Source: a virus
Lineage: Duplodnaviria > Caudoviricetes
Strand: one strand, 5' to 3'
Length of the DNA: 54,922 nucleotides
IMG/VR virus record: IMGVR_UViG_3300049259_000054
Coordinates: 1 to 54,922 of that record
Part shown: piece by piece, positions 1 through 54,922 of the stretch
Numbering within the stretch: position 1 is the first letter of the stretch
Layout: every line of letters starts with the position of its first letter
Translations under genes and position numbers: made by a program
The notes under the pieces: generated by a model
Told to the model about the DNA's origin: nothing
Seen by the model: only the letters and a program-made list of their open reading frames with translations
Database searches by the model: none

Positions 1-127
1 AGATCGCAGTACCCGGCGTCCGCTTCAACTTAGGAGCAGAAGCCTCCGGCCGTCCAGTGAACGACTTCCAAATCTTCGGATCGAACCGACACAGGACCAC
101 CACCCCGTACTGGCTGCGGGACGCCGT
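1..127. repeat. Terminal direct repeat, identical to 54796-54922 (circular-assembly overlap)
   Basis: Bases 1-127 (agatcgcagt...gggacgccgt) recur exactly at the window end. An ORF reads in frame across the junction, and 127 is a common assembler k-mer size. Confidence 0.95.
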
Positions 128-1288
128 CCCCCCAGTCGCCCCACCCCCACCCCCCGTCGCCGCAACACTCGCATGTTGAGCCACCGTCGTTACATTCATC
201 CGGAACGCCCGCCCAGCCAACAACACCTCAGACACCGTAGACAACGCCGGGCAACGTTTCGGATCGGAATCCTTCCTCGTGTCCGCCCACCAAGACTGCA
301 ACTTCTCCGTGAACAGGTTCGACTCCTCCACGATCAACACCACCCTGCCCCGCCGGCCACTGCCGCCCATTCGGGCGTCCAACTCCGACTGGACCGTCGA
401 CAGCGCTTGGGCGATCTCGTCGGCGCGGCGGTAGATCTCCACCCGCTCCACCCCATCCAGACAATTCACCGACTCGTGTTTCACATCCAACACCACGATC
501 CGATCGACCAGACCCTCCCCCGTCTTCCGGAGTAGCTGGCAGATCAGCGACATCAACGCCGTAGATTTACCCGCCCCCGTGCCCATACTCAGTAGTAGAT
601 GCGGCGCCTCGTAATCCATGTCGTAAGTCCGTGGCCTGGAATACCCATCCAACCCAAGCAAGATCTGCGACGGACCTAAATCCGACAGCATCGGCAGGAT
701 CTGCGCCCACGGGACCACCTTCGGCGGGTGCGGCCGCGCCTTGAAAGTAACGCGCGGCGGCCGAGCGGCCAGACGCCAATCCGTGTCGTAATCCCGCCCC
801 GTATGCTCCTCCACCACATTCAACACCCGACGCCGCTGCAGGTTAGTCGGGTTGCAATCCTTCGGCAGCTGCAACGACAGCGAATCCCACGACCGCGGTA
901 CCCTGAATTGACGACGGCTGGCGGACGGCGGTAATCCCTTCAACTCATGCGCAAGCTTCGCATACAACGGCGCCACCTCGAACCGGGAATGCCGGAACGT
1001 GTACGCCCCATACCCTAACGCCCCCAACCCACCGACCACGAACACCAACAACACAACCAGAACCACACCGACCGTCCGATGCGGATCTGCGTGATAACTG
1101 AAACCCAGACCGGCAACCATCGACACGAACAGCACCCGATACGCCAACCGGCGCAGCCCAGAATGCCGGTAATACCGGCGCGCCGCCTGATCATCCCGAC
1201 GCAGGAACGTAGAAGCCGACGGGTGTTTACCCACCAGACGGCGACCCGACAACCACCTGCCTACCAACGTGCCAATCGGCGAACTCAC
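1..1288 (-). CDS. 5' part of a pIJ101-type Tra (FtsK/SpoIIIE-like) DNA translocase, about 535 aa in total; continues at 54922-54476
   Basis: Hand translation from GTG at 1288 (GGAGGT RBS, GTGA overlap with the upstream stop) is open through the junction. It shows N-terminal RWLSGRRLVG, two hydrophobic segments, Walker A in APHLLLSMGTGAGKST, RIVVLDVK, Walker B VVLIVEE, WW-x5-SDPKRCPAL and AGRAFRMNVTTVAQ (arginine finger/Gln motif). Confidence 0.85.
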   Translation of the reverse strand, partial: MSSPIGTLVGRWLSGRRLVGKHPSASTFLRRDDQAARRYYRHSGLRRLAYRVLFVSMVAGLGFSYHADPHRTVGVVLVVLLVFVVGGLGALGYGAYTFRHSRFEVAPLYAKLAHELKGLPPSASRRQFRVPRSWDSLSLQLPKDCNPTNLQRRRVLNVVEEHTGRDYDTDWRLAARPPRVTFKARPHPPKVVPWAQILPMLSDLGPSQILLGLDGYSRPRTYDMDYEAPHLLLSMGTGAGKSTALMSLICQLLRKTGEGLVDRIVVLDVKHESVNCLDGVERVEIYRRADEIAQALSTVQSELDARMGGSGRRGRVVLIVEESNLFTEKLQSWWADTRKDSDPKRCPALSTVSEVLLAGRAFRMNVTTVAQHASVAATGGGGGATGGTASRSQYGVVVLCRFDPKIWKSFTGRPEASAPKLKRTPGTAI

Positions 1289-1521
1289 GGTAACCGCACC
1301 TCCGCCCGGACCAACCGCCCCACCGGCGGCACACCCTCGACCATTACGCCCTCATCGAAAAACTCAACCCGGATGGTCACATCGACCGGACGCCAAGGAC
1401 CGCTCTTCACCGCCACCGCCACAGCCAACATCACCGCCCGCCCGATATAGAACGGATACGCCTCCGGCTGGTCCACCAAATGGACAGGGATCGCAGCCAC
1501 ACCCGCAAACACCGTACTCAC
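1285..1521 (-). CDS. Hypothetical protein, translationally coupled to tra
   Basis: GTGA overlaps at both ends; start moved to V26 of the 1285..1596 ORF. Confidence 0.55.
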   Translation of the reverse strand: MSTVFAGVAAIPVHLVDQPEAYPFYIGRAVMLAVAVAVKSGPWRPVDVTIRVEFFDEGVMVEGVPPVGRLVRAEVRLP

Positions 1522-1625
1522 CGCGGCCACCGCGGACGATCGAAAGGCGCCAACCGCGACAACACCCACCACACCCCAGGTGTAGCAACCAGACAAACCA
1601 CCACAATCACAACAACCACCCCCAC
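1518..1625 (-). CDS. Small single-TM peptide (35 aa)
   Basis: Hand translation VGVVVVIVVVCLVATPGVWWVLSRLAPFDRPRWPR*; its stop overlaps the next GTG. Confidence 0.45.
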   Translation of the reverse strand: MGVVVVIVVVCLVATPGVWWVLSRLAPFDRPRWPR

Positions 1626-1676
1626 GCGTGAAAGAGAGAAACGAGGGAACGTTCGTTTGTTTGATCTATACAAATG

Positions 1677-2408
1677 CTAGGCTGCATTCTGCATCTCCTG
1701 TCTGACCCACCGCCACAGGGCGTCCCGGCGCGCACCGGAGCAACCGAGCGAGTAGGGTGGTTGTTGCAGTTCGTACCGGAGTAGGTCGCGGTTTAGCTTC
1801 TTACCCGCCATGTTATACCTACGCAGTATAGCCAGGGCGGGTTCTTTCAGGTCGGCGATCCGTTCGTCATCGGTCTTGCGGAACGGGGAGGGCCGCCCGG
1901 TCCGGGCCGGTGGTTTCGCTGCCTTAGCGGCGGGTTTAGCCGGCGAAGTTTTCACGACTGCGGGTTTCGCGGTTGCCGGCGCGTGTACCAACTGGTTCGC
2001 AACGGCTCGAGCGGGGATCATCGCGGTCCCGCAGACCACCATCAAACCATCGATCGCCAAGGGTCCGATGTGGGCGTAGAAGGAGTTCTCCCCGTAACGC
2101 ATGAGCAGCGATGACAGGTGCCCGTAGGAGATGGTCGCGGCGACCAGTGCGACGGTGCCGGTTCCGCAATATCTGGCTAAGGCTCGAGCTCTGCCGGGCG
2201 CCCATCGTTCGCGGGTGATCACTTCGATCCCGATCAGCAGGGCGACCGGCCAGAACGAGGCGAACAATCTGGATCCGGTGCCGGGTTGGGCGTCGGCGAC
2301 GTTCGCACTGATCGAAACCATGGCGCCGACCAAGAAACCTGCGGTGGCGATCAGATGTGGCCGGGTTCTAGTACTCCGGCTGTTCGTTGTGAGCGGCGTG
2401 TGAGCCAT
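1677..2408 (-). CDS. DUF2637/SpdA-like membrane protein (plasmid spread protein-like) with basic C-terminal domain
   Basis: Four hydrophobic segments with SISANV, WPVALL, AATISYGHL and GPLAIDGLM motifs. Leaderless ATG 6 nt after a TACAAT -10 box. Confidence 0.75.
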   Translation of the reverse strand: MAHTPLTTNSRSTRTRPHLIATAGFLVGAMVSISANVADAQPGTGSRLFASFWPVALLIGIEVITRERWAPGRARALARYCGTGTVALVAATISYGHLSSLLMRYGENSFYAHIGPLAIDGLMVVCGTAMIPARAVANQLVHAPATAKPAVVKTSPAKPAAKAAKPPARTGRPSPFRKTDDERIADLKEPALAILRRYNMAGKKLNRDLLRYELQQPPYSLGCSGARRDALWRWVRQEMQNAA

Positions 2409-2757
2409 CCGCCGATTGTAACATTCGATTTTGCCGGTGCGCAAGCAAGCGGTGGCGGTTATACAACAAGATAGTCGCTCCGTCCGCTGTCGCGTTGGTG
2501 ACCAGCTCATCTGACACCCAGGTTGAGAAGTACCGATCACCGCCGCGGGCGGAGATCGCAACACCCGCGGTGAAATCGATCCCGCTGATCAACGACCGGT
2601 GATTCACCCTCTCGTACCCGCAGCTGCATTCTTCACACCACCACTTCAACCCGCCGCTCAGTTCGAGCGGCCCGTGGTCCGGGATCGGGCAGTAACCTTC
2701 ACTGAGCCGGGCGAGACACGCCTCGCCGGACGGATCAGTGGCTGGGTTTGTCTTCAT
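2368..2757 (-). CDS. Hypothetical protein with CPxxxH...CxxC motif
   Basis: ORF in a coupled minus-strand run of genes. Confidence 0.5.
   Translation of the reverse strand: MKTNPATDPSGEACLARLSEGYCPIPDHGPLELSGGLKWWCEECSCGYERVNHRSLISGIDFTAGVAISARGGDRYFSTWVSDELVTNATADGATILLYNRHRLLAHRQNRMLQSADGSHAAHNEQPEY
2430..2445 (-). promoter_or_regulatory. Palindromic operator over the -35 of a promoter (TTGCGC-18-TACAAT) for the spdA-like/tra unit
   Basis: tttgc cggtgc gcaag. Confidence 0.75.
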
Positions 2758-3040
2758 AGTGGATCCGGTCCGCCGGGTAGGACTGCGAATGTTGGTCGTA
2801 GGCGCCGAGCTTGTATTGAACCCGTGCGTTGGTCCCGTCGAACGAGACGATCAGTTTACCGCGGTGGTAGATGGCGGTGGCGTGTGCGGCGTGGGATGCG
2901 GACAGCAGCTCTCCGACGAGGTTCTTGCTGAAGGTGGTGTGTTCGTCGGCGCGTTTGATGAACAGGTCGGGCTGTTCGCTCTTGGAGTTGCCGCCGAGTT
3001 GGAGTTCGCAGGTGCCGTCCCAATAGGCTTGGTCGATCAT
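2735..3040 (-). CDS. Hypothetical protein
   Basis: ATGA overlap with the upstream stop. Confidence 0.6.
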   Translation of the reverse strand: MIDQAYWDGTCELQLGGNSKSEQPDLFIKRADEHTTFSKNLVGELLSASHAAHATAIYHRGKLIVSFDGTNARVQYKLGAYDQHSQSYPADRIHYEDKPSH

Positions 3041-3246
3041 TCGGCAGTTTTCTGGAGGGATTCGGCGATGAAGACCAGGGCGTGAGCCATCACGGTCCAA
3101 GCCTCAGCGTCGGTCAACAGGTCGGGGTAATCCTCCGGCACGCCGAGTTCAGTTGCGGCCCCGGCGGCTTCCAGGATCGCCTTGGCAGCTCGCAGCGGAT
3201 CTGGGCGGGATTCCGAGCCCATCAAACGGACTTCACGTGTGGCCAT
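3037..3246 (-). CDS. Hypothetical protein
   Basis: GGAGG RBS before the ATG at 3246. Confidence 0.6.
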   Translation of the reverse strand: MATREVRLMGSESRPDPLRAAKAILEAAGAATELGVPEDYPDLLTDAEAWTVMAHALVFIAESLQKTAE

Positions 3247-3478
3247 TCTGGCCTCCATATCGGATCGCATAGAACTGGGCGCACCATTGGCAGTACCGGT
3301 CGTGGGCGAGCCGTCTCTTATAGCGGTTCAACAGCCAATCCGAGACCCAGAACTGGCGTCGCCGGCCGACACACCAGCGCAGCCCGAGGATGTGCCGACT
3401 GTCTCGGATCCGGCTGAACCCGACCGACAAGTGGTTGCAGCCGGCGTGCGGACCGCGGGTTACATCAGCTACCTTCAC
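3233..3478 (-). CDS. Hypothetical protein (CxxC); start uncertain
   Basis: Fills the gap between its neighbours in the same orientation. Confidence 0.35.
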   Translation of the reverse strand: MKVADVTRGPHAGCNHLSVGFSRIRDSRHILGLRWCVGRRRQFWVSDWLLNRYKRRLAHDRYCQWCAQFYAIRYGGQNGHT

Positions 3479-3629
3479 TGGTTTTGGCTTCTTCCTCCAG
3501 CAGCTTCTCCCGTTCTTCACGGGCGATCCGTTCCGCGTCGGCGTCGGCCATCCGCTGTCCGAGCGCCCGCAGCTCCTCTTCCGACGGCTGCGGCAGTTCC
3601 GGCGGGTTGATCTCATCCAGGGTCGACAT
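3465..3629 (-). CDS. Small acidic coiled-coil protein
   Basis: GAGGAG RBS; begins MSTLDEINPP. Confidence 0.55.
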   Translation of the reverse strand: MSTLDEINPPELPQPSEEELRALGQRMADADAERIAREEREKLLEEEAKTSEGS

Positions 3630-3698
3630 GGTTCTCCTCGGTCGGTAGTCGATCTTACGTTCGGTTTCGTGCGGGTGCCATCCGCAGGTACACATCCC

Positions 3699-4847
3699 TC
3701 ATCCTAACACCTTCTCTTGCTTACGTGCAAGTACCGATGCCCAGGCGTCCCACCACCGCCACGCCTGCCGCCCGTAGGTGTATTTGCTCATCAGCTCTCG
3801 GTTGGTCCCGCTGATGTGTTCCCGCAGGGTCTTGGATTTCCGCAGCCCGGACAGGTGCCGGTGCCAACGTTGCGGGGTGTTGGCGACCCGCAATTTCATG
3901 TCCAGGGATGCTGCCATCCGTAGGTTATCCGGTGTGGGTGAGGCGACGGTGGGGACGCCGAGCGCCATCAACTCGCACACCTTAAGCGCCGATTTCGCCC
4001 GGTTGAAGTGGGAGTCGGCGAGTGGGACGATCCCTATCCCGACCTTAGCGACGTTTTCGGCGTAGTGGTCGAACGGTACCCATCCGGTGGCGTCGATCCG
4101 GTCGCATTCGTATTTGATACTGTGCCAGATGCCGTTCTCGTCTCTGCGGCCGGGTGGTTTCAGGTCGAGTTTCCGGTGCGCCCGGTCGGCTGCACACAGC
4201 CCGAGACCTTCACACACTTTCACGCCGGTGCCGATCACGCGGATAGGCCCGCCGTACCGTCCGACGACCCCGCCGGTGACCTGAAGATCATTAGGGTGTG
4301 TGCCGACCTCCCCAGGCCATCCGATTTGATCCGAGTCAACGTGCGGTATCGAAAGATACCACGCCGGTACGCAGTTGGGTAGGACTGCGGTGTGCCGGTT
4401 GCCCAGCCTGCTCGCCAACGCTGGAGTTGTCACCGTCACCAGGTCCGCCATCTGACATGCTTGCATCGTGTACCGGTAATGCGACAGTGAGTTCGGTTGG
4501 TTGAACTGGGTATACGCTGCATTGCCCGGTTCGATCGCCATCAGGTCGTCATCCATATCGACCACAACCCGGATGCCGTAGGCTTGCAGCCGTTTGATGA
4601 TCTCGATCCAGTATTGCCCTTGTGGGCGTTGCAACACGATCACGTCGGCTTCCGGCTTGTCCATGTCTACGACTTGGGCGCCGGTGTCCAGTGGCGATCG
4701 GTCCCATTTGCGGTCCCACAGGATGGTTGGACCGGTGTAGTCCAGGATGGCGTCGTCGTTGCCGGCGTTATTGAGTGCTTGGACCGGCCAGATGGTCCGG
4801 TACGATCCGGATGCCACGGTGTCGCAGGGCCAGACTCGGACGATCAT
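3699..4847 (-). CDS. Glycosyltransferase (GT-B/GT4-like)
   Basis: YR-x-x-WP, DVIVLQRP, VVVDMDDD, ADLVTVTTPAL, LPNCV, IGIVPLADSHFNRAKSALKVCELMALGVPTVAS. Confidence 0.85.
   Translation of the reverse strand: MIVRVWPCDTVASGSYRTIWPVQALNNAGNDDAILDYTGPTILWDRKWDRSPLDTGAQVVDMDKPEADVIVLQRPQGQYWIEIIKRLQAYGIRVVVDMDDDLMAIEPGNAAYTQFNQPNSLSHYRYTMQACQMADLVTVTTPALASRLGNRHTAVLPNCVPAWYLSIPHVDSDQIGWPGEVGTHPNDLQVTGGVVGRYGGPIRVIGTGVKVCEGLGLCAADRAHRKLDLKPPGRRDENGIWHSIKYECDRIDATGWVPFDHYAENVAKVGIGIVPLADSHFNRAKSALKVCELMALGVPTVASPTPDNLRMAASLDMKLRVANTPQRWHRHLSGLRKSKTLREHISGTNRELMSKYTYGRQAWRWWDAWASVLARKQEKVLG
3716..3731. promoter_or_regulatory. Palindromic operator copy at the 3' end of the GT gene
   Basis: cttgc ttacgt gcaag. 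Confidence 0.6.
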
Positions 4848-4923
4848 CCGTCAACTCCGATTGACCCCACAAAGTTGCGAACCGTTTGGTTCATCTCATG
4901 CCTTTCGTCGTCACTCGTTGTTA

Positions 4924-5033
4924 TGTATCCTATTGTATCCTATTGTATCCTACATTTCCGGGTCAGTTTCCATGAAGAAAAAACAAAGCTACGAGGTATG
5001 GAAGAATAGATACACCGGATACAATAGGATACA
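4924..5033. repeat. Putative replication origin: 3 tandem TGTATCCTA(T/C) iterons, AT-rich spacer, 3 inverted copies
   Basis: tgtatcctat tgtatcctat tgtatcctac at 4924-4953; atagataca ccggataca ataggataca at 5006-5033; directly after the primase-helicase stop. Confidence 0.7.
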
Positions 5034-5038
5034 CGACA

Positions 5039-7369
5039 TTACTCTCCGTAGTCGAGCTTGCCCTGCTCGTTCACTATCGGTGATATGCCCTTCAACCCGA
5101 ATTTCGGCCGTGAATTCGAAAACCTCATCTTGGTCTTCGGCTTCTCCACAGCGTATCCTAGGTCTGCACTCCAGACCTTGATGGCTTCTGTCAACTTGGG
5201 CACGGAGAGTGAGTGTCGACCGTGTCCGGTGCACCAATCTTGGTGCACCTGCATCATCGCCTCATTTGACATCTTGCCGTCTGCGGTGAGTGTGAAACAG
5301 GAATCCAGAGACTCCGTCACCCAATCCTCGTCATGTTGGTACTGTTGCCCTTCTGCCCGGATCGAGGCCGGTACCTGCAACCCCTTTCCGGACCATTCCT
5401 GCGCACCCGCGACAGCCCACCGTAAGATGCCCGGCCCCTCTTCCCCCACTAGCTTTTGTGCCAGGTTGTTGATCCGGTGTGCCTCGTCCGGCTTCTCCGC
5501 TTGGAACGGCACCAGGATCAACCTCCTGAACAGTGCCGGGTCTCCCGCCTTCACCCGCGGCTTGTGGTTCCCCGACACCCACAGCTTGAACTGCGGGTAG
5601 AAGTCGAACGGGTTCTGACGCATCATGTTCGCCTGGACCTTCTCCCCCGATACGTAGCCCTTGATCCGGCTGACCGCGAACGACCCGCCTTCCTCGGTCT
5701 CGGTGTGGGTGGCCATCCGTTTCCCCCTAAGTACCGCTAGGATCGACTGATGCGAGGAGGATCCGGTCTTATTCTCCAGCAGCAGCTCCCGGTTCATCAC
5801 CGAATGTCCGGGGCCTAAGATCCGCCCCAGGACGTCCACGAAGGTGGATTTGCCGGTGCCGGGGCGGCCGTACAGGAAGAAGAACACCTGCTCCCCGGTG
5901 TCACCGGTGAGTGTGTACCCGGCGGCGCGTTGCAAGAACTCCTTCACCTCCAGGTCGCCTCGGGCGGCCCAATCCAGGAACCGTTCCCATTGCGGTGCTA
6001 CAGCGTCCGGATCCCAATCGATCCCAGTCCGCCAGGTGATCAGATCGCTGCGATCGTGCGGTTTCAAAACACCGGTCGCAAGGTCGAGGGTGCCGTTGCC
6101 GACGCTGATCCTGTGCGGGTCCGAATCCAGCTTTTCAGTTTCGGCTACTACCCGCGGGTCGGTCCGCGCCAGGGTGATCATCGCGGTGATGGCCCTGGCG
6201 CTTTGGGTTTTGATCCCGTGCATCGCGACCTTCTTGATCTGGTCGTCGTCCTTCACGTCTTGAGCTTCTTCCCAAATCCCCCGGGCGGTGTCCTTCGCCA
6301 GCTCTTGGATCCGGCCGGTGGCGTCTTCCCGCCAGATCGCACCATCCCAGACCAACGGCCCGACCCCCGGGACGAACCGGATGTCTTCCCCGTGTTTCGC
6401 GACCAGCCGTAGGGCGTTGCCGTCGTCGGTCAACCGGTAGATGATCTTACCGGAGTGGGTTTGGAACTCTTCAGATTTGCCGGGCTCGAACTGGGCGTAG
6501 GCGCGGATCAGCTTCTCTTCGCACACCTCCCATTCGAAGGTGTTCCCGTCTGGCTGCTCGAGCGCCCCCCAGACCGCTTTCACCTTCTGGGTGGCTTGCG
6601 GCAGCGGGATGTTCTTACTGCGCAACCCGCAACAGTACGCCCAAACCAGCTCGTCGCGGCCCCCCGCTTCGATCTGCCCGCCGACCGATAGCAGCCGGTC
6701 GACATCCGCGACCACCGATTTGAAATAGGCGCCGGATTCCCGGTCGGTCGGTCCCGCCGGTGTCTGCAGTTTCTGTAAGATCCAGCCGGGCAGCGGCGCG
6801 ATGCCTTCGGGGCCGCCGGATTTCGTGACGTATTCGACGCCGGATTCGTGTCCGCTGGGCGGGAGGATGACGTACCCGCCGTTGGCGCGGGTGTCGATCC
6901 CGTTTCCGAGTGAGATCCTTTTGCTCTTCCCGGAGGTGTTGCGCATGTCGGTGTCTTTCGGCGCCCGGTACCACAGGTGCTGCCCGCGGGTGCCTTCATG
7001 CTCCCCGGTGAGTACGGTCCAGGTCTCGACCCGGCCGTAGTCCCGTTCCAGGGCCTTCCAGGTGAGTTCACCGCCGTGGTCAGGGTCCACATCGACCACG
7101 ACCATGCCGGCGGTGGATGCGCCGATGTTCGCGTCTGGCCACATCTTGTACCAGATCTGGATTTGGGCTTCGTCGCGGGTGGCGTCCTTAAACCCGTTCT
7201 TGGTGCGCGGGTGTTTCCCGATGTTGATGCAGTCCGCCCGGGCGCAGCTGCATTTGACCCCGTCCCGCCCAAACATCGGGGTGTGCAGCGGGAAGATGTC
7301 GACACCTGCTTGGGCGTATGCCAGCGCGGCGGTCAGCTTACGTTGCGGGTCTATTGGTTCCAATCTCAT
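5039..7369 (-). CDS. Bifunctional primase-polymerase fused to P4/D5-like SF3 helicase
   Basis: N-terminal IFPLH, CSC-x3-C-x3-GKHP, ANIG, VVDVD, HLWY, GIDTRANGGYVILPPS; D5_N-like TDDGNA; Walker A GRPGTGKST; NHKP and RRLILVPF. Confidence 0.92.
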   Translation of the reverse strand: MRLEPIDPQRKLTAALAYAQAGVDIFPLHTPMFGRDGVKCSCARADCINIGKHPRTKNGFKDATRDEAQIQIWYKMWPDANIGASTAGMVVVDVDPDHGGELTWKALERDYGRVETWTVLTGEHEGTRGQHLWYRAPKDTDMRNTSGKSKRISLGNGIDTRANGGYVILPPSGHESGVEYVTKSGGPEGIAPLPGWILQKLQTPAGPTDRESGAYFKSVVADVDRLLSVGGQIEAGGRDELVWAYCCGLRSKNIPLPQATQKVKAVWGALEQPDGNTFEWEVCEEKLIRAYAQFEPGKSEEFQTHSGKIIYRLTDDGNALRLVAKHGEDIRFVPGVGPLVWDGAIWREDATGRIQELAKDTARGIWEEAQDVKDDDQIKKVAMHGIKTQSARAITAMITLARTDPRVVAETEKLDSDPHRISVGNGTLDLATGVLKPHDRSDLITWRTGIDWDPDAVAPQWERFLDWAARGDLEVKEFLQRAAGYTLTGDTGEQVFFFLYGRPGTGKSTFVDVLGRILGPGHSVMNRELLLENKTGSSSHQSILAVLRGKRMATHTETEEGGSFAVSRIKGYVSGEKVQANMMRQNPFDFYPQFKLWVSGNHKPRVKAGDPALFRRLILVPFQAEKPDEAHRINNLAQKLVGEEGPGILRWAVAGAQEWSGKGLQVPASIRAEGQQYQHDEDWVTESLDSCFTLTADGKMSNEAMMQVHQDWCTGHGRHSLSVPKLTEAIKVWSADLGYAVEKPKTKMRFSNSRPKFGLKGISPIVNEQGKLDYGE

Positions 7370-7394
7370 TCGCGGGCCATCCTGTCCTACTCGT

Positions 7395-7410
7395 CCTGCT
7401 TTGTGTCAAG
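7395..7410 (-). promoter_or_regulatory. Degenerate operator overlapping a TTGACA box upstream of the primase gene
   Basis: Minus strand reads cttga cacaaa gcagg. Confidence 0.5.
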
Positions 7411-7500
7411 CTGTCCGGTTTGCGCCGGACAACGCCGCGCGGTATACTGAGTATGTCGCTTTCGCAAGAGCCGGTCGCGGGCCAGTAGCTAAGACGACAC

Positions 7501-7542
7501 AAGCCGGGAGCGGGGTCCTATTGCGACCACCGCTCCCGGCTT
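7501..7542. terminator. Stem-loop after the SSB-like gene
   Basis: aagccgggagcgg...ccgctcccggctt inverted repeat. Confidence 0.65.
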
Positions 7543-7569
7543 CATACTCCCCCCTCCCTACGCTAAGGG

Positions 7570-8004
7570 TTAGAATTCGTCGGAGGTGTCTCCGGCGTCT
7601 TCACCCTCATCCAGCGGGGCGAGCTTCTCCACCCGGTTCACCTGCTGGCCTTTCTTCTTCCCGTATTCCGCCTCTTCCTGGATAACGAACAGGGCGCAGG
7701 ATTCACCGATCATCTCTTCGGTGTCGGAGTCGGTGGTGAACCCGAGCGCGTCGAACGCCTCCCGGACTTTCCAGGCCGCTGCCGGCGACAGCGACGTGTT
7801 GGCCCACTGCTTGCGGCCCTTCGCCGATTCCGGGCTGGTGAGGTCGAACTCCCAGGACCAGGAGGCGAACTTGTCGGCCGAGACCGCCGGTCGGGTGGTA
7901 ACTGAGACCAGCTGGCCGATGTACCGGCCGGGTTCCAGCAGGGCGAATCCGCTGGAGTCGACGTTGTCTACGGCCTTGCGCTGGTCAGGATCGAGTTTCG
8001 GCAT
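7570..8004 (-). CDS. DUF669-like single-stranded DNA-binding protein
   Basis: FALLEPGRY motif, beta-rich core, acidic C-terminus ending DTSDEF; follows the AAA ATPase. Confidence 0.75.
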   Translation of the reverse strand: MPKLDPDQRKAVDNVDSSGFALLEPGRYIGQLVSVTTRPAVSADKFASWSWEFDLTSPESAKGRKQWANTSLSPAAAWKVREAFDALGFTTDSDTEEMIGESCALFVIQEEAEYGKKKGQQVNRVEKLAPLDEGEDAGDTSDEF

Positions 8005-9145
8005 TTCCTGTCTCCTTCGCTGCTGCGCGCGGTTTGCGCGTGCGTGTGGTTGCCTTCGCGGGCTGTTCGTCGGTCGCGGCTGCGGCCTGTTCGTTGTGCA
8101 GGCGGTGCAGTTCCAAGCTTGCCTGTGCCTCCTTATCGTCGGCTTCGATCAGGTCGCCGGTGACGTATGCGGCGACCCGTTCGAAGGATGGATTGATCAG
8201 GACTCGGGGGGTCGCTCCGTACCGATCCTTGGCGCGGTACCGACCTTGCGGTCGGGTGAGGGCGCGGTATTCGCTGACCTCGCCCAGTTCTTCGGCTTTA
8301 ACGTACAAGACCAGGTCCATATATCCTAACACGTCGTTCTGCAACGCGGGGGTAAGCGCGGGGCCGTACAGGACCTTGCTGGTGTCGTCGTCGATGTCGC
8401 GGCGTTCCAGGCAGGTGGCGGCGAAGTGGCAGGGTAGGTCGCGGAATCTGCGGATCAGGGTGCGGACCTGCCCGGACATTACGCCGTAGTCGGCGCGGTC
8501 CACGAAAAACCGGTCCCTACTCTGGCCTTTCTTGGTGGCTTTCTCCACCGCACCTTTGACGATATCTTCCAACAGCAGTTGGACGATCTCGGTGAGGGAG
8601 TCGAAGAATACACCAGCCCAGGCGGCTGGATCTTCTTCAAGTTCGGCGTGCATCTGCCAGTACAGTGCTTCCAGGCCGTCGAAGGTGATCCGGGTGCCGG
8701 GGCGGGGCCAGACCTTGATGTTCTCGACTTTGATCCCGAGTTCGCGCAGCGGCCGGGTTTTGATACCGGCTTCGGCGTTGACGGCGAGTACTTGCCCTTG
8801 GTTGGCCATGGCGGCGACGGCGGTGGTCTTGCCGGAGCCTTCGCGGCCGTACCACAGCGCGTTGATGTGGGTGGTGGTATCGACCAGCTCAATGAAACCG
8901 ATATTGGACCGGTTGGCGGTCTCGGTCGCATCTGCGGCATCGGTGACTGCCTGTTCGGACGCGTACGCCTCGGTCGGGTAGGGCGTGTCGGGCGCGCCGA
9001 CCCAAGGGTTTTGTTCTAAATCGGCACCGGGCGCACCTTGGGTTGTCTCCGGCATTGGTAAGTCACTCTCGGCGACTTTCTGCGCGGCTTCTTGGACTGT
9101 GTGTTGCGGGGGTGGTGCTTCGGTCGCTGCTGCTTTCTTCGGCAT
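7985..9145 (-). CDS. AAA_24/Sak4-like ATPase (recombination)
   Basis: WYGREGSGKTT Walker A, VFFDSLTE Walker B, YRAKDR. Confidence 0.85.
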   Translation of the reverse strand: MPKKAAATEAPPPQHTVQEAAQKVAESDLPMPETTQGAPGADLEQNPWVGAPDTPYPTEAYASEQAVTDAADATETANRSNIGFIELVDTTTHINALWYGREGSGKTTAVAAMANQGQVLAVNAEAGIKTRPLRELGIKVENIKVWPRPGTRITFDGLEALYWQMHAELEEDPAAWAGVFFDSLTEIVQLLLEDIVKGAVEKATKKGQSRDRFFVDRADYGVMSGQVRTLIRRFRDLPCHFAATCLERRDIDDDTSKVLYGPALTPALQNDVLGYMDLVLYVKAEELGEVSEYRALTRPQGRYRAKDRYGATPRVLINPSFERVAAYVTGDLIEADDKEAQASLELHRLHNEQAAAATDEQPAKATTRTRKPRAAAKETGNAETRS

Positions 9146-9185
9146 TGTGCCGCCTCATCTCCTGTGGTCACGGACCTTTATCCTA

Positions 9186-10067
9186 TCAGGTGATTTGCTC
9201 ACGCGCAAGCAGGGCGCGCCGAATACCCTCTTCCAACGACACCTCAGGCGTGTAGAACTGCAGCATTTTACTGTTGTCCGACACCCGGTAATGTACCCCG
9301 GCTGGTTTCTCCGGCAGGTATTTGATGGCGTCAGGGTCGTACCCGGCCGCCTCGATCACCAACTCCGCCAGTTCCCTGAACGAGGTGCCGACGCCGGATC
9401 CCAGATTGACCGGACCCGGCAACCTCCGTTCAACTGCAGCCAGGGTCGCACCGACGATGTCGTCAATGTGGATCCAGTCCCGCGTCTGGGTGCCGTCGCC
9501 CCAAACCTCGAACGGGTCAGCCTTCCGGTGTGCCCGGTCGATGAACGATGGGAACGGGTAGTCTAAGGCTTGGTCTTCGCCGTACCCGCTGAACGGCCGG
9601 ACGATCGTCACGTTCGGGACGTATTGGGCGAGCATCTCACCGGTGAGCTTCGCCCAACCGTAGGTCATGTCCGGGTTCATGATGTTGTCCAATTCGATAT
9701 CTACCTCCCGCAGTCGACGGTGGAGTGGGTACTCTTGCAACTCTGTCGGGTATGCGGCGGAGGAGGAGAAATAGACGATCCGGCCGGGTTCAGTCCGTAC
9801 CGCCCAGTTGAACATCTCCGCGTCGATCGACAGGTCCACCGCCAACGACAGCGGGTCCCCTTCGATCTGGGTCCGGCCGCCGACCACCGCGGCGCAGTGG
9901 ATCACCAAATCAAACCGGTCGTTATTCCACCGGAAGAAACCTCGAACATCCGACGGCGCTATCGGATCGGCGATATCAATCCGCCAGATCTCATGTCCGG
10001 CCGCGGTCAACACCGCATCGAAGTGGCGCCCGACGAACCCGGCCGATCCGGTAATTAGGACCCTCAC
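9186..10067 (-). CDS. NAD-dependent nucleotide-sugar epimerase/dehydratase
   Basis: VLITGSAGFVG, HCAA, YFSSSAAY, YGWAK, WGDGTQTRDWIHIDD; GTGA-coupled start at 10067. Confidence 0.92.
   Translation of the reverse strand: MRVLITGSAGFVGRHFDAVLTAAGHEIWRIDIADPIAPSDVRGFFRWNNDRFDLVIHCAAVVGGRTQIEGDPLSLAVDLSIDAEMFNWAVRTEPGRIVYFSSSAAYPTELQEYPLHRRLREVDIELDNIMNPDMTYGWAKLTGEMLAQYVPNVTIVRPFSGYGEDQALDYPFPSFIDRAHRKADPFEVWGDGTQTRDWIHIDDIVGATLAAVERRLPGPVNLGSGVGTSFRELAELVIEAAGYDPDAIKYLPEKPAGVHYRVSDNSKMLQFYTPEVSLEEGIRRALLAREQIT
9194..9209 (-). promoter_or_regulatory. Operator plus promoter (TTGCGC-17-TAGGAT) for the AAA ATPase/SSB genes
   Basis: tttgc tcacgc gcaag. Confidence 0.75.
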
Positions 10068-10660
10068 GGCCGCACCGCCAGCACGACTTGGAACATCGAA
10101 ACGTAGTGGTGGTCGATCACTTCGAACCCGCCCTGTTCGATCAGATCGATGTAGCCCGGCTTGTCCCACGCCCAAGTGTGGAATGGGTAGGCGCCACCTT
10201 CGGTCTCATTCCATGGGCTGGATGCGACCAGGGTGTCGGCGCCGATCGAGCGGACGAACGCGTGCGGGTCGACCAGGTGCTCCAACACCTCGGTGGCGAC
10301 GGCACAGAACGCCTTCCCCGGTTGAGGCCAGTTGACCGGTTTCGCGACGACGTCTTGCAGATAGATCTCGATACCGCGGTTACGCTGGGCGGCGTCGACG
10401 TTGGTCTGCTGCAGGTCGTACCCGATCCGGTCGACCTTCAGATCCTCAAGCAGCGACAGTAAGCCGCCGTCACCTGCGCCCAGATCGACGACGGTGCGGA
10501 AGCCGCGGGACCAGCAGGCGACGTGAATCATCTCCGACGCGAGGATGAGCCGCTCTCGATGGCCGGGCTGTTCCAGGTGGGGGGCGGTTTCCCGCTGCGC
10601 GTACCAGCCGGGTGTGGTCCATTCCGGCGCGGCGCCCTGGAACAGTTTAACCTCAGCCAC
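10064..10660 (-). CDS. Class I SAM-dependent methyltransferase
   Basis: VVDLGAGDG, GYDL, ATEVLEHLVDP. Confidence 0.88.
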   Translation of the reverse strand: MAEVKLFQGAAPEWTTPGWYAQRETAPHLEQPGHRERLILASEMIHVACWSRGFRTVVDLGAGDGGLLSLLEDLKVDRIGYDLQQTNVDAAQRNRGIEIYLQDVVAKPVNWPQPGKAFCAVATEVLEHLVDPHAFVRSIGADTLVASSPWNETEGGAYPFHTWAWDKPGYIDLIEQGGFEVIDHHYVSMFQVVLAVRP

Positions 10661-11318
10661 GGATTTTCTCCACATCGTGTGCGAGTTGGGTCGCCAGATA
10701 CCGGTTAAACACGGCTCGGTCCGATTCGTACAGCGCAGGTGCGTTCACCTCGGTATACCCGGCGTCGATTTGGGCCTTCCCGGCGGATGGGTGCAGATGT
10801 TCGATGATAACATCGGGAAGATAGTGGATCGAGTCGATCCCACGTCCCAGCGCCAACCAGAAATCATCCAGGTACAGGTGCACCGCACCGGGCGGGACCA
10901 TGTACCCGATCTTTCGGATGATATCTGAGGTCATGAACACCGCGGTGGGTAGGTCCGCACCGCGGAACAGATCATTGCCGTAGGCGATCCCGGTGTTCTG
11001 CAGCGCCTCTCCTATTTTTTCGTCCCACCGGGCGGTGGAGGGCAGGTGGTCATCCCCCATGAAGCCGATGATGTCGTACTGCTCGGCGAGTTTCGGTGCC
11101 AGGTGATTCAAGGTACCACCGAGTCGGAGCCGGGGGCCGACTTGCCAGAACACCCGATCTCGGACCACGTCGTGCCTATACGTGTAGAACTGTGGGTCGT
11201 CGGTGTCGATGCAGATGTGCAGGTCGGCGGACAGCGACGTGTTCAGGAAGAACGGGATCAAACGTTCGATCGAGGCGGGTCTGCCGCGACTGGGTACGAT
11301 GACGGCGATGCTCATCAA
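10653..11318 (-). CDS. Glycosyltransferase (GT-A/GT2-like)
   Basis: IAVIVPSRGRP, GFMGDDH, HLYLDD, IIEHLHP. Confidence 0.85.
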   Translation of the reverse strand: MMSIAVIVPSRGRPASIERLIPFFLNTSLSADLHICIDTDDPQFYTYRHDVVRDRVFWQVGPRLRLGGTLNHLAPKLAEQYDIIGFMGDDHLPSTARWDEKIGEALQNTGIAYGNDLFRGADLPTAVFMTSDIIRKIGYMVPPGAVHLYLDDFWLALGRGIDSIHYLPDVIIEHLHPSAGKAQIDAGYTEVNAPALYESDRAVFNRYLATQLAHDVEKIRG

Positions 11319-11914
11319 ACATCCCTCCGTTTAGTCCAGGGGCGGCCGGAGGTGTGCCCGCCGTGTCCATGCCAGGTCCAGGTTATCTGCGGGCAGTGGC
11401 TGAACTTGGCGCCGCCGTGTAGCATCGCGACCCAGGTTGCCCAATCCTCGCAGGGGTTTTCTGGGTCCGACCAGGTGAACGACTGAAACCCTCCCACTGC
11501 CCGTAACAACGAGACACGCACAAGGCAGGTTATGGGTATGAAGTTGCCGACGTTGCAGATGTAGTCGCGCAGTTCGTCATCGAATGGCCGCCCGAGTGGC
11601 TTCCAGGGCCACAGGTTCTGGTTGATCCCTTCATACCAGGGGTAGACCAGGTCGGCGTCGGTGTCTTTCTGCCAATCCTCCAGGACTTGCAGGTGTTGCG
11701 GCAACAGCTCGTCGTCGTCATCCAGGAAGGCGACAAAATCAGTATCAACGAGTTTCAACGCCCGGTTGCGGCATTCGGCGGCGCCTAGCCCGTCGTGGTC
11801 GTGCTGCACGATGACGTCGTCCGGTGCCCTCGTCTGGTTCCGGACAGACTCTAAGGCCCGGACCAGCATCTTGGCGCGGGGCGGGATGGTCGGTATTACG
11901 ACGGTGATTGTCAC
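11315..11914 (-). CDS. Glycosyltransferase family 2
   Basis: ITVVIPT, ALESVRNQT, RNRAL, VAFLDDDD, VGGF, EDW. Confidence 0.9.
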   Translation of the reverse strand: MTITVVIPTIPPRAKMLVRALESVRNQTRAPDDVIVQHDHDGLGAAECRNRALKLVDTDFVAFLDDDDELLPQHLQVLEDWQKDTDADLVYPWYEGINQNLWPWKPLGRPFDDELRDYICNVGNFIPITCLVRVSLLRAVGGFQSFTWSDPENPCEDWATWVAMLHGGAKFSHCPQITWTWHGHGGHTSGRPWTKRRDV

Positions 11915-12207
11915 GCGGTTTCATCCTTATCTTCGGCGAGGTACCCCATGGCCCGCATGTTGGATATTTCCGCGGCGACCGATCGCCACTGTGGGTGATC
12001 GGTCAACCCGGCAGGGACGGTCCAAATCCGGATCCCCCGCCGGCCCAGTAGGGTGTATTTGGAGGCGATGAACTGCCACCTGATCCGACCCAAACCGGCA
12101 GCCCGTGCAGTATCGGCGGCGATCTGGTAGCTGCCGGCGAAGATGTACACCATTGAGGACCGGCGGTCGTTCGACAGGCTTCCTTTCCGGCCGTTAAGCT
12201 CGTTCAC
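11911..12207 (-). CDS. Hypothetical protein
   Basis: AAGGAG RBS; stop overlaps the GT2 start. Confidence 0.6.
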   Translation of the reverse strand: MNELNGRKGSLSNDRRSSMVYIFAGSYQIAADTARAAGLGRIRWQFIASKYTLLGRRGIRIWTVPAGLTDHPQWRSVAAEISNMRAMGYLAEDKDETA

Positions 12208-12437
12208 TCCACTCTCCTTTGATCAGGTCGGTACAGGTGGGGTCGGTGTATCCGACCGTCCGGTCGATCGCCGTAGTGAGGACCACCGCGGCGCCGCGCC
12301 AGGATTCGGCCTCATTGAACACCTTCCCGCAGATCACGCAGCGGGCCTAGTGTCCCGACAGCCGCCCGGACAGGAAGTACCCGACCAGCAGCTCATCGGG
12401 GCGGTACCGTTTGAAGGTGGGTTCGCGCCCCTCGAGT

Positions 12438-13349
12438 TTAGGCACCGTCGTGTTCCTTCCCGATCCGTTGGTATTTCTCGTCCAACTGCCGAAACCCCGA
12501 CGCCTTCAGGGTCTGCTCGATCGGGACACCCTTCCGGGCGAGCAAATGCGCCTCAGTGAAGTCGCATTTCCAGTGGCATTGATTCGGGTTCGGGGAGGAG
12601 TACGGCTGGGCGTTCTGGGTGGAATAGGCCGCCCGCGCAGCGCGGTAGGCGTCCCACGCCAAGTTCGACAGTTCCAGGTCGGTCCGGGACAGCGGGATCC
12701 GTTTGAACCGTTCCTCGATCGGTTGTTCCTTGGTCTTCAGCTTGTAAGTGCGGGCGCCGGAGTACAGGAACCCGTGGACCGGTTTGCCGAGCTGGCGCAT
12801 CCCCCAGGTGTAGATTCCGAACTGGTCATCCAGGTCCAGGTCTTTCTCCCGATCCAGGTCCTTACCGCTCTTGTGGTCCACCAGCCAGACCCGGTGGGTG
12901 GACCGGACCCGCACAATCAGGTCGATCTTGACCTTGATGGAGAATCGGGAGTCGGCGCCTTCGGCGTTGGGCAGCGGAACGACCCGCTTGTCTTCCACTT
13001 GCAGAATGTCCCAGTCGGGGTCGACCCCCCACCGTTGGATGTACCCCTCGTACATCCATTGGATTAGCGCTTGGTCTTCGCTCTGCCCACCTTGGGTGTG
13101 CAGGTACGGCATAACCTTTTCCTTGGCGAGTTTAAGCCGTGATGCGTGGCCTGGTTCGCCTGCGGTGGCTTTCAGGCTGCGGTAGTGCGCCTCCATCACT
13201 TGGTGCCACAGGATGCCCTTAGCGAGCGCGGTGCCTTCTTTCTCCGGCCGCGCCCAACGCTGTTTATATTCCAGCAGGTGTTTCAATGGGCAGTCGCGGA
13301 AGGCGGCGAGTTCAGAATATGAGACGGTAATCTCAGGCGGCGCGGTCAT
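12438..13349 (-). CDS. PD-(D/E)XK (RecB/Cas4-like) exonuclease
   Basis: SYSEL-x4-CP, G-x2-WH-x2-ME, E...KIDLI...LVDHKS, C-terminal CHWKCDF. Confidence 0.85.
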   Translation of the reverse strand: MTAPPEITVSYSELAAFRDCPLKHLLEYKQRWARPEKEGTALAKGILWHQVMEAHYRSLKATAGEPGHASRLKLAKEKVMPYLHTQGGQSEDQALIQWMYEGYIQRWGVDPDWDILQVEDKRVVPLPNAEGADSRFSIKVKIDLIVRVRSTHRVWLVDHKSGKDLDREKDLDLDDQFGIYTWGMRQLGKPVHGFLYSGARTYKLKTKEQPIEERFKRIPLSRTDLELSNLAWDAYRAARAAYSTQNAQPYSSPNPNQCHWKCDFTEAHLLARKGVPIEQTLKASGFRQLDEKYQRIGKEHDGA

Positions 13350-13500
13350 CGGCCTTCCGGTCCTTTCTTCTTACCGGTGTCATTCTTGTTTTTGGTGGAT
13401 AGGGCCTTGCGCATCCTGCGCAGGTCCTTACTCCGTCGACACCAGTCGCCGTTAGGCTTGATAGAGGGATTGTACGGTGCCTTTTCGCTGCGGAGGATTC

Positions 13501-13737
13501 TCACAGTACACCGGTACTGACCGTGACAGGCTCCGGTAGGTTGACGTACACCACCTGCGAATCACCGTCGATCCGGTTGGTCGCGATGAAAACGTCGGGG
13601 CAGTGTTCGATCAGGGCGTCGATCAGCGAATGTTCCAGCTTGATGCCGTCCAAATCGTGGCTGAGTTCGTTCGACCCGGGGGCGCCGTGCAGGATAACCC
13701 GGGCGGTCTCGTCGTGGGCGTACTCGATGCCGGTCAT
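13501..13737 (-). CDS. Hypothetical protein
   Basis: GGGGAG RBS before MTGIEY. Confidence 0.6.
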   Translation of the reverse strand: MTGIEYAHDETARVILHGAPGSNELSHDLDGIKLEHSLIDALIEHCPDVFIATNRIDGDSQVVYVNLPEPVTVSTGVL

Positions 13738-13741
13738 TGCG

Positions 13742-14212
13742 TTACTCCCCTGACTGGAAGGCGTTGTCGTAATCGTTATTTGCGGCCTGCAGCACCCGGA
13801 TCCAGGTGTTGTCGGCGTCGATGGCGTGAATCTCGTCGGTGGTCGCCCACAGCTCTTCCGAGCTGATGACATGGGTTCGGGCGGGCAGGGCGATCTCGAT
13901 GGCGAGCGCGCCGTTTGGGTCGTGCACGACGGATGGGGACGCGCCGCGCTCAGTGATGGTGTGGTAGTTCAACGCCTGCCGGGCGGCTTCTTTCGCGCGG
14001 GACAGTGAAGGGTCGGTGCCGGACGCCAGGACGGCGCCGTCTTCAGCCCAGATCCCCCATCGATTCAAGATCAGCACGCTGACCGGTGCGAGGTAGACGG
14101 TAGCTTGCAGCGGGGCGTGTTTGGCGTTGAGCTCCCACTGGTCCAGGACGTCGGGGGCGAACCGCCAGGCGTCGGTCTCGAGTAGGGCTAGGAGCCTGGT
14201 CGCGAGTGTCAT
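13742..14212 (-). CDS. Hypothetical protein
   Basis: Coupled ORF (ATGA overlap). Confidence 0.6.
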   Translation of the reverse strand: MTLATRLLALLETDAWRFAPDVLDQWELNAKHAPLQATVYLAPVSVLILNRWGIWAEDGAVLASGTDPSLSRAKEAARQALNYHTITERGASPSVVHDPNGALAIEIALPARTHVISSEELWATTDEIHAIDADNTWIRVLQAANNDYDNAFQSGE

Positions 14213-14442
14213 GGTCTGTTAGCCTCTCGGTTATCACGATCAATTCGCCTGTGGCATGCAGTGCTAGAAGCGCATCGCCACCCGGCGCTGTAGCCGTCGT
14301 CCGGTCGCTCAAATCGGCGCGTACCTATCCTGTGGCAATAGATGCATTCCCGCCGTTCTGCCATGCTCGCGCCCCTCTTACAGCTCGTCGCGTAGCGCGA
14401 TGCGAAGGACCGTGCGGGGGCTGGCGATGTTGGCGGCGTCAC
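14209..14442 (-). CDS. Small Cys-containing protein (probably starts at MAERRECIYC)
   Basis: CxxC...C-x4-C pattern; GAGGGG RBS before the internal ATG. Confidence 0.5.
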   Translation of the reverse strand: MTPPTSPAPARSFASRYATSCKRGASMAERRECIYCHRIGTRRFERPDDGYSAGWRCASSTACHRRIDRDNREANRP

Positions 14443-14584
14443 CCTTCAGGTTGCCCTGATAGTTCTGGCCGCGCAGTTCAGACACCCGCTCTTCGCACAT
14501 CGCCTTGTCGATCTTCCGGCCGGCCTTGCGAGCCTGCACCCGAACGTCCAGGGCGATGATCTCGGCGGCTTCGGTCTTTGTCAT
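14378..14584 (-). CDS. Hypothetical protein, leaderless
   Basis: ATG 5 nt downstream of TATAAT. Confidence 0.7.
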   Translation of the reverse strand: MTKTEAAEIIALDVRVQARKAGRKIDKAMCEERVSELRGQNYQGNLKGDAANIASPRTVLRIALRDEL

Positions 14585-14598
14585 ACTTTATTATAACA

Positions 14599-15720
14599 CT
14601 ACCCTTGCTTAGGCGCAAGTGCATATCGACCGAGGTTGTCCGGCCGGGACCGGGTCGCCCGCTGCGCCCACTCCAGGTTAAGCCGACACTGCCGCTCATC
14701 CACGACCATCCCCCGTGCCAGCCCGGCGGTCTCGCCCAACACGGTCGCCGCGACGTGACACAGGTCCACCAATGCCACCCGCTCGACGCTGCTGTGGCTG
14801 ATGTCGCGTTCATGCCACAGCGCCACATTCTCAAGCAGCGGCGGCAGGTATCCGCGCGCCAACCGGACCAAACCGCAGATCTTCTCCGCGGTTACCGGGT
14901 TGGTTTTGTGTGGCATCGCCGACGAACCAACCTGACCGACCCCGAAAGGCTCCATGATCTCCGCGACTTCCGAACGCGCGGAATGCCGAATCTCTAATGC
15001 AAACGCTTCGCACACGCCTAAGGCGTTTACCAGACAGGCCGCCCAGTGGGCGATCCCGTCGCGCATCACCACTTGGGTGGTGAACGGTAGTGAGGTCAGG
15101 CCGAGGAAATCCAACACATCGGCCTCAATTGCGGGTGATATCCCGTCGTGGTCGTACCTCCCGACCGGGCCGGAAACCTTCCCGACCGCGATACTGGACT
15201 TCGCCTGTCGAAACCTCGTCCCGGTCCGTATCAGCCCGGCCTGTAAATCCGACAGTTTATTGCCGAGCGTGGTAGGCACCGCCCAACGGCCGTGGGTCCG
15301 TCCGATCCGGTCGGTGTGCCCGTATTCGATCGCGCGGGCTCCGATCGCGGAGCCGGCGGCGCCGATCCGTTTCTGCAAGACGTTCGAAACGGTCAATAGT
15401 GCCATCCCCAAGCCGGTGTCGACCAGATCGGAGGAGGTCAAACCGTAATGAGCGTATTCGAACGCCGGATCGTTGTGGTTGGTCTCACGCCAAGCCTGCA
15501 GGAACGCCGCCACATCGTGGCGGGTGGTCTGTTCATGTTCGGCGACCCGGCCTGCCCCGGGCGCTGCCGACCCCCCGATAATCGCCGCGGCGTTTGGAGG
15601 GATCACACCGGCAATAGCTTGGGCTCGAGCTACGGACAGTTCGATCTGGTGCCACCGGTTGATCTTGGCGGTCTCGTCGAACACCGCGGCGATATCAGGA
15701 TCTTCGTACCTGTCGATCAC
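14599..15720 (-). CDS. purB: Adenylosuccinate lyase (Bacillus-type, C-terminally shortened)
   Basis: MIDRY, TRHDVAAF, HYGLTSSD, GRTHG, GKVSGPVG, TTQVVMRD, fumarate-lyase signature GSSAMPHKTNP, LWHERDISHSSVER. Confidence 0.93.
   Translation of the reverse strand: MIDRYEDPDIAAVFDETAKINRWHQIELSVARAQAIAGVIPPNAAAIIGGSAAPGAGRVAEHEQTTRHDVAAFLQAWRETNHNDPAFEYAHYGLTSSDLVDTGLGMALLTVSNVLQKRIGAAGSAIGARAIEYGHTDRIGRTHGRWAVPTTLGNKLSDLQAGLIRTGTRFRQAKSSIAVGKVSGPVGRYDHDGISPAIEADVLDFLGLTSLPFTTQVVMRDGIAHWAACLVNALGVCEAFALEIRHSARSEVAEIMEPFGVGQVGSSAMPHKTNPVTAEKICGLVRLARGYLPPLLENVALWHERDISHSSVERVALVDLCHVAATVLGETAGLARGMVVDERQCRLNLEWAQRATRSRPDNLGRYALAPKQG
14604..14619 (-). promoter_or_regulatory. Operator plus strong promoter (TTGCGC-17-TATAAT)
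   Basis: cttgc ttaggc gcaag. Confidence 0.85.
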
Positions 15721-15774
15721 TAGCGTTCCCTCCCGATGATGCCGGACCTGTCGGCCGAGGCCCGGGCCGTGCGG

Positions 15775-16401
15775 TTAAGCGTCGACTGCGGACAGTTGGC
15801 GCTGTTGACGGGTGGCAGTGCTGGAAGCGATGACGGGGTCCGCTCCCTGCTGTTCTACCAACGCGGCGGCTTCCGCGTAGGTCGGATCGTCTTCGATCAG
15901 ACCGGTCGGCCAAGACCTGGCGATCAGCTCCGCGCAGGCTTCCACCGAGGTCCGGCCGGCGCGCTCGGCGGCGAGCTTCAACAGCTCACTTTTCAGCTTC
16001 GCGTCGTGGCCGGGGTGGAAGATCCCGCCTTTCGTGATCCCGCCACACCACTGGCAGACGCCAGCTTTCTTGGTGCGTGGGGTTGGCTCCTTCTTGGGCA
16101 TTGCTGCTCCCTTGGGTTGGGTCTTGCATTCCTGGATCATTTGCCAGGTGGTACTGCGCAGGGTTCGCTGCCGCTGGGTGTCTTGGCACGCCTCCTTATT
16201 GTTGCAGGACCGGTCTGCCTCGTCGACGTCTTCGATCGACCGGCAGTGGGTACAGGCGGGTTTCTGCCCCGCGTGGCAGTCGCAACGGCACAGGTGGACG
16301 CCGCTGGGGGTTCGGACGGCGCCGAGGCACAGGTCATGCCTGGTGCCGGCGCACCCGCCCGTGAGGATGGGCGGGAGCGCCTTCTTCTTGGTCGCGGGCA
16401 C
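15775..16401 (-). CDS. Cys-rich hypothetical protein with CQWCGG...FHPGHDAKLK motif
   Basis: Several Cys/His clusters; start placed after the upstream stop. Confidence 0.65.
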   Translation of the reverse strand: MPATKKKALPPILTGGCAGTRHDLCLGAVRTPSGVHLCRCDCHAGQKPACTHCRSIEDVDEADRSCNNKEACQDTQRQRTLRSTTWQMIQECKTQPKGAAMPKKEPTPRTKKAGVCQWCGGITKGGIFHPGHDAKLKSELLKLAAERAGRTSVEACAELIARSWPTGLIEDDPTYAEAAALVEQQGADPVIASSTATRQQRQLSAVDA

Positions 16402-16406
16402 CGGCG

Positions 16407-16778
16407 TTACTCGGCCGATTTGGTCTGCTCGGCGCGGGCTTTCTCGCCCTTGCGGATCAGGTCTTCGACCTGAGCGACCCCTTCGGGCTGCAGCAGATGC
16501 GCGGCGATCGACAGGGCGGACCCGGTGACGAACATCCCGGACTGTAGGGAGACTTCGACGCCTGCCAGCGCAGCGCGGGACAGCTTGCCTTTCAGGCGCT
16601 GGTCGTGGCCGCGAATGAATTGGTATTTGGGGTGGTGTTCGTGGCCGCAACCGCAGTAGCAGTCTTCGCCTTCAACGATCAGGATCAGCGAGTCGTCTTC
16701 GGCGGCGGGTTCGCTGCGGTAGCCGCTGGCGCCGGGACTGGATTCGACGGTGGGCTGCCATTTCCGGTTCTTGGTCAT
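16407..16778 (-). CDS. Hypothetical protein with CYCGCG...FIRGHDQRLK motif
   Basis: GAAGGA RBS before MTKNRK; promoter just upstream. Confidence 0.7.
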   Translation of the reverse strand: MTKNRKWQPTVESSPGASGYRSEPAAEDDSLILIVEGEDCYCGCGHEHHPKYQFIRGHDQRLKGKLSRAALAGVEVSLQSGMFVTGSALSIAAHLLQPEGVAQVEDLIRKGEKARAEQTKSAE

Positions 16779-16836
16779 TTTCGGTGTCCTTCGGCTGAGG
16801 GTCGCGGGCCGTTCCGCTGTCTGTGGTTCTATTCTA

Positions 16837-17292
16837 TCATTTGGCTTGCGCTTGCGCAAGTTCGGGGCGGAGGATCGCGTGCCAGCCATGAAGTTCAGCA
16901 CTGAGCGCGTGCTCGCCGGCCTGCAGCCGCTTTGCCATCGACTTGATCCCGCGGACCCGCAGCAACCCTACGGTAGGCTTCTGAATCGACGCCGGCTGCA
17001 TGGTCAGCGGCACGCCGTACACTCGAGCCAGGTACTTCACCACGCCGATCCGTTCGCAGGTGCCCATCTCAGACCCTGTCTGCGCCATCGCCTGGTCCGG
17101 GTACAGGTTGAACTGCTCAACCACCAGGCCGTCGATGTTGTGATCCGAAACCATCTTGGTCAGATAATTCTCGCATTCCTCGGGCGCGAACTCCCACGCG
17201 GCGTAGCAACGCCACGACTCGTTGTGCTCATCGTCGAACATGGCGATCCCGTTGTGGACGGCGCCCGGATCCAGCGCGAGTAGGGTTGTCAC
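16837..17292 (-). CDS. RuvC-like Holliday junction resolvase (RNase H fold)
   Basis: LLALDPG-x2-NG, LVVEQF, ERIGVVKY, QPAS, HALSA. Confidence 0.75.
   Translation of the reverse strand: MTTLLALDPGAVHNGIAMFDDEHNESWRCYAAWEFAPEECENYLTKMVSDHNIDGLVVEQFNLYPDQAMAQTGSEMGTCERIGVVKYLARVYGVPLTMQPASIQKPTVGLLRVRGIKSMAKRLQAGEHALSAELHGWHAILRPELAQAQAK
16845..16860 (-). promoter_or_regulatory. Operator plus promoter (TTGCGC-17-TAGAAT) for the unit ending in purB
   Basis: cttgc gcttgc gcaag. Confidence 0.8.
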
Positions 17293-17350
17293 CCGTTGAG
17301 TCTACACCTTTCCATTGCGCATGTGCAAGGTGTCCTGATATAATCCAAGC
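17293..17350. promoter_or_regulatory. Divergent overlapping promoters sharing one operator (17314-17329)
   Basis: Plus strand: TTGCGC-18-TATAAT. Minus strand: TTGCAC-18-TAGACT, 6 nt before the leaderless GTG at 17292. Operator attgc gcatgt gcaag. Confidence 0.8.
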
Positions 17351-17374
17351 ATGACACGGCAGGGAGCGTAAACC

Positions 17375-17632
17375 ATGGCGAAAGACACCAGAGTATCCAA
17401 CCAGGAGATCGCCGATCTCGTCGGCCTGGATATGTCGACAGTCTCGAGGCTACGATCCGGCTTCAGGCTACCCAACATCGACACCATGACTCGGATCGAA
17501 AAGGCACTGAGCTGGCCCTTGACCGAACAGGCCGCCGTCCGCGAGACCGGGGCACAGAAATATGCCACGCAGTTCGAATCGCACGTCGAACGTTTCTGGC
17601 GAGACCGTGACGACAGCGACGAACCCGAATAG
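17375..17632 (+). CDS. XRE/Cro-family HTH regulator (candidate operator-binding protein)
   Basis: SNQEIADLVGLDMSTVSRLRSGFRLP HTH; AGGGAG RBS. Confidence 0.88.
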   Translation: MAKDTRVSNQEIADLVGLDMSTVSRLRSGFRLPNIDTMTRIEKALSWPLTEQAAVRETGAQKYATQFESHVERFWRDRDDSDEPE

Positions 17633-19034
17633 ACCAGCGCCCCGCCCCTACCAGATCGAGGGGGTTCGATTCCTTGCAGAGCGCCCTCGGGCGTTCCTCG
17701 GCGATGAACCCGGTCTGGGAAAAAGCTTTCAAGCCATTGAAGCATCGGCCGGCAACACTCTGATAGTGGCGCCCGCAATGGTCCTGGATGGTGGGACCTG
17801 GGACGACGAAATCCAACGCTGGGCCGACGACCCTGACCGGTTCACCCAAGTTGCCTACACATCGATCTGCCAACGGATCGATTCAGGCCGGCGCACCAAG
17901 ACCGACCAAGTCATCTACAAGACCACCGACTCCCCGCGACCCGAATACGCCCACGCCTGGGATACCCTGATCCTGGATGAGGCCCACATGATCAAGGGCC
18001 GGGACACTCACTGGACGAAGGCGTTACGCAAGATCGCCGCCCGATCCGATCGGGTGATCCTGATGTCCGGAACGCCGATGCCCAACTGGGCACATGAGAT
18101 CTTCACCTCCCTGCAGTTCCTGTACCCGGGGGACTCCCACCCGGGTGAGCGGTTTGGGTCGTACTGGCGTTGGGCGAAGCAATGGTTCGACTGCGCCCCG
18201 ACCAAATACAGCCAAGGCAACCTGGTGGCCGGCGACCTCTTAGCGTGTACGAAACCTTGCTTCGAACGGCCGCCGATCGACCCATGCGAACACTATAAGC
18301 TATTCCACCGCGCCAACTTCGGTGACCTGTTCTTACAGCGGCTGCGCGACGACGTGTTGACCGACCTGCCGCCGTTGACCGTGCAGACAGTGGAATGCCC
18401 GATGGTGCCGGCCCAGCAGAAAGCATACCGGGAGCTCAAGAAGGAATTCGTGGCGTTGCTGGGCGACGGCACTGAGTTGATCGCCTGGAATTCCGCCGCG
18501 TTAAACGTGAAGCTGCTTAAGGTGTGCACCGGGTTGGAGATCGTGTCCGACGGCGCGGTGTCGGGGTCTGGCAAGTTGGCGCGGTTGCAGTATGATCTGT
18601 CGAACCGATCCCGCCCAACGGTGGTGTTCGCGCATTTCCAATCGAGTGTGGAGGCGGCATGTGCAGTGGCGGGGTCTATCGGCGCTCGCGCCGCGCACAT
18701 CCATGGCGGGACGCCCTCCAGAGAGCGACAACGCATCGTCGCTGCGTTCAAGGCGGGCGAATTGGACGTGTTGTGTGGGTCGTTGGAGACCCTCTCGGAA
18801 GGCTTGACTCTGGTCCAAGCGGATATGGCGATTATGCTCGAGGCTTCCTACAAGCCTTCGAGGAACATCCAAGCGATGCGCCGGATCCACCGGCTGGGGC
18901 AAACCCGTCCGGTGGTGATCTTGGACTATGTGACTCCGAGGACGGTGGATGCGAAGGTGCGTAAGCGCCTGGCGGTGAAAACGGACCGGCAGATGCGACA
19001 CCAGACCGCGGCACAGTTCGCCGAACTACTCTAA
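17607..19034 (+). CDS. SNF2-like SF2 helicase
   Basis: RPYQIEGV, DEPGLGKS, ILDEAH, MSGTP, SEGLTL, QAMRRIHRLGQ. Confidence 0.92.
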   Translation: MTTATNPNRPAPRPYQIEGVRFLAERPRAFLGDEPGLGKSFQAIEASAGNTLIVAPAMVLDGGTWDDEIQRWADDPDRFTQVAYTSICQRIDSGRRTKTDQVIYKTTDSPRPEYAHAWDTLILDEAHMIKGRDTHWTKALRKIAARSDRVILMSGTPMPNWAHEIFTSLQFLYPGDSHPGERFGSYWRWAKQWFDCAPTKYSQGNLVAGDLLACTKPCFERPPIDPCEHYKLFHRANFGDLFLQRLRDDVLTDLPPLTVQTVECPMVPAQQKAYRELKKEFVALLGDGTELIAWNSAALNVKLLKVCTGLEIVSDGAVSGSGKLARLQYDLSNRSRPTVVFAHFQSSVEAACAVAGSIGARAAHIHGGTPSRERQRIVAAFKAGELDVLCGSLETLSEGLTLVQADMAIMLEASYKPSRNIQAMRRIHRLGQTRPVVILDYVTPRTVDAKVRKRLAVKTDRQMRHQTAAQFAELL

Positions 19035-19050
19035 CTTGCGTTTAAGCAAA
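19035..19050 (+). promoter_or_regulatory. Operator plus promoter (TTGCGT-17-TTTAAT), followed by a hairpin at 19081-19109
   Basis: cttgc gtttaa gcaaa. Confidence 0.75.
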
Positions 19051-19164
19051 ACGTGTGGTTTAATCGGGTTTGAACAGACCGGAACCCCCGGCCGAGCGGC
19101 GGGGGTTCCAGTAGGCGCAGCAGCGAGCAACACCCGAACCGAATCAAACCACACGGAGCCTGCG

Positions 19165-19557
19165 ATGAAAACCCTCAAGCAACGCCGAACCGAACGCGAA
19201 ACCCGGCTATACAACCTCAGCCAAGCTCGGGCCTACCAGGCCAATCGCAATCAAGCAGCCGGTGTAGTCGGACTACAGGTGATCAACCGATACGGTGTGT
19301 CGGTCGCTGCCGAGACGCTGACCATCGGCGGTCGCGGTACCTACTCCCTGCGAGGAGTATCGGCGCAGGTCATCCCGCCGGGGTACATGCACCGCGCCCA
19401 CCGCAAGAACTGGTCCGCCACACTGGTAATCACCGGCCCCAATCTATCCTATATTCGGCTGGTTAACGCGGAGCCAGTCTGGCTGGCGCGGGCGTATTCC
19501 TTCGCCAATGAGATCAACTCCCGCAGCCTCGCACTTGCGCACAAGCAAGACACGTGA
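19165..19557 (+). CDS. Hypothetical protein
   Basis: GGAG RBS before MKTLKQ. Confidence 0.7.
   Translation: MKTLKQRRTERETRLYNLSQARAYQANRNQAAGVVGLQVINRYGVSVAAETLTIGGRGTYSLRGVSAQVIPPGYMHRAHRKNWSATLVITGPNLSYIRLVNAEPVWLARAYSFANEINSRSLALAHKQDT
19534..19549 (+). promoter_or_regulatory. Operator plus promoter (TTGCGC-17-TTTAAT)
   Basis: cttgc gcacaa gcaag. Confidence 0.75.
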
Positions 19558-19603
19558 TTTAATAAACGCAGCGAGCAAACCCAACCCTTGAAAGGAACTC
19601 GCA

Positions 19604-20011
19604 ATGACCCGCATCTCTAAGGTAGTATTGGCCCTATGCACACTGGCGGCATTCGTCGTCGGTGGGCTGGTCAGCCACTCCGTCGCCACCGCCTCGACAC
19701 CGAAAGCGAAAAAGACCGTGACCCACGTCGCACAGTACAAGCACATCACCAGCCAGACCTACCAGGTTCAGCTCACCGAATGGGCGCTCGGGTCCGAATA
19801 CACCCTGTTCAAGAAAGCCGCAGGGTCAGACACCTACAACGAAGTCGTCAATTCCACCAAGTCCTTCGACGGGGCGGTGACCTTCAACGTCGGCGTCCGC
19901 ACAGGCACCTCCTTGGAGGTCGACGTGTGGAACGGCCAGCAGGCCACCTACGCGTTCGCCTTCACCGCCGACGGCACCCCCACCGATCTGACACCGATCC
20001 CCGCACTATAG
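19604..20011 (+). CDS. Secreted or membrane-anchored beta-rich protein
   Basis: Signal-peptide-like N-terminus (basic, hydrophobic, ATA site); GAAAGGA RBS. Confidence 0.75.
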   Translation: MTRISKVVLALCTLAAFVVGGLVSHSVATASTPKAKKTVTHVAQYKHITSQTYQVQLTEWALGSEYTLFKKAAGSDTYNEVVNSTKSFDGAVTFNVGVRTGTSLEVDVWNGQQATYAFAFTADGTPTDLTPIPAL

Positions 20012-20028
20012 CTACCTCGCGGGAAGAC

Positions 20029-20077
20029 GGACCCCCGGCGCAGCCTCTTGGGAGGGGCAGTGACGCGCCGGGGGTCC
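20029..20077. terminator. Stem-loop between convergent genes
   Basis: ggacccc(c)ggcgc...gcgccggggtcc inverted repeat. Confidence 0.6.
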
Positions 20078-20080
20078 TGC

Positions 20081-20389
20081 TTATTTCCTGACCGACAGGT
20101 ATCCTTGCGCCGGCTGCGGTACCACCGCACCAGACTGGGTGTGCGGACGCGGCCACACGATATAGTCGCCCTCAGCCAGATCGATCCCGCCCTGCCCGAT
20201 CTGCACGTCCATCTGACCCGCGTCGTGCGCGGCGGGAAACCAATCGCCCCCCGCCACGGATGGCGGGGTCGAGTCGGTCATGAACGCCACGTCGATCGAT
20301 TCGATCGTGTCGGTGGCGGTGATCGGGACGGAGATCCACCGGTTGTCGGCTGGGTCGGTCAAATACACTGTGGCTGGTAGTGTGGTCAT
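20081..20389 (-). CDS. Putative tail accessory protein
   Basis: Coupled to the fibre-like gene; L-x2-GDY-x-VW beta-sandwich-like motif. Confidence 0.6.
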   Translation of the reverse strand: MTTLPATVYLTDPADNRWISVPITATDTIESIDVAFMTDSTPPSVAGGDWFPAAHDAGQMDVQIGQGGIDLAEGDYIVWPRPHTQSGAVVPQPAQGYLSVRK

Positions 20390-22128
20390 GGGTCCTCCGC
20401 GATTATCGTACCAACCGTGAATCCGACGGTTTGGACCGCCCCGACCGTGACATCGACCGGCTGCCCGGACGGCGGTGGCCCGGCATTGCCGACCCCGACG
20501 ATCATGATCTGCCCGGTTGCAGCGGCCACGCCTGCGGTACTGGCCAGCCCAAGTAGGGTGATCGAACCAGCGGCGATGGCACGCCCGGCGACCGCGGCGG
20601 TACCGACCAACTGTAGGGCACCGGCACCGGCCGCCCTGCCGGGTATATTGGCGGTGCCGGCGAGAGTAATCGCCCCGACCGCTTGGGCGTTTCCGCCTGC
20701 CACGGCGCCCCCGGCCAAGCCGATCGATCCTATACCTGCAGTCGACACCCCCAGTGAGGCCGCTCCCGTCAACGAGAGCGAACCGGAAGCCGCGGCGGAG
20801 GCTTGGAGACCTGCCGTGCCTGTCAGGGCGACGGAGCCGATCCCGGAGGTTTTCGCGGCGGCAGTCGCCGTGCCCGCGAGAGCGATCGCTCCGGTACCGG
20901 ATGCACCATTGCCGATCGCCGCCGTACCGGTCAACGCCACCACGCCGGTAGCAGCCAGCGCCGCTTGCAGCACCCCGGTACCGGTCAGCGACACTGAGCC
21001 TGCGCCGGTCACCGGAGCGCGTAGGGCTCCTGTGCCGCTCAGCGCCATGCTGCCGGTCGCGGAGATGGGGGCGGCAACTGAAGCTGTCCCCACCAGCGCG
21101 AACGCGCCAGCGGCACTCAGGGGCGCCTGCGCGATGCCAACGCCGACCAACGCCAGCGTGCCCGCGCCAGAGACCGGCGCTTGAGCGGCTGCCGCACCAG
21201 TCAGAGAGAGCGTGCCCGATCCGGAAGCCGACGCCTGTGCGGTTGCGGTGCCGGCGAGGCTGATCGCCCCGGCGGCCACCACCGTGGTCACCCCGGTGCC
21301 GCTCAGCGTCATCGCGCCGGTCGCGGTGACGGGGGTGCGCGCTGTCCCGGTGCCGGTCAGGGACAGCGCGCCGATTGCGGAGATAGGCGCCCGGGCCGTA
21401 CCCGTTCCCACCAGCGCCATCGCGCCGGTACCGCTGATCGGTGATCCTCCGGCGGCCGCCTTGATCTCCACAATCGCCATGTTATAGTTGGCGTCGGTCG
21501 GCGCGGTCAGGGACAGCGAGGCGGCCCCGGCACTCACGGGACTCGTTGATTTCAGTACCTGCGTGGAAAACTGTGTGTCCAGCTGGTCCACCACGATTGT
21601 GGTGTTGGTACCGGCCACGCGCGTCGCGCCGGGTGTTGAGGTGGAATGCGCCCAGTCGGCAATAGCGCCGAATAGCAGGGACCCGGCAGCGGCAGTTAAT
21701 GAATCCGACGGTGCGCCTGCCGCGTTAGATGAACCGGCGGTAGCTCCGGTAAATGTGGCGCCCTCGTCACCTGTCGCGATGCCTATCTTGGTGCGCAGCT
21801 CCCACGAGCTGGTACTCGCGTTGGCATCGGGTGTCACCGATACGGTGATCGACTGCGAACTGGCGTTCCACGCCTCATACACCTCGGCGGAGGTACCGAC
21901 CGAACCCGGGCCATTGGAGAGTGACCGAATGATGCGCCGCGTCCACGCCAGCGCGGTGCCGGTGTTGCTGATGGCCGAGGTGGCAATGTCGGCGTTCTGC
22001 GGTCGGTTGGTGGTGCACGCCACGAGGATTCGGGAGTTGGCGGGCGCGGTGAAGGACGCCGAGGTGTTGACCGTGCTGCTGGTACTCAGCACAGGCGCAA
22101 CGGTGCCGGTGTCGAGCGCCAGCGGCAT
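20386..22128 (-). CDS. Gly/Ala/Thr/Ser-rich tail fibre or adhesin-like protein with about 19-aa repeats
   Basis: Repeating G-x-G-x-(I/L/M)-x-L-x-G-T-(A/G) units over the C-terminal 330 or so residues. Confidence 0.7.
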   Translation of the reverse strand: MPLALDTGTVAPVLSTSSTVNTSASFTAPANSRILVACTTNRPQNADIATSAISNTGTALAWTRRIIRSLSNGPGSVGTSAEVYEAWNASSQSITVSVTPDANASTSSWELRTKIGIATGDEGATFTGATAGSSNAAGAPSDSLTAAAGSLLFGAIADWAHSTSTPGATRVAGTNTTIVVDQLDTQFSTQVLKSTSPVSAGAASLSLTAPTDANYNMAIVEIKAAAGGSPISGTGAMALVGTGTARAPISAIGALSLTGTGTARTPVTATGAMTLSGTGVTTVVAAGAISLAGTATAQASASGSGTLSLTGAAAAQAPVSGAGTLALVGVGIAQAPLSAAGAFALVGTASVAAPISATGSMALSGTGALRAPVTGAGSVSLTGTGVLQAALAATGVVALTGTAAIGNGASGTGAIALAGTATAAAKTSGIGSVALTGTAGLQASAAASGSLSLTGAASLGVSTAGIGSIGLAGGAVAGGNAQAVGAITLAGTANIPGRAAGAGALQLVGTAAVAGRAIAAGSITLLGLASTAGVAAATGQIMIVGVGNAGPPPSGQPVDVTVGAVQTVGFTVGTIIAEDP

Positions 22129-22131
22129 GGG

Positions 22132-22485
22132 TTAGCTCGCGGTTGAAGACAGCGCCGCTGCGGCTGCGGTGATAGACGCCGCGGTCACCGACGCTCCCAG
22201 TGTCCAGCCGAATTCGTAGGTGCCGACTGTCAGCGCAGTGAACCCGCCCACATAACCGACTGCCGATGCACCCGCGGTGGCCCACGTGTAGGCGTTGTTA
22301 TTCGTGACGGCCGAGCCCGCCGAACTGGTGGTGAACGGCGTGGAACCGACAGCTTGGCGGGCGGTCGAGTACTCGTTGGCGCCGGTCGTCCCCGGACCCG
22401 TGCTGTTGTGCAGCGCCAAGTGCGTGATGGCGGCATGCACGGCGTTCAGCGCGAGTGACTGACCCGCGGGGCCGAGTAGCGTCAT
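22132..22485 (-). CDS. Putative tail fibre-associated structural protein
   Basis: LALH-x3-PGTTGANE-x3-ARQAV resembles small phage fibre proteins. Confidence 0.6.
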   Translation of the reverse strand: MTLLGPAGQSLALNAVHAAITHLALHNSTGPGTTGANEYSTARQAVGSTPFTTSSAGSAVTNNNAYTWATAGASAVGYVGGFTALTVGTYEFGWTLGASVTAASITAAAAALSSTAS

Positions 22486-22799
22486 TCCGCACTTCCCTCT
22501 GCCGGCACCAGCAGGGCGGCCAACTCAGCGGTTTTCTCGGTCTCATTCGGATCGTTGGCCGCGTCCACGTGCTCCTGCGTGATCGCCGCCGGGTCGCCGC
22601 CCTGCACCGCGGCTACCAGCTGCACCGCGTGCAACTGGCTGGGCGCCTCCACAACCTCCGGAGCGGTATCGATTTGCGTACCGTCAGGCAGCGTCACCAC
22701 ACCAGCTGATGCCGCGCCGAGCAGCACGACGTGGCCATCCGGGCCGGCGTCGTAGTGGAAGGTGTCGGTCACCGGGTCGTATGTCTTAGTCATCGTCAT
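22482..22799 (-). CDS. Hypothetical protein
   Basis: ATGA-coupled on both sides. Confidence 0.65.
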   Translation of the reverse strand: MTMTKTYDPVTDTFHYDAGPDGHVVLLGAASAGVVTLPDGTQIDTAPEVVEAPSQLHAVQLVAAVQGGDPAAITQEHVDAANDPNETEKTAELAALLVPAEGSAE

Positions 22800-22972
22800 G
22801 GTGCGGGTGTCCAGACCTCAGAGGGTGTCGGGTCGGCGTCCGCCTCGGAATCCGCGTCCTCTTCCTCCGGAGCCTCGGCCTTGATCGAATCCGGGAACTC
22901 CTGCCGGGAGGTCGGCGGGGTGTCCTCATTCGGTGGGGAGACCGGGAAGGTGGGGGCGTATTCGTCTGGCAT
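22796..22972 (-). CDS. Small acidic Pro-rich protein (58 aa, not in the ORF track)
   Basis: GAGAGG RBS; MPDEYAPTFP...EVWTPAP*; TATACT -10 upstream. Confidence 0.6.
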   Translation of the reverse strand: MPDEYAPTFPVSPPNEDTPPTSRQEFPDSIKAEAPEEEDADSEADADPTPSEVWTPAP

Positions 22973-23023
22973 CGGATGGCCTCTCGACGGTGTTTGGTGA
23001 AAGTATAAACCCTCTTGGATGTT

Positions 23024-23593
23024 TCAGTCTACCGGCGTCGTGTCCGGGATGTCGCTCTCATCCCACGGAATAATATCGGGAACCGGCTCCGATGCCGGGG
23101 CGGGCTCCGGCGGGACTACAGTCGCTGGCATCGGCTCCGGATCGGCCGGTTGCGGGATCGGCGCCGGACCGGCAGTGACCGTCACAGTCGATGCTGGCGT
23201 TGGTGTCGGCTCTGTCACCGCAACATCGGGGATGTCGATCTGCAACGGATGATAGGCGAGCACCTTACCGGCCTCCGCCTGCATCTTCACCCACTCCTCA
23301 TGCACCGCCGCCGCGACCTGCGCCTGAGTCTCGTTCGGATCCAGTACGTGGATCACTGAGCCCGCCGTAGCGGCGACCTTCGGCTCCCACCGCGACAGAT
23401 ACGCCACGATGAACTGCCCAGCGCCAGACAGTACCGCCACAATGATCCCCGCGATGTACAGCTTCGTGGTGGCGTCCAAGTGGGCGAACGACGGGACCCG
23501 CTCCAACACGCCGTAGATCGCCGACCCCAGACCGGAGCCTGCGACCGTACCGGCGAGACCGCCGATCACCTTCGGGTGTACAGGGTTAGCCAT
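23024..23593 (-). CDS. Holin-like protein (2 TM) with Pro-rich tail
   Basis: PVHPKV N-terminus, two TM segments, directly after the endolysin. Confidence 0.7.
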   Translation of the reverse strand: MANPVHPKVIGGLAGTVAGSGLGSAIYGVLERVPSFAHLDATTKLYIAGIIVAVLSGAGQFIVAYLSRWEPKVAATAGSVIHVLDPNETQAQVAAAVHEEWVKMQAEAGKVLAYHPLQIDIPDVAVTEPTPTPASTVTVTAGPAPIPQPADPEPMPATVVPPEPAPASEPVPDIIPWDESDIPDTTPVD

Positions 23594-24373
23594 TTACTTG
23601 TCTCCCGGCATCTTGATACCAAAATGGTGGATCAGCGCCAACACCTTCAACCCGTTGGACTTCGCGTGCAGCTGCAACGAATTCCCGAACAGGCCGAACG
23701 TCTTCCGAGCTGCCCGTTCAGCGATCCGGTCGGTGTACTTCCCCTTCTCCGGGAAGTCGGCATGGGTCAATACCCCCAGCTCCGTCAGCGCATCCTTCAG
23801 ATCCTGTTTAGTGGCCATCTCGAACCAATCTCCCTTGAGGGGCGATACTATCACAGCGTCACCCAGGTTAGTCACCAACGTGTACCGGTATTCCCGATCC
23901 GACAGGCCATTCTCACCGCCGTTGATCACCCGGGTCGCCCCGACCACATCGCCCCGGTCGGCGTAGGCGTTGATCCCGTGGGCGCCCCACCACCAAGCGG
24001 AGATCAGGAATCCGTACTGCGGCTGCGCGGCGATCTCCGGGTGCCCGACCAAGTCGATCCCCAACGCTTGGCTGGCCGCGGTGTAATTGGACCTGCCAGT
24101 GATCTGGATCGGCCCGCGCCCCTTGAACCGGACCCCATCCCCCGGGTGGGTATTCCCGAGGTCCAGTCGACCCTCATATGCCGCGCCGGAAGCGATCTCC
24201 TCGAAATATACGAACGACTCCGATTCGTGCCCACACTGGGCCAACCACATCGCCGAGCGCAGCTTCGAAGTGATCGAGAACTGCCGCATCGCGGTTTCCA
24301 TCAGCGGCAGGTAGGCGGCTGCCTTCGCGGCGGACAATCCAGGCATCGCCGCGCATAGCGTGCTTACATTCAC
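23594..24373 (-). CDS. Endolysin, GH19 chitinase/lysozyme-like
   Basis: AQCGHES, YEGRLDLGN-x2-PGDG-x-RFKGRGPIQITGRSNY, TRVINGG-x-NGL-x-DR. Confidence 0.92.
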   Translation of the reverse strand: MNVSTLCAAMPGLSAAKAAAYLPLMETAMRQFSITSKLRSAMWLAQCGHESESFVYFEEIASGAAYEGRLDLGNTHPGDGVRFKGRGPIQITGRSNYTAASQALGIDLVGHPEIAAQPQYGFLISAWWWGAHGINAYADRGDVVGATRVINGGENGLSDREYRYTLVTNLGDAVIVSPLKGDWFEMATKQDLKDALTELGVLTHADFPEKGKYTDRIAERAARKTFGLFGNSLQLHAKSNGLKVLALIHHFGIKMPGDK

Positions 24374-24428
24374 GCGCCCTCCCAAGGCTTGCGTTTAGGA
24401 AACACCACAGGTGTGCCCCCGGTCAAGC

Positions 24429-25364
24429 TCATGGGCTTGGCGACGCGCAGACGGCCCATTCCTGCCCGGCCAGCGGCTGGTCCGCGGTGGAGGGGGTGTA
24501 CCCGTCGGGGCATTGTGGCCCCGCCGGGCCGGAAGGACCAGCCTCCCCCGTCGGGCCGGGATCACCCTGTGGACCTTGCGCCCCGACGGCGCCGTTCAAC
24601 CCGCGCGGTGCCGCACCGGCGTCATAGTACACGACCGAACCGTCCGGTTGGGTCACCTGAAAGACCAGATGTCCGGTAGCGTCGGCGGTGCCGCACCCCG
24701 GCGCCGGATCATCGTCGGTCTGGCAGATGTGCGCCCCGGTGACCGATGCGCCGTTCAACCCGTTCTGACCGTTCGCCCCGTTCAATCCCGGTGATCCGTC
24801 CACACCAGGCGACCCGGTCGGCCCTGAAGGACCGGGGGACCCGGTAGCGCCGGTGTCGCCCTTCTTCGGCGGGTTCACCTTCAGGTACGCCGCGACCGCA
24901 GCATCGATCTGCGACTTCGTGTACTCCGGGTGGGCCTTCAACACCGCCTCGATCGCATGTTGCAAGGCGACACCGGAGGGGGTTGTGCCGTTTTTCGGTT
25001 TCGGGATCCGCGCCAGGACCAGCTGCACGATCCGATCGGTGGATGCTGGCAGTTGCACCGATCCGGATACGGTCGGGGTTGTCGGGGCGACCTCGGTCGG
25101 CGGCGGGGCGGCCTTCCCGGACGCGACCGACGCAGCCGGCGGGCCGATCGATTGGCCGCCGTTATTCACTGCCTGCGCCTGGTTCTGTCCAGCCAACACC
25201 GTGACGTTGTCCAGTCGGTCGGACAGGTCGCTGATCCGGCTGGCCTGGTCGTTGCCGCGTAGTAACCCGTAGATACTGACCACCACCCCGACCATCGCCA
25301 GGACCAGCACGGTGCGGATCCACTGGTCGTAGCCGCGTGCCTTCTTGATCGGCGGTGAAGTCAT
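24429..25364 (-). CDS. Membrane-anchored collagen-like (Gly-X-Y) protein
   Basis: N-terminal TM, two GXY runs, C-terminal CPDGY...C; ATGA-coupled start. Confidence 0.8.
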   Translation of the reverse strand: MTSPPIKKARGYDQWIRTVLVLAMVGVVVSIYGLLRGNDQASRISDLSDRLDNVTVLAGQNQAQAVNNGGQSIGPPAASVASGKAAPPPTEVAPTTPTVSGSVQLPASTDRIVQLVLARIPKPKNGTTPSGVALQHAIEAVLKAHPEYTKSQIDAAVAAYLKVNPPKKGDTGATGSPGPSGPTGSPGVDGSPGLNGANGQNGLNGASVTGAHICQTDDDPAPGCGTADATGHLVFQVTQPDGSVVYYDAGAAPRGLNGAVGAQGPQGDPGPTGEAGPSGPAGPQCPDGYTPSTADQPLAGQEWAVCASPSP

Positions 25365-25702
25365 TGTTTGCTCACACAGTCGAACTGCTGATACAGGGTC
25401 CGGAATTGGCGGGCCAACAGCGCGCCGCGGTCGGTGGTCGGCGGAGTGCTGGACGGCCCGATCAGCAGCTTGAACGTGGCGCAGAACCGTTGGTCGGATT
25501 TGCGTTGGTTCGCCTTGATCGCCGCCTCGATCCGCGCCTGCTCCTGCTGTGATTGCCGGTGTTGGGCCTGTTGGGTCCGGTGGTTCTGTTGTAAGGCGAT
25601 CGCCATCACGACCACTGCGGCGCACAGGAAGGCGGTCGCTACCAGGATGAACGTAGCGCCGATCCGGTTCTTCTCAAACCAGCTTGTCTGAGTGTGAGCC
25701 AT
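25361..25702 (-). CDS. Membrane protein (lysis cassette)
   Basis: TM segment, Gln-rich coiled coil, two Cys. Confidence 0.7.
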   Translation of the reverse strand: MAHTQTSWFEKNRIGATFILVATAFLCAAVVVMAIALQQNHRTQQAQHRQSQQEQARIEAAIKANQRKSDQRFCATFKLLIGPSSTPPTTDRGALLARQFRTLYQQFDCVSKQ

Positions 25703-25977
25703 TTATCCCACCCCCAGACATATACCGGTAACCATACCATGTCGGCGCGGTGATGCCTAGGGTGTTCCGGGTGTTCAACCTGGTGCCGGTGCCGCTCCCG
25801 CAGCTGTTCCAACTCCATCCGTTCCCGCTCCAGCATCAACTCTCGGTGGATCCGGGTCGCTTCCGGGTCTTCATCAGCATCGTCACGTCGTTTCCGGACG
25901 TATAACGCGCCGACCGATGCGATCGCGGTACCGAGTGAGGCCACCAGTCCGGCGATACCGGTGTAGTCCACTGCCAC
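25639..25977 (-). CDS. Membrane protein (lysis cassette)
   Basis: N-terminal TM then charged His-rich region; GGAGG RBS. Confidence 0.65.
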   Translation of the reverse strand: MAVDYTGIAGLVASLGTAIASVGALYVRKRRDDADEDPEATRIHRELMLERERMELEQLRERHRHQVEHPEHPRHHRADMVWLPVYVWGWDKWLTLRQAGLRRTGSALRSSW

Positions 25978-26025
25978 GCTCGATGCCCTCCCACGTCCAA
26001 CATCAAACCTTAATCAAATCAAAGC

Positions 26026-28497
26026 TTAAGTCATCCGCAGAGTCAAGTCCTGTTTCCACCCGGAACCGCCACTATCCGGACCGTATTGTCCGGAGCTTTT
26101 CAACCCCACGACCACCGCGGTGTTGTTGATCTGGGTACCGCCGACCTCAAGTAAGGTGATCCGGTCGCCCAGTTGCAGCCCGGGGATCGCCTTGATCGTC
26201 ACGTTCTGGACCAGCGGGTGAACGTCCTTCAACTGGGCCAGCAGGTCCCCCGCAACGGCGGTGGCGACGATCTGCGACTGACACCACTGGGTGGTCGAGC
26301 TCTCATATTCCCGATCACCATATTTGTTTATCGAGGTCGCATCGGTCACCTCCACTACGGTCGAGCCGTCGCCGTCGCCGGTGGATAATCCATTATCGGC
26401 GATCACCGGCCGTCCCTGGATCCGAATCCCAGGTGCCCCCGGGGTCCCCCCACCCGCGTCGACCATATACACCGGGAAGGCGTTGTTATTGACGATCGTT
26501 ACTTGGATGGTGTCGGCGTCCAACTGCACAATCGTCACGAACAGGTTAGTACCATCCACCCCGGCGCCGGTGCCGTCGGGAGTGCGACAGGCGCGGAAGC
26601 TGGAATACCCCGACCCGCCGCCCGGCAGCGCCGGCAGCGGGTTACCGGAGTTATCGTCCAACGCCACCACCGGGTTGCCGAGGTCCATATTCCAGACTAT
26701 GGTGGAGTTGGAGTGGACCCCGACAATGTGTTGAGACTGCGCCGCCTGCTGGTACAGCTGAATGGCGTAGGGGGAGTAGTTGTATTTGATGTGGTTGATC
26801 ACGCCGTCGATGGTTCGGCTGATCTGCATCGCTTCCAACGCGTTGCTGTTCGATACGGTCGCTTGGCTGGTATTGCCGGGTGATCTACTCCACCGGTTCC
26901 GGTTGAAGAAATAGAACTGACCCAGTTCATTACAGTACCCGACACCCGCCTCAGCGATGCAGATGTCTTGGATAATCTGTTGGCCGTTCATCGGCGTATC
27001 GGGGTCGCTGGGTGGGCAAATCGTCAACGGTGCCAACGAATAATCGCAGAACGCGTTGGGGGCGTATAGGTAGTTGCTGGCCGGGTTCGCCTCGGTGGTT
27101 ACCTGCAACCCCTCGAACGAGGTGATCTCCCCGGTCAGCTGGGTTGTGACGTTCGTCCGGTTAGTTTGCAAGGTGGCGAACCAAGGGCCGGTCGATACTT
27201 GCCCGACCGCCGGTACCGCGGCGACCGTGGCAGTCTGCACGGTCTCGTTGTTGATCTGCCATTTGACCGCGGTGGTGGACGCGCCGAACGTGACGGTGGC
27301 CTTGAAGTAGACCCAACCTTGGGTTGCGGTGGTAGCGCCGGTCTGGATGGTGAACCCGGACCCGATCGAGCAATAACCGGCGCCGCTCGCTGTCATCCCT
27401 ATCGACATCAGGTGGTAGGTTGCGGGGGTCGACACCGACGGGTATTGGGAGAACCGGATCCCGAACATCGGTTGGGTCGAGGGCAGGCCCTGCGGGGGTG
27501 TCGCCGGGATGAACACCCAAGATTCGACCGTTATCGATTTGCCGCTGGCGAAATCGGTGTTGAAGGTCCGCCCGGCGATCGGGGCGTAACAGGCGGTGTA
27601 ATCCTTGTGGGTGCCTGTCGTGCCGGTGCAGATCGGCACCTGGGAGGGGGTGATCCCGCTCTGGCCGTTATCCCCGAACGGTCCACCGCCGAACGCGCCG
27701 ACGTGGTCGAACGACACCGCTGTACCGGAGTCTGCAGTATAGGTGCCGCTGGTCTGCTGTTCGTACGCGCCGTTGGTGACGTTGCTGGTGATCGATCCGG
27801 CCCACAACGTCCCATACCCGGGTTCCGGGTACAAGGTACCATGCCCGGGAACCGATAGTAGGCAGCCGGTCCGGGGTGGCGGGGTTGCGTAGAATCCGTT
27901 CTGGCGCAGCGCGAAATCCAGGATCGAACCGCAGTCCAGACCGGGGCGGTTGCCGCGGTTGGTCCCGGAGTGTGGATCCTGAAAGCTGCCGCCCATGATC
28001 GGCAGGTTGACCGGGTCCGTCATCTGCGAGACCGGGTCCAACCCGACGAGGGTGGCCTCCCGTGCTTGAGCGTCGACGTCCAACTCGCGGATGTACCCGG
28101 TGAACTGCGGGAGGGTTTCCACCCCGGCGGAGGTGACACAGCCGGACCGGACCCGCATCAGGCAATTCTCGGGTTCGGTGCCGGTCGGGAAGATTGACAC
28201 TCCACCCAGCGCAAACGGTGACCACTTGGAGGCTCCGGAGACCATCCCGCCTGCGATGGTCGCAGAACCCGCGGCGGTGCCCGTGAATTCAGCGACGACG
28301 TAGCCAGCCACCATCCTGGCGTTGGGGGGGACATCGCTGACGATCTCCCGGTCGACATCCCATTCAGTGAATAGGCTGGTGTAGTCGTTCGCTTCCGGGT
28401 TGCCGGTCCGCGCCGGATCCAGGGTTACCTTGGTTGCGATCTTGCGTTCGCCGGTGGCCGCCGCCGCTGCCGCCAACGTCGAAGTGGTGGTCTGCAC
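26026..28497 (-). CDS. Minor tail/baseplate protein (receptor-binding candidate)
   Basis: Position after tape measure/Dit; SINKYG and GLQLGDRITL tail motifs; LamG-like middle (ITVESWV, GWVYFKAT). Confidence 0.8.
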   Translation of the reverse strand: MQTTTSTLAAAAAATGERKIATKVTLDPARTGNPEANDYTSLFTEWDVDREIVSDVPPNARMVAGYVVAEFTGTAAGSATIAGGMVSGASKWSPFALGGVSIFPTGTEPENCLMRVRSGCVTSAGVETLPQFTGYIRELDVDAQAREATLVGLDPVSQMTDPVNLPIMGGSFQDPHSGTNRGNRPGLDCGSILDFALRQNGFYATPPPRTGCLLSVPGHGTLYPEPGYGTLWAGSITSNVTNGAYEQQTSGTYTADSGTAVSFDHVGAFGGGPFGDNGQSGITPSQVPICTGTTGTHKDYTACYAPIAGRTFNTDFASGKSITVESWVFIPATPPQGLPSTQPMFGIRFSQYPSVSTPATYHLMSIGMTASGAGYCSIGSGFTIQTGATTATQGWVYFKATVTFGASTTAVKWQINNETVQTATVAAVPAVGQVSTGPWFATLQTNRTNVTTQLTGEITSFEGLQVTTEANPASNYLYAPNAFCDYSLAPLTICPPSDPDTPMNGQQIIQDICIAEAGVGYCNELGQFYFFNRNRWSRSPGNTSQATVSNSNALEAMQISRTIDGVINHIKYNYSPYAIQLYQQAAQSQHIVGVHSNSTIVWNMDLGNPVVALDDNSGNPLPALPGGGSGYSSFRACRTPDGTGAGVDGTNLFVTIVQLDADTIQVTIVNNNAFPVYMVDAGGGTPGAPGIRIQGRPVIADNGLSTGDGDGSTVVEVTDATSINKYGDREYESSTTQWCQSQIVATAVAGDLLAQLKDVHPLVQNVTIKAIPGLQLGDRITLLEVGGTQINNTAVVVGLKSSGQYGPDSGGSGWKQDLTLRMT

Positions 28498-28498
28498 G

Positions 28499-28882
28499 CT
28501 AGACTTCCTGCAGGGTCAACTGTGCAGCCCGGAACCCGCGCAGCGGTTTCGACGTCGCCAACGAATCGACGTACACCGTGTAGATCGTCGTCCCGCCATC
28601 GATCGTGTATTGGAATGGACCCGGTCCGGTGGCGAACCCACCGGCACCAAACCCATCCAAGATGGCGTATTCCGCGTTGGTCAACCAGTTGTATTGGTTG
28701 ACGAAGGTGCGCTTCCAGTTGACCGTGTCCCGGGTGGAGGTCCCATCCAATGCGACGTGTTTCCCGCCGATCGGAGAGGGGGTGTCGTCCGCCCCGGGGG
28801 CGTGCATCGGTAGGAAAGTCCAAGCGCCGGAGGTCCCACGGCGCATCCCGTATCGGGTGGAGATGATCGATGGTAACGCCAT
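28499..28882 (-). CDS. Minor tail protein (distal-tail-like)
   Basis: Directly after the tape measure; ends LTLQEV. Confidence 0.7.
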   Translation of the reverse strand: MALPSIISTRYGMRRGTSGAWTFLPMHAPGADDTPSPIGGKHVALDGTSTRDTVNWKRTFVNQYNWLTNAEYAILDGFGAGGFATGPGPFQYTIDGGTTIYTVYVDSLATSKPLRGFRAAQLTLQEV

Positions 28883-31800
28883 TAGACTGGCCCCCTCGGT
28901 GCGTTGATCTTCAACCCAGCGTACGCCGCCTTACCGATCTCACGCTTGCTAACCTGCACTGACAGATTGATCGGTGGCAACGCGACCGCGTGGCTGTTCA
29001 TCGCCGACACCATCGCGTTAGCCAGCTTGTGATAATCGATCGCGCCGGTCCCGGTGTCCGCCATCTGCCCCTTAGGGGCAATGTAGGTGCGGCGGGTGAA
29101 CGAGGCGATCTCCGGTCCGTTGTCACCGACCCGCACGAACTTGCCGGCGGGAATACCCAGCGAACCGCCCTTATACCCCTCGTAACCGCCACTGGAGGTG
29201 TGCCGGCCGCCGCCTTCCAACATCCCGATACCGTAGTTGGCGATCGCGTACCGGACACCGGCCGTGATGTTGGCGATCGGGTCGAAGATCGACCGGCTGC
29301 GGAACGCCGGCCAGACATACGCGGCGAAGGTCGAAGCGATTGTCTGCATCAAACCCTTCGACGGGTGTCCGGCTGCGGCGTTGGAGTCCCAATTGTTCAC
29401 CGCGTTCGGGTTACCACCGGATTCGGACATGATCAGCGACCCGATCCCGCTGACCAGGGAGGAGGACGCCGCGATCCCCATCGCCTTGAGCGCCTGCAAG
29501 ATCCAGGACTGGACCGAACCCGATCCGTGGTAGGGGGAGCTGTTGCCGCCGGCAGCGGCCTGTTTCTGCTCCTTGCCGGAGACGAACCGCAACGCCGCAT
29601 CGAACGCGTTGTTGCCCATCCGATCCAACGCGCCCTTAAGGTCCGAGCCGTTCCCGAGGAACGCATCCATCGCGCCGCGGGCTGGGCTGATCGCCTTATT
29701 GAACGACCAGGCGGCGCCGTCGCGGATCAAATGCACCGCATGCCCGGCGGCGTCCTTCACCGTGTCCAGAGTGGCGCTGGCGGCGCCCTTAACCGCACCA
29801 CCGACCGACCCAAGGATCGACCCCAACGACAACGCCCCGCCAGCCGCCATCCCCGGCGCCCGCAACCCGATAGTTTGGCTGGCCGGTTGCGCCCCGCGGA
29901 ACCCTGACCCCATGTAATCGCCGAGGATGTGGTACAACGCCATCGCCCGACCACGGAACCTCGGATCGGTCGGGATGACAAACTCTGGATGTCTCGGGTT
30001 GCCTTCGCCGACGATCGCCGTCGGACGGTTGGTGACCATCGGGGAGACCGGAACCAACCCGCCGGACGCGAAGGTGGGAATCGGGCCGCCGGTGCGGGTG
30101 CCGCCACCGCCGACCCCACCGCCGACCGTACCGCCCTCAGCGAGTTTCACCTCCGGCAGGTTCGGCAGGTGCACGATACTCGCGATGTCGTTCCAGGCTT
30201 TCCGCAGCCCGTTGTTGTATACGTGGTCGATCACCCATTTGACCGGCGCCTCGAAGGTGTCCTTAACCGCCGACCAGGCGGATCCGATCGCCGACACTGC
30301 GCTGAGCACCCCGGATTGGATCGACCCCCAAAACGCCCGGAACCCACGCTCGAGCGTGCTCCAGATCGAGCTGGCCACCGCGTGGATGCCGGACCACAGG
30401 TTGGACCACAGTCTCGAAACCGTGCCCGATGCGGACCGGAACAGGCTGGTGATTGTCTGCCAGCCGCTGCGGACCAGCCCGGCGATGGCCCGCCAGATCG
30501 GGGAGAAGACATCCCGGATCGCCCGCCAAGCGATAGTCCAGGCGGAGTTGAGCGCCCGCAATCCGGCGGTCAGGATCACCATGATCCCGCGCCAGGCTAG
30601 CGACACCACCCCAGAGATTGCCTTCCAGGCGGCCGATGCAACCGCGGTGATCGCCTTCCAAGAGGCATTCCAAGCGGCGGACAGTGTCTTCAACCCGGCG
30701 TTCAACACCGCGGAGATGGCTTTCCAGCCGGCAGATACTGCGGTGGTGATCCCCTTCCAGGCGGCGGAGGTCAGGTTGGTGATCGTCCCCCATACGGCGT
30801 TCCAGGTGGCGCGCAACGCGCTCAACCCGGCGGTGATCACACCGGCGACCGCCCGCCAAGCCGTACGGAAGTACCCGCCGGTCCACCCCCAGAACAACTG
30901 CGCGGCGGCGCGCAACGCCCGATACATCAAGTCGAACGGCAGCAGGATCAGGGCGATCCCGACCTTCACCACCGTAACCAATACCTTAAACCCGACCGAC
31001 ACGATCCGTTCGATCACGCCGAACGCCGCGCTGAACGCACCGGTGATCTGCGACCAATACCGGATAATCAGGAAGACGATCGGCGCCAACGGGCCGGCCA
31101 GCAGCGGCGCCAGCAGCTTCCAATGGGTCTGGATGAACGACAACACCGACTGGACCGCGTGGGGAATGGTCGTAGTGAAGAACCCGATGAACGCGTTAAA
31201 CCCAGTCCTGAGCGCCCCGAACACTACATTGTAGTAGTCCAGGATGCCTCTCCACACGGCGGTCCAGATCGCCTTCAACGCCGGCCAGATCGTCCCCCAA
31301 TTCTTGTAGATCAAGATCCCGGCGGCGATCAACGCAGCGATCGCCAGGATCACCAACCCGACCGGACCTAGCGCGAGCTCCATCGCGGTGCCGAGCGCCG
31401 CCAACACCCCGGTGAACCCGATCGAGACCGCCTCGGCGATCGTCTCCGCCCCGGTAAACAGTAGGATCGCGGTGCGGGCGGCATTGAAGATCGCCACGGC
31501 CTTGCCGATCCCACCGATCAAGGTCGAGATGATCCCGAACACTTTCAGCCCGATCGCGCCGAATGCGACCAGCCCGACTACCACGTTCAAGATGGTGGGG
31601 TGCGCGGCGCCCATCCAGACGATGAAGTTCGACAACGCCCCGATGACCTGTAGCACGATCGGACCGAACGGTGCCATCGCCTTCAGCAGCGTGATGATCG
31701 CCATGGTAAGCGACCCGAGCGTCTGCAGTAGGATCGGCCCGTTGGTTTTCAGGTAGTCGATGAACGCCTGGAATCCGGCGGAGGCGCCCAGCGACTGCCC

Positions 31801-32970
31801 CCATTTGGCGAAGCTTTGGGACATCGATATCAGTCCGATGTTGAATCCGCCGACCAACGGTCGGAACGCATTATACAGCCCGATGAACCCGGTGGCGAGG
31901 TTACCTAACGCCCTCCCGAATGTGATCAGTTCCAGTTGCCCATCCTGCCCGATCTCCTGGAAGAACTTAGTCCACATCGGGTTGCCGAACGCGGCGGTCA
32001 TCTTCTGTTCGAGTAGGGTCAACGCCGGCAAGAACGCAGTGATCACGCTGTAGAACTGCTTCATCAGCACTTGGGCGAGTTTCAAGAACGCCGAATAGGC
32101 CGGCGCTTCCGCCGGCATTAGGCTCTTCGCCCAATCCTTAGTCGCCGAGGACAACGCCTCCTGCGTATCCATCAGCTGCTTCTCGGCCGGTGTCAACGCC
32201 GAGATCGCCATCTTATACTGCTCGGTCGCTGCGGCCAGCGCCGCGGGGGTTTTCGCCGCCGACATCGCCGTCTGGGCGGTCTGGATCGCCTTCAGGTCGG
32301 TTTTGATGATCTTCGCGGACTGGTGTCCGGCGAAACTCACCCCCGCTAACCCGATCGCCACCGGGGTGAACGCCGCGACCAACGTCCCGCCCAGCCCGAT
32401 CGCCGCCGCCCCGACCGGTGCCATAGCCGGCGCCAACGCCAGGATCGCGGTCATCAGGTTGCCGAGCTCGGGGATCGACCGGTGGGTGTCGACGTTGACG
32501 TTGGCGGTTACGCTCTTCGCGCCTAACCGGTCGATCTGCGCGTCCAACGCGAGGATGTCAGCGTTGGCCTTCGCCAGACCACCAACGTCGATACTCGGGT
32601 TGGCGACTTTCTCCCCGATCCGACCGAGCGTGACCTCGATCGCCGCCATCTTCGCCATCGTGTCTTTATCGTCGACGGAGATCTTGGTGTTGGTGATCCG
32701 TTTGCCGAGTAGGTTCAGCCGAGCCTGCAGCTTGTCGATCTCCCGCTGGTCAATGTCTGGGCGAACCTTCGGCGCGACCGGCGCTTCCCGTTCTTGCTTC
32801 TGCCGCCACCTGCCCAAATCCTCGTCGGCTGTGGTGGTGTCGGCGCGGATCTTAACCTTGATCCCGGCGTCTCCCAACGCCGTCTGCAGGTCCGCCTCGG
32901 TTTCCTGCTTAAACCCGGTAGTGTCCGGGCGCAGCCGGATGAACGCTTCGGTTAATGGCTGACCCGGCAC
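28882..32970 (-). CDS. Tape measure protein with C-terminal lytic transglycosylase domain
   Basis: 1362 aa; Trp-spaced 11-aa repeats; VGEGNP; ESGGNPNAVNNWDSNA-x2-GHPSKGLMQT. Confidence 0.93.
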   Translation of the reverse strand: MPGQPLTEAFIRLRPDTTGFKQETEADLQTALGDAGIKVKIRADTTTADEDLGRWRQKQEREAPVAPKVRPDIDQREIDKLQARLNLLGKRITNTKISVDDKDTMAKMAAIEVTLGRIGEKVANPSIDVGGLAKANADILALDAQIDRLGAKSVTANVNVDTHRSIPELGNLMTAILALAPAMAPVGAAAIGLGGTLVAAFTPVAIGLAGVSFAGHQSAKIIKTDLKAIQTAQTAMSAAKTPAALAAATEQYKMAISALTPAEKQLMDTQEALSSATKDWAKSLMPAEAPAYSAFLKLAQVLMKQFYSVITAFLPALTLLEQKMTAAFGNPMWTKFFQEIGQDGQLELITFGRALGNLATGFIGLYNAFRPLVGGFNIGLISMSQSFAKWGQSLGASAGFQAFIDYLKTNGPILLQTLGSLTMAIITLLKAMAPFGPIVLQVIGALSNFIVWMGAAHPTILNVVVGLVAFGAIGLKVFGIISTLIGGIGKAVAIFNAARTAILLFTGAETIAEAVSIGFTGVLAALGTAMELALGPVGLVILAIAALIAAGILIYKNWGTIWPALKAIWTAVWRGILDYYNVVFGALRTGFNAFIGFFTTTIPHAVQSVLSFIQTHWKLLAPLLAGPLAPIVFLIIRYWSQITGAFSAAFGVIERIVSVGFKVLVTVVKVGIALILLPFDLMYRALRAAAQLFWGWTGGYFRTAWRAVAGVITAGLSALRATWNAVWGTITNLTSAAWKGITTAVSAGWKAISAVLNAGLKTLSAAWNASWKAITAVASAAWKAISGVVSLAWRGIMVILTAGLRALNSAWTIAWRAIRDVFSPIWRAIAGLVRSGWQTITSLFRSASGTVSRLWSNLWSGIHAVASSIWSTLERGFRAFWGSIQSGVLSAVSAIGSAWSAVKDTFEAPVKWVIDHVYNNGLRKAWNDIASIVHLPNLPEVKLAEGGTVGGGVGGGGTRTGGPIPTFASGGLVPVSPMVTNRPTAIVGEGNPRHPEFVIPTDPRFRGRAMALYHILGDYMGSGFRGAQPASQTIGLRAPGMAAGGALSLGSILGSVGGAVKGAASATLDTVKDAAGHAVHLIRDGAAWSFNKAISPARGAMDAFLGNGSDLKGALDRMGNNAFDAALRFVSGKEQKQAAAGGNSSPYHGSGSVQSWILQALKAMGIAASSSLVSGIGSLIMSESGGNPNAVNNWDSNAAAGHPSKGLMQTIASTFAAYVWPAFRSRSIFDPIANITAGVRYAIANYGIGMLEGGGRHTSSGGYEGYKGGSLGIPAGKFVRVGDNGPEIASFTRRTYIAPKGQMADTGTGAIDYHKLANAMVSAMNSHAVALPPINLSVQVSKREIGKAAYAGLKINAPRGPV

Positions 32971-32984
32971 TGCCCTTCCGCCTT

Positions 32985-33347
32985 TCAGTCAGACATTAGC
33001 TGATTCACCTTAGCTACCCACGCAGCCAGCTGGATCACATTCCCCGGGTCGCCTGTCTGATCCTCAGGTCGCCCGTACAGCTCCTGCTCCAGGGTCTCCT
33101 CATTCATCCCCAGCGCCTCGTCCATCCCCTCCCGTTGGCCCAGCGCGTCTTTATCGCCGACCAACTGCGCCGTCTGGTCTTGAGCGTCCGCCAGGTCAAC
33201 CATCATCGAATAGGCGGCACCCAGGACACCCGCGGCGCCCATCAGAACTATCCGGTCCGGCGTGTGCCCTGCCCGGACGAGCCGGCCTTGGACTTCGAAC
33301 CAATGCTCTTCCGCCCAGGCACCGACTGACTGGACGGCTTGGTAGGG
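32985..33347 (-). CDS. Tail assembly chaperone extension (gpGT-like, via -1 frameshift)
   Basis: The -1 frame is open from within the chaperone gene up to the tape measure; candidate slip GTC CCT ACC -> CCC TAC at 33347-33342. Confidence 0.65.
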   Translation of the reverse strand, partial: PYQAVQSVGAWAEEHWFEVQGRLVRAGHTPDRIVLMGAAGVLGAAYSMMVDLADAQDQTAQLVGDKDALGQREGMDEALGMNEETLEQELYGRPEDQTGDPGNVIQLAAWVAKVNQLMSD

Positions 33348-33709
33348 ACCCCCATTACCTTCTCCGTCAAATACCGGACCAGGGTTTCCATCGCCGAGAT
33401 GGTGAAGGGGGAATCGGGCCGGTCGATCATCCGCTGGAAATCGTCGTACTGCCCCGGGGCCAGGACAGCTTGGAAGAACGGACCGATCTGTTCGATCATC
33501 TCCACTTCGTCCTTGGACCGTTGCGCCTTCAACATCCGCGCGGCGACCCCAAACGGTACGTCGGTGGAATCCCGGCAGGACCAATCCCGCCCATCCAGGG
33601 CGAAGGTGCACGACACCGGTTGTTGCTGCCGGTTGTCCAAATCCAGGTGCGGTACGGCCGCCTCGATTTCGGTGACCGTACCGTCCTGGTCCTGCTGCTC
33701 GGCTGACAT
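33248..33709 (-). CDS. Tail assembly chaperone (gpG-like)
   Basis: Between the major tail protein and tape measure; ends GVPT plus a Ser/Gly-rich tail. Confidence 0.8.
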   Translation of the reverse strand: MSAEQQDQDGTVTEIEAAVPHLDLDNRQQQPVSCTFALDGRDWSCRDSTDVPFGVAARMLKAQRSKDEVEMIEQIGPFFQAVLAPGQYDDFQRMIDRPDSPFTISAMETLVRYLTEKVMGVPTKPSSQSVPGRKSIGSKSKAGSSGQGTRRTG

Positions 33710-33712
33710 GGT

Positions 33713-34354
33713 TTAGGTTCCTGTCCCTAGGACGATCCCGCCGCCCAGCGCTGCCGGGAACCAGAATCTGAACGGCTGGAGGCCGGTTGGCTTCTCCAGG
33801 CTGAACTCGCAGGCGTAGGTCGCCTTGTTGTTGCCCTTTTGGCGGGTGATCTTCATGGTGCCGGACTGGTAGGTCTGGCGGCAGATCAACCGGCCGAACG
33901 ATGCAGCCGTCCCCGCGCCTGTAGGGCTGAGGCTATCCCAACCGAGCATGACCCGGACCTCCGCACCGATGTTCGGCGGTTCCACCCAGATATCGGTGGC
34001 TGCACCACCGGCACCGTTCCCGGTGGCCTGTAGGTTAGTGCCGTTGACGCCGGAACCGATACCGACGTTGAGGGACAACGCCAGGTTACGGGCGGTCTGC
34101 TCGGCCAACGCGAACGTCATCGTCGCGGCGATCGCGGTGGTGACGTTGCGGATCGGCCAATATTCCTCTTCGACCTCTACCGCCGCGGTGGTCGGGTTCA
34201 TATCGAACTCCGACCCGTTATCGGTGTACCCGAGCTGTTGCCAGGCCGACGGCCAGGCGACGGTGTTGCCAGCGGGTTCCGGCGTACCGAGTGGCGCCGC
34301 GTACAGCGTGCCCGGCCCAACCTTTACGTTGTTGCCGTCGAACGAGTTAGCCAT
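33713..34354 (-). CDS. Major tail (tube) protein
   Basis: VGPGTLYAAPLGT-x-EP, W-x2-LGYT-x2-G, TFALAE. Confidence 0.88.
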   Translation of the reverse strand: MANSFDGNNVKVGPGTLYAAPLGTPEPAGNTVAWPSAWQQLGYTDNGSEFDMNPTTAAVEVEEEYWPIRNVTTAIAATMTFALAEQTARNLALSLNVGIGSGVNGTNLQATGNGAGGAATDIWVEPPNIGAEVRVMLGWDSLSPTGAGTAASFGRLICRQTYQSGTMKITRQKGNNKATYACEFSLEKPTGLQPFRFWFPAALGGGIVLGTGT

Positions 34355-34410
34355 CTCCTACTCCCTATGAGTGGGGTTTCCCTGGTACGCGGCGCGCCCC
34401 AGGAGCTTTA

Positions 34411-34851
34411 TCATCCCGCACTCGCGGGAACACACCGGAAGGTCGAGTCCACAATGAACCGTGGCCACCCCGACGCTGGATCCGGTGACGGTAGCGATGC
34501 ATTGACCCAGCTGTCCAGGACGACCACGGTACCGATCGTCTGCGGTCCGGATCCGGTCGTGAGGTATTCGATCAACGCTTCGAGTTCGTCGGTGGCGTCC
34601 CGCAGGTTCTGGTATTCACCTTCCTGGTCTGACCAGGTATCCCAGGCGAGGTTAATTTCCCATTCGGGGGTATCGCCGCCGTTGCGGACCCGGCCGCCGC
34701 CGGACTTATACACCCGGCAGGCCGGGTAGGTCACTTCCGGCGCGAACGCCCAATAGAACCTGCCGCCGAAGTAGGACAGCCGCGGTTGGGCGGCAGCCCA
34801 AGGACGAATCTCCCGTTCGATATTCGGCGTGGTCAGTAGTGGGAGCGTCAC
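34411..34851 (-). CDS. Tail terminator-like protein
   Basis: Synteny; PDPASGWPRF motif. Confidence 0.65.
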   Translation of the reverse strand: MTLPLLTTPNIEREIRPWAAAQPRLSYFGGRFYWAFAPEVTYPACRVYKSGGGRVRNGGDTPEWEINLAWDTWSDQEGEYQNLRDATDELEALIEYLTTGSGPQTIGTVVVLDSWVNASLPSPDPASGWPRFIVDSTFRCVPASAG

Positions 34852-35300
34852 CTCAACGCCTCCATGCTTGGGCGGATGAACGGGCGCGGCTCTGCGTGGG
34901 TGCCGGTTTCGACGTTCACCCAGCCGAGCTCGAGGTAGATCGCGTACACCACCCCGGGAATTGCCGGGTTAGCGCCGGATCCGACGTCCAACCGGAGTCC
35001 GTGTTCGTCGTGGGTGACGTAATGCGACAGGGCGGCGCGCAGCCGGCCGGTGTCTGTGGCCGGCGGTTCGCCGGGCGCCGATGCTTGGTGTGGTGGGCGG
35101 TTACCGCCGACCCGCAGCTGCCCATCTTTGATGAAGAACGTTTGTGTGTAGACCCGGCCTGAGCCGTGTTGGGACAGTAGCCGTTTCTGCATGGCGACGC
35201 CGCGCAGACCGCGGTTGTTCAGGTCCCGCCCGACCGGTCCGTCGACGGTCTCGAACAGGTCATACCAGGCTTGTTCGTTCCATTCGCCCATTCGGACCAT
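34848..35300 (-). CDS. HK97 gp10-like neck protein
   Basis: HQASAPGEPPATDTGRLR, YAIYLELG, PRPFIRP. Confidence 0.8.
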   Translation of the reverse strand: MVRMGEWNEQAWYDLFETVDGPVGRDLNNRGLRGVAMQKRLLSQHGSGRVYTQTFFIKDGQLRVGGNRPPHQASAPGEPPATDTGRLRAALSHYVTHDEHGLRLDVGSGANPAIPGVVYAIYLELGWVNVETGTHAEPRPFIRPSMEALR

Positions 35301-35635
35301 CAGAACGCCCCCTCGATCAAACGGAGGCGTCCATTGATGTGGTCCAGGCCGAGCCCTTGGCGCAGCGTGGCCCAGTTAACCCGGTAGTTGTCGCCGGTGT
35401 TGTCGTCTTGGACGATGTCGCCGGGTTTGATGTCGGTCGGGTCGCAGTTCAGCACTTTCGTGTATTCGGTCCGGGTACCGCCGACCAGGACGGTCGTGCC
35501 GGTGTCGTTGGTGATCCCGGCGCGGATTCCGGTCGCCAGTAACACCGGCGGAGACTGTGGGTCGTATTTGTCGCCGGTTCGGTCCGGGCGGCGGACGGAG
35601 ATCGTGGTAGTCATCAGGGGGATCACCGGTGCCAC
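35300..35635 (-). CDS. Head-closure/stopper protein
   Basis: Synteny, size, DIKPGD motif. Confidence 0.65.
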   Translation of the reverse strand: MAPVIPLMTTTISVRRPDRTGDKYDPQSPPVLLATGIRAGITNDTGTTVLVGGTRTEYTKVLNCDPTDIKPGDIVQDDNTGDNYRVNWATLRQGLGLDHINGRLRLIEGAF

Positions 35636-36210
35636 GCCCTCACCGACGGTCGGGCGTATTTCTTGAACACCTGCGCGGTGGCGGTTTCGATGTTGGGGCT
35701 GATCGCGGCCAACGCACCGGAGGATGTGAACCCGACGTCGCCGACGTGCGGCGAACCGGCACCAACCGGCAACCCTTCCAGGACTACCGGGTGGGTGCGG
35801 CGCCAGGCGACCGCACAGATGGCGTCGTTCAATTCTTGTGGCAACGCCCCATCTTCGTACCCGCCGGTGTAGGTGACGGTTGCTTGTGGCGGAAACCCGC
35901 CGATTCCGCCGACTTCACCAACGTTAACCACCGGGTAGGGGTCGAACCAGCCGATCCACAGCGCGTCCCCCTCGATCCGGAACGCGCCTTGCCCGGTCTG
36001 GACTGAGGCGATGGGGGTCGCCGCCGGGTAGACCCGGTTGTTCGGGTAGACGTACAGCACCTCGGTGTAGTCGCCTTTGCGGAAGGTCCGGTTGGTCCGT
36101 TCCTCCGCTGTGCTGATCGCCTTGGATAGGGCGGTCATCACCCGATCGAGGGGCGTAGTGAAATCCTTGGTTACGTCGCAATAACTGAAGTAGGTAACCA
36201 GGTCGCCCAC
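35623..36210 (-). CDS. Head-to-tail adaptor
   Basis: After the capsid gene; VTYTGGY-x3-LPQEL-x2-A. Confidence 0.75.
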   Translation of the reverse strand: MGDLVTYFSYCDVTKDFTTPLDRVMTALSKAISTAEERTNRTFRKGDYTEVLYVYPNNRVYPAATPIASVQTGQGAFRIEGDALWIGWFDPYPVVNVGEVGGIGGFPPQATVTYTGGYEDGALPQELNDAICAVAWRRTHPVVLEGLPVGAGSPHVGDVGFTSSGALAAISPNIETATAQVFKKYARPSVRAWHR

Positions 36211-36276
36211 TACGCCCCTCCTTCCACCCGCGGTGCCTGTCCGGTCTGACCCGTTGGCAGCCGCGACCAGGTCCGA

Positions 36277-37506
36277 TTAGACGAACGCCACGTCGGCGAA
36301 CAGGTCCGGACGGGGCAACGCCAAACCGACCCGCTCCTCCGCCTGGATCAGCACCTGGTTCCGAACCGGGTAGTCGGCGTGTTGCGGGTAGACCTGCACG
36401 TTGACCGATTCGCGGTCGAACAGGATCGCGCCCAGTTCGAAGTCCGCCACCAGACAACGCCCGACCGGGTAGATCCGGGAGCGTTTGGTCGGCAGTCCCC
36501 ACACCGTCAGGTTCTCGGTCATCCCCAGCGAGAAGGGGACACCGGCGTCGAAGATGCCGGAGGTGGATGCTCGACGGGTGAACATCGCCCAAGCGTCGGT
36601 CGGGTTCAGAACGCAGGCGGTGGCGGTGCCGTCGTGCAGCTCCACCGCGGCGATGCCGTTGGCGATCGCGGTGGCGAAGTCCGTGCCGCCGTTGAGCTGT
36701 TGGCGGCCGGCGTCGTTGCGGATACCGGAGATGTCTGGCCAAGTACCGGAACCGGCGATGATCTCCGCGTCTTCCCGAACCTGCACCAAGTAGGGCAGCC
36801 GGCCGTTGATGTAATCCATCACGGTCTGGGCGTCTTCGAAGATCTGCTTGCTGACGGTCATGTTGCCGGCGACGACCGTGATCGGCGCTTGTGCACCCTG
36901 GAACGACAGGCTGACGTCGGGCTTGACGTTGCCTTCCTGGACCGCCGATGCGCCGCCTTCCAGGCTGACCGGGTTGAGCTCCCGGACGTACGGGATGGTG
37001 GAAAGGCCAGTCCGTTGTACCGGGATGAGGTCCCGCATGAACAGTCTGGCGCGGCGCGGGGTCGGGGCGATCGGCTGTCCGACCGGCAACAGCGAGGTGA
37101 CGCCGTTGGTGGCGGCGTTGGGCGGACCGCCTGAACCCCATTCGAAGATGGGGGCGCGGATACCGTATTGCAGTTCGACGGTGGGGGAGACGCCGTTGGC
37201 GCCCCGCTCCGCCCACTGCTTGAAGTCTTCCTGTTCGTATACTTGGTCACCGGCGGTGCGGACGCCTTCAGCGACTCGTAGCCCGTAGGCTTCCGGCGTG
37301 GCGAGCTGCCGTGCACCCTGTTCGACCGATTTTGCGATCATCAGGTGGACGTCGGCGCGTTCGGCCTCTTCCACGACCGCCCGGGTGGCCTTGCTGTTCT
37401 CGTCGTTGCGCTCGAGTTCGGACTTGACGGTGAAGTCGGCCCGCAGGTCCGCCAGGTGGGCTTGCAACTCCAGGACGGACATGTCCTTGAGTGGCTTGTC
37501 AACCAT
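36277..37506 (-). CDS. Major capsid protein (HK97 fold)
   Basis: RDLIP, IPYVRE, VQEG-x2-KP, VSKQIFED, LNPTD, LTVWGLP, RNQV-x3-EER-x6-RP; AGGAG RBS at M18 of the track ORF. Confidence 0.93.
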   Translation of the reverse strand: MVDKPLKDMSVLELQAHLADLRADFTVKSELERNDENSKATRAVVEEAERADVHLMIAKSVEQGARQLATPEAYGLRVAEGVRTAGDQVYEQEDFKQWAERGANGVSPTVELQYGIRAPIFEWGSGGPPNAATNGVTSLLPVGQPIAPTPRRARLFMRDLIPVQRTGLSTIPYVRELNPVSLEGGASAVQEGNVKPDVSLSFQGAQAPITVVAGNMTVSKQIFEDAQTVMDYINGRLPYLVQVREDAEIIAGSGTWPDISGIRNDAGRQQLNGGTDFATAIANGIAAVELHDGTATACVLNPTDAWAMFTRRASTSGIFDAGVPFSLGMTENLTVWGLPTKRSRIYPVGRCLVADFELGAILFDRESVNVQVYPQHADYPVRNQVLIQAEERVGLALPRPDLFADVAFV

Positions 37507-37610
37507 GATCTCTCCTGTCAATGGATACGGTGGATCTTCCAATGACAGGACTAGCAATCTCGGCTGGCCCTCGTCGTGTTCGATTTTACGCTATGAATCG
37601 GTCGAACAAC

Positions 37611-37649
37611 AATCGGCCCGACTCCGGAGGTGTTGGAGTCGGGCCGATT
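37611..37649. terminator. Stem-loop after the inserted gene
   Basis: aatcggcccgactcc...ggagtcgggccgatt perfect 15-bp stem. Confidence 0.75.
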
Positions 37650-37659
37650 GGCGGGCGGA

Positions 37660-37959
37660 TTAGCCTACGGGGATCCAGCCGTGTTTCCAATGGTGGACTT
37701 GGGTCTTCTTCAGCTTCGCGATTTGCGCGGGCGACGGATCTCTGCCGTGCATTTGACGGTAGGCTTCGATTTTCTGTTCAACGCTCATCGTGCCGGCGTC
37801 CTTGCCTTCAAGGCTTGACGTAGTCTTGGATTTCTTCTCCAGATCCTTGATCAGCCAATCGGCTTCGGCTGTAGTCAGAGTAGACACGCCGTGAGACCAA
37901 CCGAGTTCGAGCAGGCGTTTGTACTGTGCCGGAGTCGTTGGGTCGGCGGCGCGAATCAT
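37660..37959 (-). CDS. Independently transcribed hypothetical protein between protease and capsid (C-terminal HHWKHGWIP)
   Basis: Leaderless ATG 6 nt after TATAAT; followed by its own hairpin. Confidence 0.7.
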   Translation of the reverse strand: MIRAADPTTPAQYKRLLELGWSHGVSTLTTAEADWLIKDLEKKSKTTSSLEGKDAGTMSVEQKIEAYRQMHGRDPSPAQIAKLKKTQVHHWKHGWIPVG

Positions 37960-37979
37960 GTTATCATTATACGCCGAGC

Positions 37980-37995
37980 CTTGCTCAAACGCAAG
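37980..37995 (-). promoter_or_regulatory. Operator plus promoter (TTGCGT-17-TATAAT)
   Basis: cttgc tcaaac gcaag. Confidence 0.85.
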
Positions 37996-38003
37996 ATCTC
38001 GGC

Positions 38004-39068
38004 TCACTCGAAAAAACGACCACCCAAATCCCGGCTGAACACCGACGCGGCGCGCTGCGCAAGCTCCGGCACTACCGGTGTCGGCTCCTCTGGCTCATCG
38101 GCGCGGTCACCGATCTTCATCTTCTTCGCCGCCGCCTCGATCTTCGCCTTCACCTTCGCCAAATCATCCGCCGAGTATTGGCCGGCGTTCTTCGCCTGCC
38201 CGATGTACGAAAGCGCCGCAATCACGCGTGCCTTCGTGTCCAACGGGTAGCGCTTCTTCTTATCCGCCTGGTACCCGGGGTCGGCGTACTCCACATTGCC
38301 GTACGGAGGTGGGGGTGCGGCGGCCCGCTGCACACCCATCGACTCCAGTAGTTCATCCGCCAGCAACCCAGCTTCAGCCAACGCAACCTCGACCTCATCT
38401 GGGCCGGCGCCATCCACCGCATCCAGGGCCTGCCGGACCAACTGCGCCAACTCCTCCGGATCCCGATGCTCCGGGATGACTAAGCCTTCGCCGCCCAACC
38501 CGAGGATCTGCTTCAACTCCTCATCGGTGATCGTCCCATCGTCCCGCAATGCTCGCAAACCGGCGACATCCACCCCCGCCAGGGACAGACCGGGATCCGA
38601 CCGGACACCGAGCGTGGTAGCTCCGGGGATCGACCCGACCGTTACCGGGGAGATCTCCGCCATCCGGGCTTGCATGAACCTGTTGTGGGTCGGGTCGCCG
38701 TCCGGATGTTTGATCGATTTCGCCTTGTCGAACCCGTAAGACCAGTCCTCGATGTCGCCGTCCCGCATCTGGGTGAACGCCTGCCGGGCTCGCGGCACCG
38801 CGTCGAAGTCGCTGAACTGCACCCGCAGCTCATTCGCCTTGCTGGTCTTCTGATGTTCAATCGCCCGCCCGATCGGTTCCGACCGGATGTGCTGCCAGCA
38901 GGCGGTCGGTAGCCGCACCGCCAACTCCGCGTCGAACGCGGACCGTTCGAAGTCGGTCTTGTAGGTATCCAGCACCTCCCACGGGAAGCTGACCAACGCT
39001 TGGCGTTTGGTGTCGTCCATGTCGCGGACGGAGCCCTCGGGCGCCACCCGGTATTGCAAACCCGACAT
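38004..39068 (-). CDS. Prohead protease (HK97 type) with extra C-terminal domain
   Basis: WQH-x3-EPIG, WSYGF, EISPV; C-terminal PYGNVEYADPGYQADKKKRYPLDT. Confidence 0.88.
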   Translation of the reverse strand: MSGLQYRVAPEGSVRDMDDTKRQALVSFPWEVLDTYKTDFERSAFDAELAVRLPTACWQHIRSEPIGRAIEHQKTSKANELRVQFSDFDAVPRARQAFTQMRDGDIEDWSYGFDKAKSIKHPDGDPTHNRFMQARMAEISPVTVGSIPGATTLGVRSDPGLSLAGVDVAGLRALRDDGTITDEELKQILGLGGEGLVIPEHRDPEELAQLVRQALDAVDGAGPDEVEVALAEAGLLADELLESMGVQRAAAPPPPYGNVEYADPGYQADKKKRYPLDTKARVIAALSYIGQAKNAGQYSADDLAKVKAKIEAAAKKMKIGDRADEPEEPTPVVPELAQRAASVFSRDLGGRFFE

Positions 39069-39078
39069 CGTGGGCTCC

Positions 39079-41829
39079 TTAATCCTGTGGTTCGTTCATC
39101 GGCACGATCAACTGCGTGCATCTGCAATTAATCACTTCCTCGGGCGGTCCCTGCGGATCGCCCGAATACATCAGCTTAGCGTGCTCAGGTCCAAGATCGA
39201 ACGGCTGCCCAAGCGGCACCCGCTGCCCGTTCGCGGCTTTGTGCGATTCGCGGGTCCGGTCGTCCGGGGTAGCCAGCCACTCTTTCTCAAGCTCGGTCGC
39301 GTTCGGCAGCGCGGCACCATAGGCCAGCTGCGCCCCGTTAACCGCACCTTGCACCTCGGTGCGGGCGATGGTTTGGGCGCGAACCCGGTCGGCGTTGTCG
39401 AACACCTTCTGGACTCTCGAGGTCAACGCGGAGATCCCATCACCGGCGTTCACGCCTTCCGTCAACGCCCCAATGATCTCCTTATAGGTCTGGTCGGTTA
39501 CTTGCCCGGCCAGCTGGTTCGCCCGGCCGCGCAGCAACCGGTCGACCGACGCGACTGCGCCGGAGTCGTCGGTATCGGCTGGCAGGTTGATCATCGCGCC
39601 GACATGTCCGGGGATCAACGCTTGGATCGATTGGAAGACGTTCCCTACCCGCCCGGCGGTCTGATCGGTCCAGAATGCGACGTCGAAGATTTTCGCGGCG
39701 TCTACCGGCGGCAGCGGCTGCTCCTCCGGGTGTTCGACCGGTTGGACGGTGTCTCTGACCATTTGTCGGCCGCGGTTGCCCTGTAGCCTCGACACGGTCG
39801 ATTTGGCTTGTTTGGTGAACAGTTCGTGTAGGCTCGCCTCCAGGTGGCCCTCGGTGGCGCGGGCGTGTCGGTCCACCACCCTGGAGTGCCCCAGTCGGCG
39901 GGCGGCGCGGTTCTTGGCGTGCCCGGTCGGGACTGGCAGGTGCCCCGGTCCCGAGTGGCGGACCACCACGACCGGCTCTGGTGCCCTCTCCGCTGTCTTC
40001 TTGTGAATGCTCGAGGTCCGGTGCAGTCCGCACACCTCGCAAGTCTGCGGTTTACCGCCCTTGGCGACGAAACGGTGCGGCGGGGCCTTCGAGGTCTTAC
40101 TGGCCGGACCGACCGGCAGTAGCAGCCCGGCGCCTTGCAAACCGTGTTCGGTGATCACTGCGACGTCCCGGCCGCCGTGGCTGGATGCGGCTTTCGCCTT
40201 GAATTCCGCAATCGCGGCGACGGCTTTCGCCTGAGTCTTCGGGCTGGGCTTGCCGCCGTTGCCGGAGGGCCGACCTTCCGCCCAGTTGTAACAGTCCCCG
40301 ATTGCCCGTTGGATTGCTTCGCTTTCCGGCAGCGACTCGGGCGGGCGCATGAAAGCATGCGCCAGCGCCCGGATGAACAACGGCAGACCACCGGCCTTCG
40401 TCACCCAATTCTTACCCGTCCCCAACGGTGAAGTGTCGTAGCGGTACTCGAGCATGTCCAGCAACCGGAACACCAACTCGTCCGAACGACCGCCCAACCC
40501 GGCGCCCTTATTGGTGGATCCGCCGGCAGACCCGGGGGTGTCGTCCTGATCCGGCACCGGCGCCGCAGTAATCACAGCACCGGCCGCGCGCGGATCCAGG
40601 CCGTACTCCTCCCGGGCCTCGTCGCCGTCTACAATCCCCGCGGCAACCAGCGCACTCGCCGGTTCCGGCTGGAACCGCATCGGCGGTTTCAACGCCGCCA
40701 CCTGCGACAGGTCGAACCACATCACCTCGTCGCCCAACCGCGGCGACAAGTCCGTATTGACCGCGTCCTGAAACTCCGCGATCCACTCCAGGACCGTCCC
40801 GGTCCAATAGTTGCGGTGTTCCTGGTCGGCGTTCTCGTAGGTCCGTTCGGTTGCGTTCCCCAACAGCGACCTCGGCACCCCCCAACCGTCCAGCACTTCG
40901 TCGCGGGCGGCAGCCTTCAACTCCAACAACTGGGCGTCCTTCGCCGACGCCCCGATCTTTTCCACCTGGATCGTCCGCTGCCCATCCTTGGCGCCATCAA
41001 CCTCCGAGAATAAGGTTGAACCGGCGTTCTTCGCGCCGGTGAACGACGACATGAACTGGTCCTGGAACGCCTGCCGCAAATTGTCGTTGCCGAACGGCGG
41101 GGTCACGATCAGGGTGGTCAACGCCATGTTGTTGCGCATGAACGACCGCATGTAGATGTCCATCGCCTCGGACACGTCCAAACTCAACCGCATCCACTGC
41201 AGTGGGGTTTCGGGTTTGCGCCAATCTTCGAGGCTGGGGCGCCACCCGTAGTGGACCTGATCGACCCGCAACAGCCGCTTCTGCTTCGGGGTCTGGTAGA
41301 CAAACCCGGACCACGGCTTAACCGCGGGCGGTTCGGATTCGATCGGGTTCAGGTACATCGACGGGAGCGGGAACAACCCACCGACCGATTTCGGGTTGTC
41401 CTTGTACGGGACGGTCTCCCAAGAATACCTGCCGGTGAACAGGTAATGCAGCAGTGACCAACGGATCAACGCCCGCGGGGTGATCCCCGGGGCGGGCGAC
41501 CCAGGTGGTGGGCCGAGTAGCCTCGCCAGCGGCGCGTTGGCGTCCCACCGGTCCGGTTTATTCGGGTCCAACCCGGCGCGGATCGGCAGACCGGCGATGG
41601 TCTGGGCGATCTTGATGGCGCAGCGGGCGGAGTACAGGTGCCCGTAATACCCGACCTGCAACGCGACGTTGCCGTTGATGGTGTTGGTCTGCGGCATCCC
41701 GGGGGTGGAGTAGACCGTCGCGACATTCGCTGCTGTAGGTGGACGGATCGCCTTACCAACGTCGGTGACAGGGCGGCGGACGACCGCGGTGGCTCTGGTT
41801 CCGGACGCCAACCGCGTAATAAACGACAC
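39079..41829 (-). CDS. Portal protein fused to a MuF/gp7-like head morphogenesis domain
   Basis: Portal motifs (GVPRSLLG...YENA, EARE-x-YGLDP); MuF motifs RAQTIARTE, KEWLATPDDRTRESH, EVINCRC. Confidence 0.9.
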   Translation of the reverse strand: MSFITRLASGTRATAVVRRPVTDVGKAIRPPTAANVATVYSTPGMPQTNTINGNVALQVGYYGHLYSARCAIKIAQTIAGLPIRAGLDPNKPDRWDANAPLARLLGPPPGSPAPGITPRALIRWSLLHYLFTGRYSWETVPYKDNPKSVGGLFPLPSMYLNPIESEPPAVKPWSGFVYQTPKQKRLLRVDQVHYGWRPSLEDWRKPETPLQWMRLSLDVSEAMDIYMRSFMRNNMALTTLIVTPPFGNDNLRQAFQDQFMSSFTGAKNAGSTLFSEVDGAKDGQRTIQVEKIGASAKDAQLLELKAAARDEVLDGWGVPRSLLGNATERTYENADQEHRNYWTGTVLEWIAEFQDAVNTDLSPRLGDEVMWFDLSQVAALKPPMRFQPEPASALVAAGIVDGDEAREEYGLDPRAAGAVITAAPVPDQDDTPGSAGGSTNKGAGLGGRSDELVFRLLDMLEYRYDTSPLGTGKNWVTKAGGLPLFIRALAHAFMRPPESLPESEAIQRAIGDCYNWAEGRPSGNGGKPSPKTQAKAVAAIAEFKAKAASSHGGRDVAVITEHGLQGAGLLLPVGPASKTSKAPPHRFVAKGGKPQTCEVCGLHRTSSIHKKTAERAPEPVVVVRHSGPGHLPVPTGHAKNRAARRLGHSRVVDRHARATEGHLEASLHELFTKQAKSTVSRLQGNRGRQMVRDTVQPVEHPEEQPLPPVDAAKIFDVAFWTDQTAGRVGNVFQSIQALIPGHVGAMINLPADTDDSGAVASVDRLLRGRANQLAGQVTDQTYKEIIGALTEGVNAGDGISALTSRVQKVFDNADRVRAQTIARTEVQGAVNGAQLAYGAALPNATELEKEWLATPDDRTRESHKAANGQRVPLGQPFDLGPEHAKLMYSGDPQGPPEEVINCRCTQLIVPMNEPQD

Positions 41830-41832
41830 CCG

Positions 41833-41994
41833 TCACCCCTGCCTGAGGTCGTGCACCTTTCCGCCCAAAGCCGACAGTTCTCGGTCGTTCATCTGGGCGA
41901 CGATGCGCGGTACCTGTAGGACGGTGAAATACCGCCCTGCGGTAAATGATACCACCGCGACCGGTATCAAAACTAGCACAAACCAGACCCACAT
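41833..41994 (-). CDS. Small membrane protein (53 aa, not in the ORF track)
   Basis: TGATG-coupled to the terminase; begins MWVWFVLVLIPVAVVSF. Confidence 0.6.
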   Translation of the reverse strand: MWVWFVLVLIPVAVVSFTAGRYFTVLQVPRIVAQMNDRELSALGGKVHDLRQG

Positions 41995-43364
41995 CAGTTC
42001 CACCCCCCTGGTTCTGGCAGCCCGAACAGGGCATGCTCGATCACTTTCTGCTCTTCATTGACCGCATGCGGGACCTCATAGTCCGGCTTCGGTCTGGCCG
42101 GCCCCGCCCAAGTCATCACGGTCTTCCGTTCGACCTCGGACAGTTCGGTCAAGGCCCACACCAGAGCGTCAACCCGATCTGGTGATTTATCCCCGGGGGT
42201 GTAGGTGCACATCTGGTCCTCCAGGTCGGTGAACACCTCCGCATGCCACACCTTCTTCTGTTCATACAGGGATGCGATCGGCTCCGCCCGGGTGATCTTC
42301 CCGCGGGACGCCCGCACCGCCCTATATGGGATTTCCGGGTCGATCGAGCGGATCAAGGACTCCACCAGGTCCCCACCGTTGTTGACCTCAGCGACCATCC
42401 GATCCCCGTGCAGGAATTTGAACGTCGAGACGGCGCGCTTCCCCCATTCCGCCGATACCAGCCGGTCCGATTTGTCCCGCAGGATGATGTACCCGGCGTC
42501 GTCAGGCAGCCGGCCGGCGGCAATTATCCCAGTCTCATCCGAATCTTCTCCGGCGGTGACGGCCGGGTCGATCGCCACCACCACCCGTTCGAATGCGGGG
42601 GCGGCGGAGTCGGCCGGCCAATATTGGATCAGATCGCGTTGCCACAGCGCACCCTCGATGTCATCCAGCAGCTGCCCCTCCAACTCCTGCCTGCCCAACC
42701 GGGTCCCTTCGTACCGGCGGCGGAGTTCCTGCAACGCCACCGCAGACAGGTTATCGGCGTTGTCGAAGGTCGACCCGCGGGTGATCTTGACTGATCCGTC
42801 TTTGCGGCTGAACAGGTCCCGGACCAGTTTAGTCGGGCGGGGGGTGGTGGTGACAACGATCTGGGACGCGCCCAACCGGACGGCCGGGACCAACCCTTCG
42901 TACCAGGTTTCTTCGCGGCGCCAGGAGCCCAACTCGTCACACCAAGCGCCCCACAGGTTGTGTCCGCGGGCTCGTTCTGGCTGATCCGCCGAGATCATGT
43001 AGATCACGGAGCCGTTGTAGAATCTGATCTCACCCAGTGTCCGGTTGTACCCGCCGTCTCCGATCTCGCCGGGTATCGCCGCTTTCAAGATCCCGGATTC
43101 GCCTTCTACACAGATCCGGCGGACGTCGGAGTAGGTGGGGGCGAACACCCCCCAGGCGGACCCCGGGTGGGTTGCGGCCTGTTCGGTGATCCAACCGGCG
43201 CCGGTGAAGGTCTTCCCAAACCCGCGGCCTGCCATGATCAACCAAATGTTCCAGGGGACGTCTGGCGGGAATTGCGCCGGCCGCCCTTTCTGACGCCATG
43301 TCCGCTGCCGGGTGGGTTCTTCCATCCGATCGGCGAGCCGGCCGGCGAATTCGTCCCACCTCAT
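41994..43364 (-). CDS. Terminase large subunit
   Basis: AGRGFGKT, AWCDEL, TTTP, GTRLGRQELEG, VAIDPA, AEVNNGGD, SPDRVDA. Confidence 0.96.
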   Translation of the reverse strand: MRWDEFAGRLADRMEEPTRQRTWRQKGRPAQFPPDVPWNIWLIMAGRGFGKTFTGAGWITEQAATHPGSAWGVFAPTYSDVRRICVEGESGILKAAIPGEIGDGGYNRTLGEIRFYNGSVIYMISADQPERARGHNLWGAWCDELGSWRREETWYEGLVPAVRLGASQIVVTTTPRPTKLVRDLFSRKDGSVKITRGSTFDNADNLSAVALQELRRRYEGTRLGRQELEGQLLDDIEGALWQRDLIQYWPADSAAPAFERVVVAIDPAVTAGEDSDETGIIAAGRLPDDAGYIILRDKSDRLVSAEWGKRAVSTFKFLHGDRMVAEVNNGGDLVESLIRSIDPEIPYRAVRASRGKITRAEPIASLYEQKKVWHAEVFTDLEDQMCTYTPGDKSPDRVDALVWALTELSEVERKTVMTWAGPARPKPDYEVPHAVNEEQKVIEHALFGLPEPGGWN

Positions 43365-43960
43365 CGTACGTTCGGTTTGTCGGCTCGGCGGGATTGGACT
43401 CGAAGTACGTGGGCGAATTCGCCGCGGACCGCGGTCTGTTGGATGTGGTTAAGACCCGCTTGGATCAACGCGGTGGTTAGCGCCCGATCGACCAGGTCGA
43501 TCTGCGCCTCCGATACTTTGGCGAGCCGTTCGTCGATATTCAGCTTGGCGATGGTGGCGAGAGTGGCGACGCAGCGGTCCAGCGCCCGCTCGTATAGCGC
43601 CACTTCGGAACGGAGTTGTTCGGTGCCGACGTCGGACATGTACCGGGAGTCGCCGGCCTTCACCAGCGCGCGGGCCTTCGCGGCGAACAGGTCCTTAACC
43701 TCGGTGACCTCCGCCGACACTTCCGCCAACGCGGTCAGCGGGTTATCGACGACAATGTCGGGCTTGTAGTCCGACACAACCGCCACGACCTGCTGCTCCA
43801 CCGCATTCTGCTTAGCCATCTTCCGGGACCCACCGGCATGGACGTTACATTTGTCAATACCATGCATCGGCGGGTTCTTGCAGGGCGTGCCGGAGCGTTT
43901 ATTGATGTAGTGGCAGTACGGTTTTCCGGATCCTTCTGCCGGCGGCTGCTCCCACTTCAT
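43361..43960 (-). CDS. Terminase small subunit
   Basis: Upstream of TerL; C...C...C-x2-HAGG N-terminal motif; leaderless after TAAACT. Confidence 0.8.
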   Translation of the reverse strand: MKWEQPPAEGSGKPYCHYINKRSGTPCKNPPMHGIDKCNVHAGGSRKMAKQNAVEQQVVAVVSDYKPDIVVDNPLTALAEVSAEVTEVKDLFAAKARALVKAGDSRYMSDVGTEQLRSEVALYERALDRCVATLATIAKLNIDERLAKVSEAQIDLVDRALTTALIQAGLNHIQQTAVRGEFAHVLRVQSRRADKPNVR

Positions 43961-44003
43961 CCTCTCAGTTTACCCGGCTCAGGCGCAAGGTGCCAGGTAT
44001 GGC

Positions 44004-44039
44004 GCGGCCCCGACGCGTCAGGGGTGTCGTCGGGGCCGC
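44004..44039. terminator. Stem-loop ending the purZ operon
   Basis: gcggccccgacg...cgtcggggccgc. Confidence 0.7.
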
Positions 44040-44054
44040 TGGACAGTTGGCTTC

Positions 44055-45023
44055 TTAACTGCCGGATGAACCGAACCCGTTGCTGCCGCGGGCGTGGCTG
44101 GTCAACTCTTTCGCCCACACCGGGGTTAGGCCGCGGGTGCTGTTTTCCAGGATGATCAACTGGGCGAGCCGTTCGCCGACTCCAACCTTCACCGGTTCGT
44201 CGGTCATGTTCTGTACTCCTGCGTATAGCTCGCCGCGGTAGCCGCAGTCTATGATACCAGGGTTGACCAGGAGCCCGCGCTTCCGGAGGGTGGAAGACCG
44301 CCCGACCAAGAATCCCCAGGTGTGGGCTGGCAGTTGGACGGCGATCCCGCAGTGGATGTCGACGAAGCTGCGTGGCGGCACTGCCGCAGCTTCAGACACG
44401 TACAGGTCCAGGCCGGCGTCGTCCGGGTGTACCCGGGTGGGGCATTGGACGGTGCCGGATACCATCTGCATCGGCAGCTCGGCTGCAGAGTATTTTTGCT
44501 CGGAGGGCGCCCATGCGGTCCGGTCGCTTTCGGTCTGTGCGATCTTCCCGTATTTGGTGGCGGCCCACCTGGCGGTGTTGGCGATAAGCTCCTCAGCGGC
44601 GGAGTCGGCCGACAATCCGTGGCCGGTCAGGAAGGCCATCGCTGAATAGGCGCCGGTGTGGGACGGCGTGAAGTAACGGATTCGGTCGTCGGATTGCGGC
44701 ATCGCGTAATTCCGGTCGATGTCGATATCGGTCAGGACGGCGCATTTTTGATTGTATTGCAGGGTCCGGTTGATCTCCACCGGTACGCCGTAGGTCGGGA
44801 CGCCCGCCGGCAGGTAGGCGATCAACCCTTCGCATGCCTCTTGGGCGGATAGGTTGATGTCGGCGATGGCGGGTTCCGGACCTTCGGCGTAGATGTTGAA
44901 CGCATGGCCGGGTTCGTACAAGTTTACCTTGTAGGCTGCGGCGGCGGTCCGGATGTGTACCCGAGCATCGATCGACCCTTCCGCCCGGCCTGCGCGGTCG
45001 ATGGGGTGGGCGAAGTAGATCAC
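44055..45023 (-). CDS. Fusion of a nucleoside 2-deoxyribosyltransferase/N-glycosidase-like domain and a trimeric dUTPase-fold dNTP pyrophosphatase
   Basis: N-terminal IYFAHPI...INLSA-x3-C-x-GLIAYL...GVPVEI. C-terminal has all five dUTPase motifs: AGLDL, GRSS, GIIDCGYRGE, RLAQL, RGSNGFGSSG. Confidence 0.85.
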   Translation of the reverse strand: MIYFAHPIDRAGRAEGSIDARVHIRTAAAAYKVNLYEPGHAFNIYAEGPEPAIADINLSAQEACEGLIAYLPAGVPTYGVPVEINRTLQYNQKCAVLTDIDIDRNYAMPQSDDRIRYFTPSHTGAYSAMAFLTGHGLSADSAAEELIANTARWAATKYGKIAQTESDRTAWAPSEQKYSAAELPMQMVSGTVQCPTRVHPDDAGLDLYVSEAAAVPPRSFVDIHCGIAVQLPAHTWGFLVGRSSTLRKRGLLVNPGIIDCGYRGELYAGVQNMTDEPVKVGVGERLAQLIILENSTRGLTPVWAKELTSHARGSNGFGSSGS

Positions 45024-45340
45024 AACCGGACCTCCTCATTGCTTGTAGGCAAGCTTGCTGGTACGCAATCTACCAGGGCGCACAACAGCCCACAAGTACC
45101 CCCGCCGGTCTCCTGCAGGAACGCCGCCAAGCTGTCCCTGGTCGGGTGGTCCCGGTGTAGCTCCTTCGCCGATCCACGGCCCTCCCGCTTATACCGAGTT
45201 TCGAGGCGGTCGAACTCTTCGGCGACGTGCGCTTGGGAGTAGCAGTGTTGCCGGATGGTGGTCCGCTCCTCCGGCTTCACGCTGGCCAGCCGGCGCGCCC
45301 GAGCCCGCACCGCGGGTTTCGAGGCGGCCATTAGACCCAC
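45020..45340 (-). CDS. Hypothetical protein in the purZ operon
   Basis: Coupled ORF between the neighbours. Confidence 0.6.
   Translation of the reverse strand: MGLMAASKPAVRARARRLASVKPEERTTIRQHCYSQAHVAEEFDRLETRYKREGRGSAKELHRDHPTRDSLAAFLQETGGGTCGLLCALVDCVPASLPTSNEEVRL
45038..45069. promoter_or_regulatory. Two abutting operator copies just upstream of the NDT-dUTPase RBS
   Basis: attgc ttgtag gcaag | cttgc tggtac gcaat. Confidence 0.7.
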
Positions 45341-45735
45341 CGACCCGTGTCACGGATCCGCGTCATCATCACCGAATAGACCTCCAGGTCAAATTCGGAA
45401 TCCGGATGTGGTAGTACGCCCTGCTCTAACGCCCCGAAGATCCGCGCCACCTTACCTAAGGCGTAGAACGCAGTGGCGGCATAGCGGCCGTACTGTGCCT
45501 TCTCTTCGTCGGTCGCGCCATCCAACCGGTCCCCCATCATCCCGACCATCGCTTGACCCATCAAGTCCAAATCCGACGCGCCATATTGGATCGCCTTGGG
45601 GGTGGTACGGGAGATAGTGACAGCGGCATGCCTTCCCCACCAGTCCGCGATCTCTCCGACCCTCTCCTCGAACTCGTCGGTCTTAGCCTGTTCCATCCGG
45701 ACGGTCTCCTCTTCGATCTTATGGACGTTGCTCAT
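45331..45735 (-). CDS. All-alpha nucleotide-modification-associated protein (Nmad1/DUF1599 or MazG-like; candidate MazZ equivalent)
   Basis: K-x3-YG, K-x2-R and D-x3-D-x3-Y pattern (KAIQYG; GKVAR; DSEFDLEVYS); ATGA-coupled to purZ. Confidence 0.6.
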   Translation of the reverse strand: MSNVHKIEEETVRMEQAKTDEFEERVGEIADWWGRHAAVTISRTTPKAIQYGASDLDLMGQAMVGMMGDRLDGATDEEKAQYGRYAATAFYALGKVARIFGALEQGVLPHPDSEFDLEVYSVMMTRIRDTGRWV

Positions 45736-46907
45736 CGGCTCATCACTTCCAGGACGGTGCCCGGGCCGGTGCCGATAATTGAGGGGCGAACCCCGCAGTC
45801 GTACTCGACCTGATCCAGCAACGCCCTCAGCTCCTTATGATCGCCCCGGTCGACGTTAATATCACTGAGCCGACCGGTCCACCCACCGACGTCCGGGAGC
45901 TGTTGATCCACCATCGACAACCACACCCGGACCGGTCCTTGATCCGGGCCGCCGTTAGCATCGATCGCGGCGCTGGCAAGCTCCGAGTCCCAACCGCCGA
46001 CCCGGCGGGTCTTGTTAGTGACGGTGGTTTTCTCTGCCGGTAAGCCGAGCTCCTCCCAGCTGGTTTCGTCCTTCAACGGGCCGGAGTTGCCGGCAACCCG
46101 GATCGGATAGACCCGCAAGACCACCCAGACTTCCAACCAGCCGGGGGTGACGGTCCAGGGGTTGATTCCTGCCATGGCCAGGAAGTCGATCGCCCGGCAG
46201 TCCGAGGAGGTCACTTGCGGGTAGTGTTGGGTGTGCAACCCGAGCCCGTAACCTTGGGTGCCTTCCAGGATGACGTGTGCGTTGCGGTGGGTCAGGTCGT
46301 TGTTCAGTATCGCGGCGGTATCGTCGCAGAATGCGACACCGCGGTCGGCCAGCGCCTGTATCGGGTCGGTGTTCGACACCGGCGGATACCCGAACGCGTC
46401 GTTGGCGGATTCCGCAGCTCGGCGGGCCTGCCAACCGTTCATCGCGTCCCGCACGGTGAAGGCGGTGCGCATCGCCCGTGCGGCACGTGCGGCGCCGACC
46501 CCCTTACTGGTGGATCCGATCCGCTCGGTCAACTTCACCTCCTGTTCGGTGTCTTTCTCCGCTGAGGTGATCAGGGTCGCTGCAGTGTCCACGATCAGCC
46601 GTTGCCCGACGTCCAGGCCGGCGTCGTCCAACGCGACCACTTCGTTCGCCAGGACTTGCAGGTCGATCTCCGACCCTGCGCCGATGGTCAGGCTAGCGTC
46701 GGGGCGCCCGACAGCGATCACAGGCACCTGCCGAAGCGCCCACTTGCGACCTTCGCTGTCATAGGCGGTGTGCCCGGCGTTGGGGCCGGCGACCCTGACT
46801 CCGACGATCCTCTGGTGTTTGCTGGTGCGGGCGAGGTAGGCGGCGCAGGCGCCTTTCGCTTCCGAGCCGTACTGGCCGCCGACGACCACCGTAAGCTTGC
46901 TCATCAT
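45732..46907 (-). CDS. purZ: PurZ-family 2-aminodeoxyadenylosuccinate synthase, probably the GTP-using PurZ0 type
   Basis: PurA fold with GGQYGSEAKG (Ser where PurA has the catalytic Asp, GDEGKG), GPNAGHT, IGST-x-KGVG, EGTQG, RVYPIRVAGNSGP, TTVT-x3-RRV, SMVD, GTGP. Confidence 0.9.
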   Translation of the reverse strand: MMSKLTVVVGGQYGSEAKGACAAYLARTSKHQRIVGVRVAGPNAGHTAYDSEGRKWALRQVPVIAVGRPDASLTIGAGSEIDLQVLANEVVALDDAGLDVGQRLIVDTAATLITSAEKDTEQEVKLTERIGSTSKGVGAARAARAMRTAFTVRDAMNGWQARRAAESANDAFGYPPVSNTDPIQALADRGVAFCDDTAAILNNDLTHRNAHVILEGTQGYGLGLHTQHYPQVTSSDCRAIDFLAMAGINPWTVTPGWLEVWVVLRVYPIRVAGNSGPLKDETSWEELGLPAEKTTVTNKTRRVGGWDSELASAAIDANGGPDQGPVRVWLSMVDQQLPDVGGWTGRLSDINVDRGDHKELRALLDQVEYDCGVRPSIIGTGPGTVLEVMSR

Positions 46908-47027
46908 TGATTCTCCCGTTCGCGGGCCGGATAAGGGCCGGCACCCGCGTCGCGCGTCGGGGGGAGCACGCTCTGCGGGTGCCGGCGGATCTGGTGCCTT
47001 GCTGCAAGACCTATCTTACCATGCGAC

Positions 47028-47043
47028 CTTGGCAGCACGCAAG
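47028..47043 (-). promoter_or_regulatory. Operator (one mismatch) plus promoter (TTGCGT-18-TAAGAT) for the purZ operon
   Basis: cttgg cagcac gcaag. Confidence 0.7.
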
Positions 47044-47044
47044 G

Positions 47045-47230
47045 TCAGGCGGGGGTGCCCTGCGACTCCTCCGCGAGGGCTTGGGCGTCTACCCCGACCG
47101 AGATCGAGATCGAACCGTCGGAGTTGCTGACCGGAGTGATCTCGATCGGTACCTTAATAGTCCCGATCGGGTAATAGGTGTCCTGTACTTGCACGTACAA
47201 CTGCAGGTCGACCGGCGCTAGTGAAGCCAT
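47045..47230 (-). CDS. Hypothetical protein
   Basis: GGGAG RBS. Confidence 0.6.
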   Translation of the reverse strand: MASLAPVDLQLYVQVQDTYYPIGTIKVPIEITPVSNSDGSISISVGVDAQALAEESQGTPA

Positions 47231-47350
47231 CGTAACTCCCGTGAGTTGGACTCGTTTGACAGGGCGGCGCCCCGGTGATCCTCTGACACCGTACCACGGG
47301 TGTCCACCGGGGCGCCCATACCGCGCGGGGGTCGCGCAGTGTTCATGTTA

Positions 47351-47641
47351 CTACTCTTCGTGCCGCTTGGCCAGATGGAACCTCGGCAGGGCTTGGTGCC
47401 ACAACGCCCCGGCCGGTACTCCGGAGGCGGTCTTCTCCACCGCGGCTTGGGCTTCGATCACGGCCCGCCCCACCCGGGCGAACATCACCCGGGCGTATTC
47501 GGTCGCCGGCCGGTCGGCACCGTACCGGTACCGTTCGGAATCTTCGACCATGGCTTCGAACCGGCGCCAACGTATCGCGTCGGCCCGCAACGATTCCAGG
47601 TCCACAACCTTGGCGGAGCGGCGAACCCGACCGGTTCGCAT
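47351..47641 (-). CDS. Hypothetical protein
   Basis: TGATG-coupled. Confidence 0.6.
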   Translation of the reverse strand: MRTGRVRRSAKVVDLESLRADAIRWRRFEAMVEDSERYRYGADRPATEYARVMFARVGRAVIEAQAAVEKTASGVPAGALWHQALPRFHLAKRHEE

Positions 47642-47889
47642 CAGACCAATCCGACCCAGCGCAGCAACTCATAAGCGCCGACCGCGCAGGCTAGCAGCAG
47701 GAGCGCCAGTACGGCGATCATGGCGACCATCGCGGAGGCCCGCCCGATCGCCTCCTCCCGCGCCTTCCGACGGGCACGGACCCGCTCGAGCCGAGCCTGC
47801 TCGGGGGTTTTAGTGAACCGGCCGAACGCAGCGGCGAGACTGTCCGGGCGGGGCGGGGTCTCGTCCTTAAGGTGTTTCGAATCGGTCAT
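47641..47889 (-). CDS. Membrane protein
   Basis: C-terminal TM segment; GGAG RBS. Confidence 0.65.
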   Translation of the reverse strand: MTDSKHLKDETPPRPDSLAAAFGRFTKTPEQARLERVRARRKAREEAIGRASAMVAMIAVLALLLLACAVGAYELLRWVGLV

Positions 47890-47906
47890 GGTATCTCCAA
47901 GGAAAG

Positions 47907-47935
47907 GGTCGGCCGCCTCCCCGGGGCGGCCGACC
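47907..47935. terminator. Stem-loop
   Basis: ggtcggccgcc...ggcggccgacc. Confidence 0.6.
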
Positions 47936-47940
47936 GGTCA

Positions 47941-48384
47941 TTAATCGGCCAACACGTCCTGGACCATTTGCAGGTCCTGGACCAGGCGGTCGTGGGATTG
48001 CATCGCGATGGCGACCCGCGCCTGTACGGCCCGGTCGGCGCCCCTCGCGTTCTGCTCCATCGCCTCCAGGGTGCCAGCCCGGACCCGGTGTAGTTGCACT
48101 TGAGCGATCCGGGCGCGCAGTTTCACGTACACCACCGCGGTGTCGTTGTCGGTGGTCAAACCCACCCCGCCGGACCGGCCCAGCGCCGAGACGAACGAGA
48201 TGTGGTTGATCGAGGCGAGCTCTTCGCGCAACTTGGTCAATCCCTTGTGGACGTTCCCGCGGGTGAGCCCGGTCTTGTTGCCGACGTCTTCGATCTTGGT
48301 GAGGTTGCCGTCGCCGGCTCTCATCAGGACGTCCAATACGAGGGCGGCGGCTTGGTCGCTGCCGATCCGCTGGTGTGAGGGCAT
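47941..48384 (-). CDS. Putative winged-HTH protein
   Basis: IEDVGNKTGLTRGNVHKGLTKLRE is HTH-like; has its own promoter. Confidence 0.6.
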   Translation of the reverse strand: MPSHQRIGSDQAAALVLDVLMRAGDGNLTKIEDVGNKTGLTRGNVHKGLTKLREELASINHISFVSALGRSGGVGLTTDNDTAVVYVKLRARIAQVQLHRVRAGTLEAMEQNARGADRAVQARVAIAMQSHDRLVQDLQMVQDVLAD

Positions 48385-48443
48385 CTCTTAGCCCTTCCTG
48401 TTGGGCGAGCTGTTCCCGCCGCTGCTTGCATTCTAGCACATTC

Positions 48444-48459
48444 CTTGCTTTCGCGCAAA
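48444..48459 (-). promoter_or_regulatory. Operator plus promoter (TTGCGC-17-TAGAAT)
   Basis: cttgc tttcgc gcaaa. Confidence 0.8.
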
Positions 48460-49206
48460 TCAGCCGAGCAGGCGGGTCAGCTCCTCATCCAAGGTGCGAG
48501 GTTCGGTGTTGTTCGCCACCGAATCCAGATAACCCAACTTGGACTCGATCGAACTGATCTCCGACGCCAGCTCGTGCCGCTGCTGGTAGGTCGGCGACAT
48601 CGTCGAGATGCGGGACACCGTCTCACTCAGGGCGACATTGGCCTTCGCCAACTCGTGGGCTATCGCCGCCCAGTCCGACGCGTGTTTAGACGCCGCGTGT
48701 CCGGGGTCAGCACGGCGGGTCTCGTCCAACCGGGCGGTCCGTTCGTTGCTGACCCGGGTGTGTGCCTGCAACGCCACCGCGGCGGTGTCATCGTCCGCCA
48801 TCACTTCCCGGGCGACCTCAGGGTCCTTAAGCGCCTGCTTGACTTGGGTCGCTCGGTCTTGGGCGGAGGATCGCGGTCCGGTGCGTCCTTGGGTAGAATG
48901 TCCGAGCGCCCGGTGTGCCTGAGTGAGAGTCATCCCCGGTCGGATCAGATCCCGGTCGTAGGCCAACACCTCGTGGACCTTCCAGGAGACGCCTTTAACC
49001 CGGCGTTCTGTCGCCCAGGACCGGGCGACGGTGGCGTAGTGCTCCAGCCTCGCCAACTCCACCCCGATCTCACTGGCGTAGGCGGGCAGGTTTTGATTGC
49101 CGATCTCGCGGGCGGCGTCGCCCAAGAACCAGTTGCGCTGACCATCCTTCAAGATACCCATCTGGACCAGCGCAGCCCAACGGGCGGTGCCTGGATGTAC
49201 TGGCAT
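48460..49206 (-). CDS. DUF6192/LmbU-like putative DNA-binding protein
   Basis: WFLGD-x-A-x-EI, YA-x-EIG, Y-x2-VARSW-x3-RR-x2-GVSW-x-VH-x2-LA; AAGGAG RBS. Confidence 0.6.
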   Translation of the reverse strand: MPVHPGTARWAALVQMGILKDGQRNWFLGDAAREIGNQNLPAYASEIGVELARLEHYATVARSWATERRVKGVSWKVHEVLAYDRDLIRPGMTLTQAHRALGHSTQGRTGPRSSAQDRATQVKQALKDPEVAREVMADDDTAAVALQAHTRVSNERTARLDETRRADPGHAASKHASDWAAIAHELAKANVALSETVSRISTMSPTYQQRHELASEISSIESKLGYLDSVANNTEPRTLDEELTRLLG

Positions 49207-49250
49207 GGTTGCTCCTTCGTCGCGGATTGTACTTCATTGTAACAGTGCAA

Positions 49251-49266
49251 TTTGCACACAAGCAAG
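49251..49266 (-). promoter_or_regulatory. Operator plus promoter (TTGCTT-18-TACAAT)
   Basis: tttgc acacaa gcaag. Confidence 0.75.
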
Positions 49267-49293
49267 TGCCCCGACCAGCGGAGCCGGGGCACT
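49265..49293 (-). terminator. Stem-loop after the 15-codon ORF
   Basis: agtgccccg...cggggcact, followed on the minus strand by TGCTTGT. Confidence 0.65.
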
Positions 49294-49306
49294 CGGGCCT
49301 CCTGGA

Positions 49307-49354
49307 TTAGCTCCAGGTTGCGCCATCCTTCTTGATCCAAGTCATACCCTTCAT
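49307..49354 (-). CDS. 15-aa peptide MKGMTWIKKDGATWS
   Basis: GGGGGTGA RBS; sole ORF between a promoter with 5' hairpin (49380-49426) and a terminator. Confidence 0.5.
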   Translation of the reverse strand: MKGMTWIKKDGATWS

Positions 49355-49440
49355 GCTGTCACCCCCGATCCCGTGGAGTGCGGCCACCACCGGAGGTCCC
49401 TAACCCCAACTCCCGGCGATGGCCGCTAACTCCGAGTTTA

Positions 49441-49686
49441 TCACGCTTCTTGCGTTGACGCAAGTGGTTCGTCTTCCAGGTCCAGATAGATCCAGACGTT
49501 CAACCACTCCGTGTCGTCCCCGGTCATCACAATCTTCACCGCGTCCTGTTCCGTCACCGGCCTCCCGGCCGCTTCCGTCAACAGCTGAATCACCCGGGCT
49601 GGCTGGACCCACCCAGACACGTCCAAGTCCGCCTCGTTCAAATCGGAGGTGCTCACGGTGCCATAGTAGGCGCCCGCCCGCCTCAT
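49441..49686 (-). CDS. Hypothetical protein
   Basis: ATGA-coupled. Confidence 0.6.
   Translation of the reverse strand: MRRAGAYYGTVSTSDLNEADLDVSGWVQPARVIQLLTEAAGRPVTEQDAVKIVMTGDDTEWLNVWIYLDLEDEPLASTQEA
49449..49464 (-). promoter_or_regulatory. Operator plus promoter (TTGCGT-17-TAAACT)
   Basis: cttgc gttgac gcaag. Confidence 0.8.
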
Positions 49687-49940
49687 TCCACCAACTCGTA
49701 AGTCACCCCGAACACTGCCGGGTCGCACGGATAGAACCGATCCTGTTTCGGCTCTCGGATTATCCAGTGGCCGACCGGGACCGGGATGAGCACGCCGTCG
49801 ATCGTGCAGACGCGGAGCCCGTCGAGCTCGGTCGGCCCGTAGATACCGGCAGCGCCGCCCCACCCCCAAACCTCATCGATATTGTCGCCGGTCCATCGCA
49901 CCGCGTCGACCACCACGGGCTTCTTGCGGTATTTGCTCAT
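49683..49940 (-). CDS. Conserved phage protein (YRKKPVV-x-EA/DA family)
   Basis: KYRKKPVVVDAVRW...T-x-DG...G-x-WII...FYPC-x-P-x-VF-x2-TYE. Confidence 0.75.
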   Translation of the reverse strand: MSKYRKKPVVVDAVRWTGDNIDEVWGWGGAAGIYGPTELDGLRVCTIDGVLIPVPVGHWIIREPKQDRFYPCDPAVFGVTYELVE

Positions 49941-52147
49941 TCGCTGTACCCCCAACGCTTCGCATCCAACTCCATGATCGTACCCAGCGCGTCGGTCGCC
50001 AACGCCGCCGCCTCAGCGATCAACAGCTCCACCATCTCCTGTCCGCCATCGCGCGGCAGCAACATCAGCTGTGAGTCGTGTACGGCAAGGAGTAACCCAG
50101 CGCCGCCGATCTTAGCTTCCTTAGACAGGTCCGCCCGCTCCTGCACCCCCCACTCGCCCAGCCGCCGCTCCACCAACAGGTCGATATCCTTCCCTACCTC
50201 GGCAAGGGACCCCTGCACCCGCCTGGAGAATCCCGACCGGTAGTCGTCATACACCTGGAAGTACGACGATTTGCCGTTCGCCAGCCGGACTTTCCGTTGC
50301 CGTTTCACCAACTGCTCGGTGGAATCCAGCGCCGCGGAGAACTCCGGGTATAGCTCGTTCCAACCTCGGACCGACTTCTCCATCTCATACAACGGCACCC
50401 GGATACCGGAATCCGATAGGACCATCTTCTGGACCGTCTCCGCCCCGGCGCCGAACACACAGCTGAAGTTCTCCCGTTTACCGAGCTGTCGGTACAGCTT
50501 CCAATCCGGATGATCCGGATACACCTGGTGCACTTGGGTGGCGGTGTACCCATGCAGGTCCTCCTTCCGCTTCACCATATCTAACATCCGCTTACAGCCG
50601 GCATAATGCGCCGCCAGCCGCAGCTCCGCCTGTGCCAGATCCATCTCCCAAAGGTCCCACCCGGGGCAGAACTGCTGCACCGCCCAAGCGATCAAATTCC
50701 GGGGGGTGGCGAACCCTTGCAACGGGGAGGTACCCTTCCCGATCATCTTGAAATCCGACGGGATCGCCTGCAGATTGACCCGTTCGACCGAGAACCTGCC
50801 GGATTTAACCTGCAACTGCCGGAAATGGGTCCGCAGCCGTTTGTCTTGCGGATTGGTCTTGACGGCGTACCCTTCGTACCACAAGCTGATCGCGGTGGAC
50901 AGGCGGGCGTAGTCGGCCCAAGCTTGGGCGTGCGGCGCACCGTCGTCCACCATCCGGGCGAGAATGTCGGCGGTCAGACTGGGCGCTTGGGTTTTCTCGC
51001 TGACCGCGTAGGGGGTCAACCCGAGGCATTCCACCCCGCGGGCGGTCTGACCGGTGTCGAAGTAGTATTGTTTCGCGCCGGCCTCGGTGGGGGTGAACGG
51101 GAGGGCGGTGGCGATCGCGGCGCGTTTCTGCTTCAACGCCCGGGCGATTTCGAAGGACCTCTCGGCCGGGTAGGGTAGGCCGCGGGTCTCCATCGCGTAC
51201 AGCACCTGCATAACGTCGAACTCCCGGCGAATCCATTCCAGGGTTTTCTTGCGGTGTTGATCACCGAGTCGGTAGATCTTGCGCAGTTGCGCCTGTTCCA
51301 GCCGTTTAGTCTGGTGCGCGTCGGAGGTGGCGTAGGGGTCAATGATCGACCACGGGACCAGGTCGTACCTACCGGGCGGTAGCTTATGCCGGCGCAGGTA
51401 GTTCTTAACCTCAGCCTCGTTGCTGCGTTCCTCCTCCCCCCAAAGCCTGGCGGCGGTCGGTTTCAGGGAGGTGTTCTCCCGGGGGTGCAGCTCCCGGTTG
51501 GTCAACTGGGTGTCCCAGGCGAACTTCGGCAGCAGGTTGACGCCGAGTCCGAATTCGCGATGCCCAGCCCGCATAATCAGGGCGTCGAACAGGGCGTTGT
51601 GGTAGGTGATCCGTCGGGCCGATAACCAGGCGATCAGGTCGGTCCAGGCTGCAGCGTCGAGGTTGTTGGCGTCGCCGAACAGGGTGGTCTGGCCGTCGTC
51701 TTCAGGTTTCCCGGTGACACCTTGGTCGAACGGGTAGGCAACAGCGTGTAGACATCCCGGGTTGTCGCAGTCATAGAACGGCACGTCGAGGTAAACCGCG
51801 TGGGGAGTGGCGACCCGGCGGATGTGTTCGCCAGTCGTGGCGACCACGATATCATCCAGCAGCGCGGTGCAGCCGTCAGCGCCGTGTTGCTGCCAGGCTA
51901 GCGACACTACGGCGACTCGGGCGCCGTCGTCGGTGTGCAGCCCGGACGTTTCGGTGTCCAGTGCTACGGTGCCGTCGATTCGGGCGGGTAGGAAGGCTGG
52001 GTGTTGATCGTAAGGGCGGTCCATCGCCGGGGTATTACCGTGGGCGCGGTAGTGGCAAGGGTCGCCGTCTTGACATGGGCAGGTGGGATCACTGCCGGAG
52101 CAGGGATTGGTTTGCTCGATACTCGATCGGGCACTGATTCTTGGCAT
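49937..52147 (-). CDS. Family A DNA polymerase with 3'-5' exonuclease (candidate DpoZ)
   Basis: ExoI DTETSG, ExoII HNALFD, ExoIII YATSDA; SGRFS-x4-NLQAIP; motif A DLAQAELR; motif B RQLGKRENFSCVFG; motif C VHDS; leaderless ATG at 52147. Confidence 0.93.
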   Translation of the reverse strand: MPRISARSSIEQTNPCSGSDPTCPCQDGDPCHYRAHGNTPAMDRPYDQHPAFLPARIDGTVALDTETSGLHTDDGARVAVVSLAWQQHGADGCTALLDDIVVATTGEHIRRVATPHAVYLDVPFYDCDNPGCLHAVAYPFDQGVTGKPEDDGQTTLFGDANNLDAAAWTDLIAWLSARRITYHNALFDALIMRAGHREFGLGVNLLPKFAWDTQLTNRELHPRENTSLKPTAARLWGEEERSNEAEVKNYLRRHKLPPGRYDLVPWSIIDPYATSDAHQTKRLEQAQLRKIYRLGDQHRKKTLEWIRREFDVMQVLYAMETRGLPYPAERSFEIARALKQKRAAIATALPFTPTEAGAKQYYFDTGQTARGVECLGLTPYAVSEKTQAPSLTADILARMVDDGAPHAQAWADYARLSTAISLWYEGYAVKTNPQDKRLRTHFRQLQVKSGRFSVERVNLQAIPSDFKMIGKGTSPLQGFATPRNLIAWAVQQFCPGWDLWEMDLAQAELRLAAHYAGCKRMLDMVKRKEDLHGYTATQVHQVYPDHPDWKLYRQLGKRENFSCVFGAGAETVQKMVLSDSGIRVPLYEMEKSVRGWNELYPEFSAALDSTEQLVKRQRKVRLANGKSSYFQVYDDYRSGFSRRVQGSLAEVGKDIDLLVERRLGEWGVQERADLSKEAKIGGAGLLLAVHDSQLMLLPRDGGQEMVELLIAEAAALATDALGTIMELDAKRWGYSE

Positions 52148-52167
52148 AGCACATCCTAGCACGTCTG

Positions 52168-52183
52168 CTTGCGCACATGCAAG
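52168..52183 (-). promoter_or_regulatory. Operator plus promoter (TTGCAT-18-TAGGAT) for the polymerase, next to a hairpin at 52183-52213
   Basis: cttgc gcacat gcaag. Confidence 0.8.
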
Positions 52184-52227
52184 CGCCCCAGGAGCTGGAA
52201 TCTCCTGGGGCGCGGCCCTGCGGGAGG

Positions 52228-52620
52228 TCAGAGAGCGTGGCCTTCGGCGTTCAGGCCGTCGTCAACACAGCAATCGAAGTCCCGATCTGTGGCGAACGCC
52301 TCGGTCAGCGCTTGGTTGAATGGGTTGGCTTTCGGGTCGGTCAAACGGCTTGCGGCGGCATCTATCCAGCGGGCTTCCCGAGCCTTCCGCTCCGCCACGA
52401 CCGCGGCGTAGGTGTCGTCGGTGGCGCCCTGGTCAATCGCGGCGAGGGTGCCCTCGTAGAAGGCTCGGCGTGTCGAATCCATCCGGCCGTCGACCACGTC
52501 GACGTCAATGCTGGTCCGGATGGCTTGGCGGGCGGATTCGTACGGGTTGTCGGCGTTCAGACTGCGGGCCATCCCGATCAAGGTCTGGGCGAAATCTGCA
52601 GGAGTGGGAAGGTCGGTCAT
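52228..52620 (-). CDS. Hypothetical protein
   Basis: GAGGAG RBS; own promoter and downstream hairpin. Confidence 0.7.
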   Translation of the reverse strand: MTDLPTPADFAQTLIGMARSLNADNPYESARQAIRTSIDVDVVDGRMDSTRRAFYEGTLAAIDQGATDDTYAAVVAERKAREARWIDAAASRLTDPKANPFNQALTEAFATDRDFDCCVDDGLNAEGHAL

Positions 52621-52664
52621 CGCGGGCTCCTCGGGTGGTTTGGTTCCACCAGTATATCACAGAC

Positions 52665-52680
52665 CTTGCTTGAACGCAAG
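52665..52680 (-). promoter_or_regulatory. Operator plus promoter (TTGCGT-17-TATACT)
   Basis: cttgc ttgaac gcaag. Confidence 0.85.
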
Positions 52681-52681
52681 A

Positions 52682-52852
52682 TTACTGGTGCCAGTCCTCC
52701 TCCGGGATCGTCACACCGAACGCCAGCAACACCCCCGCAGCTGCCGGCACAATCCCGACAAACCCCAACGGCGAACCCAGACTCGCCGCCAGGGTGAACG
52801 CGAACGCCACCAGGCACAACCCGAAAAGAACCTTCAACCGTTGGATCATCAT
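52682..52852 (-). CDS. Small 2-TM membrane protein (56 aa, not in the ORF track)
   Basis: MMIQRLKVLFGLCLVAFAF...EEDWHQ*; ATGA-coupled. Confidence 0.6.
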   Translation of the reverse strand: MMIQRLKVLFGLCLVAFAFTLAASLGSPLGFVGIVPAAAGVLLAFGVTIPEEDWHQ

Positions 52853-53079
52853 GACCTCGCCTCCATCTCCGCCCAGAACAGGCCCATCGCGGCGCTGACC
52901 TGCGCAGCAGCATCCCGGACGTTCCCCGATTCGATCCGCCCGGCCGCTAGGGCCGCCACGAACGAATCCAGAAGCTCCAGGGCGTGCCGTTCATCGCCCG
53001 ATTCGATCATGTCCTGGATCCTGCGGTTGGTCTGATCCGGCATCAGGTAGGTGTCACTCATCGTCTTCGTCGTCTCCAT
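52849..53079 (-). CDS. Hypothetical protein
   Basis: Coupled ORF; start at 53079 or 53061. Confidence 0.6.
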   Translation of the reverse strand: METTKTMSDTYLMPDQTNRRIQDMIESGDERHALELLDSFVAALAAGRIESGNVRDAAAQVSAAMGLFWAEMEARS

Positions 53080-53284
53080 CGTAGCTCCCCCTCTGTAACC
53101 GGCCGAGTGCCATCCGCACCCGGCAGTAGTACTGCACCTTCAGGTCGTCCAACCCGCGGTTCGCGGGCTCCACCAGGTCCAGCGCCCGCAGCGCCGCCTC
53201 ATACGGGTCCGGCGCCTGCAACAGCTGCGCGTTCGCTAGGAGGCTTTTCGCCATCTCGGCCGGCAGCGGCGGGCGCGTGACCAT
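53054..53284 (-). CDS. Hypothetical protein
   Basis: TGATG-coupled; acidic tail. Confidence 0.6.
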   Translation of the reverse strand: MVTRPPLPAEMAKSLLANAQLLQAPDPYEAALRALDLVEPANRGLDDLKVQYYCRVRMALGRLQRGSYDGDDEDDE

Positions 53285-53460
53285 CAGTGTATGACGACTG
53301 TGGTGGTGGCGACCTGAGCCGCGACGTACCCTGATGCGATCCGGTTCCTCACCCAGCTGTCGACCTCCCGTTTGATCTCCACGATTGAGTTCTCGCCGTA
53401 TTCGGCGGCCCAATCTTCAACGTCGATCGTCACTATCGCCCTGACTTCGATCTGCGTCAT
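53284..53460 (-). CDS. Hypothetical protein
   Basis: AAGGAG RBS; IDVEDWAAEYG. Confidence 0.65.
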   Translation of the reverse strand: MTQIEVRAIVTIDVEDWAAEYGENSIVEIKREVDSWVRNRIASGYVAAQVATTTVVIH

Positions 53461-53470
53461 ATCCAACTCC

Positions 53471-53620
53471 TTATTCGTAGCTGCGGCACAGCGCCATTAT
53501 GTTCAAGGCGCCCCCGCAACCCGCCAGGGTCAGCAGCGCCGTGTTGTGGGTGATGAATAGCACGGCAAGCGCGATGATAATCGAGACCAGGTTAACTGCG
53601 CGGACCGCGGTTTTTGTCAT
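53471..53620 (-). CDS. Small membrane protein (49 aa, leaderless, not in the ORF track)
   Basis: MTKTAVRAVNLVSIIIALAVLFI...CRSYE*; ATG 6 nt after TATACT. Confidence 0.6.
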   Translation of the reverse strand: MTKTAVRAVNLVSIIIALAVLFITHNTALLTLAGCGGALNIMALCRSYE

Positions 53621-53640
53621 GGTTTAAGTATATCACAGGG

Positions 53641-53656
53641 CTTGCTTTTACGCAAG
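53641..53656 (-). promoter_or_regulatory. Operator plus promoter (TTGCGT-17-TATACT)
   Basis: cttgc ttttac gcaag. Confidence 0.85.
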
Positions 53657-54229
53657 GGCTGCGATGGTACGGATAGAATCGAAATACGGCCACACAACCG
53701 ACACCGCGACCAAACCCAACACCAACACCGGGTACACCGCCAAATACTCCACATCAGACCCCACCTGCAGCCGGAACCAACTGGGCGTAATCCAGATCCG
53801 GCACCCCCGCTCGTCCCGACCCGGGAACCAGAACACCGGCACCCCCGATTTCGTCGGCAGATCCCCCAGCAGGTGCGTAACCATCCCACCTAACACCACC
53901 GGACCGATCCACCACACCCAACCGGCCGCGAAAACGCCCACCTCAAGTAGCCCGCATACCGGCAGGATGAAAATCGCCATGTGCGAGATCCCCCGATGCT
54001 CCGGCAGACCCAACGCATGGGAGAAACGGCGGACCAACCAGGACAACACCCAACCCACCGGACCTAAACTGCGGGTGAATAAGCTCCGCGGCGTATCAAT
54101 ATCGGGGGAGTCGGCAGTCCAAGTCCACAACGCCGCCAACAACACCGCATCGCCACCATGCAGACCCGCCAGATGCGCAGCCGTCACCCCGACCAACGCA
54201 CCCGATATTAGGTGTCCAGGTCCCATCAC
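53648..54229 (-). CDS. YdjM-family membrane-bound metal-dependent hydrolase
   Basis: MG-x2-H, PDID-x-P-x-S, HRGISH, HLLGD-x2-T-x2-GVP; GTGA-coupled start. Confidence 0.85.
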   Translation of the reverse strand: MMGPGHLISGALVGVTAAHLAGLHGGDAVLLAALWTWTADSPDIDTPRSLFTRSLGPVGWVLSWLVRRFSHALGLPEHRGISHMAIFILPVCGLLEVGVFAAGWVWWIGPVVLGGMVTHLLGDLPTKSGVPVFWFPGRDERGCRIWITPSWFRLQVGSDVEYLAVYPVLVLGLVAVSVVWPYFDSIRTIAALA

Positions 54230-54483
54230 CGGCGCAATACCCAATCCAGCATATTCGGATGATCCCGCATCCAGGTGGTGTCCACCCACCTGCCCGCATT
54301 CGATGGCGTCGGGACAGAAGCCGGCATCCACACCTCTACCAGGGCGCCAGACCACCGTCCGAGAGCCAACACACAATTCGGATGGTCTGGGTGTCCTGGC
54401 GGCGGTGTGTGCGCGGTGATCTCCTCATCGATCACCAAGGGCGGATCATGCGACAGACAAATCAGCCTGTAAGTGCTACTCAC
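54226..54483 (-). CDS. Hypothetical protein
   Basis: Coupled between tra and the hydrolase; CLSHDP...HPNC. Confidence 0.65.
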   Translation of the reverse strand: MSSTYRLICLSHDPPLVIDEEITAHTPPPGHPDHPNCVLALGRWSGALVEVWMPASVPTPSNAGRWVDTTWMRDHPNMLDWVLRR

Positions 54484-54922
54484 CGCTGCTCCATTCGCGA
54501 TTGTAATCGGTCAACTGCTGCAGGGTGAACCTTTCCGGCTTACCCCCGTCGCCCAGCCACTCCTCCCCCCGCTGTGCATCCGTAGCCTTCCTGCGCCGCA
54601 ACGCCGAATAAGAAACCGACGGTTCCAACAGATCCAACCCATAATCATCGCTGACCTCACGAAGGCTGAACGTCGGCTCCTTCACCGCAGGCAGCTCCGC
54701 CGTCGCCGCACCAGAATGCGCCAACGCATCAGCGCGGGCCTGCGCAGGGTCGATCAACACCAACTGCGCCTCATCCGTGGATCCACCCTCAAGCAAGATC
54801 GCAGTACCCGGCGTCCGCTTCAACTTAGGAGCAGAAGCCTCCGGCCGTCCAGTGAACGACTTCCAAATCTTCGGATCGAACCGACACAGGACCACCACCC
54901 CGTACTGGCTGCGGGACGCCGT
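54476..54922 (-). CDS. 3' part of the Tra/FtsK-like translocase (continues from 1288-128), ending in a probable wHTH domain
   Basis: Same frame as the 1..1288 segment through the repeated 127 nt; C-terminal FSLREV...SYSALRRR. Confidence 0.8.
   Translation of the reverse strand, partial: TASRSQYGVVVLCRFDPKIWKSFTGRPEASAPKLKRTPGTAILLEGGSTDEAQLVLIDPAQARADALAHSGAATAELPAVKEPTFSLREVSDDYGLDLLEPSVSYSALRRRKATDAQRGEEWLGDGGKPERFTLQQLTDYNREWSSGE
54796..54922. repeat. Terminal direct repeat, copy of 1-127
   Basis: Exact match to the window start. Confidence 0.95.

What the first reader, a model, noticed from the sequence alone, without database searches (positions are those of the whole stretch)
1..2445. 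Actinomycete plasmid-type conjugation module (Tra/FtsK plus SpdA-like) inside a tailed phage
Seen: a roughly 535-aa membrane-anchored P-loop ATPase (GTGAGKST; VVLIVEE; GRAFRMNV-x3-AQ) reads across the contig junction, and the ORF track shows only its last 140 aa. Upstream are a DUF2637-like 4-TM protein and a tiny TM peptide. Established: Streptomyces plasmids and AICEs transfer double-stranded DNA using a single FtsK-like Tra/TraB protein plus Spd proteins. The motif layout matches my recollection of the pIJ101 Tra type. Inference: this phage may move its DNA across septa or between hyphae without lysis, making it a phage-conjugative hybrid. Combined with a predicted Z genome this is, to my knowledge, undescribed.
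Basis: partly seen in the sequence, partly recalled or inferred. Interest (0 to 1): 0.87.

Follow-up and report, generated by a model that had tools for sequence, protein, structure and literature searches.

The report
Plasmid-type DNA pump in Z-genome phage
An uncultured soil phage that probably builds its DNA with 2-aminoadenine carries an intact membrane DNA-pump operon related to one found on Streptomyces plasmids, so its DNA might spread between host cells without virus particles, an idea that is untested and already has published precedents.

Summary
The window is a circularly assembled phage record with 127-bp identical ends. A 535-aa minus-strand protein reads across the join, exists verbatim in the protein database, and aligns end to end with relatives. 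It has an N-terminal membrane anchor, an FtsK/TcpA-like motor (AlphaFold pLDDT 91) and a conserved C-terminal domain.

Upstream are a 4-TM protein, which is a circularly permuted DUF2637, and a small hydrophobic ORF. Downstream is a YdjM-type membrane hydrolase. The unit starts at one copy of the phage's own operator (TTGC-N6-GCAA, 17 copies) and the next copy follows it.

- The nearest named relatives are the "pRL2-11"/"Tra protein" ATPases of Streptomyces plasmids (26-34% identity), which also sit after a DUF2637 gene.
- The family is not detectably related to the FtsK-like Tra of plasmid-phage pZL12.
- No clt-like repeats were found.
- "SpdA-like" is a mislabel; by architecture SpdB2 is the analogue.
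- Transfer is untested.

The theme is already known: pZL12, SpdB2 homologues in phiC31 and VWB, and this scan's notes on at least 65 other genomes. What differs here is a phage-specific ATPase clade, a PurZ phage, and no integrase or ParA.

The parts
2431..2444 (.). Palindromic operator TTGC-N6-GCAA overlapping a -35-like TTGCGC. A TACAAT follows, and then the ATG of the DUF2637-like gene at 2408. This is the start of the module's transcription unit.
   Evidence: 17 matches in the window against 0.72 expected; 0 of 100 shuffles reach 17. Sequence read.
1677..2408 (-). 243-aa membrane protein: a circularly permuted DUF2637-type four-helix core, a Pro/Ala/Lys-rich linker, and a C-terminal HTH-like segment.
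   Evidence: Pfam DUF2637 E 0.014, below cut-off. Homologues lie upstream of the ATPase in 8 of 31 loci. 7 of 18 aligned proteins hit DUF2637, best E 2.8e-18. Permutation: residues 9-66 match residues 62-118 of the canonical forms at 38.5-42.4 bits, against a shuffled maximum of 22.3.
1285..1596 (-). Small hydrophobic ORF of up to 103 aa (start uncertain). Its stop abuts the ATPase start.
   Evidence: ORF list. Hydrophobic segments at 8-42 and GC3 of 0.73. No family or homologue found. Unverified as a gene.
2..1288 (-). Residues 1-429 of the 535-aa ATPase: conserved N-terminal peptide, membrane anchor (hydrophobic 67-98), Walker A at 236-243, Walker B at 316-322, Arg finger R360 and Q371.
54476..54922 (-). 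Residues 388-535 of the same ATPase: the end of the motor domain and a conserved C-terminal domain of about 70 aa (possible MerR/excisionase-type winged helix).
   Evidence: The fold of the C-terminal domain is inconclusive.
54226..54483 (-). 85-aa ORF between the ATPase and the hydrolase gene. It is not present in the related contig L036.
   Evidence: ORF list. GC3 0.67. In L036 the hydrolase gene overlaps the ATPase stop. Unverified.
53648..54376 (-). YdjM-type inner-membrane metal-dependent hydrolase. It is the downstream neighbour of the ATPase here and in related phage contigs.
   Evidence: Pfam YdjM E 8.9e-16. A 31-33% identical homologue lies directly after the ATPase in L036, L043 and L044.
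53642..53655 (.). Next copy of the operator, at the end of the hydrolase gene. It marks the start of the following unit.
54796..54922 (.). 127-bp terminal overlap, identical to window 1-127. It is the assembly join and lies inside the ATPase gene.

Best explanation
What it is (shown). A tailed phage with no close cultured relative, which probably makes Z-DNA (it encodes PurZ), carries one operator-controlled transcription unit for a set of inner-membrane proteins. The centre of the unit is an intact 535-aa ATPase. It has a short conserved cytoplasmic N-terminus, a membrane anchor, an FtsK/TcpA-like RecA-fold motor with Walker A, Walker B, arginine finger and glutamine all in place, and a conserved C-terminal domain of about 70 aa.

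Its partners in the unit are:
- a four-helix membrane protein of the DUF2637 kind (circularly permuted) with a cytoplasmic HTH-like tail;
- a small hydrophobic ORF;
- a YdjM-type membrane hydrolase.

The ATPase belongs to an actinomycete family. Its named members sit on Streptomyces plasmids directly after a DUF2637 gene and are annotated pRL2-11, DUF87, FtsK or Tra.

How it most likely works (inferred). By analogy with FtsK, TcpA and Streptomyces TraB, the ATPase would form a ring at the membrane and pump double-stranded DNA. The C-terminal domain would choose the DNA, and the multi-pass partner would provide or gate the passage, as SpdB2 is thought to do. In a phage this would move replicating phage DNA into a neighbouring compartment or cell without a virion.

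My odds: about 0.9 that the gene is real, intact and phage-owned and is a member of this plasmid/phage ATPase family; about 0.4 that its job is to move the phage's own DNA between cells or compartments.
For: The gene is real.
- An exact 535-aa database entry exists, and relatives align across the join.
- The catalytic residues are invariant in 70 family members: K241, E322, R360, Q371.

Fold.
- The AlphaFold model has pLDDT 91 and pTM 0.80.
- The best Foldseek matches are the pCW3 conjugation coupling protein TcpA (6o1w, E 3.6e-15) and FtsK motors bound to dsDNA (6t8g, 2iut).
- The family profile hits EccC, TcpA and FtsK chains at E 3e-18 to 2e-13.
- Pfam FtsK_SpoIIIE is above cut-off for the window protein and is matched by 46 of 70 members.

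Plasmid link.
- 61 PLSDB records match, 57 of them Streptomyces, at 24-34% identity; 13 cover at least 80% of the protein.
- In 3 of 3 plasmids opened, a DUF2637 gene lies directly upstream.
- In the small plasmids pRL2 (22 of 26 features seen) and pPR2 (15 of 17 seen), no other FtsK-like gene is annotated.

Owned by the phage.
- The unit starts at one of 17 copies of the phage's operator.
- It lies between the primase/glycosylation genes and PolA, on the same strand.
- The window protein falls in a starred 7-row clade. Every member of that clade with a known context is on a phage-like contig (window, L036 = P0006, L044), and those contigs share the YdjM neighbour.

Recurrence in phages.
- 10 IMG/VR records hold relatives at about 30% identity.
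- 5 of those 10 also hold a large terminase; two of the five are DTR-bounded records.

The idea is in print. Thoma et al. 2015 state that TraB plus Spd proteins form a DNA translocation complex for intramycelial spreading, and that phage SpdB2 homologues might spread phage DNA (passages).
Against: - No experiment links this ATPase family to transfer. 'Tra protein' in pFRL6 is only an annotation.
- The family is not detectably related to pZL12.71c, the FtsK-like protein of the plasmid-phage pZL12, whose tra locus was characterised. It is remote from canonical plasmid FtsK/SpoIIIE proteins.
- No cluster of short direct repeats that could serve as a clt lies in or next to the gene.
- The C-terminal domain could not be shown to be a winged helix. 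Foldseek's best E-value is 1.2, and Pfam HTH_17 appears only below threshold, in 3 of 10 relatives and not in the window protein.
- The host is unknown. G+C is 63%, there is no tRNA, and the nearest cultured terminase is 47% identical, from a Microcystis phage. A mycelial host, on which the septum-crossing idea depends, is therefore not shown.
- The phage has no integrase, resolvase or ParA. A plasmid-like resting state from which it could conjugate is therefore not evident.
- In the related contig L036 the upstream partner is a 110-aa TM protein, not a DUF2637. The pairing with DUF2637 is therefore not obligatory.
Confidence: 0.42

Rival explanations
1. Exclusion or conflict system. The membrane ATPase and its partners keep foreign DNA out of the infected cell, by blocking superinfecting phages or incoming conjugative plasmids and AICEs. 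They would do this by occupying or jamming the same septal or membrane route, or by pumping DNA back out.
For: - Phages often carry membrane proteins for exclusion (general knowledge, not from a call).
- The unit is made entirely of membrane proteins.
- No loading site (clt) was found on the phage DNA.
- The phage has no plasmid-like maintenance genes.
- In Micromonosporaceae prophages the relatives lie near integrase and HTH repressor-type genes, where exclusion genes are often found.
Against: - I know of no precedent for an FtsK-type pump acting in exclusion.
- The conserved C-terminal DNA-binding-like domain and the intact motor suggest active handling of a chosen DNA.
- The nearest named relatives are on plasmids, in the place of the transfer gene.
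Confidence: 0.2
2. Segregation or carrier-state device. The pump moves phage genomes into daughter compartments or prespores during septation, as FtsK/SpoIIIE do for chromosomes. A phage without integrase or partition genes could then persist and disperse inside spores or dividing cells.
For: - The motor fold matches FtsK.
- No integrase, resolvase or ParA is present.
- An XRE-type regulator and a genome-wide operator suggest a switchable programme.
Against: - The closest relatives are plasmid 'Tra'-position genes rather than chromosomal FtsK.
- No sporulation link is seen in the window.
- The host is unknown.
Confidence: 0.13
3. Passenger without a role for the phage. The unit is a recently captured piece of a plasmid or AICE that is merely tolerated.
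For: - Relatives are on plasmids.
- Only 1 of 50,697 GenBank phage records has a match below E 1e-3 (Streptomyces phage Dagobah, a 309-aa ATPase-only protein).
Against: - The unit carries the phage's own operator.
- Its codon-position G+C is like that of neighbouring phage genes.
- All catalytic residues are intact.
- It belongs to a separate clade shared with other phage contigs at only 33-52% identity, which implies long residence in phages.
Confidence: 0.08
4. Assembly artefact. The 535-aa reading frame is created by a false circular join.
For: - The join lies inside the gene, and the overlap of 127 bases is the size of an assembler word.
- CheckV estimates the record as only 75% complete.
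Against: - The exact 535-aa protein is on record from 2 contigs.
- Four relatives of 540-544 aa align straight across the join.
- The AlphaFold model is confident across residues 380-440, apart from a 7-residue loop.
Confidence: 0.02

Closest known systems
'pRL2-11' / 'Tra protein' ATPases of Streptomyces and related plasmids (pRL2 NC_007927, pFRL6 NC_023286, pPR2 NC_019291), with their upstream DUF2637 genes
   Same: - Homologous over almost the full length: blastp E 3e-45 to 3e-34, 27-29% identity; tblastn 26-34% identity.
- Same order of parts: conserved N-terminus, membrane anchor, motor, C-terminal tail.
- Same neighbour, a DUF2637 gene directly upstream, with a small ORF in between in pPR2.
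   Different: - The window protein sits in a different major branch of the family tree, together with other phage-borne copies.
- Its DUF2637 partner is circularly permuted.
- The downstream neighbour is a YdjM hydrolase rather than the 'conjugal transfer protein' and large ATP-binding protein of pFRL6.
- I found no experimental work on this plasmid family; the names are annotations.
TraB/Tra/TraA dsDNA transfer ATPases of Streptomyces plasmids with Spd proteins (pSVH1, pIJ101, pWTY27)
   Same: - Same architecture as described in papers: N-terminal TM segment(s), an FtsK-like motor, and a C-terminal DNA-recognition domain (passages of PMC3583192 and PMC4447253).
- A four-TM membrane partner (SpdB2) encoded nearby.
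- The same superfamily by fold.
   Different: - No sequence of these proteins was available to me, so homology beyond the superfamily was not tested.
- Canonical plasmid FtsK/SpoIIIE-domain proteins in PLSDB match only at E 0.05-4.
- No clt-like repeat cluster was found.
- The winged helix was not demonstrated.
Streptomyces plasmid-phage pZL12 / phage ZL12 (GQ919031; Zhong et al. 2010, J Bacteriol 192:3747. The paper is not held; I saw only citations of it)
   Same: One replicon that holds both tailed-phage virion genes and an FtsK-like transfer gene with membrane-protein neighbours (record annotation).
   Different: - pZL12 is 90 kb and has ParA, ParB and an integrase/recombinase. The window has none of these.
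- Its FtsK-like protein pZL12.71c is not detectably related to the window's ATPase family.
- pZL12 was not among the 11 phage records matched at E <= 1.
- pZL12 is not annotated with PurZ.
TcpA, the FtsK-like coupling protein of Clostridium perfringens plasmid pCW3 (PDB 6o1w-6o1z), and the FtsK motor (2iut, 6t8g)
   Same: Best structural and profile matches of the motor domain.
   Different: - 12-16% sequence identity.
- Different N- and C-terminal parts.
- TcpA works with a multi-protein Tcp apparatus.
SpdB2 homologues on actinophages phiC31 and VWB (as stated in Thoma et al. 2015)
   Same: A multi-pass membrane protein of the plasmid spreading machinery carried by a phage. The proposal that it helps phage DNA to spread is already printed.
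   Different: - Those phages are not reported to carry the ATPase. phiC31 has no annotated one, and no phiC31 or VWB record matched P0001 at E <= 1.
- I could not test whether the window's DUF2637-like protein is homologous to SpdB2. My profile gave only E 0.082 to phiC31 gp25.

Membership tests
FtsK/HerA superfamily of pumping P-loop ATPases | RecA-like motor with Walker A, Walker B, arginine finger and conserved glutamine | tested here: met
   GTGAGKST at 236, VVLIVEE at 316, R360 and Q371; K241, E322, R360 and Q371 are invariant in 70 members. Foldseek matches TcpA and FtsK at E 1e-13 to 4e-15. The family profile matches EccC, TcpA and FtsK.
Pfam FtsK_SpoIIIE (PF01580) | Score above the curated cut-off | tested here: met
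   29.5 bits against a cut-off of 24, though only residues 206-304 match. 46 of 70 family members match at E <= 0.01.
Plasmid 'pRL2-11 / Tra protein' ATPase family | Near full-length homology | tested here: met
   blastp against pRL2-11 gives E 2.9e-45 over residues 11-428; pFRL6 Tra gives E 2.8e-34; pPR2 gives E 1.4e-36. 13 plasmid records cover at least 80% of the protein.
Plasmid 'pRL2-11 / Tra protein' ATPase family | DUF2637 gene directly upstream on the same strand | tested here: met
   3 of 3 plasmids opened show it. The window has a DUF2637-like gene at 1677-2408. It is not universal: the related phage contig L036 lacks it.
Streptomyces TraB (pSVH1 type) | N-terminal membrane association | tested here: met
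   Hydrophobic stretch at 67-98 (Kyte-Doolittle). Long helices at 44-67 and 69-115 in the model.
Streptomyces TraB (pSVH1 type) | [quoted passage not shown] | tested here: inconclusive
   The C-terminal ~70 aa are conserved in 24 relatives. The domain model has pLDDT 72.5. The best Foldseek matches are MerR-type DNA-binding domains (BmrR, RacA), but at E >= 1.2, and 0 matches reach E <= 0.001. Pfam HTH_17 appears only below cut-off, in 3 of 10 relatives and not in the window protein.
Streptomyces TraB (pSVH1 type) | clt: a cluster of short direct repeats in or beside the tra gene | tested here: not met
   The k-mer cluster scan of the whole circle and the repeat search of 52100-54922 and 1-5200 found no such cluster in or next to the gene. 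The only tight repeat cluster is at 4924-5038, 2.5 kb upstream of the unit.
Streptomyces TraB / pZL12 TraA (characterised transfer ATPases) | Sequence homology to a characterised member | tested here: not met
   The only such sequence at hand was pZL12.71c. The family profile gave no hit at E <= 10, and blastp gave E 1.7. pSVH1 TraB, pIJ101 Tra and pWTY27 TraA were not available.
   No pIJ101 record was reached. SCP2 (NC_003904) is not in the collection.
Pfam DUF2637 (PF10935) | Score above the curated cut-off | tested here: inconclusive
   The window protein scores 15.7 bits against a cut-off of 22.8. Its homologues at 32-36% identity match at E down to 2.8e-18. The weak score is explained by a circular permutation of the two helix pairs.
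   No SpdA sequence was at hand. From passages of PMC4447253, the four-TM membrane protein is SpdB2, not SpdA, so the architecture of the window protein fits SpdB2 better.
SpdB2 | [quoted passage not shown] | tested here: inconclusive
   Four helices are inferred from homology to DUF2637 forms; only two pass a strict hydropathy cut. An HTH-like tail is present. Sequence homology to SpdB2 was not tested because I had no sequence.
Phage-plasmid (pZL12 type) | Plasmid maintenance genes (ParA/ParB, Rep) beside virion genes | tested here: not met
   No CbiA/ParA match, no tyrosine integrase and no resolvase in six frames of the record. pZL12 has ParA, ParB and an integrase.
Conjugative element | Transfer of DNA between cells that depends on the ATPase | not testable with these tools
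   This needs a mating or spreading assay.

The most novel reading that the evidence does not exclude
A phage with no lysogeny or plasmid-maintenance genes and a 2-aminoadenine genome uses a domesticated, phage-specific branch of the actinomycete plasmid DNA pump to push replicating phage genomes directly into neighbouring cells or hyphal compartments. Its partners would be a permuted DUF2637 channel protein and a membrane hydrolase. This would be a virion-free route of cell-to-cell spread for a lytic bacterial virus, comparable to the movement proteins of plant viruses. It would also require the pump's DNA-reading domain to work on Z-substituted DNA.
Probability: 0.18. Interest if true: 0.82.

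Novelty: new variant of a known kind. Interest (0 to 1): 0.45.

Why it matters
If the pump moves phage DNA, phages of filamentous or aggregated actinomycetes would have a second infection route that escapes receptor-based resistance and extracellular barriers. Models of phage spread in soil mycelia would then have to change.

The present case adds three things to the known plasmid-phage theme:
- The ATPase belongs to a family different from the FtsK-like protein of pZL12, and to a clade so far seen only on phage contigs.
- The carrier has no integrase or partition genes, so 'conjugation from a resident plasmid' does not explain it.
- The carrier encodes PurZ, so any sequence-specific loading would have to happen on modified DNA.

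The work also gives a concrete, small operon (about 3.7 kb, five ORFs, its own operator) that can be tested in a model Streptomyces. Set against this, the general idea is already in print, and this scan has met it in many other genomes.

Tried and rejected
Searches and jobs that led nowhere:
The contigs of P0002 (59 kb, the closest relative), P0003 and P0004 could therefore not be read.
- The search for related loci with P0002 in metagenome contigs found nothing.
- The 70-row alignment was too diverse for a genome scan. The 4-row alignment was used instead. That scan used a single peptide pattern, so its Micromonosporaceae bias (16 of 18 loci) may come from the pattern.
- GenBank phages gave no match to the 429-aa piece at E 1e-5 and none to the DUF2637-like protein at E 0.01.
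- PLSDB with the DUF2637-like protein gave one weak hit, a Tsukamurella DUF2637 protein at E 2e-4.

A result I withdrew. My first iterated profile of the upstream protein pulled in 21 ORFs. A cleaner profile showed that 11 or more of them (L023, L025 and others) were joined through spurious arginine-rich N-terminal extensions. They are a different four-TM protein, and I do not count them as homologues.

Tests that were negative or gave no answer:
- PurZ and portal searches in four related virus records were negative, but those records are fragments or unrelated, and L036 is not held.
- The look-up of sequencing runs listed no RNA holder. Two soil-metagenome DNA runs of one study hold the stretch and may be its source.
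- Read laying on 51923-54922 laid only two 19-base scraps of one contig and says nothing about the join.
- Complex prediction (ATPase plus DUF2637-like protein) gave no answer, score 0.00.

Literature limits:
- The pZL12 paper (PMC2897331) is not held.
- The 'DUF2637' search found 2 papers, neither informative.
- The search for PurZ together with FtsK, TraB or plasmid-phage listed 12 of 159 papers, none of them relevant. It is therefore not exhaustive.
- I did not ask for supplements. Table S1 of Ghinet et al. 2011 and Table S6 of Thoma et al. 2015 might show whether this ATPase family was counted as Tra.

Idea rejected: that the gene is a packaging ATPase. The phage has its own large terminase.

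Full report
THE OBSERVATION.

The window is an IMG/VR virus record of 54,922 bases whose first and last 127 bases are identical. That is a circular assembly or short terminal redundancy. On the minus strand, a frame open at the window's start (1288->2, 429 aa) and a frame open at its end (54922->54476, 148 aa) share the residues encoded by the overlap.

The joined 535-aa protein did not have to be built. It is in the protein database letter for letter (P0001; 4 member sequences on 2 contigs, the longest 54,825 bp). The closest relatives (P0002 52%, P0005 and P0006 about 34-37% identical, 540-544 aa) align from about residue 20 to about residue 515, straight across the join. The finding's coordinates 1-2445 also cover a small hydrophobic ORF (1285-1596) and a membrane protein (1677-2408).

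THE CARRIER.

PHROG and Pfam scans identify the following:
- tape measure protein (28882-32970)
- tail fibre
- major head protein
- protease
- portal-MuF fusion
- large terminase
- PurZ (45732-46907; phrog_1211, E 3.9e-90)
- a dUTPase fusion
- a PurB-like lyase
- PolA
- primase
- Sak4-like protein
- exonuclease
- a helicase
- a block of glycosyltransferase, methyltransferase and epimerase genes

Nearly all genes are on the minus strand. Six-frame searches of the record found no tyrosine integrase, no resolvase-type recombinase and no CbiA/ParA; the controls responded in 12-14 of 14 genomes.

The nearest cultured terminase is 47% identical, from a Microcystis phage. There is no tRNA. G+C is 63%. 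The host is therefore unknown. An actinomycete host is suggested only by where the relatives of the module are found.

THE ATPASE.

Pfam FtsK_SpoIIIE is just above its cut-off (29.5 against 24), and PHROGs gives 'FtsK/SpoIIIE-like'. An exhaustive HMMER search of 1.84 billion representatives found 788 relatives at E <= 1e-3, 527 at E <= 1e-10 and 52 at E <= 1e-30. Most are 530-700 aa and align from the N-terminus. None of the 10 that I looked up carries an informative name.

In a 70-row alignment, K241, R306, R315, E322, R360, Q371, R391 and G426 are invariant, and an N-terminal R-x3-G-x4-G motif is nearly so.

AlphaFold2 on that alignment gave pLDDT 91 and pTM 0.80. The model shows two long N-terminal helices (44-67 and 69-115), an alpha/beta linker domain, the motor, and a small C-terminal domain. 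Foldseek against the PDB puts TcpA, the conjugation coupling protein of pCW3, first (E 3.6e-15). FtsK motor domains on dsDNA follow, then EssC/EccC and HerA. A profile search of PDB sequences agrees. A strict hydropathy scan finds one strong membrane stretch at 67-98.

WHERE THE RELATIVES LIVE.

Plasmids. In PLSDB, 61 of 72,556 plasmid records match at E <= 1e-3. 57 are Streptomyces, identity is 24-34%, and 13 cover at least 80% of the protein. They are annotated pRL2-11, DUF87 domain protein, FtsK, ATP-binding protein or, in pFRL6, 'Tra protein'. I opened three of them (pRL2, pPR2, pFRL6). In each, the gene is directly preceded on the same strand by a 'DUF2637 domain-containing protein'; in pPR2 a 123-aa ORF lies between them. 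GntR, NUDIX and DUF927 replication genes are nearby.

GenBank phages. Among 50,697 records only Streptomyces phage Dagobah matches below E 1e-3 (E 9e-6), through a 309-aa protein that is only an ATPase core.

IMG/VR. Ten records hold relatives at about 30% identity. Five of the ten also match a large-terminase profile; two of these are bounded by terminal repeats and two are proviruses.

GTDB genomes. A pattern-limited scan gave 18 loci, 16 of them in Micromonosporaceae genera.

A crude Pfam census of neighbouring ORFs gave the following:
- 110 ORFs from 7 genome loci: serine recombinase domains (3), small terminase (2), HNH (2) and DUF2637 (4).
- 91 ORFs from 5 viral loci: tyrosine integrase (3), a tape measure protein, lysins, HTH regulators and DUF2637 (1).

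So that branch sits in temperate phages.

A FastTree of 115 rows places the window protein in a starred clade of 7, with P0002, P0005, P0008, P0006 = L036 and L044. The three plasmid proteins are in the other half of the tree, and the Micromonosporaceae copies (10 viral, 14 genomic, 1 representative) form one clade. I left out the following rows:
- the fragments L018, L038, L039 and L042
- L022 and L043, which duplicate L004 and L036
- representatives P0081-P0153
- P0154

The tree is a quick one without bootstraps.

RELATED PHAGE CONTIGS.

L036 (a 52.6-kb metagenome contig), L043 and L044 encode an ATPase 33-35% identical to the window's. Directly after it comes a homologue of the window's YdjM-type membrane hydrolase (31-33% identity). 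Before it come homologues of the window's glycosyltransferase, methyltransferase and epimerase genes (39-59% identity). In L036 the genes that follow look like tail fibres, and the ORF just upstream of the ATPase is a 110-aa membrane protein rather than a DUF2637. The constant core in this phage clade is therefore: small membrane ORF, ATPase, YdjM hydrolase.

THE UPSTREAM MEMBRANE PROTEIN.

The window protein (243 aa from ATG 2408) is below Pfam's DUF2637 cut-off. It has clear homologues directly upstream of the ATPase in 8 of the 31 loci then in hand: L007, L020, L024, L028, L029, L030, L032 and L033. Seven of 18 aligned proteins match DUF2637, the best at E 2.8e-18.

Aligning the true homologues shows the following:
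- The conserved helix pair with the G-E ... P-L-x-x-D-G motif comes second in the window protein and in L007, but first in the canonical forms.
- The window's first helix pair (residues 9-66) matches the second pair (residues 62-118) of the canonical forms at 36-41% identity. The scores are 38.5-42.4 bits, against at most 22.3 bits for 100 shuffles.

So the protein is a circular permutation of the DUF2637 core, which explains the weak Pfam score. A Pro/Ala/Lys-rich linker and an HTH-like tail follow; the tail aligns with the A-x-I-A-E-L-A-G-V-S-x-A-T-V-K-R-Y segment of the others.

According to passages of Thoma et al. 2015 (PMC4447253), the four-TM, pore-forming, DNA-binding spreading protein of Streptomyces plasmids is SpdB2, whereas SpdA is a DNA-binding protein of debated role. 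I could not test homology to SpdB2.

REGULATION.

The palindrome TTGC-N6-GCAA occurs 17 times in the window, against 0.72 expected; no shuffle of 100 reached 17.

One copy (2431-2444) overlaps a -35-like hexamer. It is followed by TACAAT and then the ATG of the DUF2637-like gene. The next copy downstream on the coding strand is at 53642-53655, at the end of the hydrolase gene. The module is thus one operator-bounded unit of five ORFs, about 3.7 kb, wired into the phage's own control network. It lies between the primase/glycosylation genes and PolA.

TESTS OF THE TraB ANALOGY THAT DID NOT SUCCEED.

1. Loading site. I found no cluster of short direct repeats in or beside the ATPase gene. The one tight repeat cluster in the genome consists of three tandem TGTATCCTAT units at 4924-4953 facing two inverted copies at 5017-5038, across an A+T-rich spacer. 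It lies in the intergenic region after the primase gene and looks more like an origin or a regulatory site.

2. C-terminal domain. It is conserved in 24 relatives. Modelled alone it reaches only pLDDT 72.5. Its best PDB matches are MerR-type winged-helix domains on DNA (BmrR, RacA), but with E >= 1.2. Pfam HTH_17 appears only below threshold, in 3 of 10 relatives.

3. Homology to a characterised Tra. The FtsK-like protein of plasmid-phage pZL12 (pZL12.71c, 725 aa) is not hit by the family profile at E <= 10. Canonical FtsK/SpoIIIE-domain proteins of actinobacterial plasmids match P0001 only at E 0.05-4.

The window's ATPase therefore works like, and is built like, a Tra protein. It belongs, however, to a separate family whose transfer role rests on gene position and annotation.

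WHAT IS KNOWN.

- Streptomyces plasmids and AICEs transfer dsDNA with one FtsK-like protein plus Spd proteins (passages in PMC2440964, PMC3583192 and PMC4447253).
- A Streptomyces plasmid-phage with a transfer locus, pZL12, was described in 2010. I saw only citations of the paper and the GenBank record.
- PhiNon1 of Nonomuraea is called 'reminiscent' of pZL12. The passages I saw do not mention a tra gene.
- SpdB2 homologues on phiC31 and VWB were proposed to help phage DNA spread.
- This scan's own notes record 'TraB-type module in an actinophage' in 69 findings from at least 65 genomes. They are AI notes and not independent evidence, but they show that the theme recurs.

I found nothing in print on a PurZ phage with such a module. 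That search listed only 12 of 159 papers.

VERDICT.

The gene set is real, intact and phage-owned. Filing it under 'actinomycete plasmid-type DNA pump module' is justified at the level of family and synteny with plasmids. Filing it under TraB of the pSVH1, pIJ101 or pZL12 type is not.

The most likely function is movement of phage dsDNA across a membrane or septum. I put this at about 0.4. Exclusion, segregation into daughter cells or spores, and a passenger role are the alternatives.

It is a new variant of a known kind. The points of difference are a distinct ATPase clade, a permuted DUF2637 partner, a YdjM partner, no lysogeny or partition genes, and a probable Z genome.

Noticed in passing
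window 4848-5038: A+T-rich intergenic region after the primase gene. It holds three tandem copies of TGTATCCTAT (4924-4953) facing two inverted copies (5017-5038) across a 66-76 nt spacer. All genomic copies of GTATCCTA lie in this region. It is a candidate origin or regulatory site.
   Followed up: partly
window, 17 sites (e.g. 2431, 3717, 9195, 17315, 45039, 45055, 52169, 53642): The palindrome TTGC-N6-GCAA occurs 17 times against 0.72 expected and often overlaps a -35-like hexamer. It looks like a genome-wide operator/promoter network.
   Followed up: partly
window 1677-2408 and L007 8501-9286: The DUF2637-type membrane core is circularly permuted in these two phage-borne proteins relative to the Micromonosporaceae forms (helix pair 3-4 placed before pair 1-2).
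   Followed up: yes
window 45732-46907, 44055-45023, 14599-15720: PurZ (phrog_1211, E 3.9e-90), a 322-aa protein with a C-terminal dUTPase domain, and a 373-aa Lyase_1 (PurB-like) protein 30 kb away. This is a probable 2-aminoadenine pathway. I did not look for DatZ or MazZ.
   Followed up: no
window 17375-17632 (+): 85-aa XRE-like HTH protein, divergent from minus-strand genes and placed just before the only large plus-strand gene (helicase, 17562-19034). Together with the lack of integrase, resolvase and ParA, the lifestyle stays unclear.
   Followed up: partly
window 9186-11914; L036 568-4271; L044 169-4469: A block of GT2 glycosyltransferase, unknown gene, SAM methyltransferase and NDP-sugar epimerase-like gene is shared at 39-59% identity with the related phage contigs that also share the ATPase.
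   Followed up: no
window 48460-49206: A 248-aa protein matches DUF6192 (E 1.4e-8), which is a family of unknown function.
   Followed up: no
L017, L019, L023, L025-L027, L004, L006, L010, L011 (about 0.7-1.7 kb upstream of the ATPase match): In these Micromonosporaceae prophage and genome loci the gene before the ATPase encodes a different four-helix membrane protein (consensus PAFVAIWSGWVGLGGLTGFG...). It does not match DUF2637. The slot is the same but the family is different.
   Followed up: partly
L035 2547-3476 (Streptomyces phage Dagobah): A 309-aa hypothetical protein is a remote, anchor-less relative of the ATPase core (E 9e-6). It is the only match below E 1e-3 among 50,697 GenBank phage records.
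   Followed up: no
window 1639-1662: An imperfect palindrome, AAACGAGGGAACGTTCGTTTGTTT, lies between the DUF2637-like gene and the small ORF.
   Followed up: no

What the first reader, a model, noticed from the sequence alone, without database searches (positions are those of the whole stretch)
14599..15720. Phage-encoded, shortened PurB: a more self-sufficient Z pathway
Seen: an adenylosuccinate lyase with the catalytic motifs intact (RHD, HYG, RTHG, SSAMPHK) but only 373 aa, apparently lacking the C-terminal helical domain of the roughly 430-aa Bacillus-type enzyme. It lies 30 kb from purZ, last in a unit under the same operator motif. Established: in the characterised Z phages the step after PurZ (dSMP to dZMP) is done by host PurB. 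Inference: this may be a dedicated lyase specialised for the 2-amino-deoxy substrate. To my knowledge that is not part of the described pathway.
Basis: partly seen in the sequence, partly recalled or inferred. Interest (0 to 1): 0.88.

Follow-up and report, generated by a model that had tools for sequence, protein, structure and literature searches.

The report
Shortened phage PurB lyase beside PurZ
A phage that carries the gene set for putting 2-aminoadenine (Z) in place of adenine in its DNA also has its own adenylosuccinate lyase, which lacks the usual end domain and probably does the second step of Z synthesis; similar gene pairs are already common in public phage genomes.

Summary
ORF 14599-15720 (-) encodes a 373-aa Bacillus/Thermotoga-type adenylosuccinate lyase (PurB). 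All the catalytic motifs I checked are intact, but the last ~80 residues (domain 3, ADSL_C) are missing. They are not in another frame or elsewhere in the genome. The same ORF appears in independent assemblies, and a 63%-identical 375-aa relative stops at the same point. The genome is a whole 54.9-kb phage with a Ser-type PurZ0 at 45.7-46.9 kb and an NDT-dUTPase fusion like the published DmtZ-DutZ.

Surveys:
- Of 79 IMG/VR records with the closest viral PurB genes, 45 carry a PurA-family gene (15 of the 16 records at least 90% complete); 38 are Ser-type (PurZ).
- Of the 80 closest PurZ records, 31 carry a lyase (16 of the 30 at least 90% complete).
- All seven forms of 380 aa or less lie in PurZ-bearing records. 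One such clade has dN/dS of 0.07-0.11.

The best reading is an active accessory lyase converting dSMP to dZMP. Specialisation for that substrate is untested, and I found no signature for it.

This is not new in kind. Ghobes gp36 (377 aa, also short) and Hiyaa-type phages already carry annotated PurB-like genes beside PurZ. This scan has noted the pairing on at least 45 other genomes. The papers I could search still assign the step to host PurB.

The parts
14599..15720 (-). purB-like adenylosuccinate lyase, 373 aa: domains 1 and 2 complete, domain 3 (ADSL_C) missing, with a 21-residue tail of low model confidence
15729..15734 (-). Ribosome-binding site GGGAGG, 8 nt before the GTG start at 15720
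   Evidence: read from the sequence
16831..16859 (-). Promoter-like site TTGCGC-17 nt-TAGAAT. Its -35 is the left arm of the palindrome TTGCGCAAGCGCAA (16846-16859). It is the likely start of the three-gene unit that ends with purB.
   Evidence: the function is inferred
14590..14618 (-). Palindrome TTGCGCCTAAGCAA inside the last purB codons, acting as -35, followed 17 nt later by TGT-TATAAT. This is the promoter of the next gene (ATG 14584) and marks the end of the purB unit.
   Evidence: the function is inferred
45732..46907 (-). purZ (PurZ0-like) 2-aminoadenylosuccinate synthetase homologue, P-loop GGQYGSEAKG
44055..45023 (-). Fusion protein whose C-terminal half is a dUTPase domain (residues 193-321). 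It has the architecture of the published DmtZ-DutZ fusion of Arthrobacter phage Wayne.
   Evidence: PMC12884076 sections 19, 24 and 26. The N-terminal NDT fold was not tested here.

Best explanation
The gene encodes an active PurB-type adenylosuccinate lyase made by the phage. After the phage PurZ0 condenses dGMP with aspartate to give N6-succino-2-amino-2'-deoxyadenylate (dSMP), this lyase removes fumarate to give dZMP. Host kinases then take dZMP to dZTP.

It works as a homo-oligomer built on the central helix bundle (domain 2), with active sites shared between subunits as in cellular PurB. Domain 3 has been lost without loss of the catalytic residues.

It is an accessory gene. It adds lyase capacity during infection rather than replacing something the host lacks.

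Shown: family, fold, intact motifs, the truncation, co-occurrence with PurZ, and purifying selection in a related short clade. Inferred: catalytic activity, the substrate and the oligomer.
For: Family and fold:
- Lyase_1, and purB as the best NCBIfam model.
- AlphaFold2 model with pLDDT 85.1 and pTM 0.86.
- Its best PDB fold matches are B. anthracis PurB 2pfm_A (TMq 0.88) and T. maritima 1c3c/1c3u.

Catalytic and substrate-binding positions are all kept: R4/Y5, H68/D69, H91, T95/S96, T142/H143, Q216, S266/S267, K272, N274, E279, R305, S310 and R314. Their roles are recalled from the B. subtilis and T. maritima literature.

The truncation is real and kept:
- The identical protein occurs on contigs from two sources (3 and 2 contigs).
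- P0002 (375 aa, 63% identical) stops at the same point and has a similar tail.

Co-occurrence with PurZ:
- Of 79 IMG/VR records with the nearest viral PurBs, 45 hold a PurA-family gene, and 15 of the 16 at least 90% complete do.
- The P-loop residue is Ser in 38, Asp in 5 and unreadable in 2.
- Of the 80 nearest PurZ records, 31 hold Lyase_1, and 16 of the 30 at least 90% complete do.
- Among cultured phages, the 6 Gordonia and 5 Streptomyces records with PurZ match in number the 6 and 5 records with PurB.

Short forms:
- All 7 forms of 380 aa or less, counting the window's, are in Ser-type PurZ records.
- A 364-aa clade has dN/dS of 0.068-0.109 over 6 pairs.

Homodimer model:
- Score 0.60 against 0.00 for the best of 3 controls.
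- That mark was reached by 20 of 30 proteins solved as pairs of one chain and by 1 of 23 solved as single chains.
- The runs share at least 79% of their contacts, and the partner's pLDDT is at least 89.
- The confident interface uses residues 140-307 only, so it does not involve the missing domain.
- Solved PurB tetramers exist, so this pass may only reflect that likeness.

Expression signals: a strong RBS and a place in a promoter-headed unit.
Against: - There is no biochemical evidence for this protein or for any phage PurB in the papers I could search.
- The TIGR00928 score (300.2) is below the equivalog cut-off (326.2), because about 83 model positions are missing.
- Domain 3 lies beside the AMP site and takes open and closed positions in solved lyases (PMC13539675, passages). 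Its loss could weaken or change activity.
- The gene is 30 kb from purZ and not in its operon.
- Host PurB evidently suffices for many Z phages. 14 of the 30 near-complete PurZ relatives lack a lyase. None of the Arthrobacter (105), Vibrio (19) or Microbacterium (18) phage records with PurZ appears among the PurB hits.
- PurB also occurs in viral records with Asp-type PurA (5) or with no PurA-family gene (one 94%-complete record).
- No residue change marks a preference for the 2-amino-2'-deoxy substrate.
Confidence: 0.62

Rival explanations
1. It is a general purine-supply gene. It acts like host PurB on SAICAR and adenylosuccinate and raises de novo purine flux (IMP, then GMP and dGMP) during infection, with no particular tie to dSMP.
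For: The catalytic motifs are the same as in cellular PurB. PurB genes also occur in viral records with Asp-type PurA (5 records) or with no PurA-family gene. Cellular actinobacterial PurBs are its nearest full-length relatives at 45-49% identity.
Against: One step of a pathway of more than ten steps is unlikely to limit flux. Making more AMP would work against a phage that removes dATP. The strong link with Ser-type PurZ (38 of 45 PurA-family partners) is not expected under this reading. The two readings are not exclusive, because cellular PurB handles several substrates.
Confidence: 0.15
2. It is a specialised or repurposed lyase. Loss of domain 3 opened or altered the nucleotide pocket, so the enzyme prefers dSMP or another succinylated nucleotide, or escapes mixing with host PurB subunits.
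For: C-terminal shortening recurs among PurZ-linked lyases. Of 55 distinct PurZ-linked rows, 6 are 380 aa or less, 27 are 381-420 aa and 22 are longer; no form of 380 aa or less was seen outside PurZ records. Short forms are under purifying selection. Domain 3 borders the AMP site.
Against: No specificity signature was found. The rows are related, so the counts are not independent events. The AU test does not reject a single clade of all reduced forms (p 0.43). Full-length lyases such as the Hiyaa type (461 aa) also accompany PurZ. Nothing has been measured.
Confidence: 0.15
3. It is an inactive or decaying remnant of a captured host gene, with no catalytic role.
For: Domain 3 is lost, the score is below the equivalog cut-off, and the tail has low model confidence.
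Against: All catalytic motifs are intact although identity to the nearest cellular PurB is only 45-49%. A 63%-identical relative keeps the same length and tail. The frame is intact in independent assemblies. A related short clade has dN/dS of about 0.1. The gene has a strong RBS.
Confidence: 0.06

Closest known systems
Bacterial short-type adenylosuccinate lyase PurB (T. maritima 1C3C/1C3U, B. anthracis 2PFM, B. subtilis 1F1O, S. aureus 2X75; about 431 aa)
   Same: Same fold over domains 1 and 2 (TMq 0.86-0.88, 37-39% identity). Same catalytic motifs. Predicted dimer interface in the central helix bundle.
   Different: It lacks the last ~83 residues (domain 3, ADSL_C), replaced by a 21-residue tail. 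It is encoded by a phage beside PurZ. Its substrate has not been measured.
Gordonia phage Ghobes gp36 'adenylosuccinate lyase' (377 aa), also in Archimedes, Sapo and Frizzle
   Same: A phage with a PurZ0-type Z pathway (PMC12884076, section 19). The lyase is also shortened at the C-terminus and lies in the replication/recombination region near a RecB-like nuclease.
   Different: Only 35-37% identical over about 70% of the query. It sits on a long branch in a different clade, and its HYG histidine is replaced. A shared origin of the truncation is neither shown nor rejected.
'PurB-like adenylosuccinate lyase' of Streptomyces phages Hiyaa, Galactica, Keanu and Spocter (genus Hiyaavirus)
   Same: An actinophage lyase accompanying a PurA-like (PurZ) gene, about 41% identical.
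   Different: It is full length (461 aa), lies under 5 kb from purZ, and the genomes are 81-83 kb.
The host PurB step of the published Z pathway (S-2L, phiVC8, SH-Ab 15497)
   Same: The same proposed reaction, dSMP to dZMP plus fumarate (passages).
   Different: There the enzyme belongs to the host; here the phage supplies a copy. The three 2021 Science papers and Tong et al. 2023 could not be read, so I cannot say whether they mention phage PurB.
P0002, an uncultured 375-aa protein on a 2.3-kb contig
   Same: 63% identical over the full length, the same truncation point and a similar tail.

Membership tests
Adenylosuccinate lyase PurB (fumarate-lyase superfamily) | Lyase_1 (PF00206) domain above the gathering score | tested here: met
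   102.1 bits against a cut-off of 27
Adenylosuccinate lyase PurB (fumarate-lyase superfamily) | Score above the NCBIfam TIGR00928 purB equivalog cut-off | tested here: not met
   300.2 bits against a cut-off of 326.2. It is the best model by far, but only positions 1-353 of 436 are matched.
Adenylosuccinate lyase PurB (fumarate-lyase superfamily) | Signature loop GSSxMPxKxNP with the catalytic Ser, and the two catalytic His (TRHD, RTHG) | tested here: met
   GSSAMPHKTNP at 265-275, H68 and H143. The residue roles are recalled from the literature.
Adenylosuccinate lyase PurB (fumarate-lyase superfamily) | C-terminal domain 3 (ADSL_C, PF10397) | tested here: not met
   No Pfam hit in the protein, in the downstream frames or ORFs or in the whole genome. 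The fold alignment ends at about column 350 of targets 424-434 residues long.
Adenylosuccinate lyase PurB (fumarate-lyase superfamily) | Three-dimensional fold of domains 1 and 2 | tested here: met
   pLDDT 85.1; 2pfm_A with TMq 0.88 and rmsd 2.0
Adenylosuccinate lyase PurB (fumarate-lyase superfamily) | Homo-oligomer with shared active sites | tested here: inconclusive
   The dimer model scored 0.60 against 0.00 for the best of 3 controls. That mark was reached by 20 of 30 solved one-chain pairs and by 1 of 23 single chains. The runs share at least 79% of contacts, and the partner's pLDDT is at least 89. The pass may reflect likeness to solved PurB tetramers. A tetramer was too large to model.
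Adenylosuccinate lyase PurB (fumarate-lyase superfamily) | Lyase activity on adenylosuccinate, SAICAR or dSMP | not testable with these tools
   Needs an enzyme assay
Phage Z-genome (PurZ0-type) nucleotide pathway | PurZ with Ser in place of PurA Asp13 | tested here: met
   GGQYGSEAKG in ORF 45732-46907. The criterion is given in PMC12884076, section 24.
Phage Z-genome (PurZ0-type) nucleotide pathway | DutZ, with or without fused DmtZ, near purZ | tested here: inconclusive
   A dUTPase domain at residues 193-321 of ORF 44055-45023. The N-terminal half matches no profile, and I did not fold it.
Phage Z-genome (PurZ0-type) nucleotide pathway | The lyase is linked to PurZ across genomes | tested here: met
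   38 of 79 viral PurB records hold a Ser-type PurZ, and 12 of the 16 at least 90% complete do. 31 of 80 PurZ records hold a lyase.
Phage Z-genome (PurZ0-type) nucleotide pathway | 2-aminoadenine actually present in the virion DNA | not testable with these tools
   Needs nucleoside analysis of phage DNA

The most novel reading that the evidence does not exclude
PurB lyases without domain 3 are a distinct class of phage enzyme tuned to the Z pathway. On this reading, loss of the C-terminal cap beside the nucleotide site, seen only in PurZ-bearing phages and kept under purifying selection, adapts the enzyme to dSMP or keeps it from mixing with or being regulated like host PurB. About half of PurZ0-type phages would then run the second step of Z synthesis themselves.
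Probability: 0.2. Interest if true: 0.6.

Novelty: new member of a known kind. Interest (0 to 1): 0.4.

Why it matters
The papers I could search describe the Z-DNA pathway as phage PurZ followed by host PurB. These surveys show that a phage-encoded lyase accompanies PurZ in about half of the near-complete relatives of this phage's PurZ, and that many of these lyases have a reduced C-terminal domain. If they are active on dSMP, the minimal gene set for making Z-DNA in new hosts or in vitro could include a compact lyase of 360-375 aa. The role of domain 3 in this enzyme family could also be probed with natural truncations. The gain is modest: the gene pairing is already visible in deposited genomes, and host PurB is known to suffice in the characterised systems.

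Tried and rejected
Frameshift or split gene: rejected. The three downstream frames hold no PurB-like sequence. The next ORFs have no ADSL_C. PF10397 is absent from the genome.

Assembly artefact: rejected. The identical protein is on contigs from two sources.

Close phage relatives by DNA: none in the phage collection.

The search for related loci with the single protein found nothing. The alignment A1 was needed.

Search for residues that separate PurZ-linked from cellular lyases: it produced a long list, but the cellular set was one narrow actinobacterial group. None of the differences lies in the catalytic motifs, so I draw nothing from it.

Single or repeated origin of the truncation: undecided.
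- The FastTree tree leaves the window's clade unresolved.
- The mixture-model tree puts it weakly (81) with cellular PurBs, apart from the other short clades.
- The AU test does not reject one clade of all nine reduced rows (p 0.43).

Representative search: 20 of the 149 other listed representatives are 390 aa or less. I could not fetch their contigs, so I cannot say which are whole genes.

Literature:
- Searches for PurZ+PurB+phage, adenylosuccinate lyase+diaminopurine+phage, aminoadenine+PurB and Z-genome+adenylosuccinate lyase found no paper that describes a phage-encoded PurB.
- A search for adenylosuccinate lyase, adenylosuccinate synthetase and actinobacteriophage listed nothing relevant to phages.
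- A search for PurZ or Ghobes led to PMC12884076, which has no occurrence of PurB or lyase in its main text.
- A search for Hiyaa found nothing.
- The supplements of PMC12884076 and of the bioRxiv preprint were closed and may list Lyase_1 among the annotated domains.
Full report
WHAT IS THERE

The window is a whole IMG/VR virus record of 54,922 bp with direct terminal repeats. On the minus strand, 14599-15720 is an open frame of 373 aa with a GTG start. The start aligns exactly with the conserved PurB N-terminus (MIDRY), and GGGAGG lies 8 nt upstream.

Family matches:
- Pfam finds Lyase_1 at 102 bits.
- The best NCBIfam model by far is TIGR00928 purB (2.3e-89). The score of 300.2 bits is below the equivalog cut-off of 326.2, because only model positions 1-353 of 436 are matched.
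- The best solved relatives by sequence are 431-aa Bacillus/Thermotoga-type lyases. Query residues 1-352 align with residues 1-348 of T. maritima 1c3u.

IS THE TRUNCATION REAL?

- The three frames downstream hold nothing PurB-like.
- The next ORFs have no ADSL_C domain.
- PF10397 has no match anywhere in the genome at E<=1.
- The identical protein is recorded on 3 contigs from one source and 2 from another, the longest being 54,922 and 54,825 bp.
- The nearest relative, P0002, is 63% identical, 375 aa long and ends at the same point with a similar tail.
- An AlphaFold2 model (pLDDT 85.1, pTM 0.86) has confident domains 1 and 2 and a low-confidence tail after about residue 355.
- Its best fold matches are B. 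anthracis PurB 2pfm_A (TMq 0.88, TMt 0.76) and T. maritima 1c3c/1c3u. About 350 columns are aligned, against targets of 424-434 residues.

So the last ~80 residues, domain 3, are absent by evolution and not by error.

IS IT LIKELY TO BE ACTIVE?

Every position I know to be catalytic or substrate-binding in B. subtilis/T. maritima PurB is kept. The roles are recalled from the literature; the residues are read. They are R4/Y5, H68/D69, H91, T95/S96, T142/H143, Q216, S266/S267, K272, N274, E279, R305, S310 and R314.

The same motifs are kept in all the PurZ-linked viral lyases I aligned. The exception is the first His of the HYG motif in the Ghobes protein.

A homodimer model passed its controls:
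- Score 0.60 against 0.00 for the best of 3 controls.
- The mark was reached by 20 of 30 proteins solved as one-chain pairs and by 1 of 23 solved as single chains.
- The runs share at least 79% of contacts, and the partner's pLDDT is at least 89.
- The confident interface uses residues 140-307 only.

Solved PurB tetramers exist, so this pass may only reflect that likeness. It does show that the modelled interface does not need domain 3.

One caveat comes from a paper on Leishmania major ASL (PMC13539675; passages only). It places domain 3 beside the AMP site and speaks of an open position. Its loss could therefore change substrate access.

CONTEXT IN THE GENOME

- ORF 45732-46907 (-) is a PurA-family protein with GGQYGSEAKG, Ser where PurA has Asp. 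PMC12884076 (section 24) uses this criterion for PurZ/PurZ0.
- Two genes downstream, ORF 44055-45023 carries a C-terminal dUTPase domain behind a 190-residue N-terminal half that matches no profile. This is the architecture of the DmtZ-DutZ fusion characterised in Arthrobacter phage Wayne (same paper, sections 19 and 26).
- No guanylate kinase, HD or MazG domain was found. The kinases that follow must come from the host.
- purB lies between a RecB-family exonuclease (12438-13349) and a resolvase-like gene (16837-17292).
- The palindrome TTGC-N6-GCAA occurs 17 times against 0.72 expected.
- One copy (16846-16859) forms TTGCGC-17-TAGAAT ahead of a three-gene unit whose last gene is purB.
- Another copy (14605-14618) lies in the last purB codons, 17 nt before TGT-TATAAT and the next ATG.

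That these sites work as promoters is inferred.

DOES PHAGE purB GO WITH purZ?

From the PurB side:
- An alignment-based scan of IMG/VR found 187 PurB-like stretches. I examined the 80 most similar. 79 of their records could be searched.
- 45 of the 79 hold a PurA-family gene, and 15 of the 16 records at least 90% complete do.
- The P-loop residue is Ser in 38, Asp in 5 and unreadable in 2.
- Among the 16 near-complete records it is Ser in 12, Asp in 2 and unreadable in 1; one record has no such gene.

From the PurZ side:
- At least 565 PurZ-like stretches exist in IMG/VR. I examined the 80 nearest to this phage's PurZ.
- 31 hold a Lyase_1 gene, and 16 of the 30 at least 90% complete do.

In the GenBank phage collection:
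- 181 records match this PurZ: Arthrobacter 105, Vibrio 19, Microbacterium 18, Acinetobacter 7, Gordonia 6, Streptomyces 5 and others.
- The PurB search found 34 records, among them the same numbers of Gordonia (6) and Streptomyces (5) records, and no Arthrobacter, Vibrio or Microbacterium phage.

So the lyase is a frequent but dispensable companion of PurZ. It is concentrated in some lineages. It can also occur with ordinary PurA or alone in large phages.

THE SHORTENING

I scored all the viral lyases against an HMM of 60 cellular 435-aa PurBs.
- The window's protein (373 aa, model end 351) is among the shortest.
- The others are Ghobes gp36 (369 aa from the aligned start, annotated as 377), L067 (359) and a four-member clade of 364 aa.
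- Many PurZ-linked lyases are 402-416 aa and end near model position 380.

By group, after dropping rows cut by a contig end and identical rows:

| Group | Distinct rows | 380 aa or less | 381-420 aa | Longer |
|---|---|---|---|---|
| Ser-type PurZ records | 55 | 6 | 27 | 22 |
| No PurA-family match | 30 | 0 | 12 | 18 |
| Asp-type PurA records | 4 | 0 | 1 | 3 |

In the no-match group, 11 of the 12 mid-length rows belong to the same 410-416-aa clade as PurZ-linked rows and come from fragments. These rows are related, so the counts are not independent events.

The 364-aa clade has dN/dS of 0.068-0.109 over six pairs. At least one lineage without domain 3 is therefore under strong purifying selection.

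Trees put the window's protein with P0002 (100 support). A weak branch (81) links that pair to the cellular actinobacterial PurBs, apart from the other short clades. An AU test does not reject a single clade of all nine reduced rows (p 0.43). I cannot say whether the truncation arose once or several times.

HOW IT MOST LIKELY WORKS

The phage PurZ0 makes dSMP from dGMP and aspartate. This lyase, as a homo-oligomer held by its domain-2 helices, removes fumarate to give dZMP. Host kinases finish the path to dZTP. I give this 0.62.

The rivals are:
- a general purine-supply role (0.15);
- a truly specialised or repurposed short lyase (0.15);
- an inactive remnant (0.06).

A comparison of conserved columns between PurZ-linked and cellular lyases gave no usable specificity signature.

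KNOWN OR NEW?

The two papers that state the step give it to host or bacterial PurB:
- bioRxiv 10.1101/2025.10.22.683976 (passage);
- PMC12783734 (passage).

PMC12135143 (passages) describes defumarylation without saying whose enzyme does it.

PMC12884076 studies Ghobes and Wayne in detail and never mentions PurB or a lyase in its main text. Its Figure 7 legend allows for 'uncharacterized phage proteins'.

The three 2021 Science papers were not held (two were tried). Tong et al. 2023 was not tried. Supplements were closed. I therefore cannot rule out a mention there.

Against novelty:
- Ghobes gp36 has been annotated 'adenylosuccinate lyase', and the Hiyaa-type genes 'PurB-like adenylosuccinate lyase', in GenBank.
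- This scan has noted phage PurB beside PurZ in 54 notes on at least 45 genomes, including a shortened, Ghobes-like one.

I therefore file it as a new, divergent member of a known kind. It is at most 46% identical to any other viral lyase I found, and 63% identical to one uncultured fragment.

LIMITS

- Only the 80 best of 187 PurB stretches, and the 80 best of at least 565 PurZ stretches, were examined.
- Many records are fragments.
- A tetramer was too large for the complex tool.

Noticed in passing
window 44055-45023 (-): A protein with a dUTPase domain at its C-terminus and an N-terminal half that matches no profile, two genes after purZ. This matches the DmtZ-DutZ fusion characterised in Arthrobacter phage Wayne (PMC12884076). 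The first-stage note calling it a candidate DatZ/MazZ replacement now has a published counterpart.
   Followed up: partly
window, 17 sites (2431, 3717, 9195, 14605, 16846, 17315, 19036, 19535, 37981, 45039, 45055, 48445, 49252, 49450, 52169, 52666, 53642): The palindrome TTGC-N6-GCAA occurs 17 times against 0.72 expected by chance. At 16846 and 14605 its left arm serves as a -35 box, 17 nt before a TAnAAT hexamer.
   Followed up: partly
window 15775-16230 (-) and 16407-16778 (-): The two small genes ahead of purB in the same unit share a Cys-rich stretch followed by a GHDxxLK(G/S)xL motif (HPGHDAKLKSELL and IRGHDQRLKGKLS). Only a PHROG of unknown function matches one of them.
   Followed up: no
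window 14582-14598 (-): The gene after purB starts 5 nt after a TGT-TATAAT hexamer, so its transcript may be leaderless or nearly so.
   Followed up: no
L121 871-2562 (+), IMG/VR record G071: A Ser-type PurZ with an N-terminal extension of about 200 residues that begins with a P-loop (GPIAVGKST). It may be a kinase-PurZ fusion, in a record that also has a PurB.
   Followed up: no
L231 (record G090), open frame of 802 codons: A PurB-like region occupies residues 401-755 of a long open frame. This is either an N-terminal fusion or a stop-free upstream stretch in GC-rich DNA.
   Followed up: no
P0003 (544 aa): A PurB with an internal repeat of about 100 residues that includes a second signature loop. 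It could be a duplication or an assembly artefact.
   Followed up: no
whole window: CheckV completeness is given as 75% although the record has direct terminal repeats. No close DNA relative exists in the phage collection.
   Followed up: no

Follow-up and report, generated by a model that had tools for sequence, protein, structure and literature searches.

In PurZ-type phages, the removal of dATP and the supply of dGMP are described as the job of DatZ, an HD-domain dATPase, and of the dGTP/dATP pyrophosphatases MazZ or DUF550-DUF5664. A protein doing this job with unrelated folds was characterised by Poubanne et al. (Nucleic Acids Res, February 2026; PMC12884076), who assayed gp53 of Arthrobacter phage Wayne (ALY10777.1) as the two-domain enzyme DmtZ-DutZ. 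Its DutZ domain converts dATP and dGTP, and also dUTP, into monophosphates; apparent kcat values are 16.4 per s (dUTP) and 5.9 per s (dATP), and since dUTP is hydrolysed well the domain also serves as an ordinary dUTPase. The DmtZ domain hydrolyses dAMP to adenine. Whereas DatZ stops at deoxyadenosine, DmtZ takes the nucleotide down to the free base, and when the Wayne fusion was given dATP, hydrolysis was the dominant outcome and dATP was turned into adenine (PMC12884076). Transfer of deoxyribose-5-phosphate to the Z base (Z, 2-aminoadenine) was also measured, a result confined to the orthologues of the protein described here, and the combination of hydrolase and phosphodeoxyribosyl-transferase is presented in that paper as previously unseen in the NDT superfamily (2'-deoxyribosyltransferases, DNPH1/Rcl and MilB).

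Gordonia phage Ghobes has the same two activities, encoded by separate genes for DmtZ (gp53) and DutZ (gp55). The Wayne N-terminal domain acts on dAMP only, whereas Ghobes DmtZ additionally hydrolyses dZMP (PMC12884076). The accompanying synthetase, PurZ0, carries a Ser where PurA has Asp13 (PMC12884076), and in Wayne-like phages the slot after purZ0 is occupied by the dNTP pyrophosphatase DUF5664-1. Such adenine purging had been indicated still earlier, in a bioRxiv preprint of October 2025 (10.1101/2025.10.22.683976).

The gene described here lies in a window of 54,922 nucleotides, which is the whole stretch of phage DNA that was analysed. An original prediction made from the sequence alone had proposed it as a replacement for DatZ and MazZ and as a new way to purge A. 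The claim of novelty was overtaken by the two publications above: two-step adenine removal is already known from a related phage, and the window encodes a divergent DmtZ-DutZ member.

Results

Gene and operon layout

The gene is open throughout its length with an intact frame, and its features are collected in Table 1. It starts with GTG, which lies in a 4-base overlap with the stop of the upstream ORF and is preceded, 7 nt to the 5' side, by GAGGAGG. Its GC3 is 78.6%, versus 63.1% for the genome. The genes for PurZ, the 134-aa protein, the 106-aa ORF product and DmtZ-DutZ follow each other on one strand with an overlap at each junction, making dmtZ-dutZ the third gene downstream of purZ, with two small ORFs between; the predicted location inside the purZ operon was therefore correct. 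For the 106-aa ORF, Pfam and PHROG searches gave nothing significant, and tblastn found no counterpart in the loci of Wayne, Ghobes, Hiyaa or Johann.

Table 1. Positions in the window of the fusion gene, its domains and associated features.
Feature	Coordinates	Strand	Basis or remarks
dmtZ-dutZ fusion gene	44055..45023	-	322 aa plus stop; ORF list
DmtZ domain (residues 1-158)	44550..45023	-	AF2/Foldseek, PDB-sequence profile, Ghobes DmtZ alignment, column counts
Flexible linker (residues 159-182)	44478..44549	-	low pLDDT in full-length model
DutZ domain (residues 183-322)	44058..44477	-	PF00692, PDB dUTPases, clade placement
PurZ0-type 2-aminoadenylosuccinate synthetase (purZ)	45732..46907	-	PF00709 E 2.4e-38; phrog_1211 E 3.9e-90
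134-aa protein, uncharacterised family, directly 3' of purZ0	45331..45735	-	homology to Ghobes gp51, Hiyaa gp68, Johann gp55
106-aa ORF, between 134-aa gene and dmtZ-dutZ	45020..45340	-	ORF list
G+C-rich 12-bp hairpin	44004..44039	-	15 nt 3' of dmtZ-dutZ stop, within 94-base gap before next gene
Family A DNA polymerase, DpoZ-1-like	49937..52162	-	phrog_17 E 1.5e-70
Primase-polymerase/helicase	5039..7369	-	phrog_1156 E 5e-116

Folding of the RNA of 43955-44060 (minus strand), the region that contains the hairpin, gave -43.3 kcal/mol (z -3.03), and none of 200 shuffles was equally stable. The hairpin was missed by a simple terminator scan because it has no T-run. That scan found 5 terminator-like sites around the operon versus 3.1 expected, none of them on the coding strand at gene ends, and a simple promoter scan of the same region found 2 promoter-like sites versus 0.7 expected, with nothing convincing among them.

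The N-terminal domain

The N-terminal ~180 residues gave no Pfam match, even at E 10, and a six-frame search with PF05014 gave no match either, so the fold of this domain is shown by structure prediction and by the family profile. An AlphaFold2 model of the domain (pLDDT 80.1, pTM 0.71) retrieved nucleoside 2'-deoxyribosyltransferases, DNPH1/Rcl and MilB in Foldseek, with a best E of 1.7e-5, 35 matches at E <= 1e-3 and target-normalised TM values of 0.59-0.65. The family profile, run against PDB sequences, matched NDT (6.6e-7), MilB (6.6e-4) and Rcl (2.5e-3); its best match is the D62N variant of a Chroococcidiopsis enzyme, which has Asn at that position, like DmtZ. In the full-length model (pLDDT 88.1, pTM 0.54) two confident domains flank a linker in which pLDDT falls below 50 at residues 160-173 and 175-178, and most 10-residue blocks of the N-terminal domain exceed pLDDT 90. 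Structure prediction, which had been suggested as a check at the outset, thus returned both the NDT-like domain and the two-domain arrangement. A homodimer prediction with two copies of residues 1-160 scored 0.22 and 0.24 where the mark is 0.42, values that are uninformative either way on dimerisation.

Alignment with Ghobes DmtZ places Y3 (in IYFAHP) and E83 (in GVPVEI), the two residues singled out by the original prediction, at catalytic Tyr6 and Glu103. N57 falls at Asn77, which completes the Tyr6/Asn77/Glu103 triad as Y3/N57/E83, while D9 aligns with Asp12 and P38 with the transferase-type Pro57. The Ghobes mutants Y6A, E103A, D12A and D12R were inactive and N77D and P57A were impaired; Asp12, essential in these mutants, is the proposed contact to the adenine 6-amino group (PMC12884076). 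As judged by this alignment, every residue shown to be essential in that paper is kept in the window protein (Y3, D9, P38, N57 and E83). Column counts over 113 fused proteins gave 113/113 for D9, P38 and E83, 112/113 for Y3 and 109/113 for N57.

Other positions are less uniform. Trp124 of Ghobes is a proposed lid that closes the active site from the partner subunit (PMC12884076). Its position is taken by Y106 in the window protein and is variable among the 113 proteins (W in 51, V in 31, F in 9 and Y in 6), so the Trp lid is a feature of the Ghobes model and not of the whole family. The uncharged 5'-phosphate pocket of Ghobes (Val11, Gln13, Val98 and Gly99) aligns with I8, R10, Y78 and G79; the Gly is invariant, and the Arg, which replaces a modelled phosphate contact, occurs in 10 of the 113.

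These residues bear on two other readings of the domain. Loss of Trp at the lid, the missing Pfam match and an identity of only ~28-32% to the N-terminal domains of characterised orthologues are what a decayed, inactive remnant might show, in which case DutZ alone would work in this lineage. With all five mutationally important residues intact, a confidently folded domain in the full-length model and an undamaged reading frame against it, we regard such decay as exceedingly improbable. A second possibility is that the protein is a DmtZ-DutZ orthologue whose N-terminal domain serves mainly in salvage and synthesis, so that dAMP and free Z base yield dZMP and adenine destruction is secondary, or that its substrate range is unlike that of Wayne and includes, for example, dZMP cleavage as in Ghobes. 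The transferase-type Pro is indeed invariant, and Y106 and R10 mark differences at the lid and the phosphate contact. However, degraded phage DNA is only a proposed supply of free Z base during infection, and hydrolysis dominated for the Wayne fusion (PMC12884076); we consider this reading unlikely, although the present data fit either role. A DmtZ-DutZ fusion whose N-terminal domain would destroy dAMP is the interpretation we carry forward.

The C-terminal domain

Residues 193-321 match the Pfam dUTPase family (PF00692, E 7e-24), and among dUTPases of solved structure the lowest E for the domain is 1.7e-17. Each of the five dUTPase motifs is present and is invariant or nearly so in the family alignment, with D202, D206, R242, S243, S244, D259, G264, Q288, R312, G316, G318 and S319 unchanged in 113 sequences. 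Together with the low-pLDDT linker, these data bear out the predicted linkage to a complete dUTPase fold. The domain is 65-69% identical to the C-terminal domains of Arthrobacter phages. In a tree built on a small sample of 33 rows it falls in a clade of 25, together with the proteins of Wayne, Ghobes, Hiyaa and Johann and 20 fused proteins from metagenomes, which were taken as every sixth large-library match with a length of 260-345 aa. This DutZ clade has support of 100/99 and a stem length of 1.0, and eight canonical phage dUTPases lie outside it. Motif II reads G-R-S-S in 110-117 of 117 DutZ-clade sequences versus [PS]-R-S-G in seven of the eight canonical enzymes (the eighth has P-R-S-S), and a Trp stands five residues upstream of this motif in 101 of the 117; the three clade-specific positions, resting on only eight canonical sequences, are offered as a description and not as the reason for purine acceptance.

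Given that every canonical motif is present, that public records label the orthologues simply dUTPase and that the orthologues hydrolyse dUTP efficiently (PMC12884076), the protein could be an ordinary housekeeping dUTPase that excludes uracil, its N-terminal domain being a structural or regulatory add-on that does not contribute to removing adenine. Several observations argue against this. The N-terminal domain retains the full catalytic set of an active NDT-family enzyme, the C-terminal domain sits in a clearly distinct clade made up of fused proteins and of proteins from PurZ0 phages, and PurZ accompanies DmtZ in nearly all loci (see below). In addition, the orthologues turn dATP into adenine (PMC12884076). 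A housekeeping role of this kind is accordingly very unlikely, and we retain the DmtZ-DutZ assignment.

Distribution of the fusion

Searches with tblastn returned 110 phage records that cover at least 80% of the query; the best, from Wayne-type Arthrobacter phages, reach ~42-43% identity over residues 2-322. The N-terminal domain was found in phage records of Arthrobacter (105), Gordonia (6) and Streptomyces (5), and the PurZ counts for these genera are identical. Among the best 150 matches to this domain in a library of 1.84 billion proteins, 115 carry the same fusion, each entry being a cluster at the 50% identity level. We also inspected 80 IMG/VR loci with a relative of the dUTPase fold: DmtZ is present in 14, PurZ and/or DmtZ in 24 and neither in 56. 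PurZ lies within the examined flanks of 13 of the 14 DmtZ-bearing loci, and the fourteenth is a 6.2-kb contig cut just upstream.

PurZ0, the polymerase and the rest of the genome

The best solved relative of the window PurZ is 7VF6, the PurZ0 of Archimedes (E 1.7e-78), ahead of the PurZ proteins of phiVC8 (1.1e-28) and S-2L (4.3e-18), and this similarity assigns it to the PurZ0 subgroup. Its N-terminal loop is G-S-E-A-K-G, as in 7VF6, and we take the Ser of this loop to occupy the position of PurA Asp13. The DNA polymerase is 37% identical to Wayne gp47 over 704 columns (E 1e-130) in a pairwise comparison, and Wayne has a primase/polymerase/helicase in the same module as well.

When the complete record of 54,922 bases was searched in six frames with PF12917, PF13023, PF01966, PF03819, PF04447 and PF18909, no YfbR-like, HD_3, HD, MazG, DUF550 or DUF5664 match appeared at E <= 1, and the identical search recovered the dUTPase domain as a positive control. 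CheckV estimates the record to be 75% complete, despite terminal repeats of 127 bases, so the case for absence of DatZ/MazZ-type genes is strong but not absolute. The proposed role as a DatZ/MazZ replacement fits this genome.

The large terminase is closest to that of Microcystis phage Mae-JY09 (46.6%), and the purZ0-dmtZ-dutZ cassette is here found on a structural backbone unlike those of known Wayne-like or Ghobes-like phages. The phage itself is uncultured and high in G+C, with a packaging module that differs from that of Wayne-like phages.

A conserved gene next to purZ0

The 134-aa protein shows homology to Ghobes gp51, Hiyaa gp68 and Johann gp55, in each case to the C-terminal part, and its family directly follows purZ0 in all four phages (in Hiyaa as the C-terminus of gp68). 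Among the 80 IMG/VR loci, this ~100-aa family lies between purZ and dutZ in 15 of the 24 PurZ0-type loci (those bearing PurZ and/or DmtZ); PurZ is also present in 14 of the 15, the other being on a truncated contig. The family is all-helical, and its invariant residues (Lys47, Tyr51, Lys95, Arg98, Asp112, Asp116, Tyr120 and Trp133) would suit a nucleotide- or phosphate-handling protein.

No Pfam or PDB similarity was found for the family: the 24 members, all scanned with Pfam, have no family in common, and profile searches of PDB sequences gave chance-level helical matches only. ESM Atlas returned only leads below 0.9 (DUF6378 and DUF1599, in 10-14% of the members of the cluster), and no structural match in it exceeded TM 0.45. 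A hidden relationship to DUF5664 is unsupported, since hhalign put the probability of a match to Wayne gp51 at 0.2% and 0.6% for two family alignments; the hhalign, PDB-profile, Pfam and ESM Atlas searches likewise lend no support to a MazG-like or otherwise known protein. The gene is not mentioned in the main text of PMC12884076. The family may, tentatively, be a further, unrecognised component of the PurZ0 pathway, and the 134-aa protein could take the place of DUF5664-1 without being homologous to it, or act as an accessory factor of PurZ0.

Discussion

With its computed domain folds, conserved catalytic residues, clade membership, gene context and absence of DatZ/MazZ-type families, the gene very probably codes for a DmtZ-DutZ fusion, the enzyme with which PurZ0-type phages, which write Z for adenine, purge adenine and supply dGMP. 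By analogy with the orthologues, the same enzyme activities would be expected in this 42%-identical protein. DutZ, presumably a trimer, would cleave pyrophosphate from dATP, dGTP and dUTP. The resulting dGMP would be the substrate of PurZ0, which would condense it with aspartate toward dZMP and dZTP, and the dAMP would pass to the tethered DmtZ. There Glu83, positioned by Tyr3 and aided by Asn57, would break the glycosidic bond to give a covalent deoxyribosyl-5-phosphate intermediate, from which water would release deoxyribose-5-phosphate and free adenine; alternatively, free Z base could accept the sugar phosphate to yield dZMP. DmtZ-DutZ and the DpoZ-1-like polymerase would in this way stand in for the DatZ and MazZ of PurZ-type phages, and the DNA of this phage probably contains Z. 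Both catalytic proposals of the original prediction, that the dUTPase fold makes monophosphates of dATP and dGTP and so feeds dGMP to PurZ, and that the NDT domain destroys dAMP or swaps its adenine, agree with the measurements on the orthologues (PMC12884076) and would hold here by analogy.

Wayne DmtZ-DutZ shares with the window protein the order of the two domains, the flexible linker and the catalytic residues of both, and in both phages the fusion lies downstream of the PurZ0 gene, in the company of a primase-polymerase and of similar DNA polymerases (DpoZ-1-like in the window). The two proteins are ~42% identical over their full length; the window protein has Tyr for the lid Trp and Arg for Gln13, a 134-aa gene with no detectable relation to DUF5664 lies between purZ0 and the fusion, where Wayne has a DUF5664 gene, and the structural backbone differs from that of Wayne-like phages, the large terminase resembling those of other phages. 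Ghobes has the same catalytic residues and, in gp51 after purZ0, a homologue of the 134-aa protein, but its two enzymes are separate. DmtZ has the fold and the Tyr/Asp-or-Asn/Glu catalytic arrangement of the NDT superfamily; it differs in that the window domain lies below Pfam detection and its orthologues act on dAMP with combined hydrolase and transferase activity. DutZ similarly keeps the fold, the five motifs and, in orthologues, the dUTP hydrolysis of canonical trimeric Dut, yet it forms a separate clade with a different motif II, and the orthologues are reported to accept purine dNTPs. The fusion works like DatZ and MazZ without membership in their families.

What is newly seen here is modest: a different structural backbone, a Tyr at the lid position and the ~100-aa family after purZ0. 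For nucleotide synthesis, enzymes able to move deoxyribose-5-phosphate onto a base are of practical interest, and for this reason natural variants with altered lid or phosphate-contact residues may merit assay. For the family itself, the metagenomes show that the fusion is widespread and tightly linked to purZ0, a conserved and unnamed gene beside purZ0 has now been pointed out, and a sequence as divergent as this one (~42% identity to the assayed enzyme) helps to define which residues are truly fixed.

The fusion gene and its two domains

The window is a complete virus record of 54,922 bases with 63.1% G+C and direct terminal repeats of 127 bases. Its dmtZ-dutZ fusion begins with a GTG that lies within a four-base overlap with the stop of the upstream ORF, and the sequence GAGGAGG is found 7 nt before this start. 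The G+C content at third positions is 78.6%, the level expected of a genuine coding sequence here. In the full-length AF2 model (pLDDT 88.1, pTM 0.54), two confident domains are joined by a linker that falls below a pLDDT of 50 at residues 160-178.

A Pfam search with the first ~180 residues of the fusion, even at E 10, matched no family. An AF2 model of this DmtZ domain (pLDDT 80.1, pTM 0.71) has an alpha/beta fold with five strands, and Foldseek returned 35 PDB matches at E ≤ 1e-3. The nucleoside 2'-deoxyribosyltransferase (NDT) of Chroococcidiopsis thermalis matched with E 1.7e-5; other matches were human and rat DNPH1/Rcl, MilB, and the Trypanosoma, Lactobacillus and Bacillus transferases. 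When residues 1-182 were searched against 1.84 billion representative proteins, 179 clusters were recovered at E ≤ 1e-3. Among the best 150, a dUTPase-like C-terminus (BLAST E ≤ 1e-5 against the window C-domain) was present in 115; 24 were stand-alone proteins of at most 200 amino acids, eight were 201-360 amino acids long and showed no dUTPase part, and three were longer still, their matches scattered and probably spurious. A profile of the short proteins (the window N-domain aligned with all 24) matched NDT (6.6e-7), MilB (6.6e-4) and Rcl (2.5e-3) by sequence. The fused proteins were aligned separately as the window protein plus 112 of the 115 (113 sequences), omitting P0071, P0130 and P0149, whose matches start at query residue 30-34.

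Alignment to the separate DmtZ of Gordonia phage Ghobes places window residues Y3, D9, P38, N57 and E83 at Tyr6, Asp12, Pro57, Asn77 and Glu103. Across the 113 fused proteins these columns hold Tyr in 112, Asp in 113, Pro in 113, Asn in 109 and Glu in 113. The proposed lid residue Trp124 of Ghobes is Tyr106 in the window protein, at a column that varies within the family (W 51, V 31, F 9, Y 6 among the 113). Gln13 of Ghobes, a modelled phosphate contact, is Arg10, an Arg shared by 10 of the 113 proteins.

Residues 193-321 of the DutZ domain matched Pfam dUTPase (E 7e-24), PHROG 135 (E 3.6e-39) and solved dUTPases (E down to 1.7e-17), and the dUTPase motif residues are invariant in the fused-protein alignment. 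The C-domains of Arthrobacter phages are 65-69% identical to it, the stand-alone enzyme of Johann, a Microbacterium phage that has a purZ gene as well, is 52% identical, and the remaining dUTPases among the matches listed reach at most 41%. A maximum-likelihood tree was built from 33 dUTPase domains: those of the window, four PurZ0 phages, eight canonical phage enzymes and 20 fused proteins from metagenomes, the last sampled by taking one in every six of the N-domain matches that are 260-345 amino acids long. The window falls inside a 25-row clade (support 100/99, stem length 1.0), with all eight canonical enzymes outside. At three positions around motif II (W236, G241 and S244) the DutZ clade (n = 117) differs from the canonical sequences, of which only eight were compared; motif II thus reads G-R-S-S in the clade versus [PS]-R-S-G in seven of those eight. 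Together, the fold models, Pfam and PDB matches and gene order bear out in full the original prediction of an NDT-like domain linked to a complete dUTPase fold within a purZ operon; the structure prediction that it had proposed for the domains, carried out with AF2 and Foldseek, gives an NDT-superfamily N-domain.

Genome context

Features of the record and members of the family encoded after purZ0
Feature	Position	Strand	Remarks
primase-polymerase/helicase	5039-7369		
glycosyltransferase-like genes (3) and nucleotide-sugar epimerase-like gene (1)	3699-4847, 9186-10175, 10653-11318, 11315-11914	-	replication region
large terminase	41994-43364	-	
G+C hairpin	44004-44039		RNA fold; 12 bp, no T-run; 15 nt after dmtZ-dutZ stop
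dmtZ-dutZ fusion	44055-45023	-	322 open codons
106-aa gene	45020-45340	-	third in string, then dmtZ-dutZ
134-aa gene (~100-aa helical family)	45331-45735	-	second in string
purZ	45732-46907	-	first in string
248-aa protein	48460-49206	-	between purZ and polymerase; DUF6192, Pfam E 1.4e-8
family A DNA polymerase	49937-52162		37% identity to Wayne gp47
~100-aa helical family, other loci	L002:5067-5630; L003:5557-5910; L005 (Johann):7757-8293		also 15 IMG/VR loci

The four genes from purZ to dmtZ-dutZ overlap at each junction. The 106-amino acid ORF matched no family, and none of the Wayne, Ghobes, Hiyaa and Johann loci has an equivalent. The hairpin (fold z -3.0; none of 200 shuffles equally stable) lies within a 94-base gap before the packaging genes, which begin with those for the small and large terminase. 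It may act as a terminator that separates the nucleotide-metabolism module from the packaging one.

The window PurZ matched the solved PurZ0 of Gordonia phage Archimedes (7VF6) with E 1.7e-78, versus 1.1e-28 for phiVC8 PurZ and 4.3e-18 for S-2L PurZ. At E ≤ 1, searching the complete record in six frames gave no domain of the YfbR-like, HD_3, HD, MazG, DUF550 or DUF5664 families; the same method recovered the record's one dUTPase domain as a positive control. The genome thus carries the PurZ0-type toolkit without that of DatZ and MazZ (the dATP-removing and dGMP-supplying enzymes of PurZ-type phages), in line with the original suggestion that the fusion replaces them. The four sugar genes matched PHROG families with E 6.6e-30 to 7.7e-62, one also matching a family labelled DNA methyltransferase; in a phage with a presumed 2-aminoadenine (Z) genome they could serve a second DNA modification or a cell-surface modification.

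Homologues of the 134-amino acid protein also follow purZ0 in Ghobes (gp51), Hiyaa (gp68 C-terminus) and Johann (gp55), whereas in Wayne-like phages DUF5664 occupies this slot. K47, Y51, K95, R98, D112, D116, Y120, G131 and W133 are invariant over 24 family sequences. No relation of the family to DUF5664, Pfam or PDB entries was detectable, and a word search of the main text of PMC12884076 found no mention of it.

Linkage and published orthologues

Scanning IMG/VR with a dUTPase-motif pattern gave 542 confirmed loci, and the 80 best of these were searched by tblastn for DmtZ, PurZ, the 134-amino acid family, DUF5664 and the polymerase. DmtZ and PurZ occurred together in 13 of these 80 loci, PurZ and a DutZ-like gene without DmtZ in 10, and neither DmtZ nor PurZ in 56. 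In the one locus with DmtZ but without PurZ, the contig is 6.2 kb long and breaks off a short way upstream, within the 134-amino acid gene. Fusions account for 12 of the 14 DmtZ loci, judged by match extent in the motif scan. Among the 24 loci bearing PurZ and/or DmtZ, the 134-amino acid family was found in 15 and DUF5664 in only two.

By tblastn, full-length relatives were found in 110 phage records, nearly all Wayne-type Arthrobacter phages, with a best identity of about 42-43%. The N-domain alone matched 116 records (105 Arthrobacter, 6 Gordonia, 5 Streptomyces; no Microbacterium), and the PurZ counts for these three genera, with the window PurZ as query, were equal to these. Johann (MK016497.1) encodes a PurA-like synthetase, DNA polymerase I and a primase/polymerase, and its DutZ-clade dUTPase stands alone; this fits the PurZ0 genomes without dmtZ counted in the main text of PMC12884076. 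That text reports dutZ in 98 of 98 NCBI PurZ0 genomes, with dmtZ also in 85 and fused in 77 of these.

The Wayne fusion (gp53, ALY10777.1) has been purified both whole and as two halves, alongside DmtZ and DutZ of Ghobes, which are separate proteins (Poubanne et al., Nucleic Acids Res 2026; PMC12884076). According to the main text of that study, DutZ converts dATP, dGTP and dUTP to monophosphates, with apparent kcat values for the Wayne fusion of 5.9, 0.56 and 16.4 per s, respectively. DmtZ releases adenine from dAMP, and AMP is not a substrate; Ghobes DmtZ Y6A, E103A, D12A and D12R were inactive, and N77D and P57A were impaired. A preprint independently links Wayne-like Z phages with NDT proteins and with dual proteins of the dUTPase/NDT type (bioRxiv 10.1101/2025.10.22.683976).

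Proposed function and distribution

By analogy with these orthologues, the window protein very probably performs the same enzymology. DutZ would remove pyrophosphate from dATP and dGTP, and the dGMP would pass to PurZ0. The dAMP would be destroyed by the tethered DmtZ via a Glu83-linked sugar-phosphate intermediate, resolved by water to give adenine or by the Z base to give dZMP; we infer that fusion would stop re-phosphorylation of dAMP. The original mechanism, in which the dUTPase fold generates monophosphates and the NDT domain destroys dAMP, was right for the activities reported in PMC12884076, which were measured on orthologues only. The accompanying claim of a new way to purge A has been overtaken, as this route was published in February 2026 (PMC12884076). 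The window fusion is a new, divergent member of an already known family.

The large terminase is most similar to its counterpart in Microcystis phage Mae-JY09 (46.6%). Its other near matches come from a Desulfofustis phage and from Brevundimonas phages rather than from the Wayne-like Arthrobacter group. This difference places the PurZ0 cassette in a different structural backbone, and on these sequence comparisons the cassette appears to reside within a different phage lineage.
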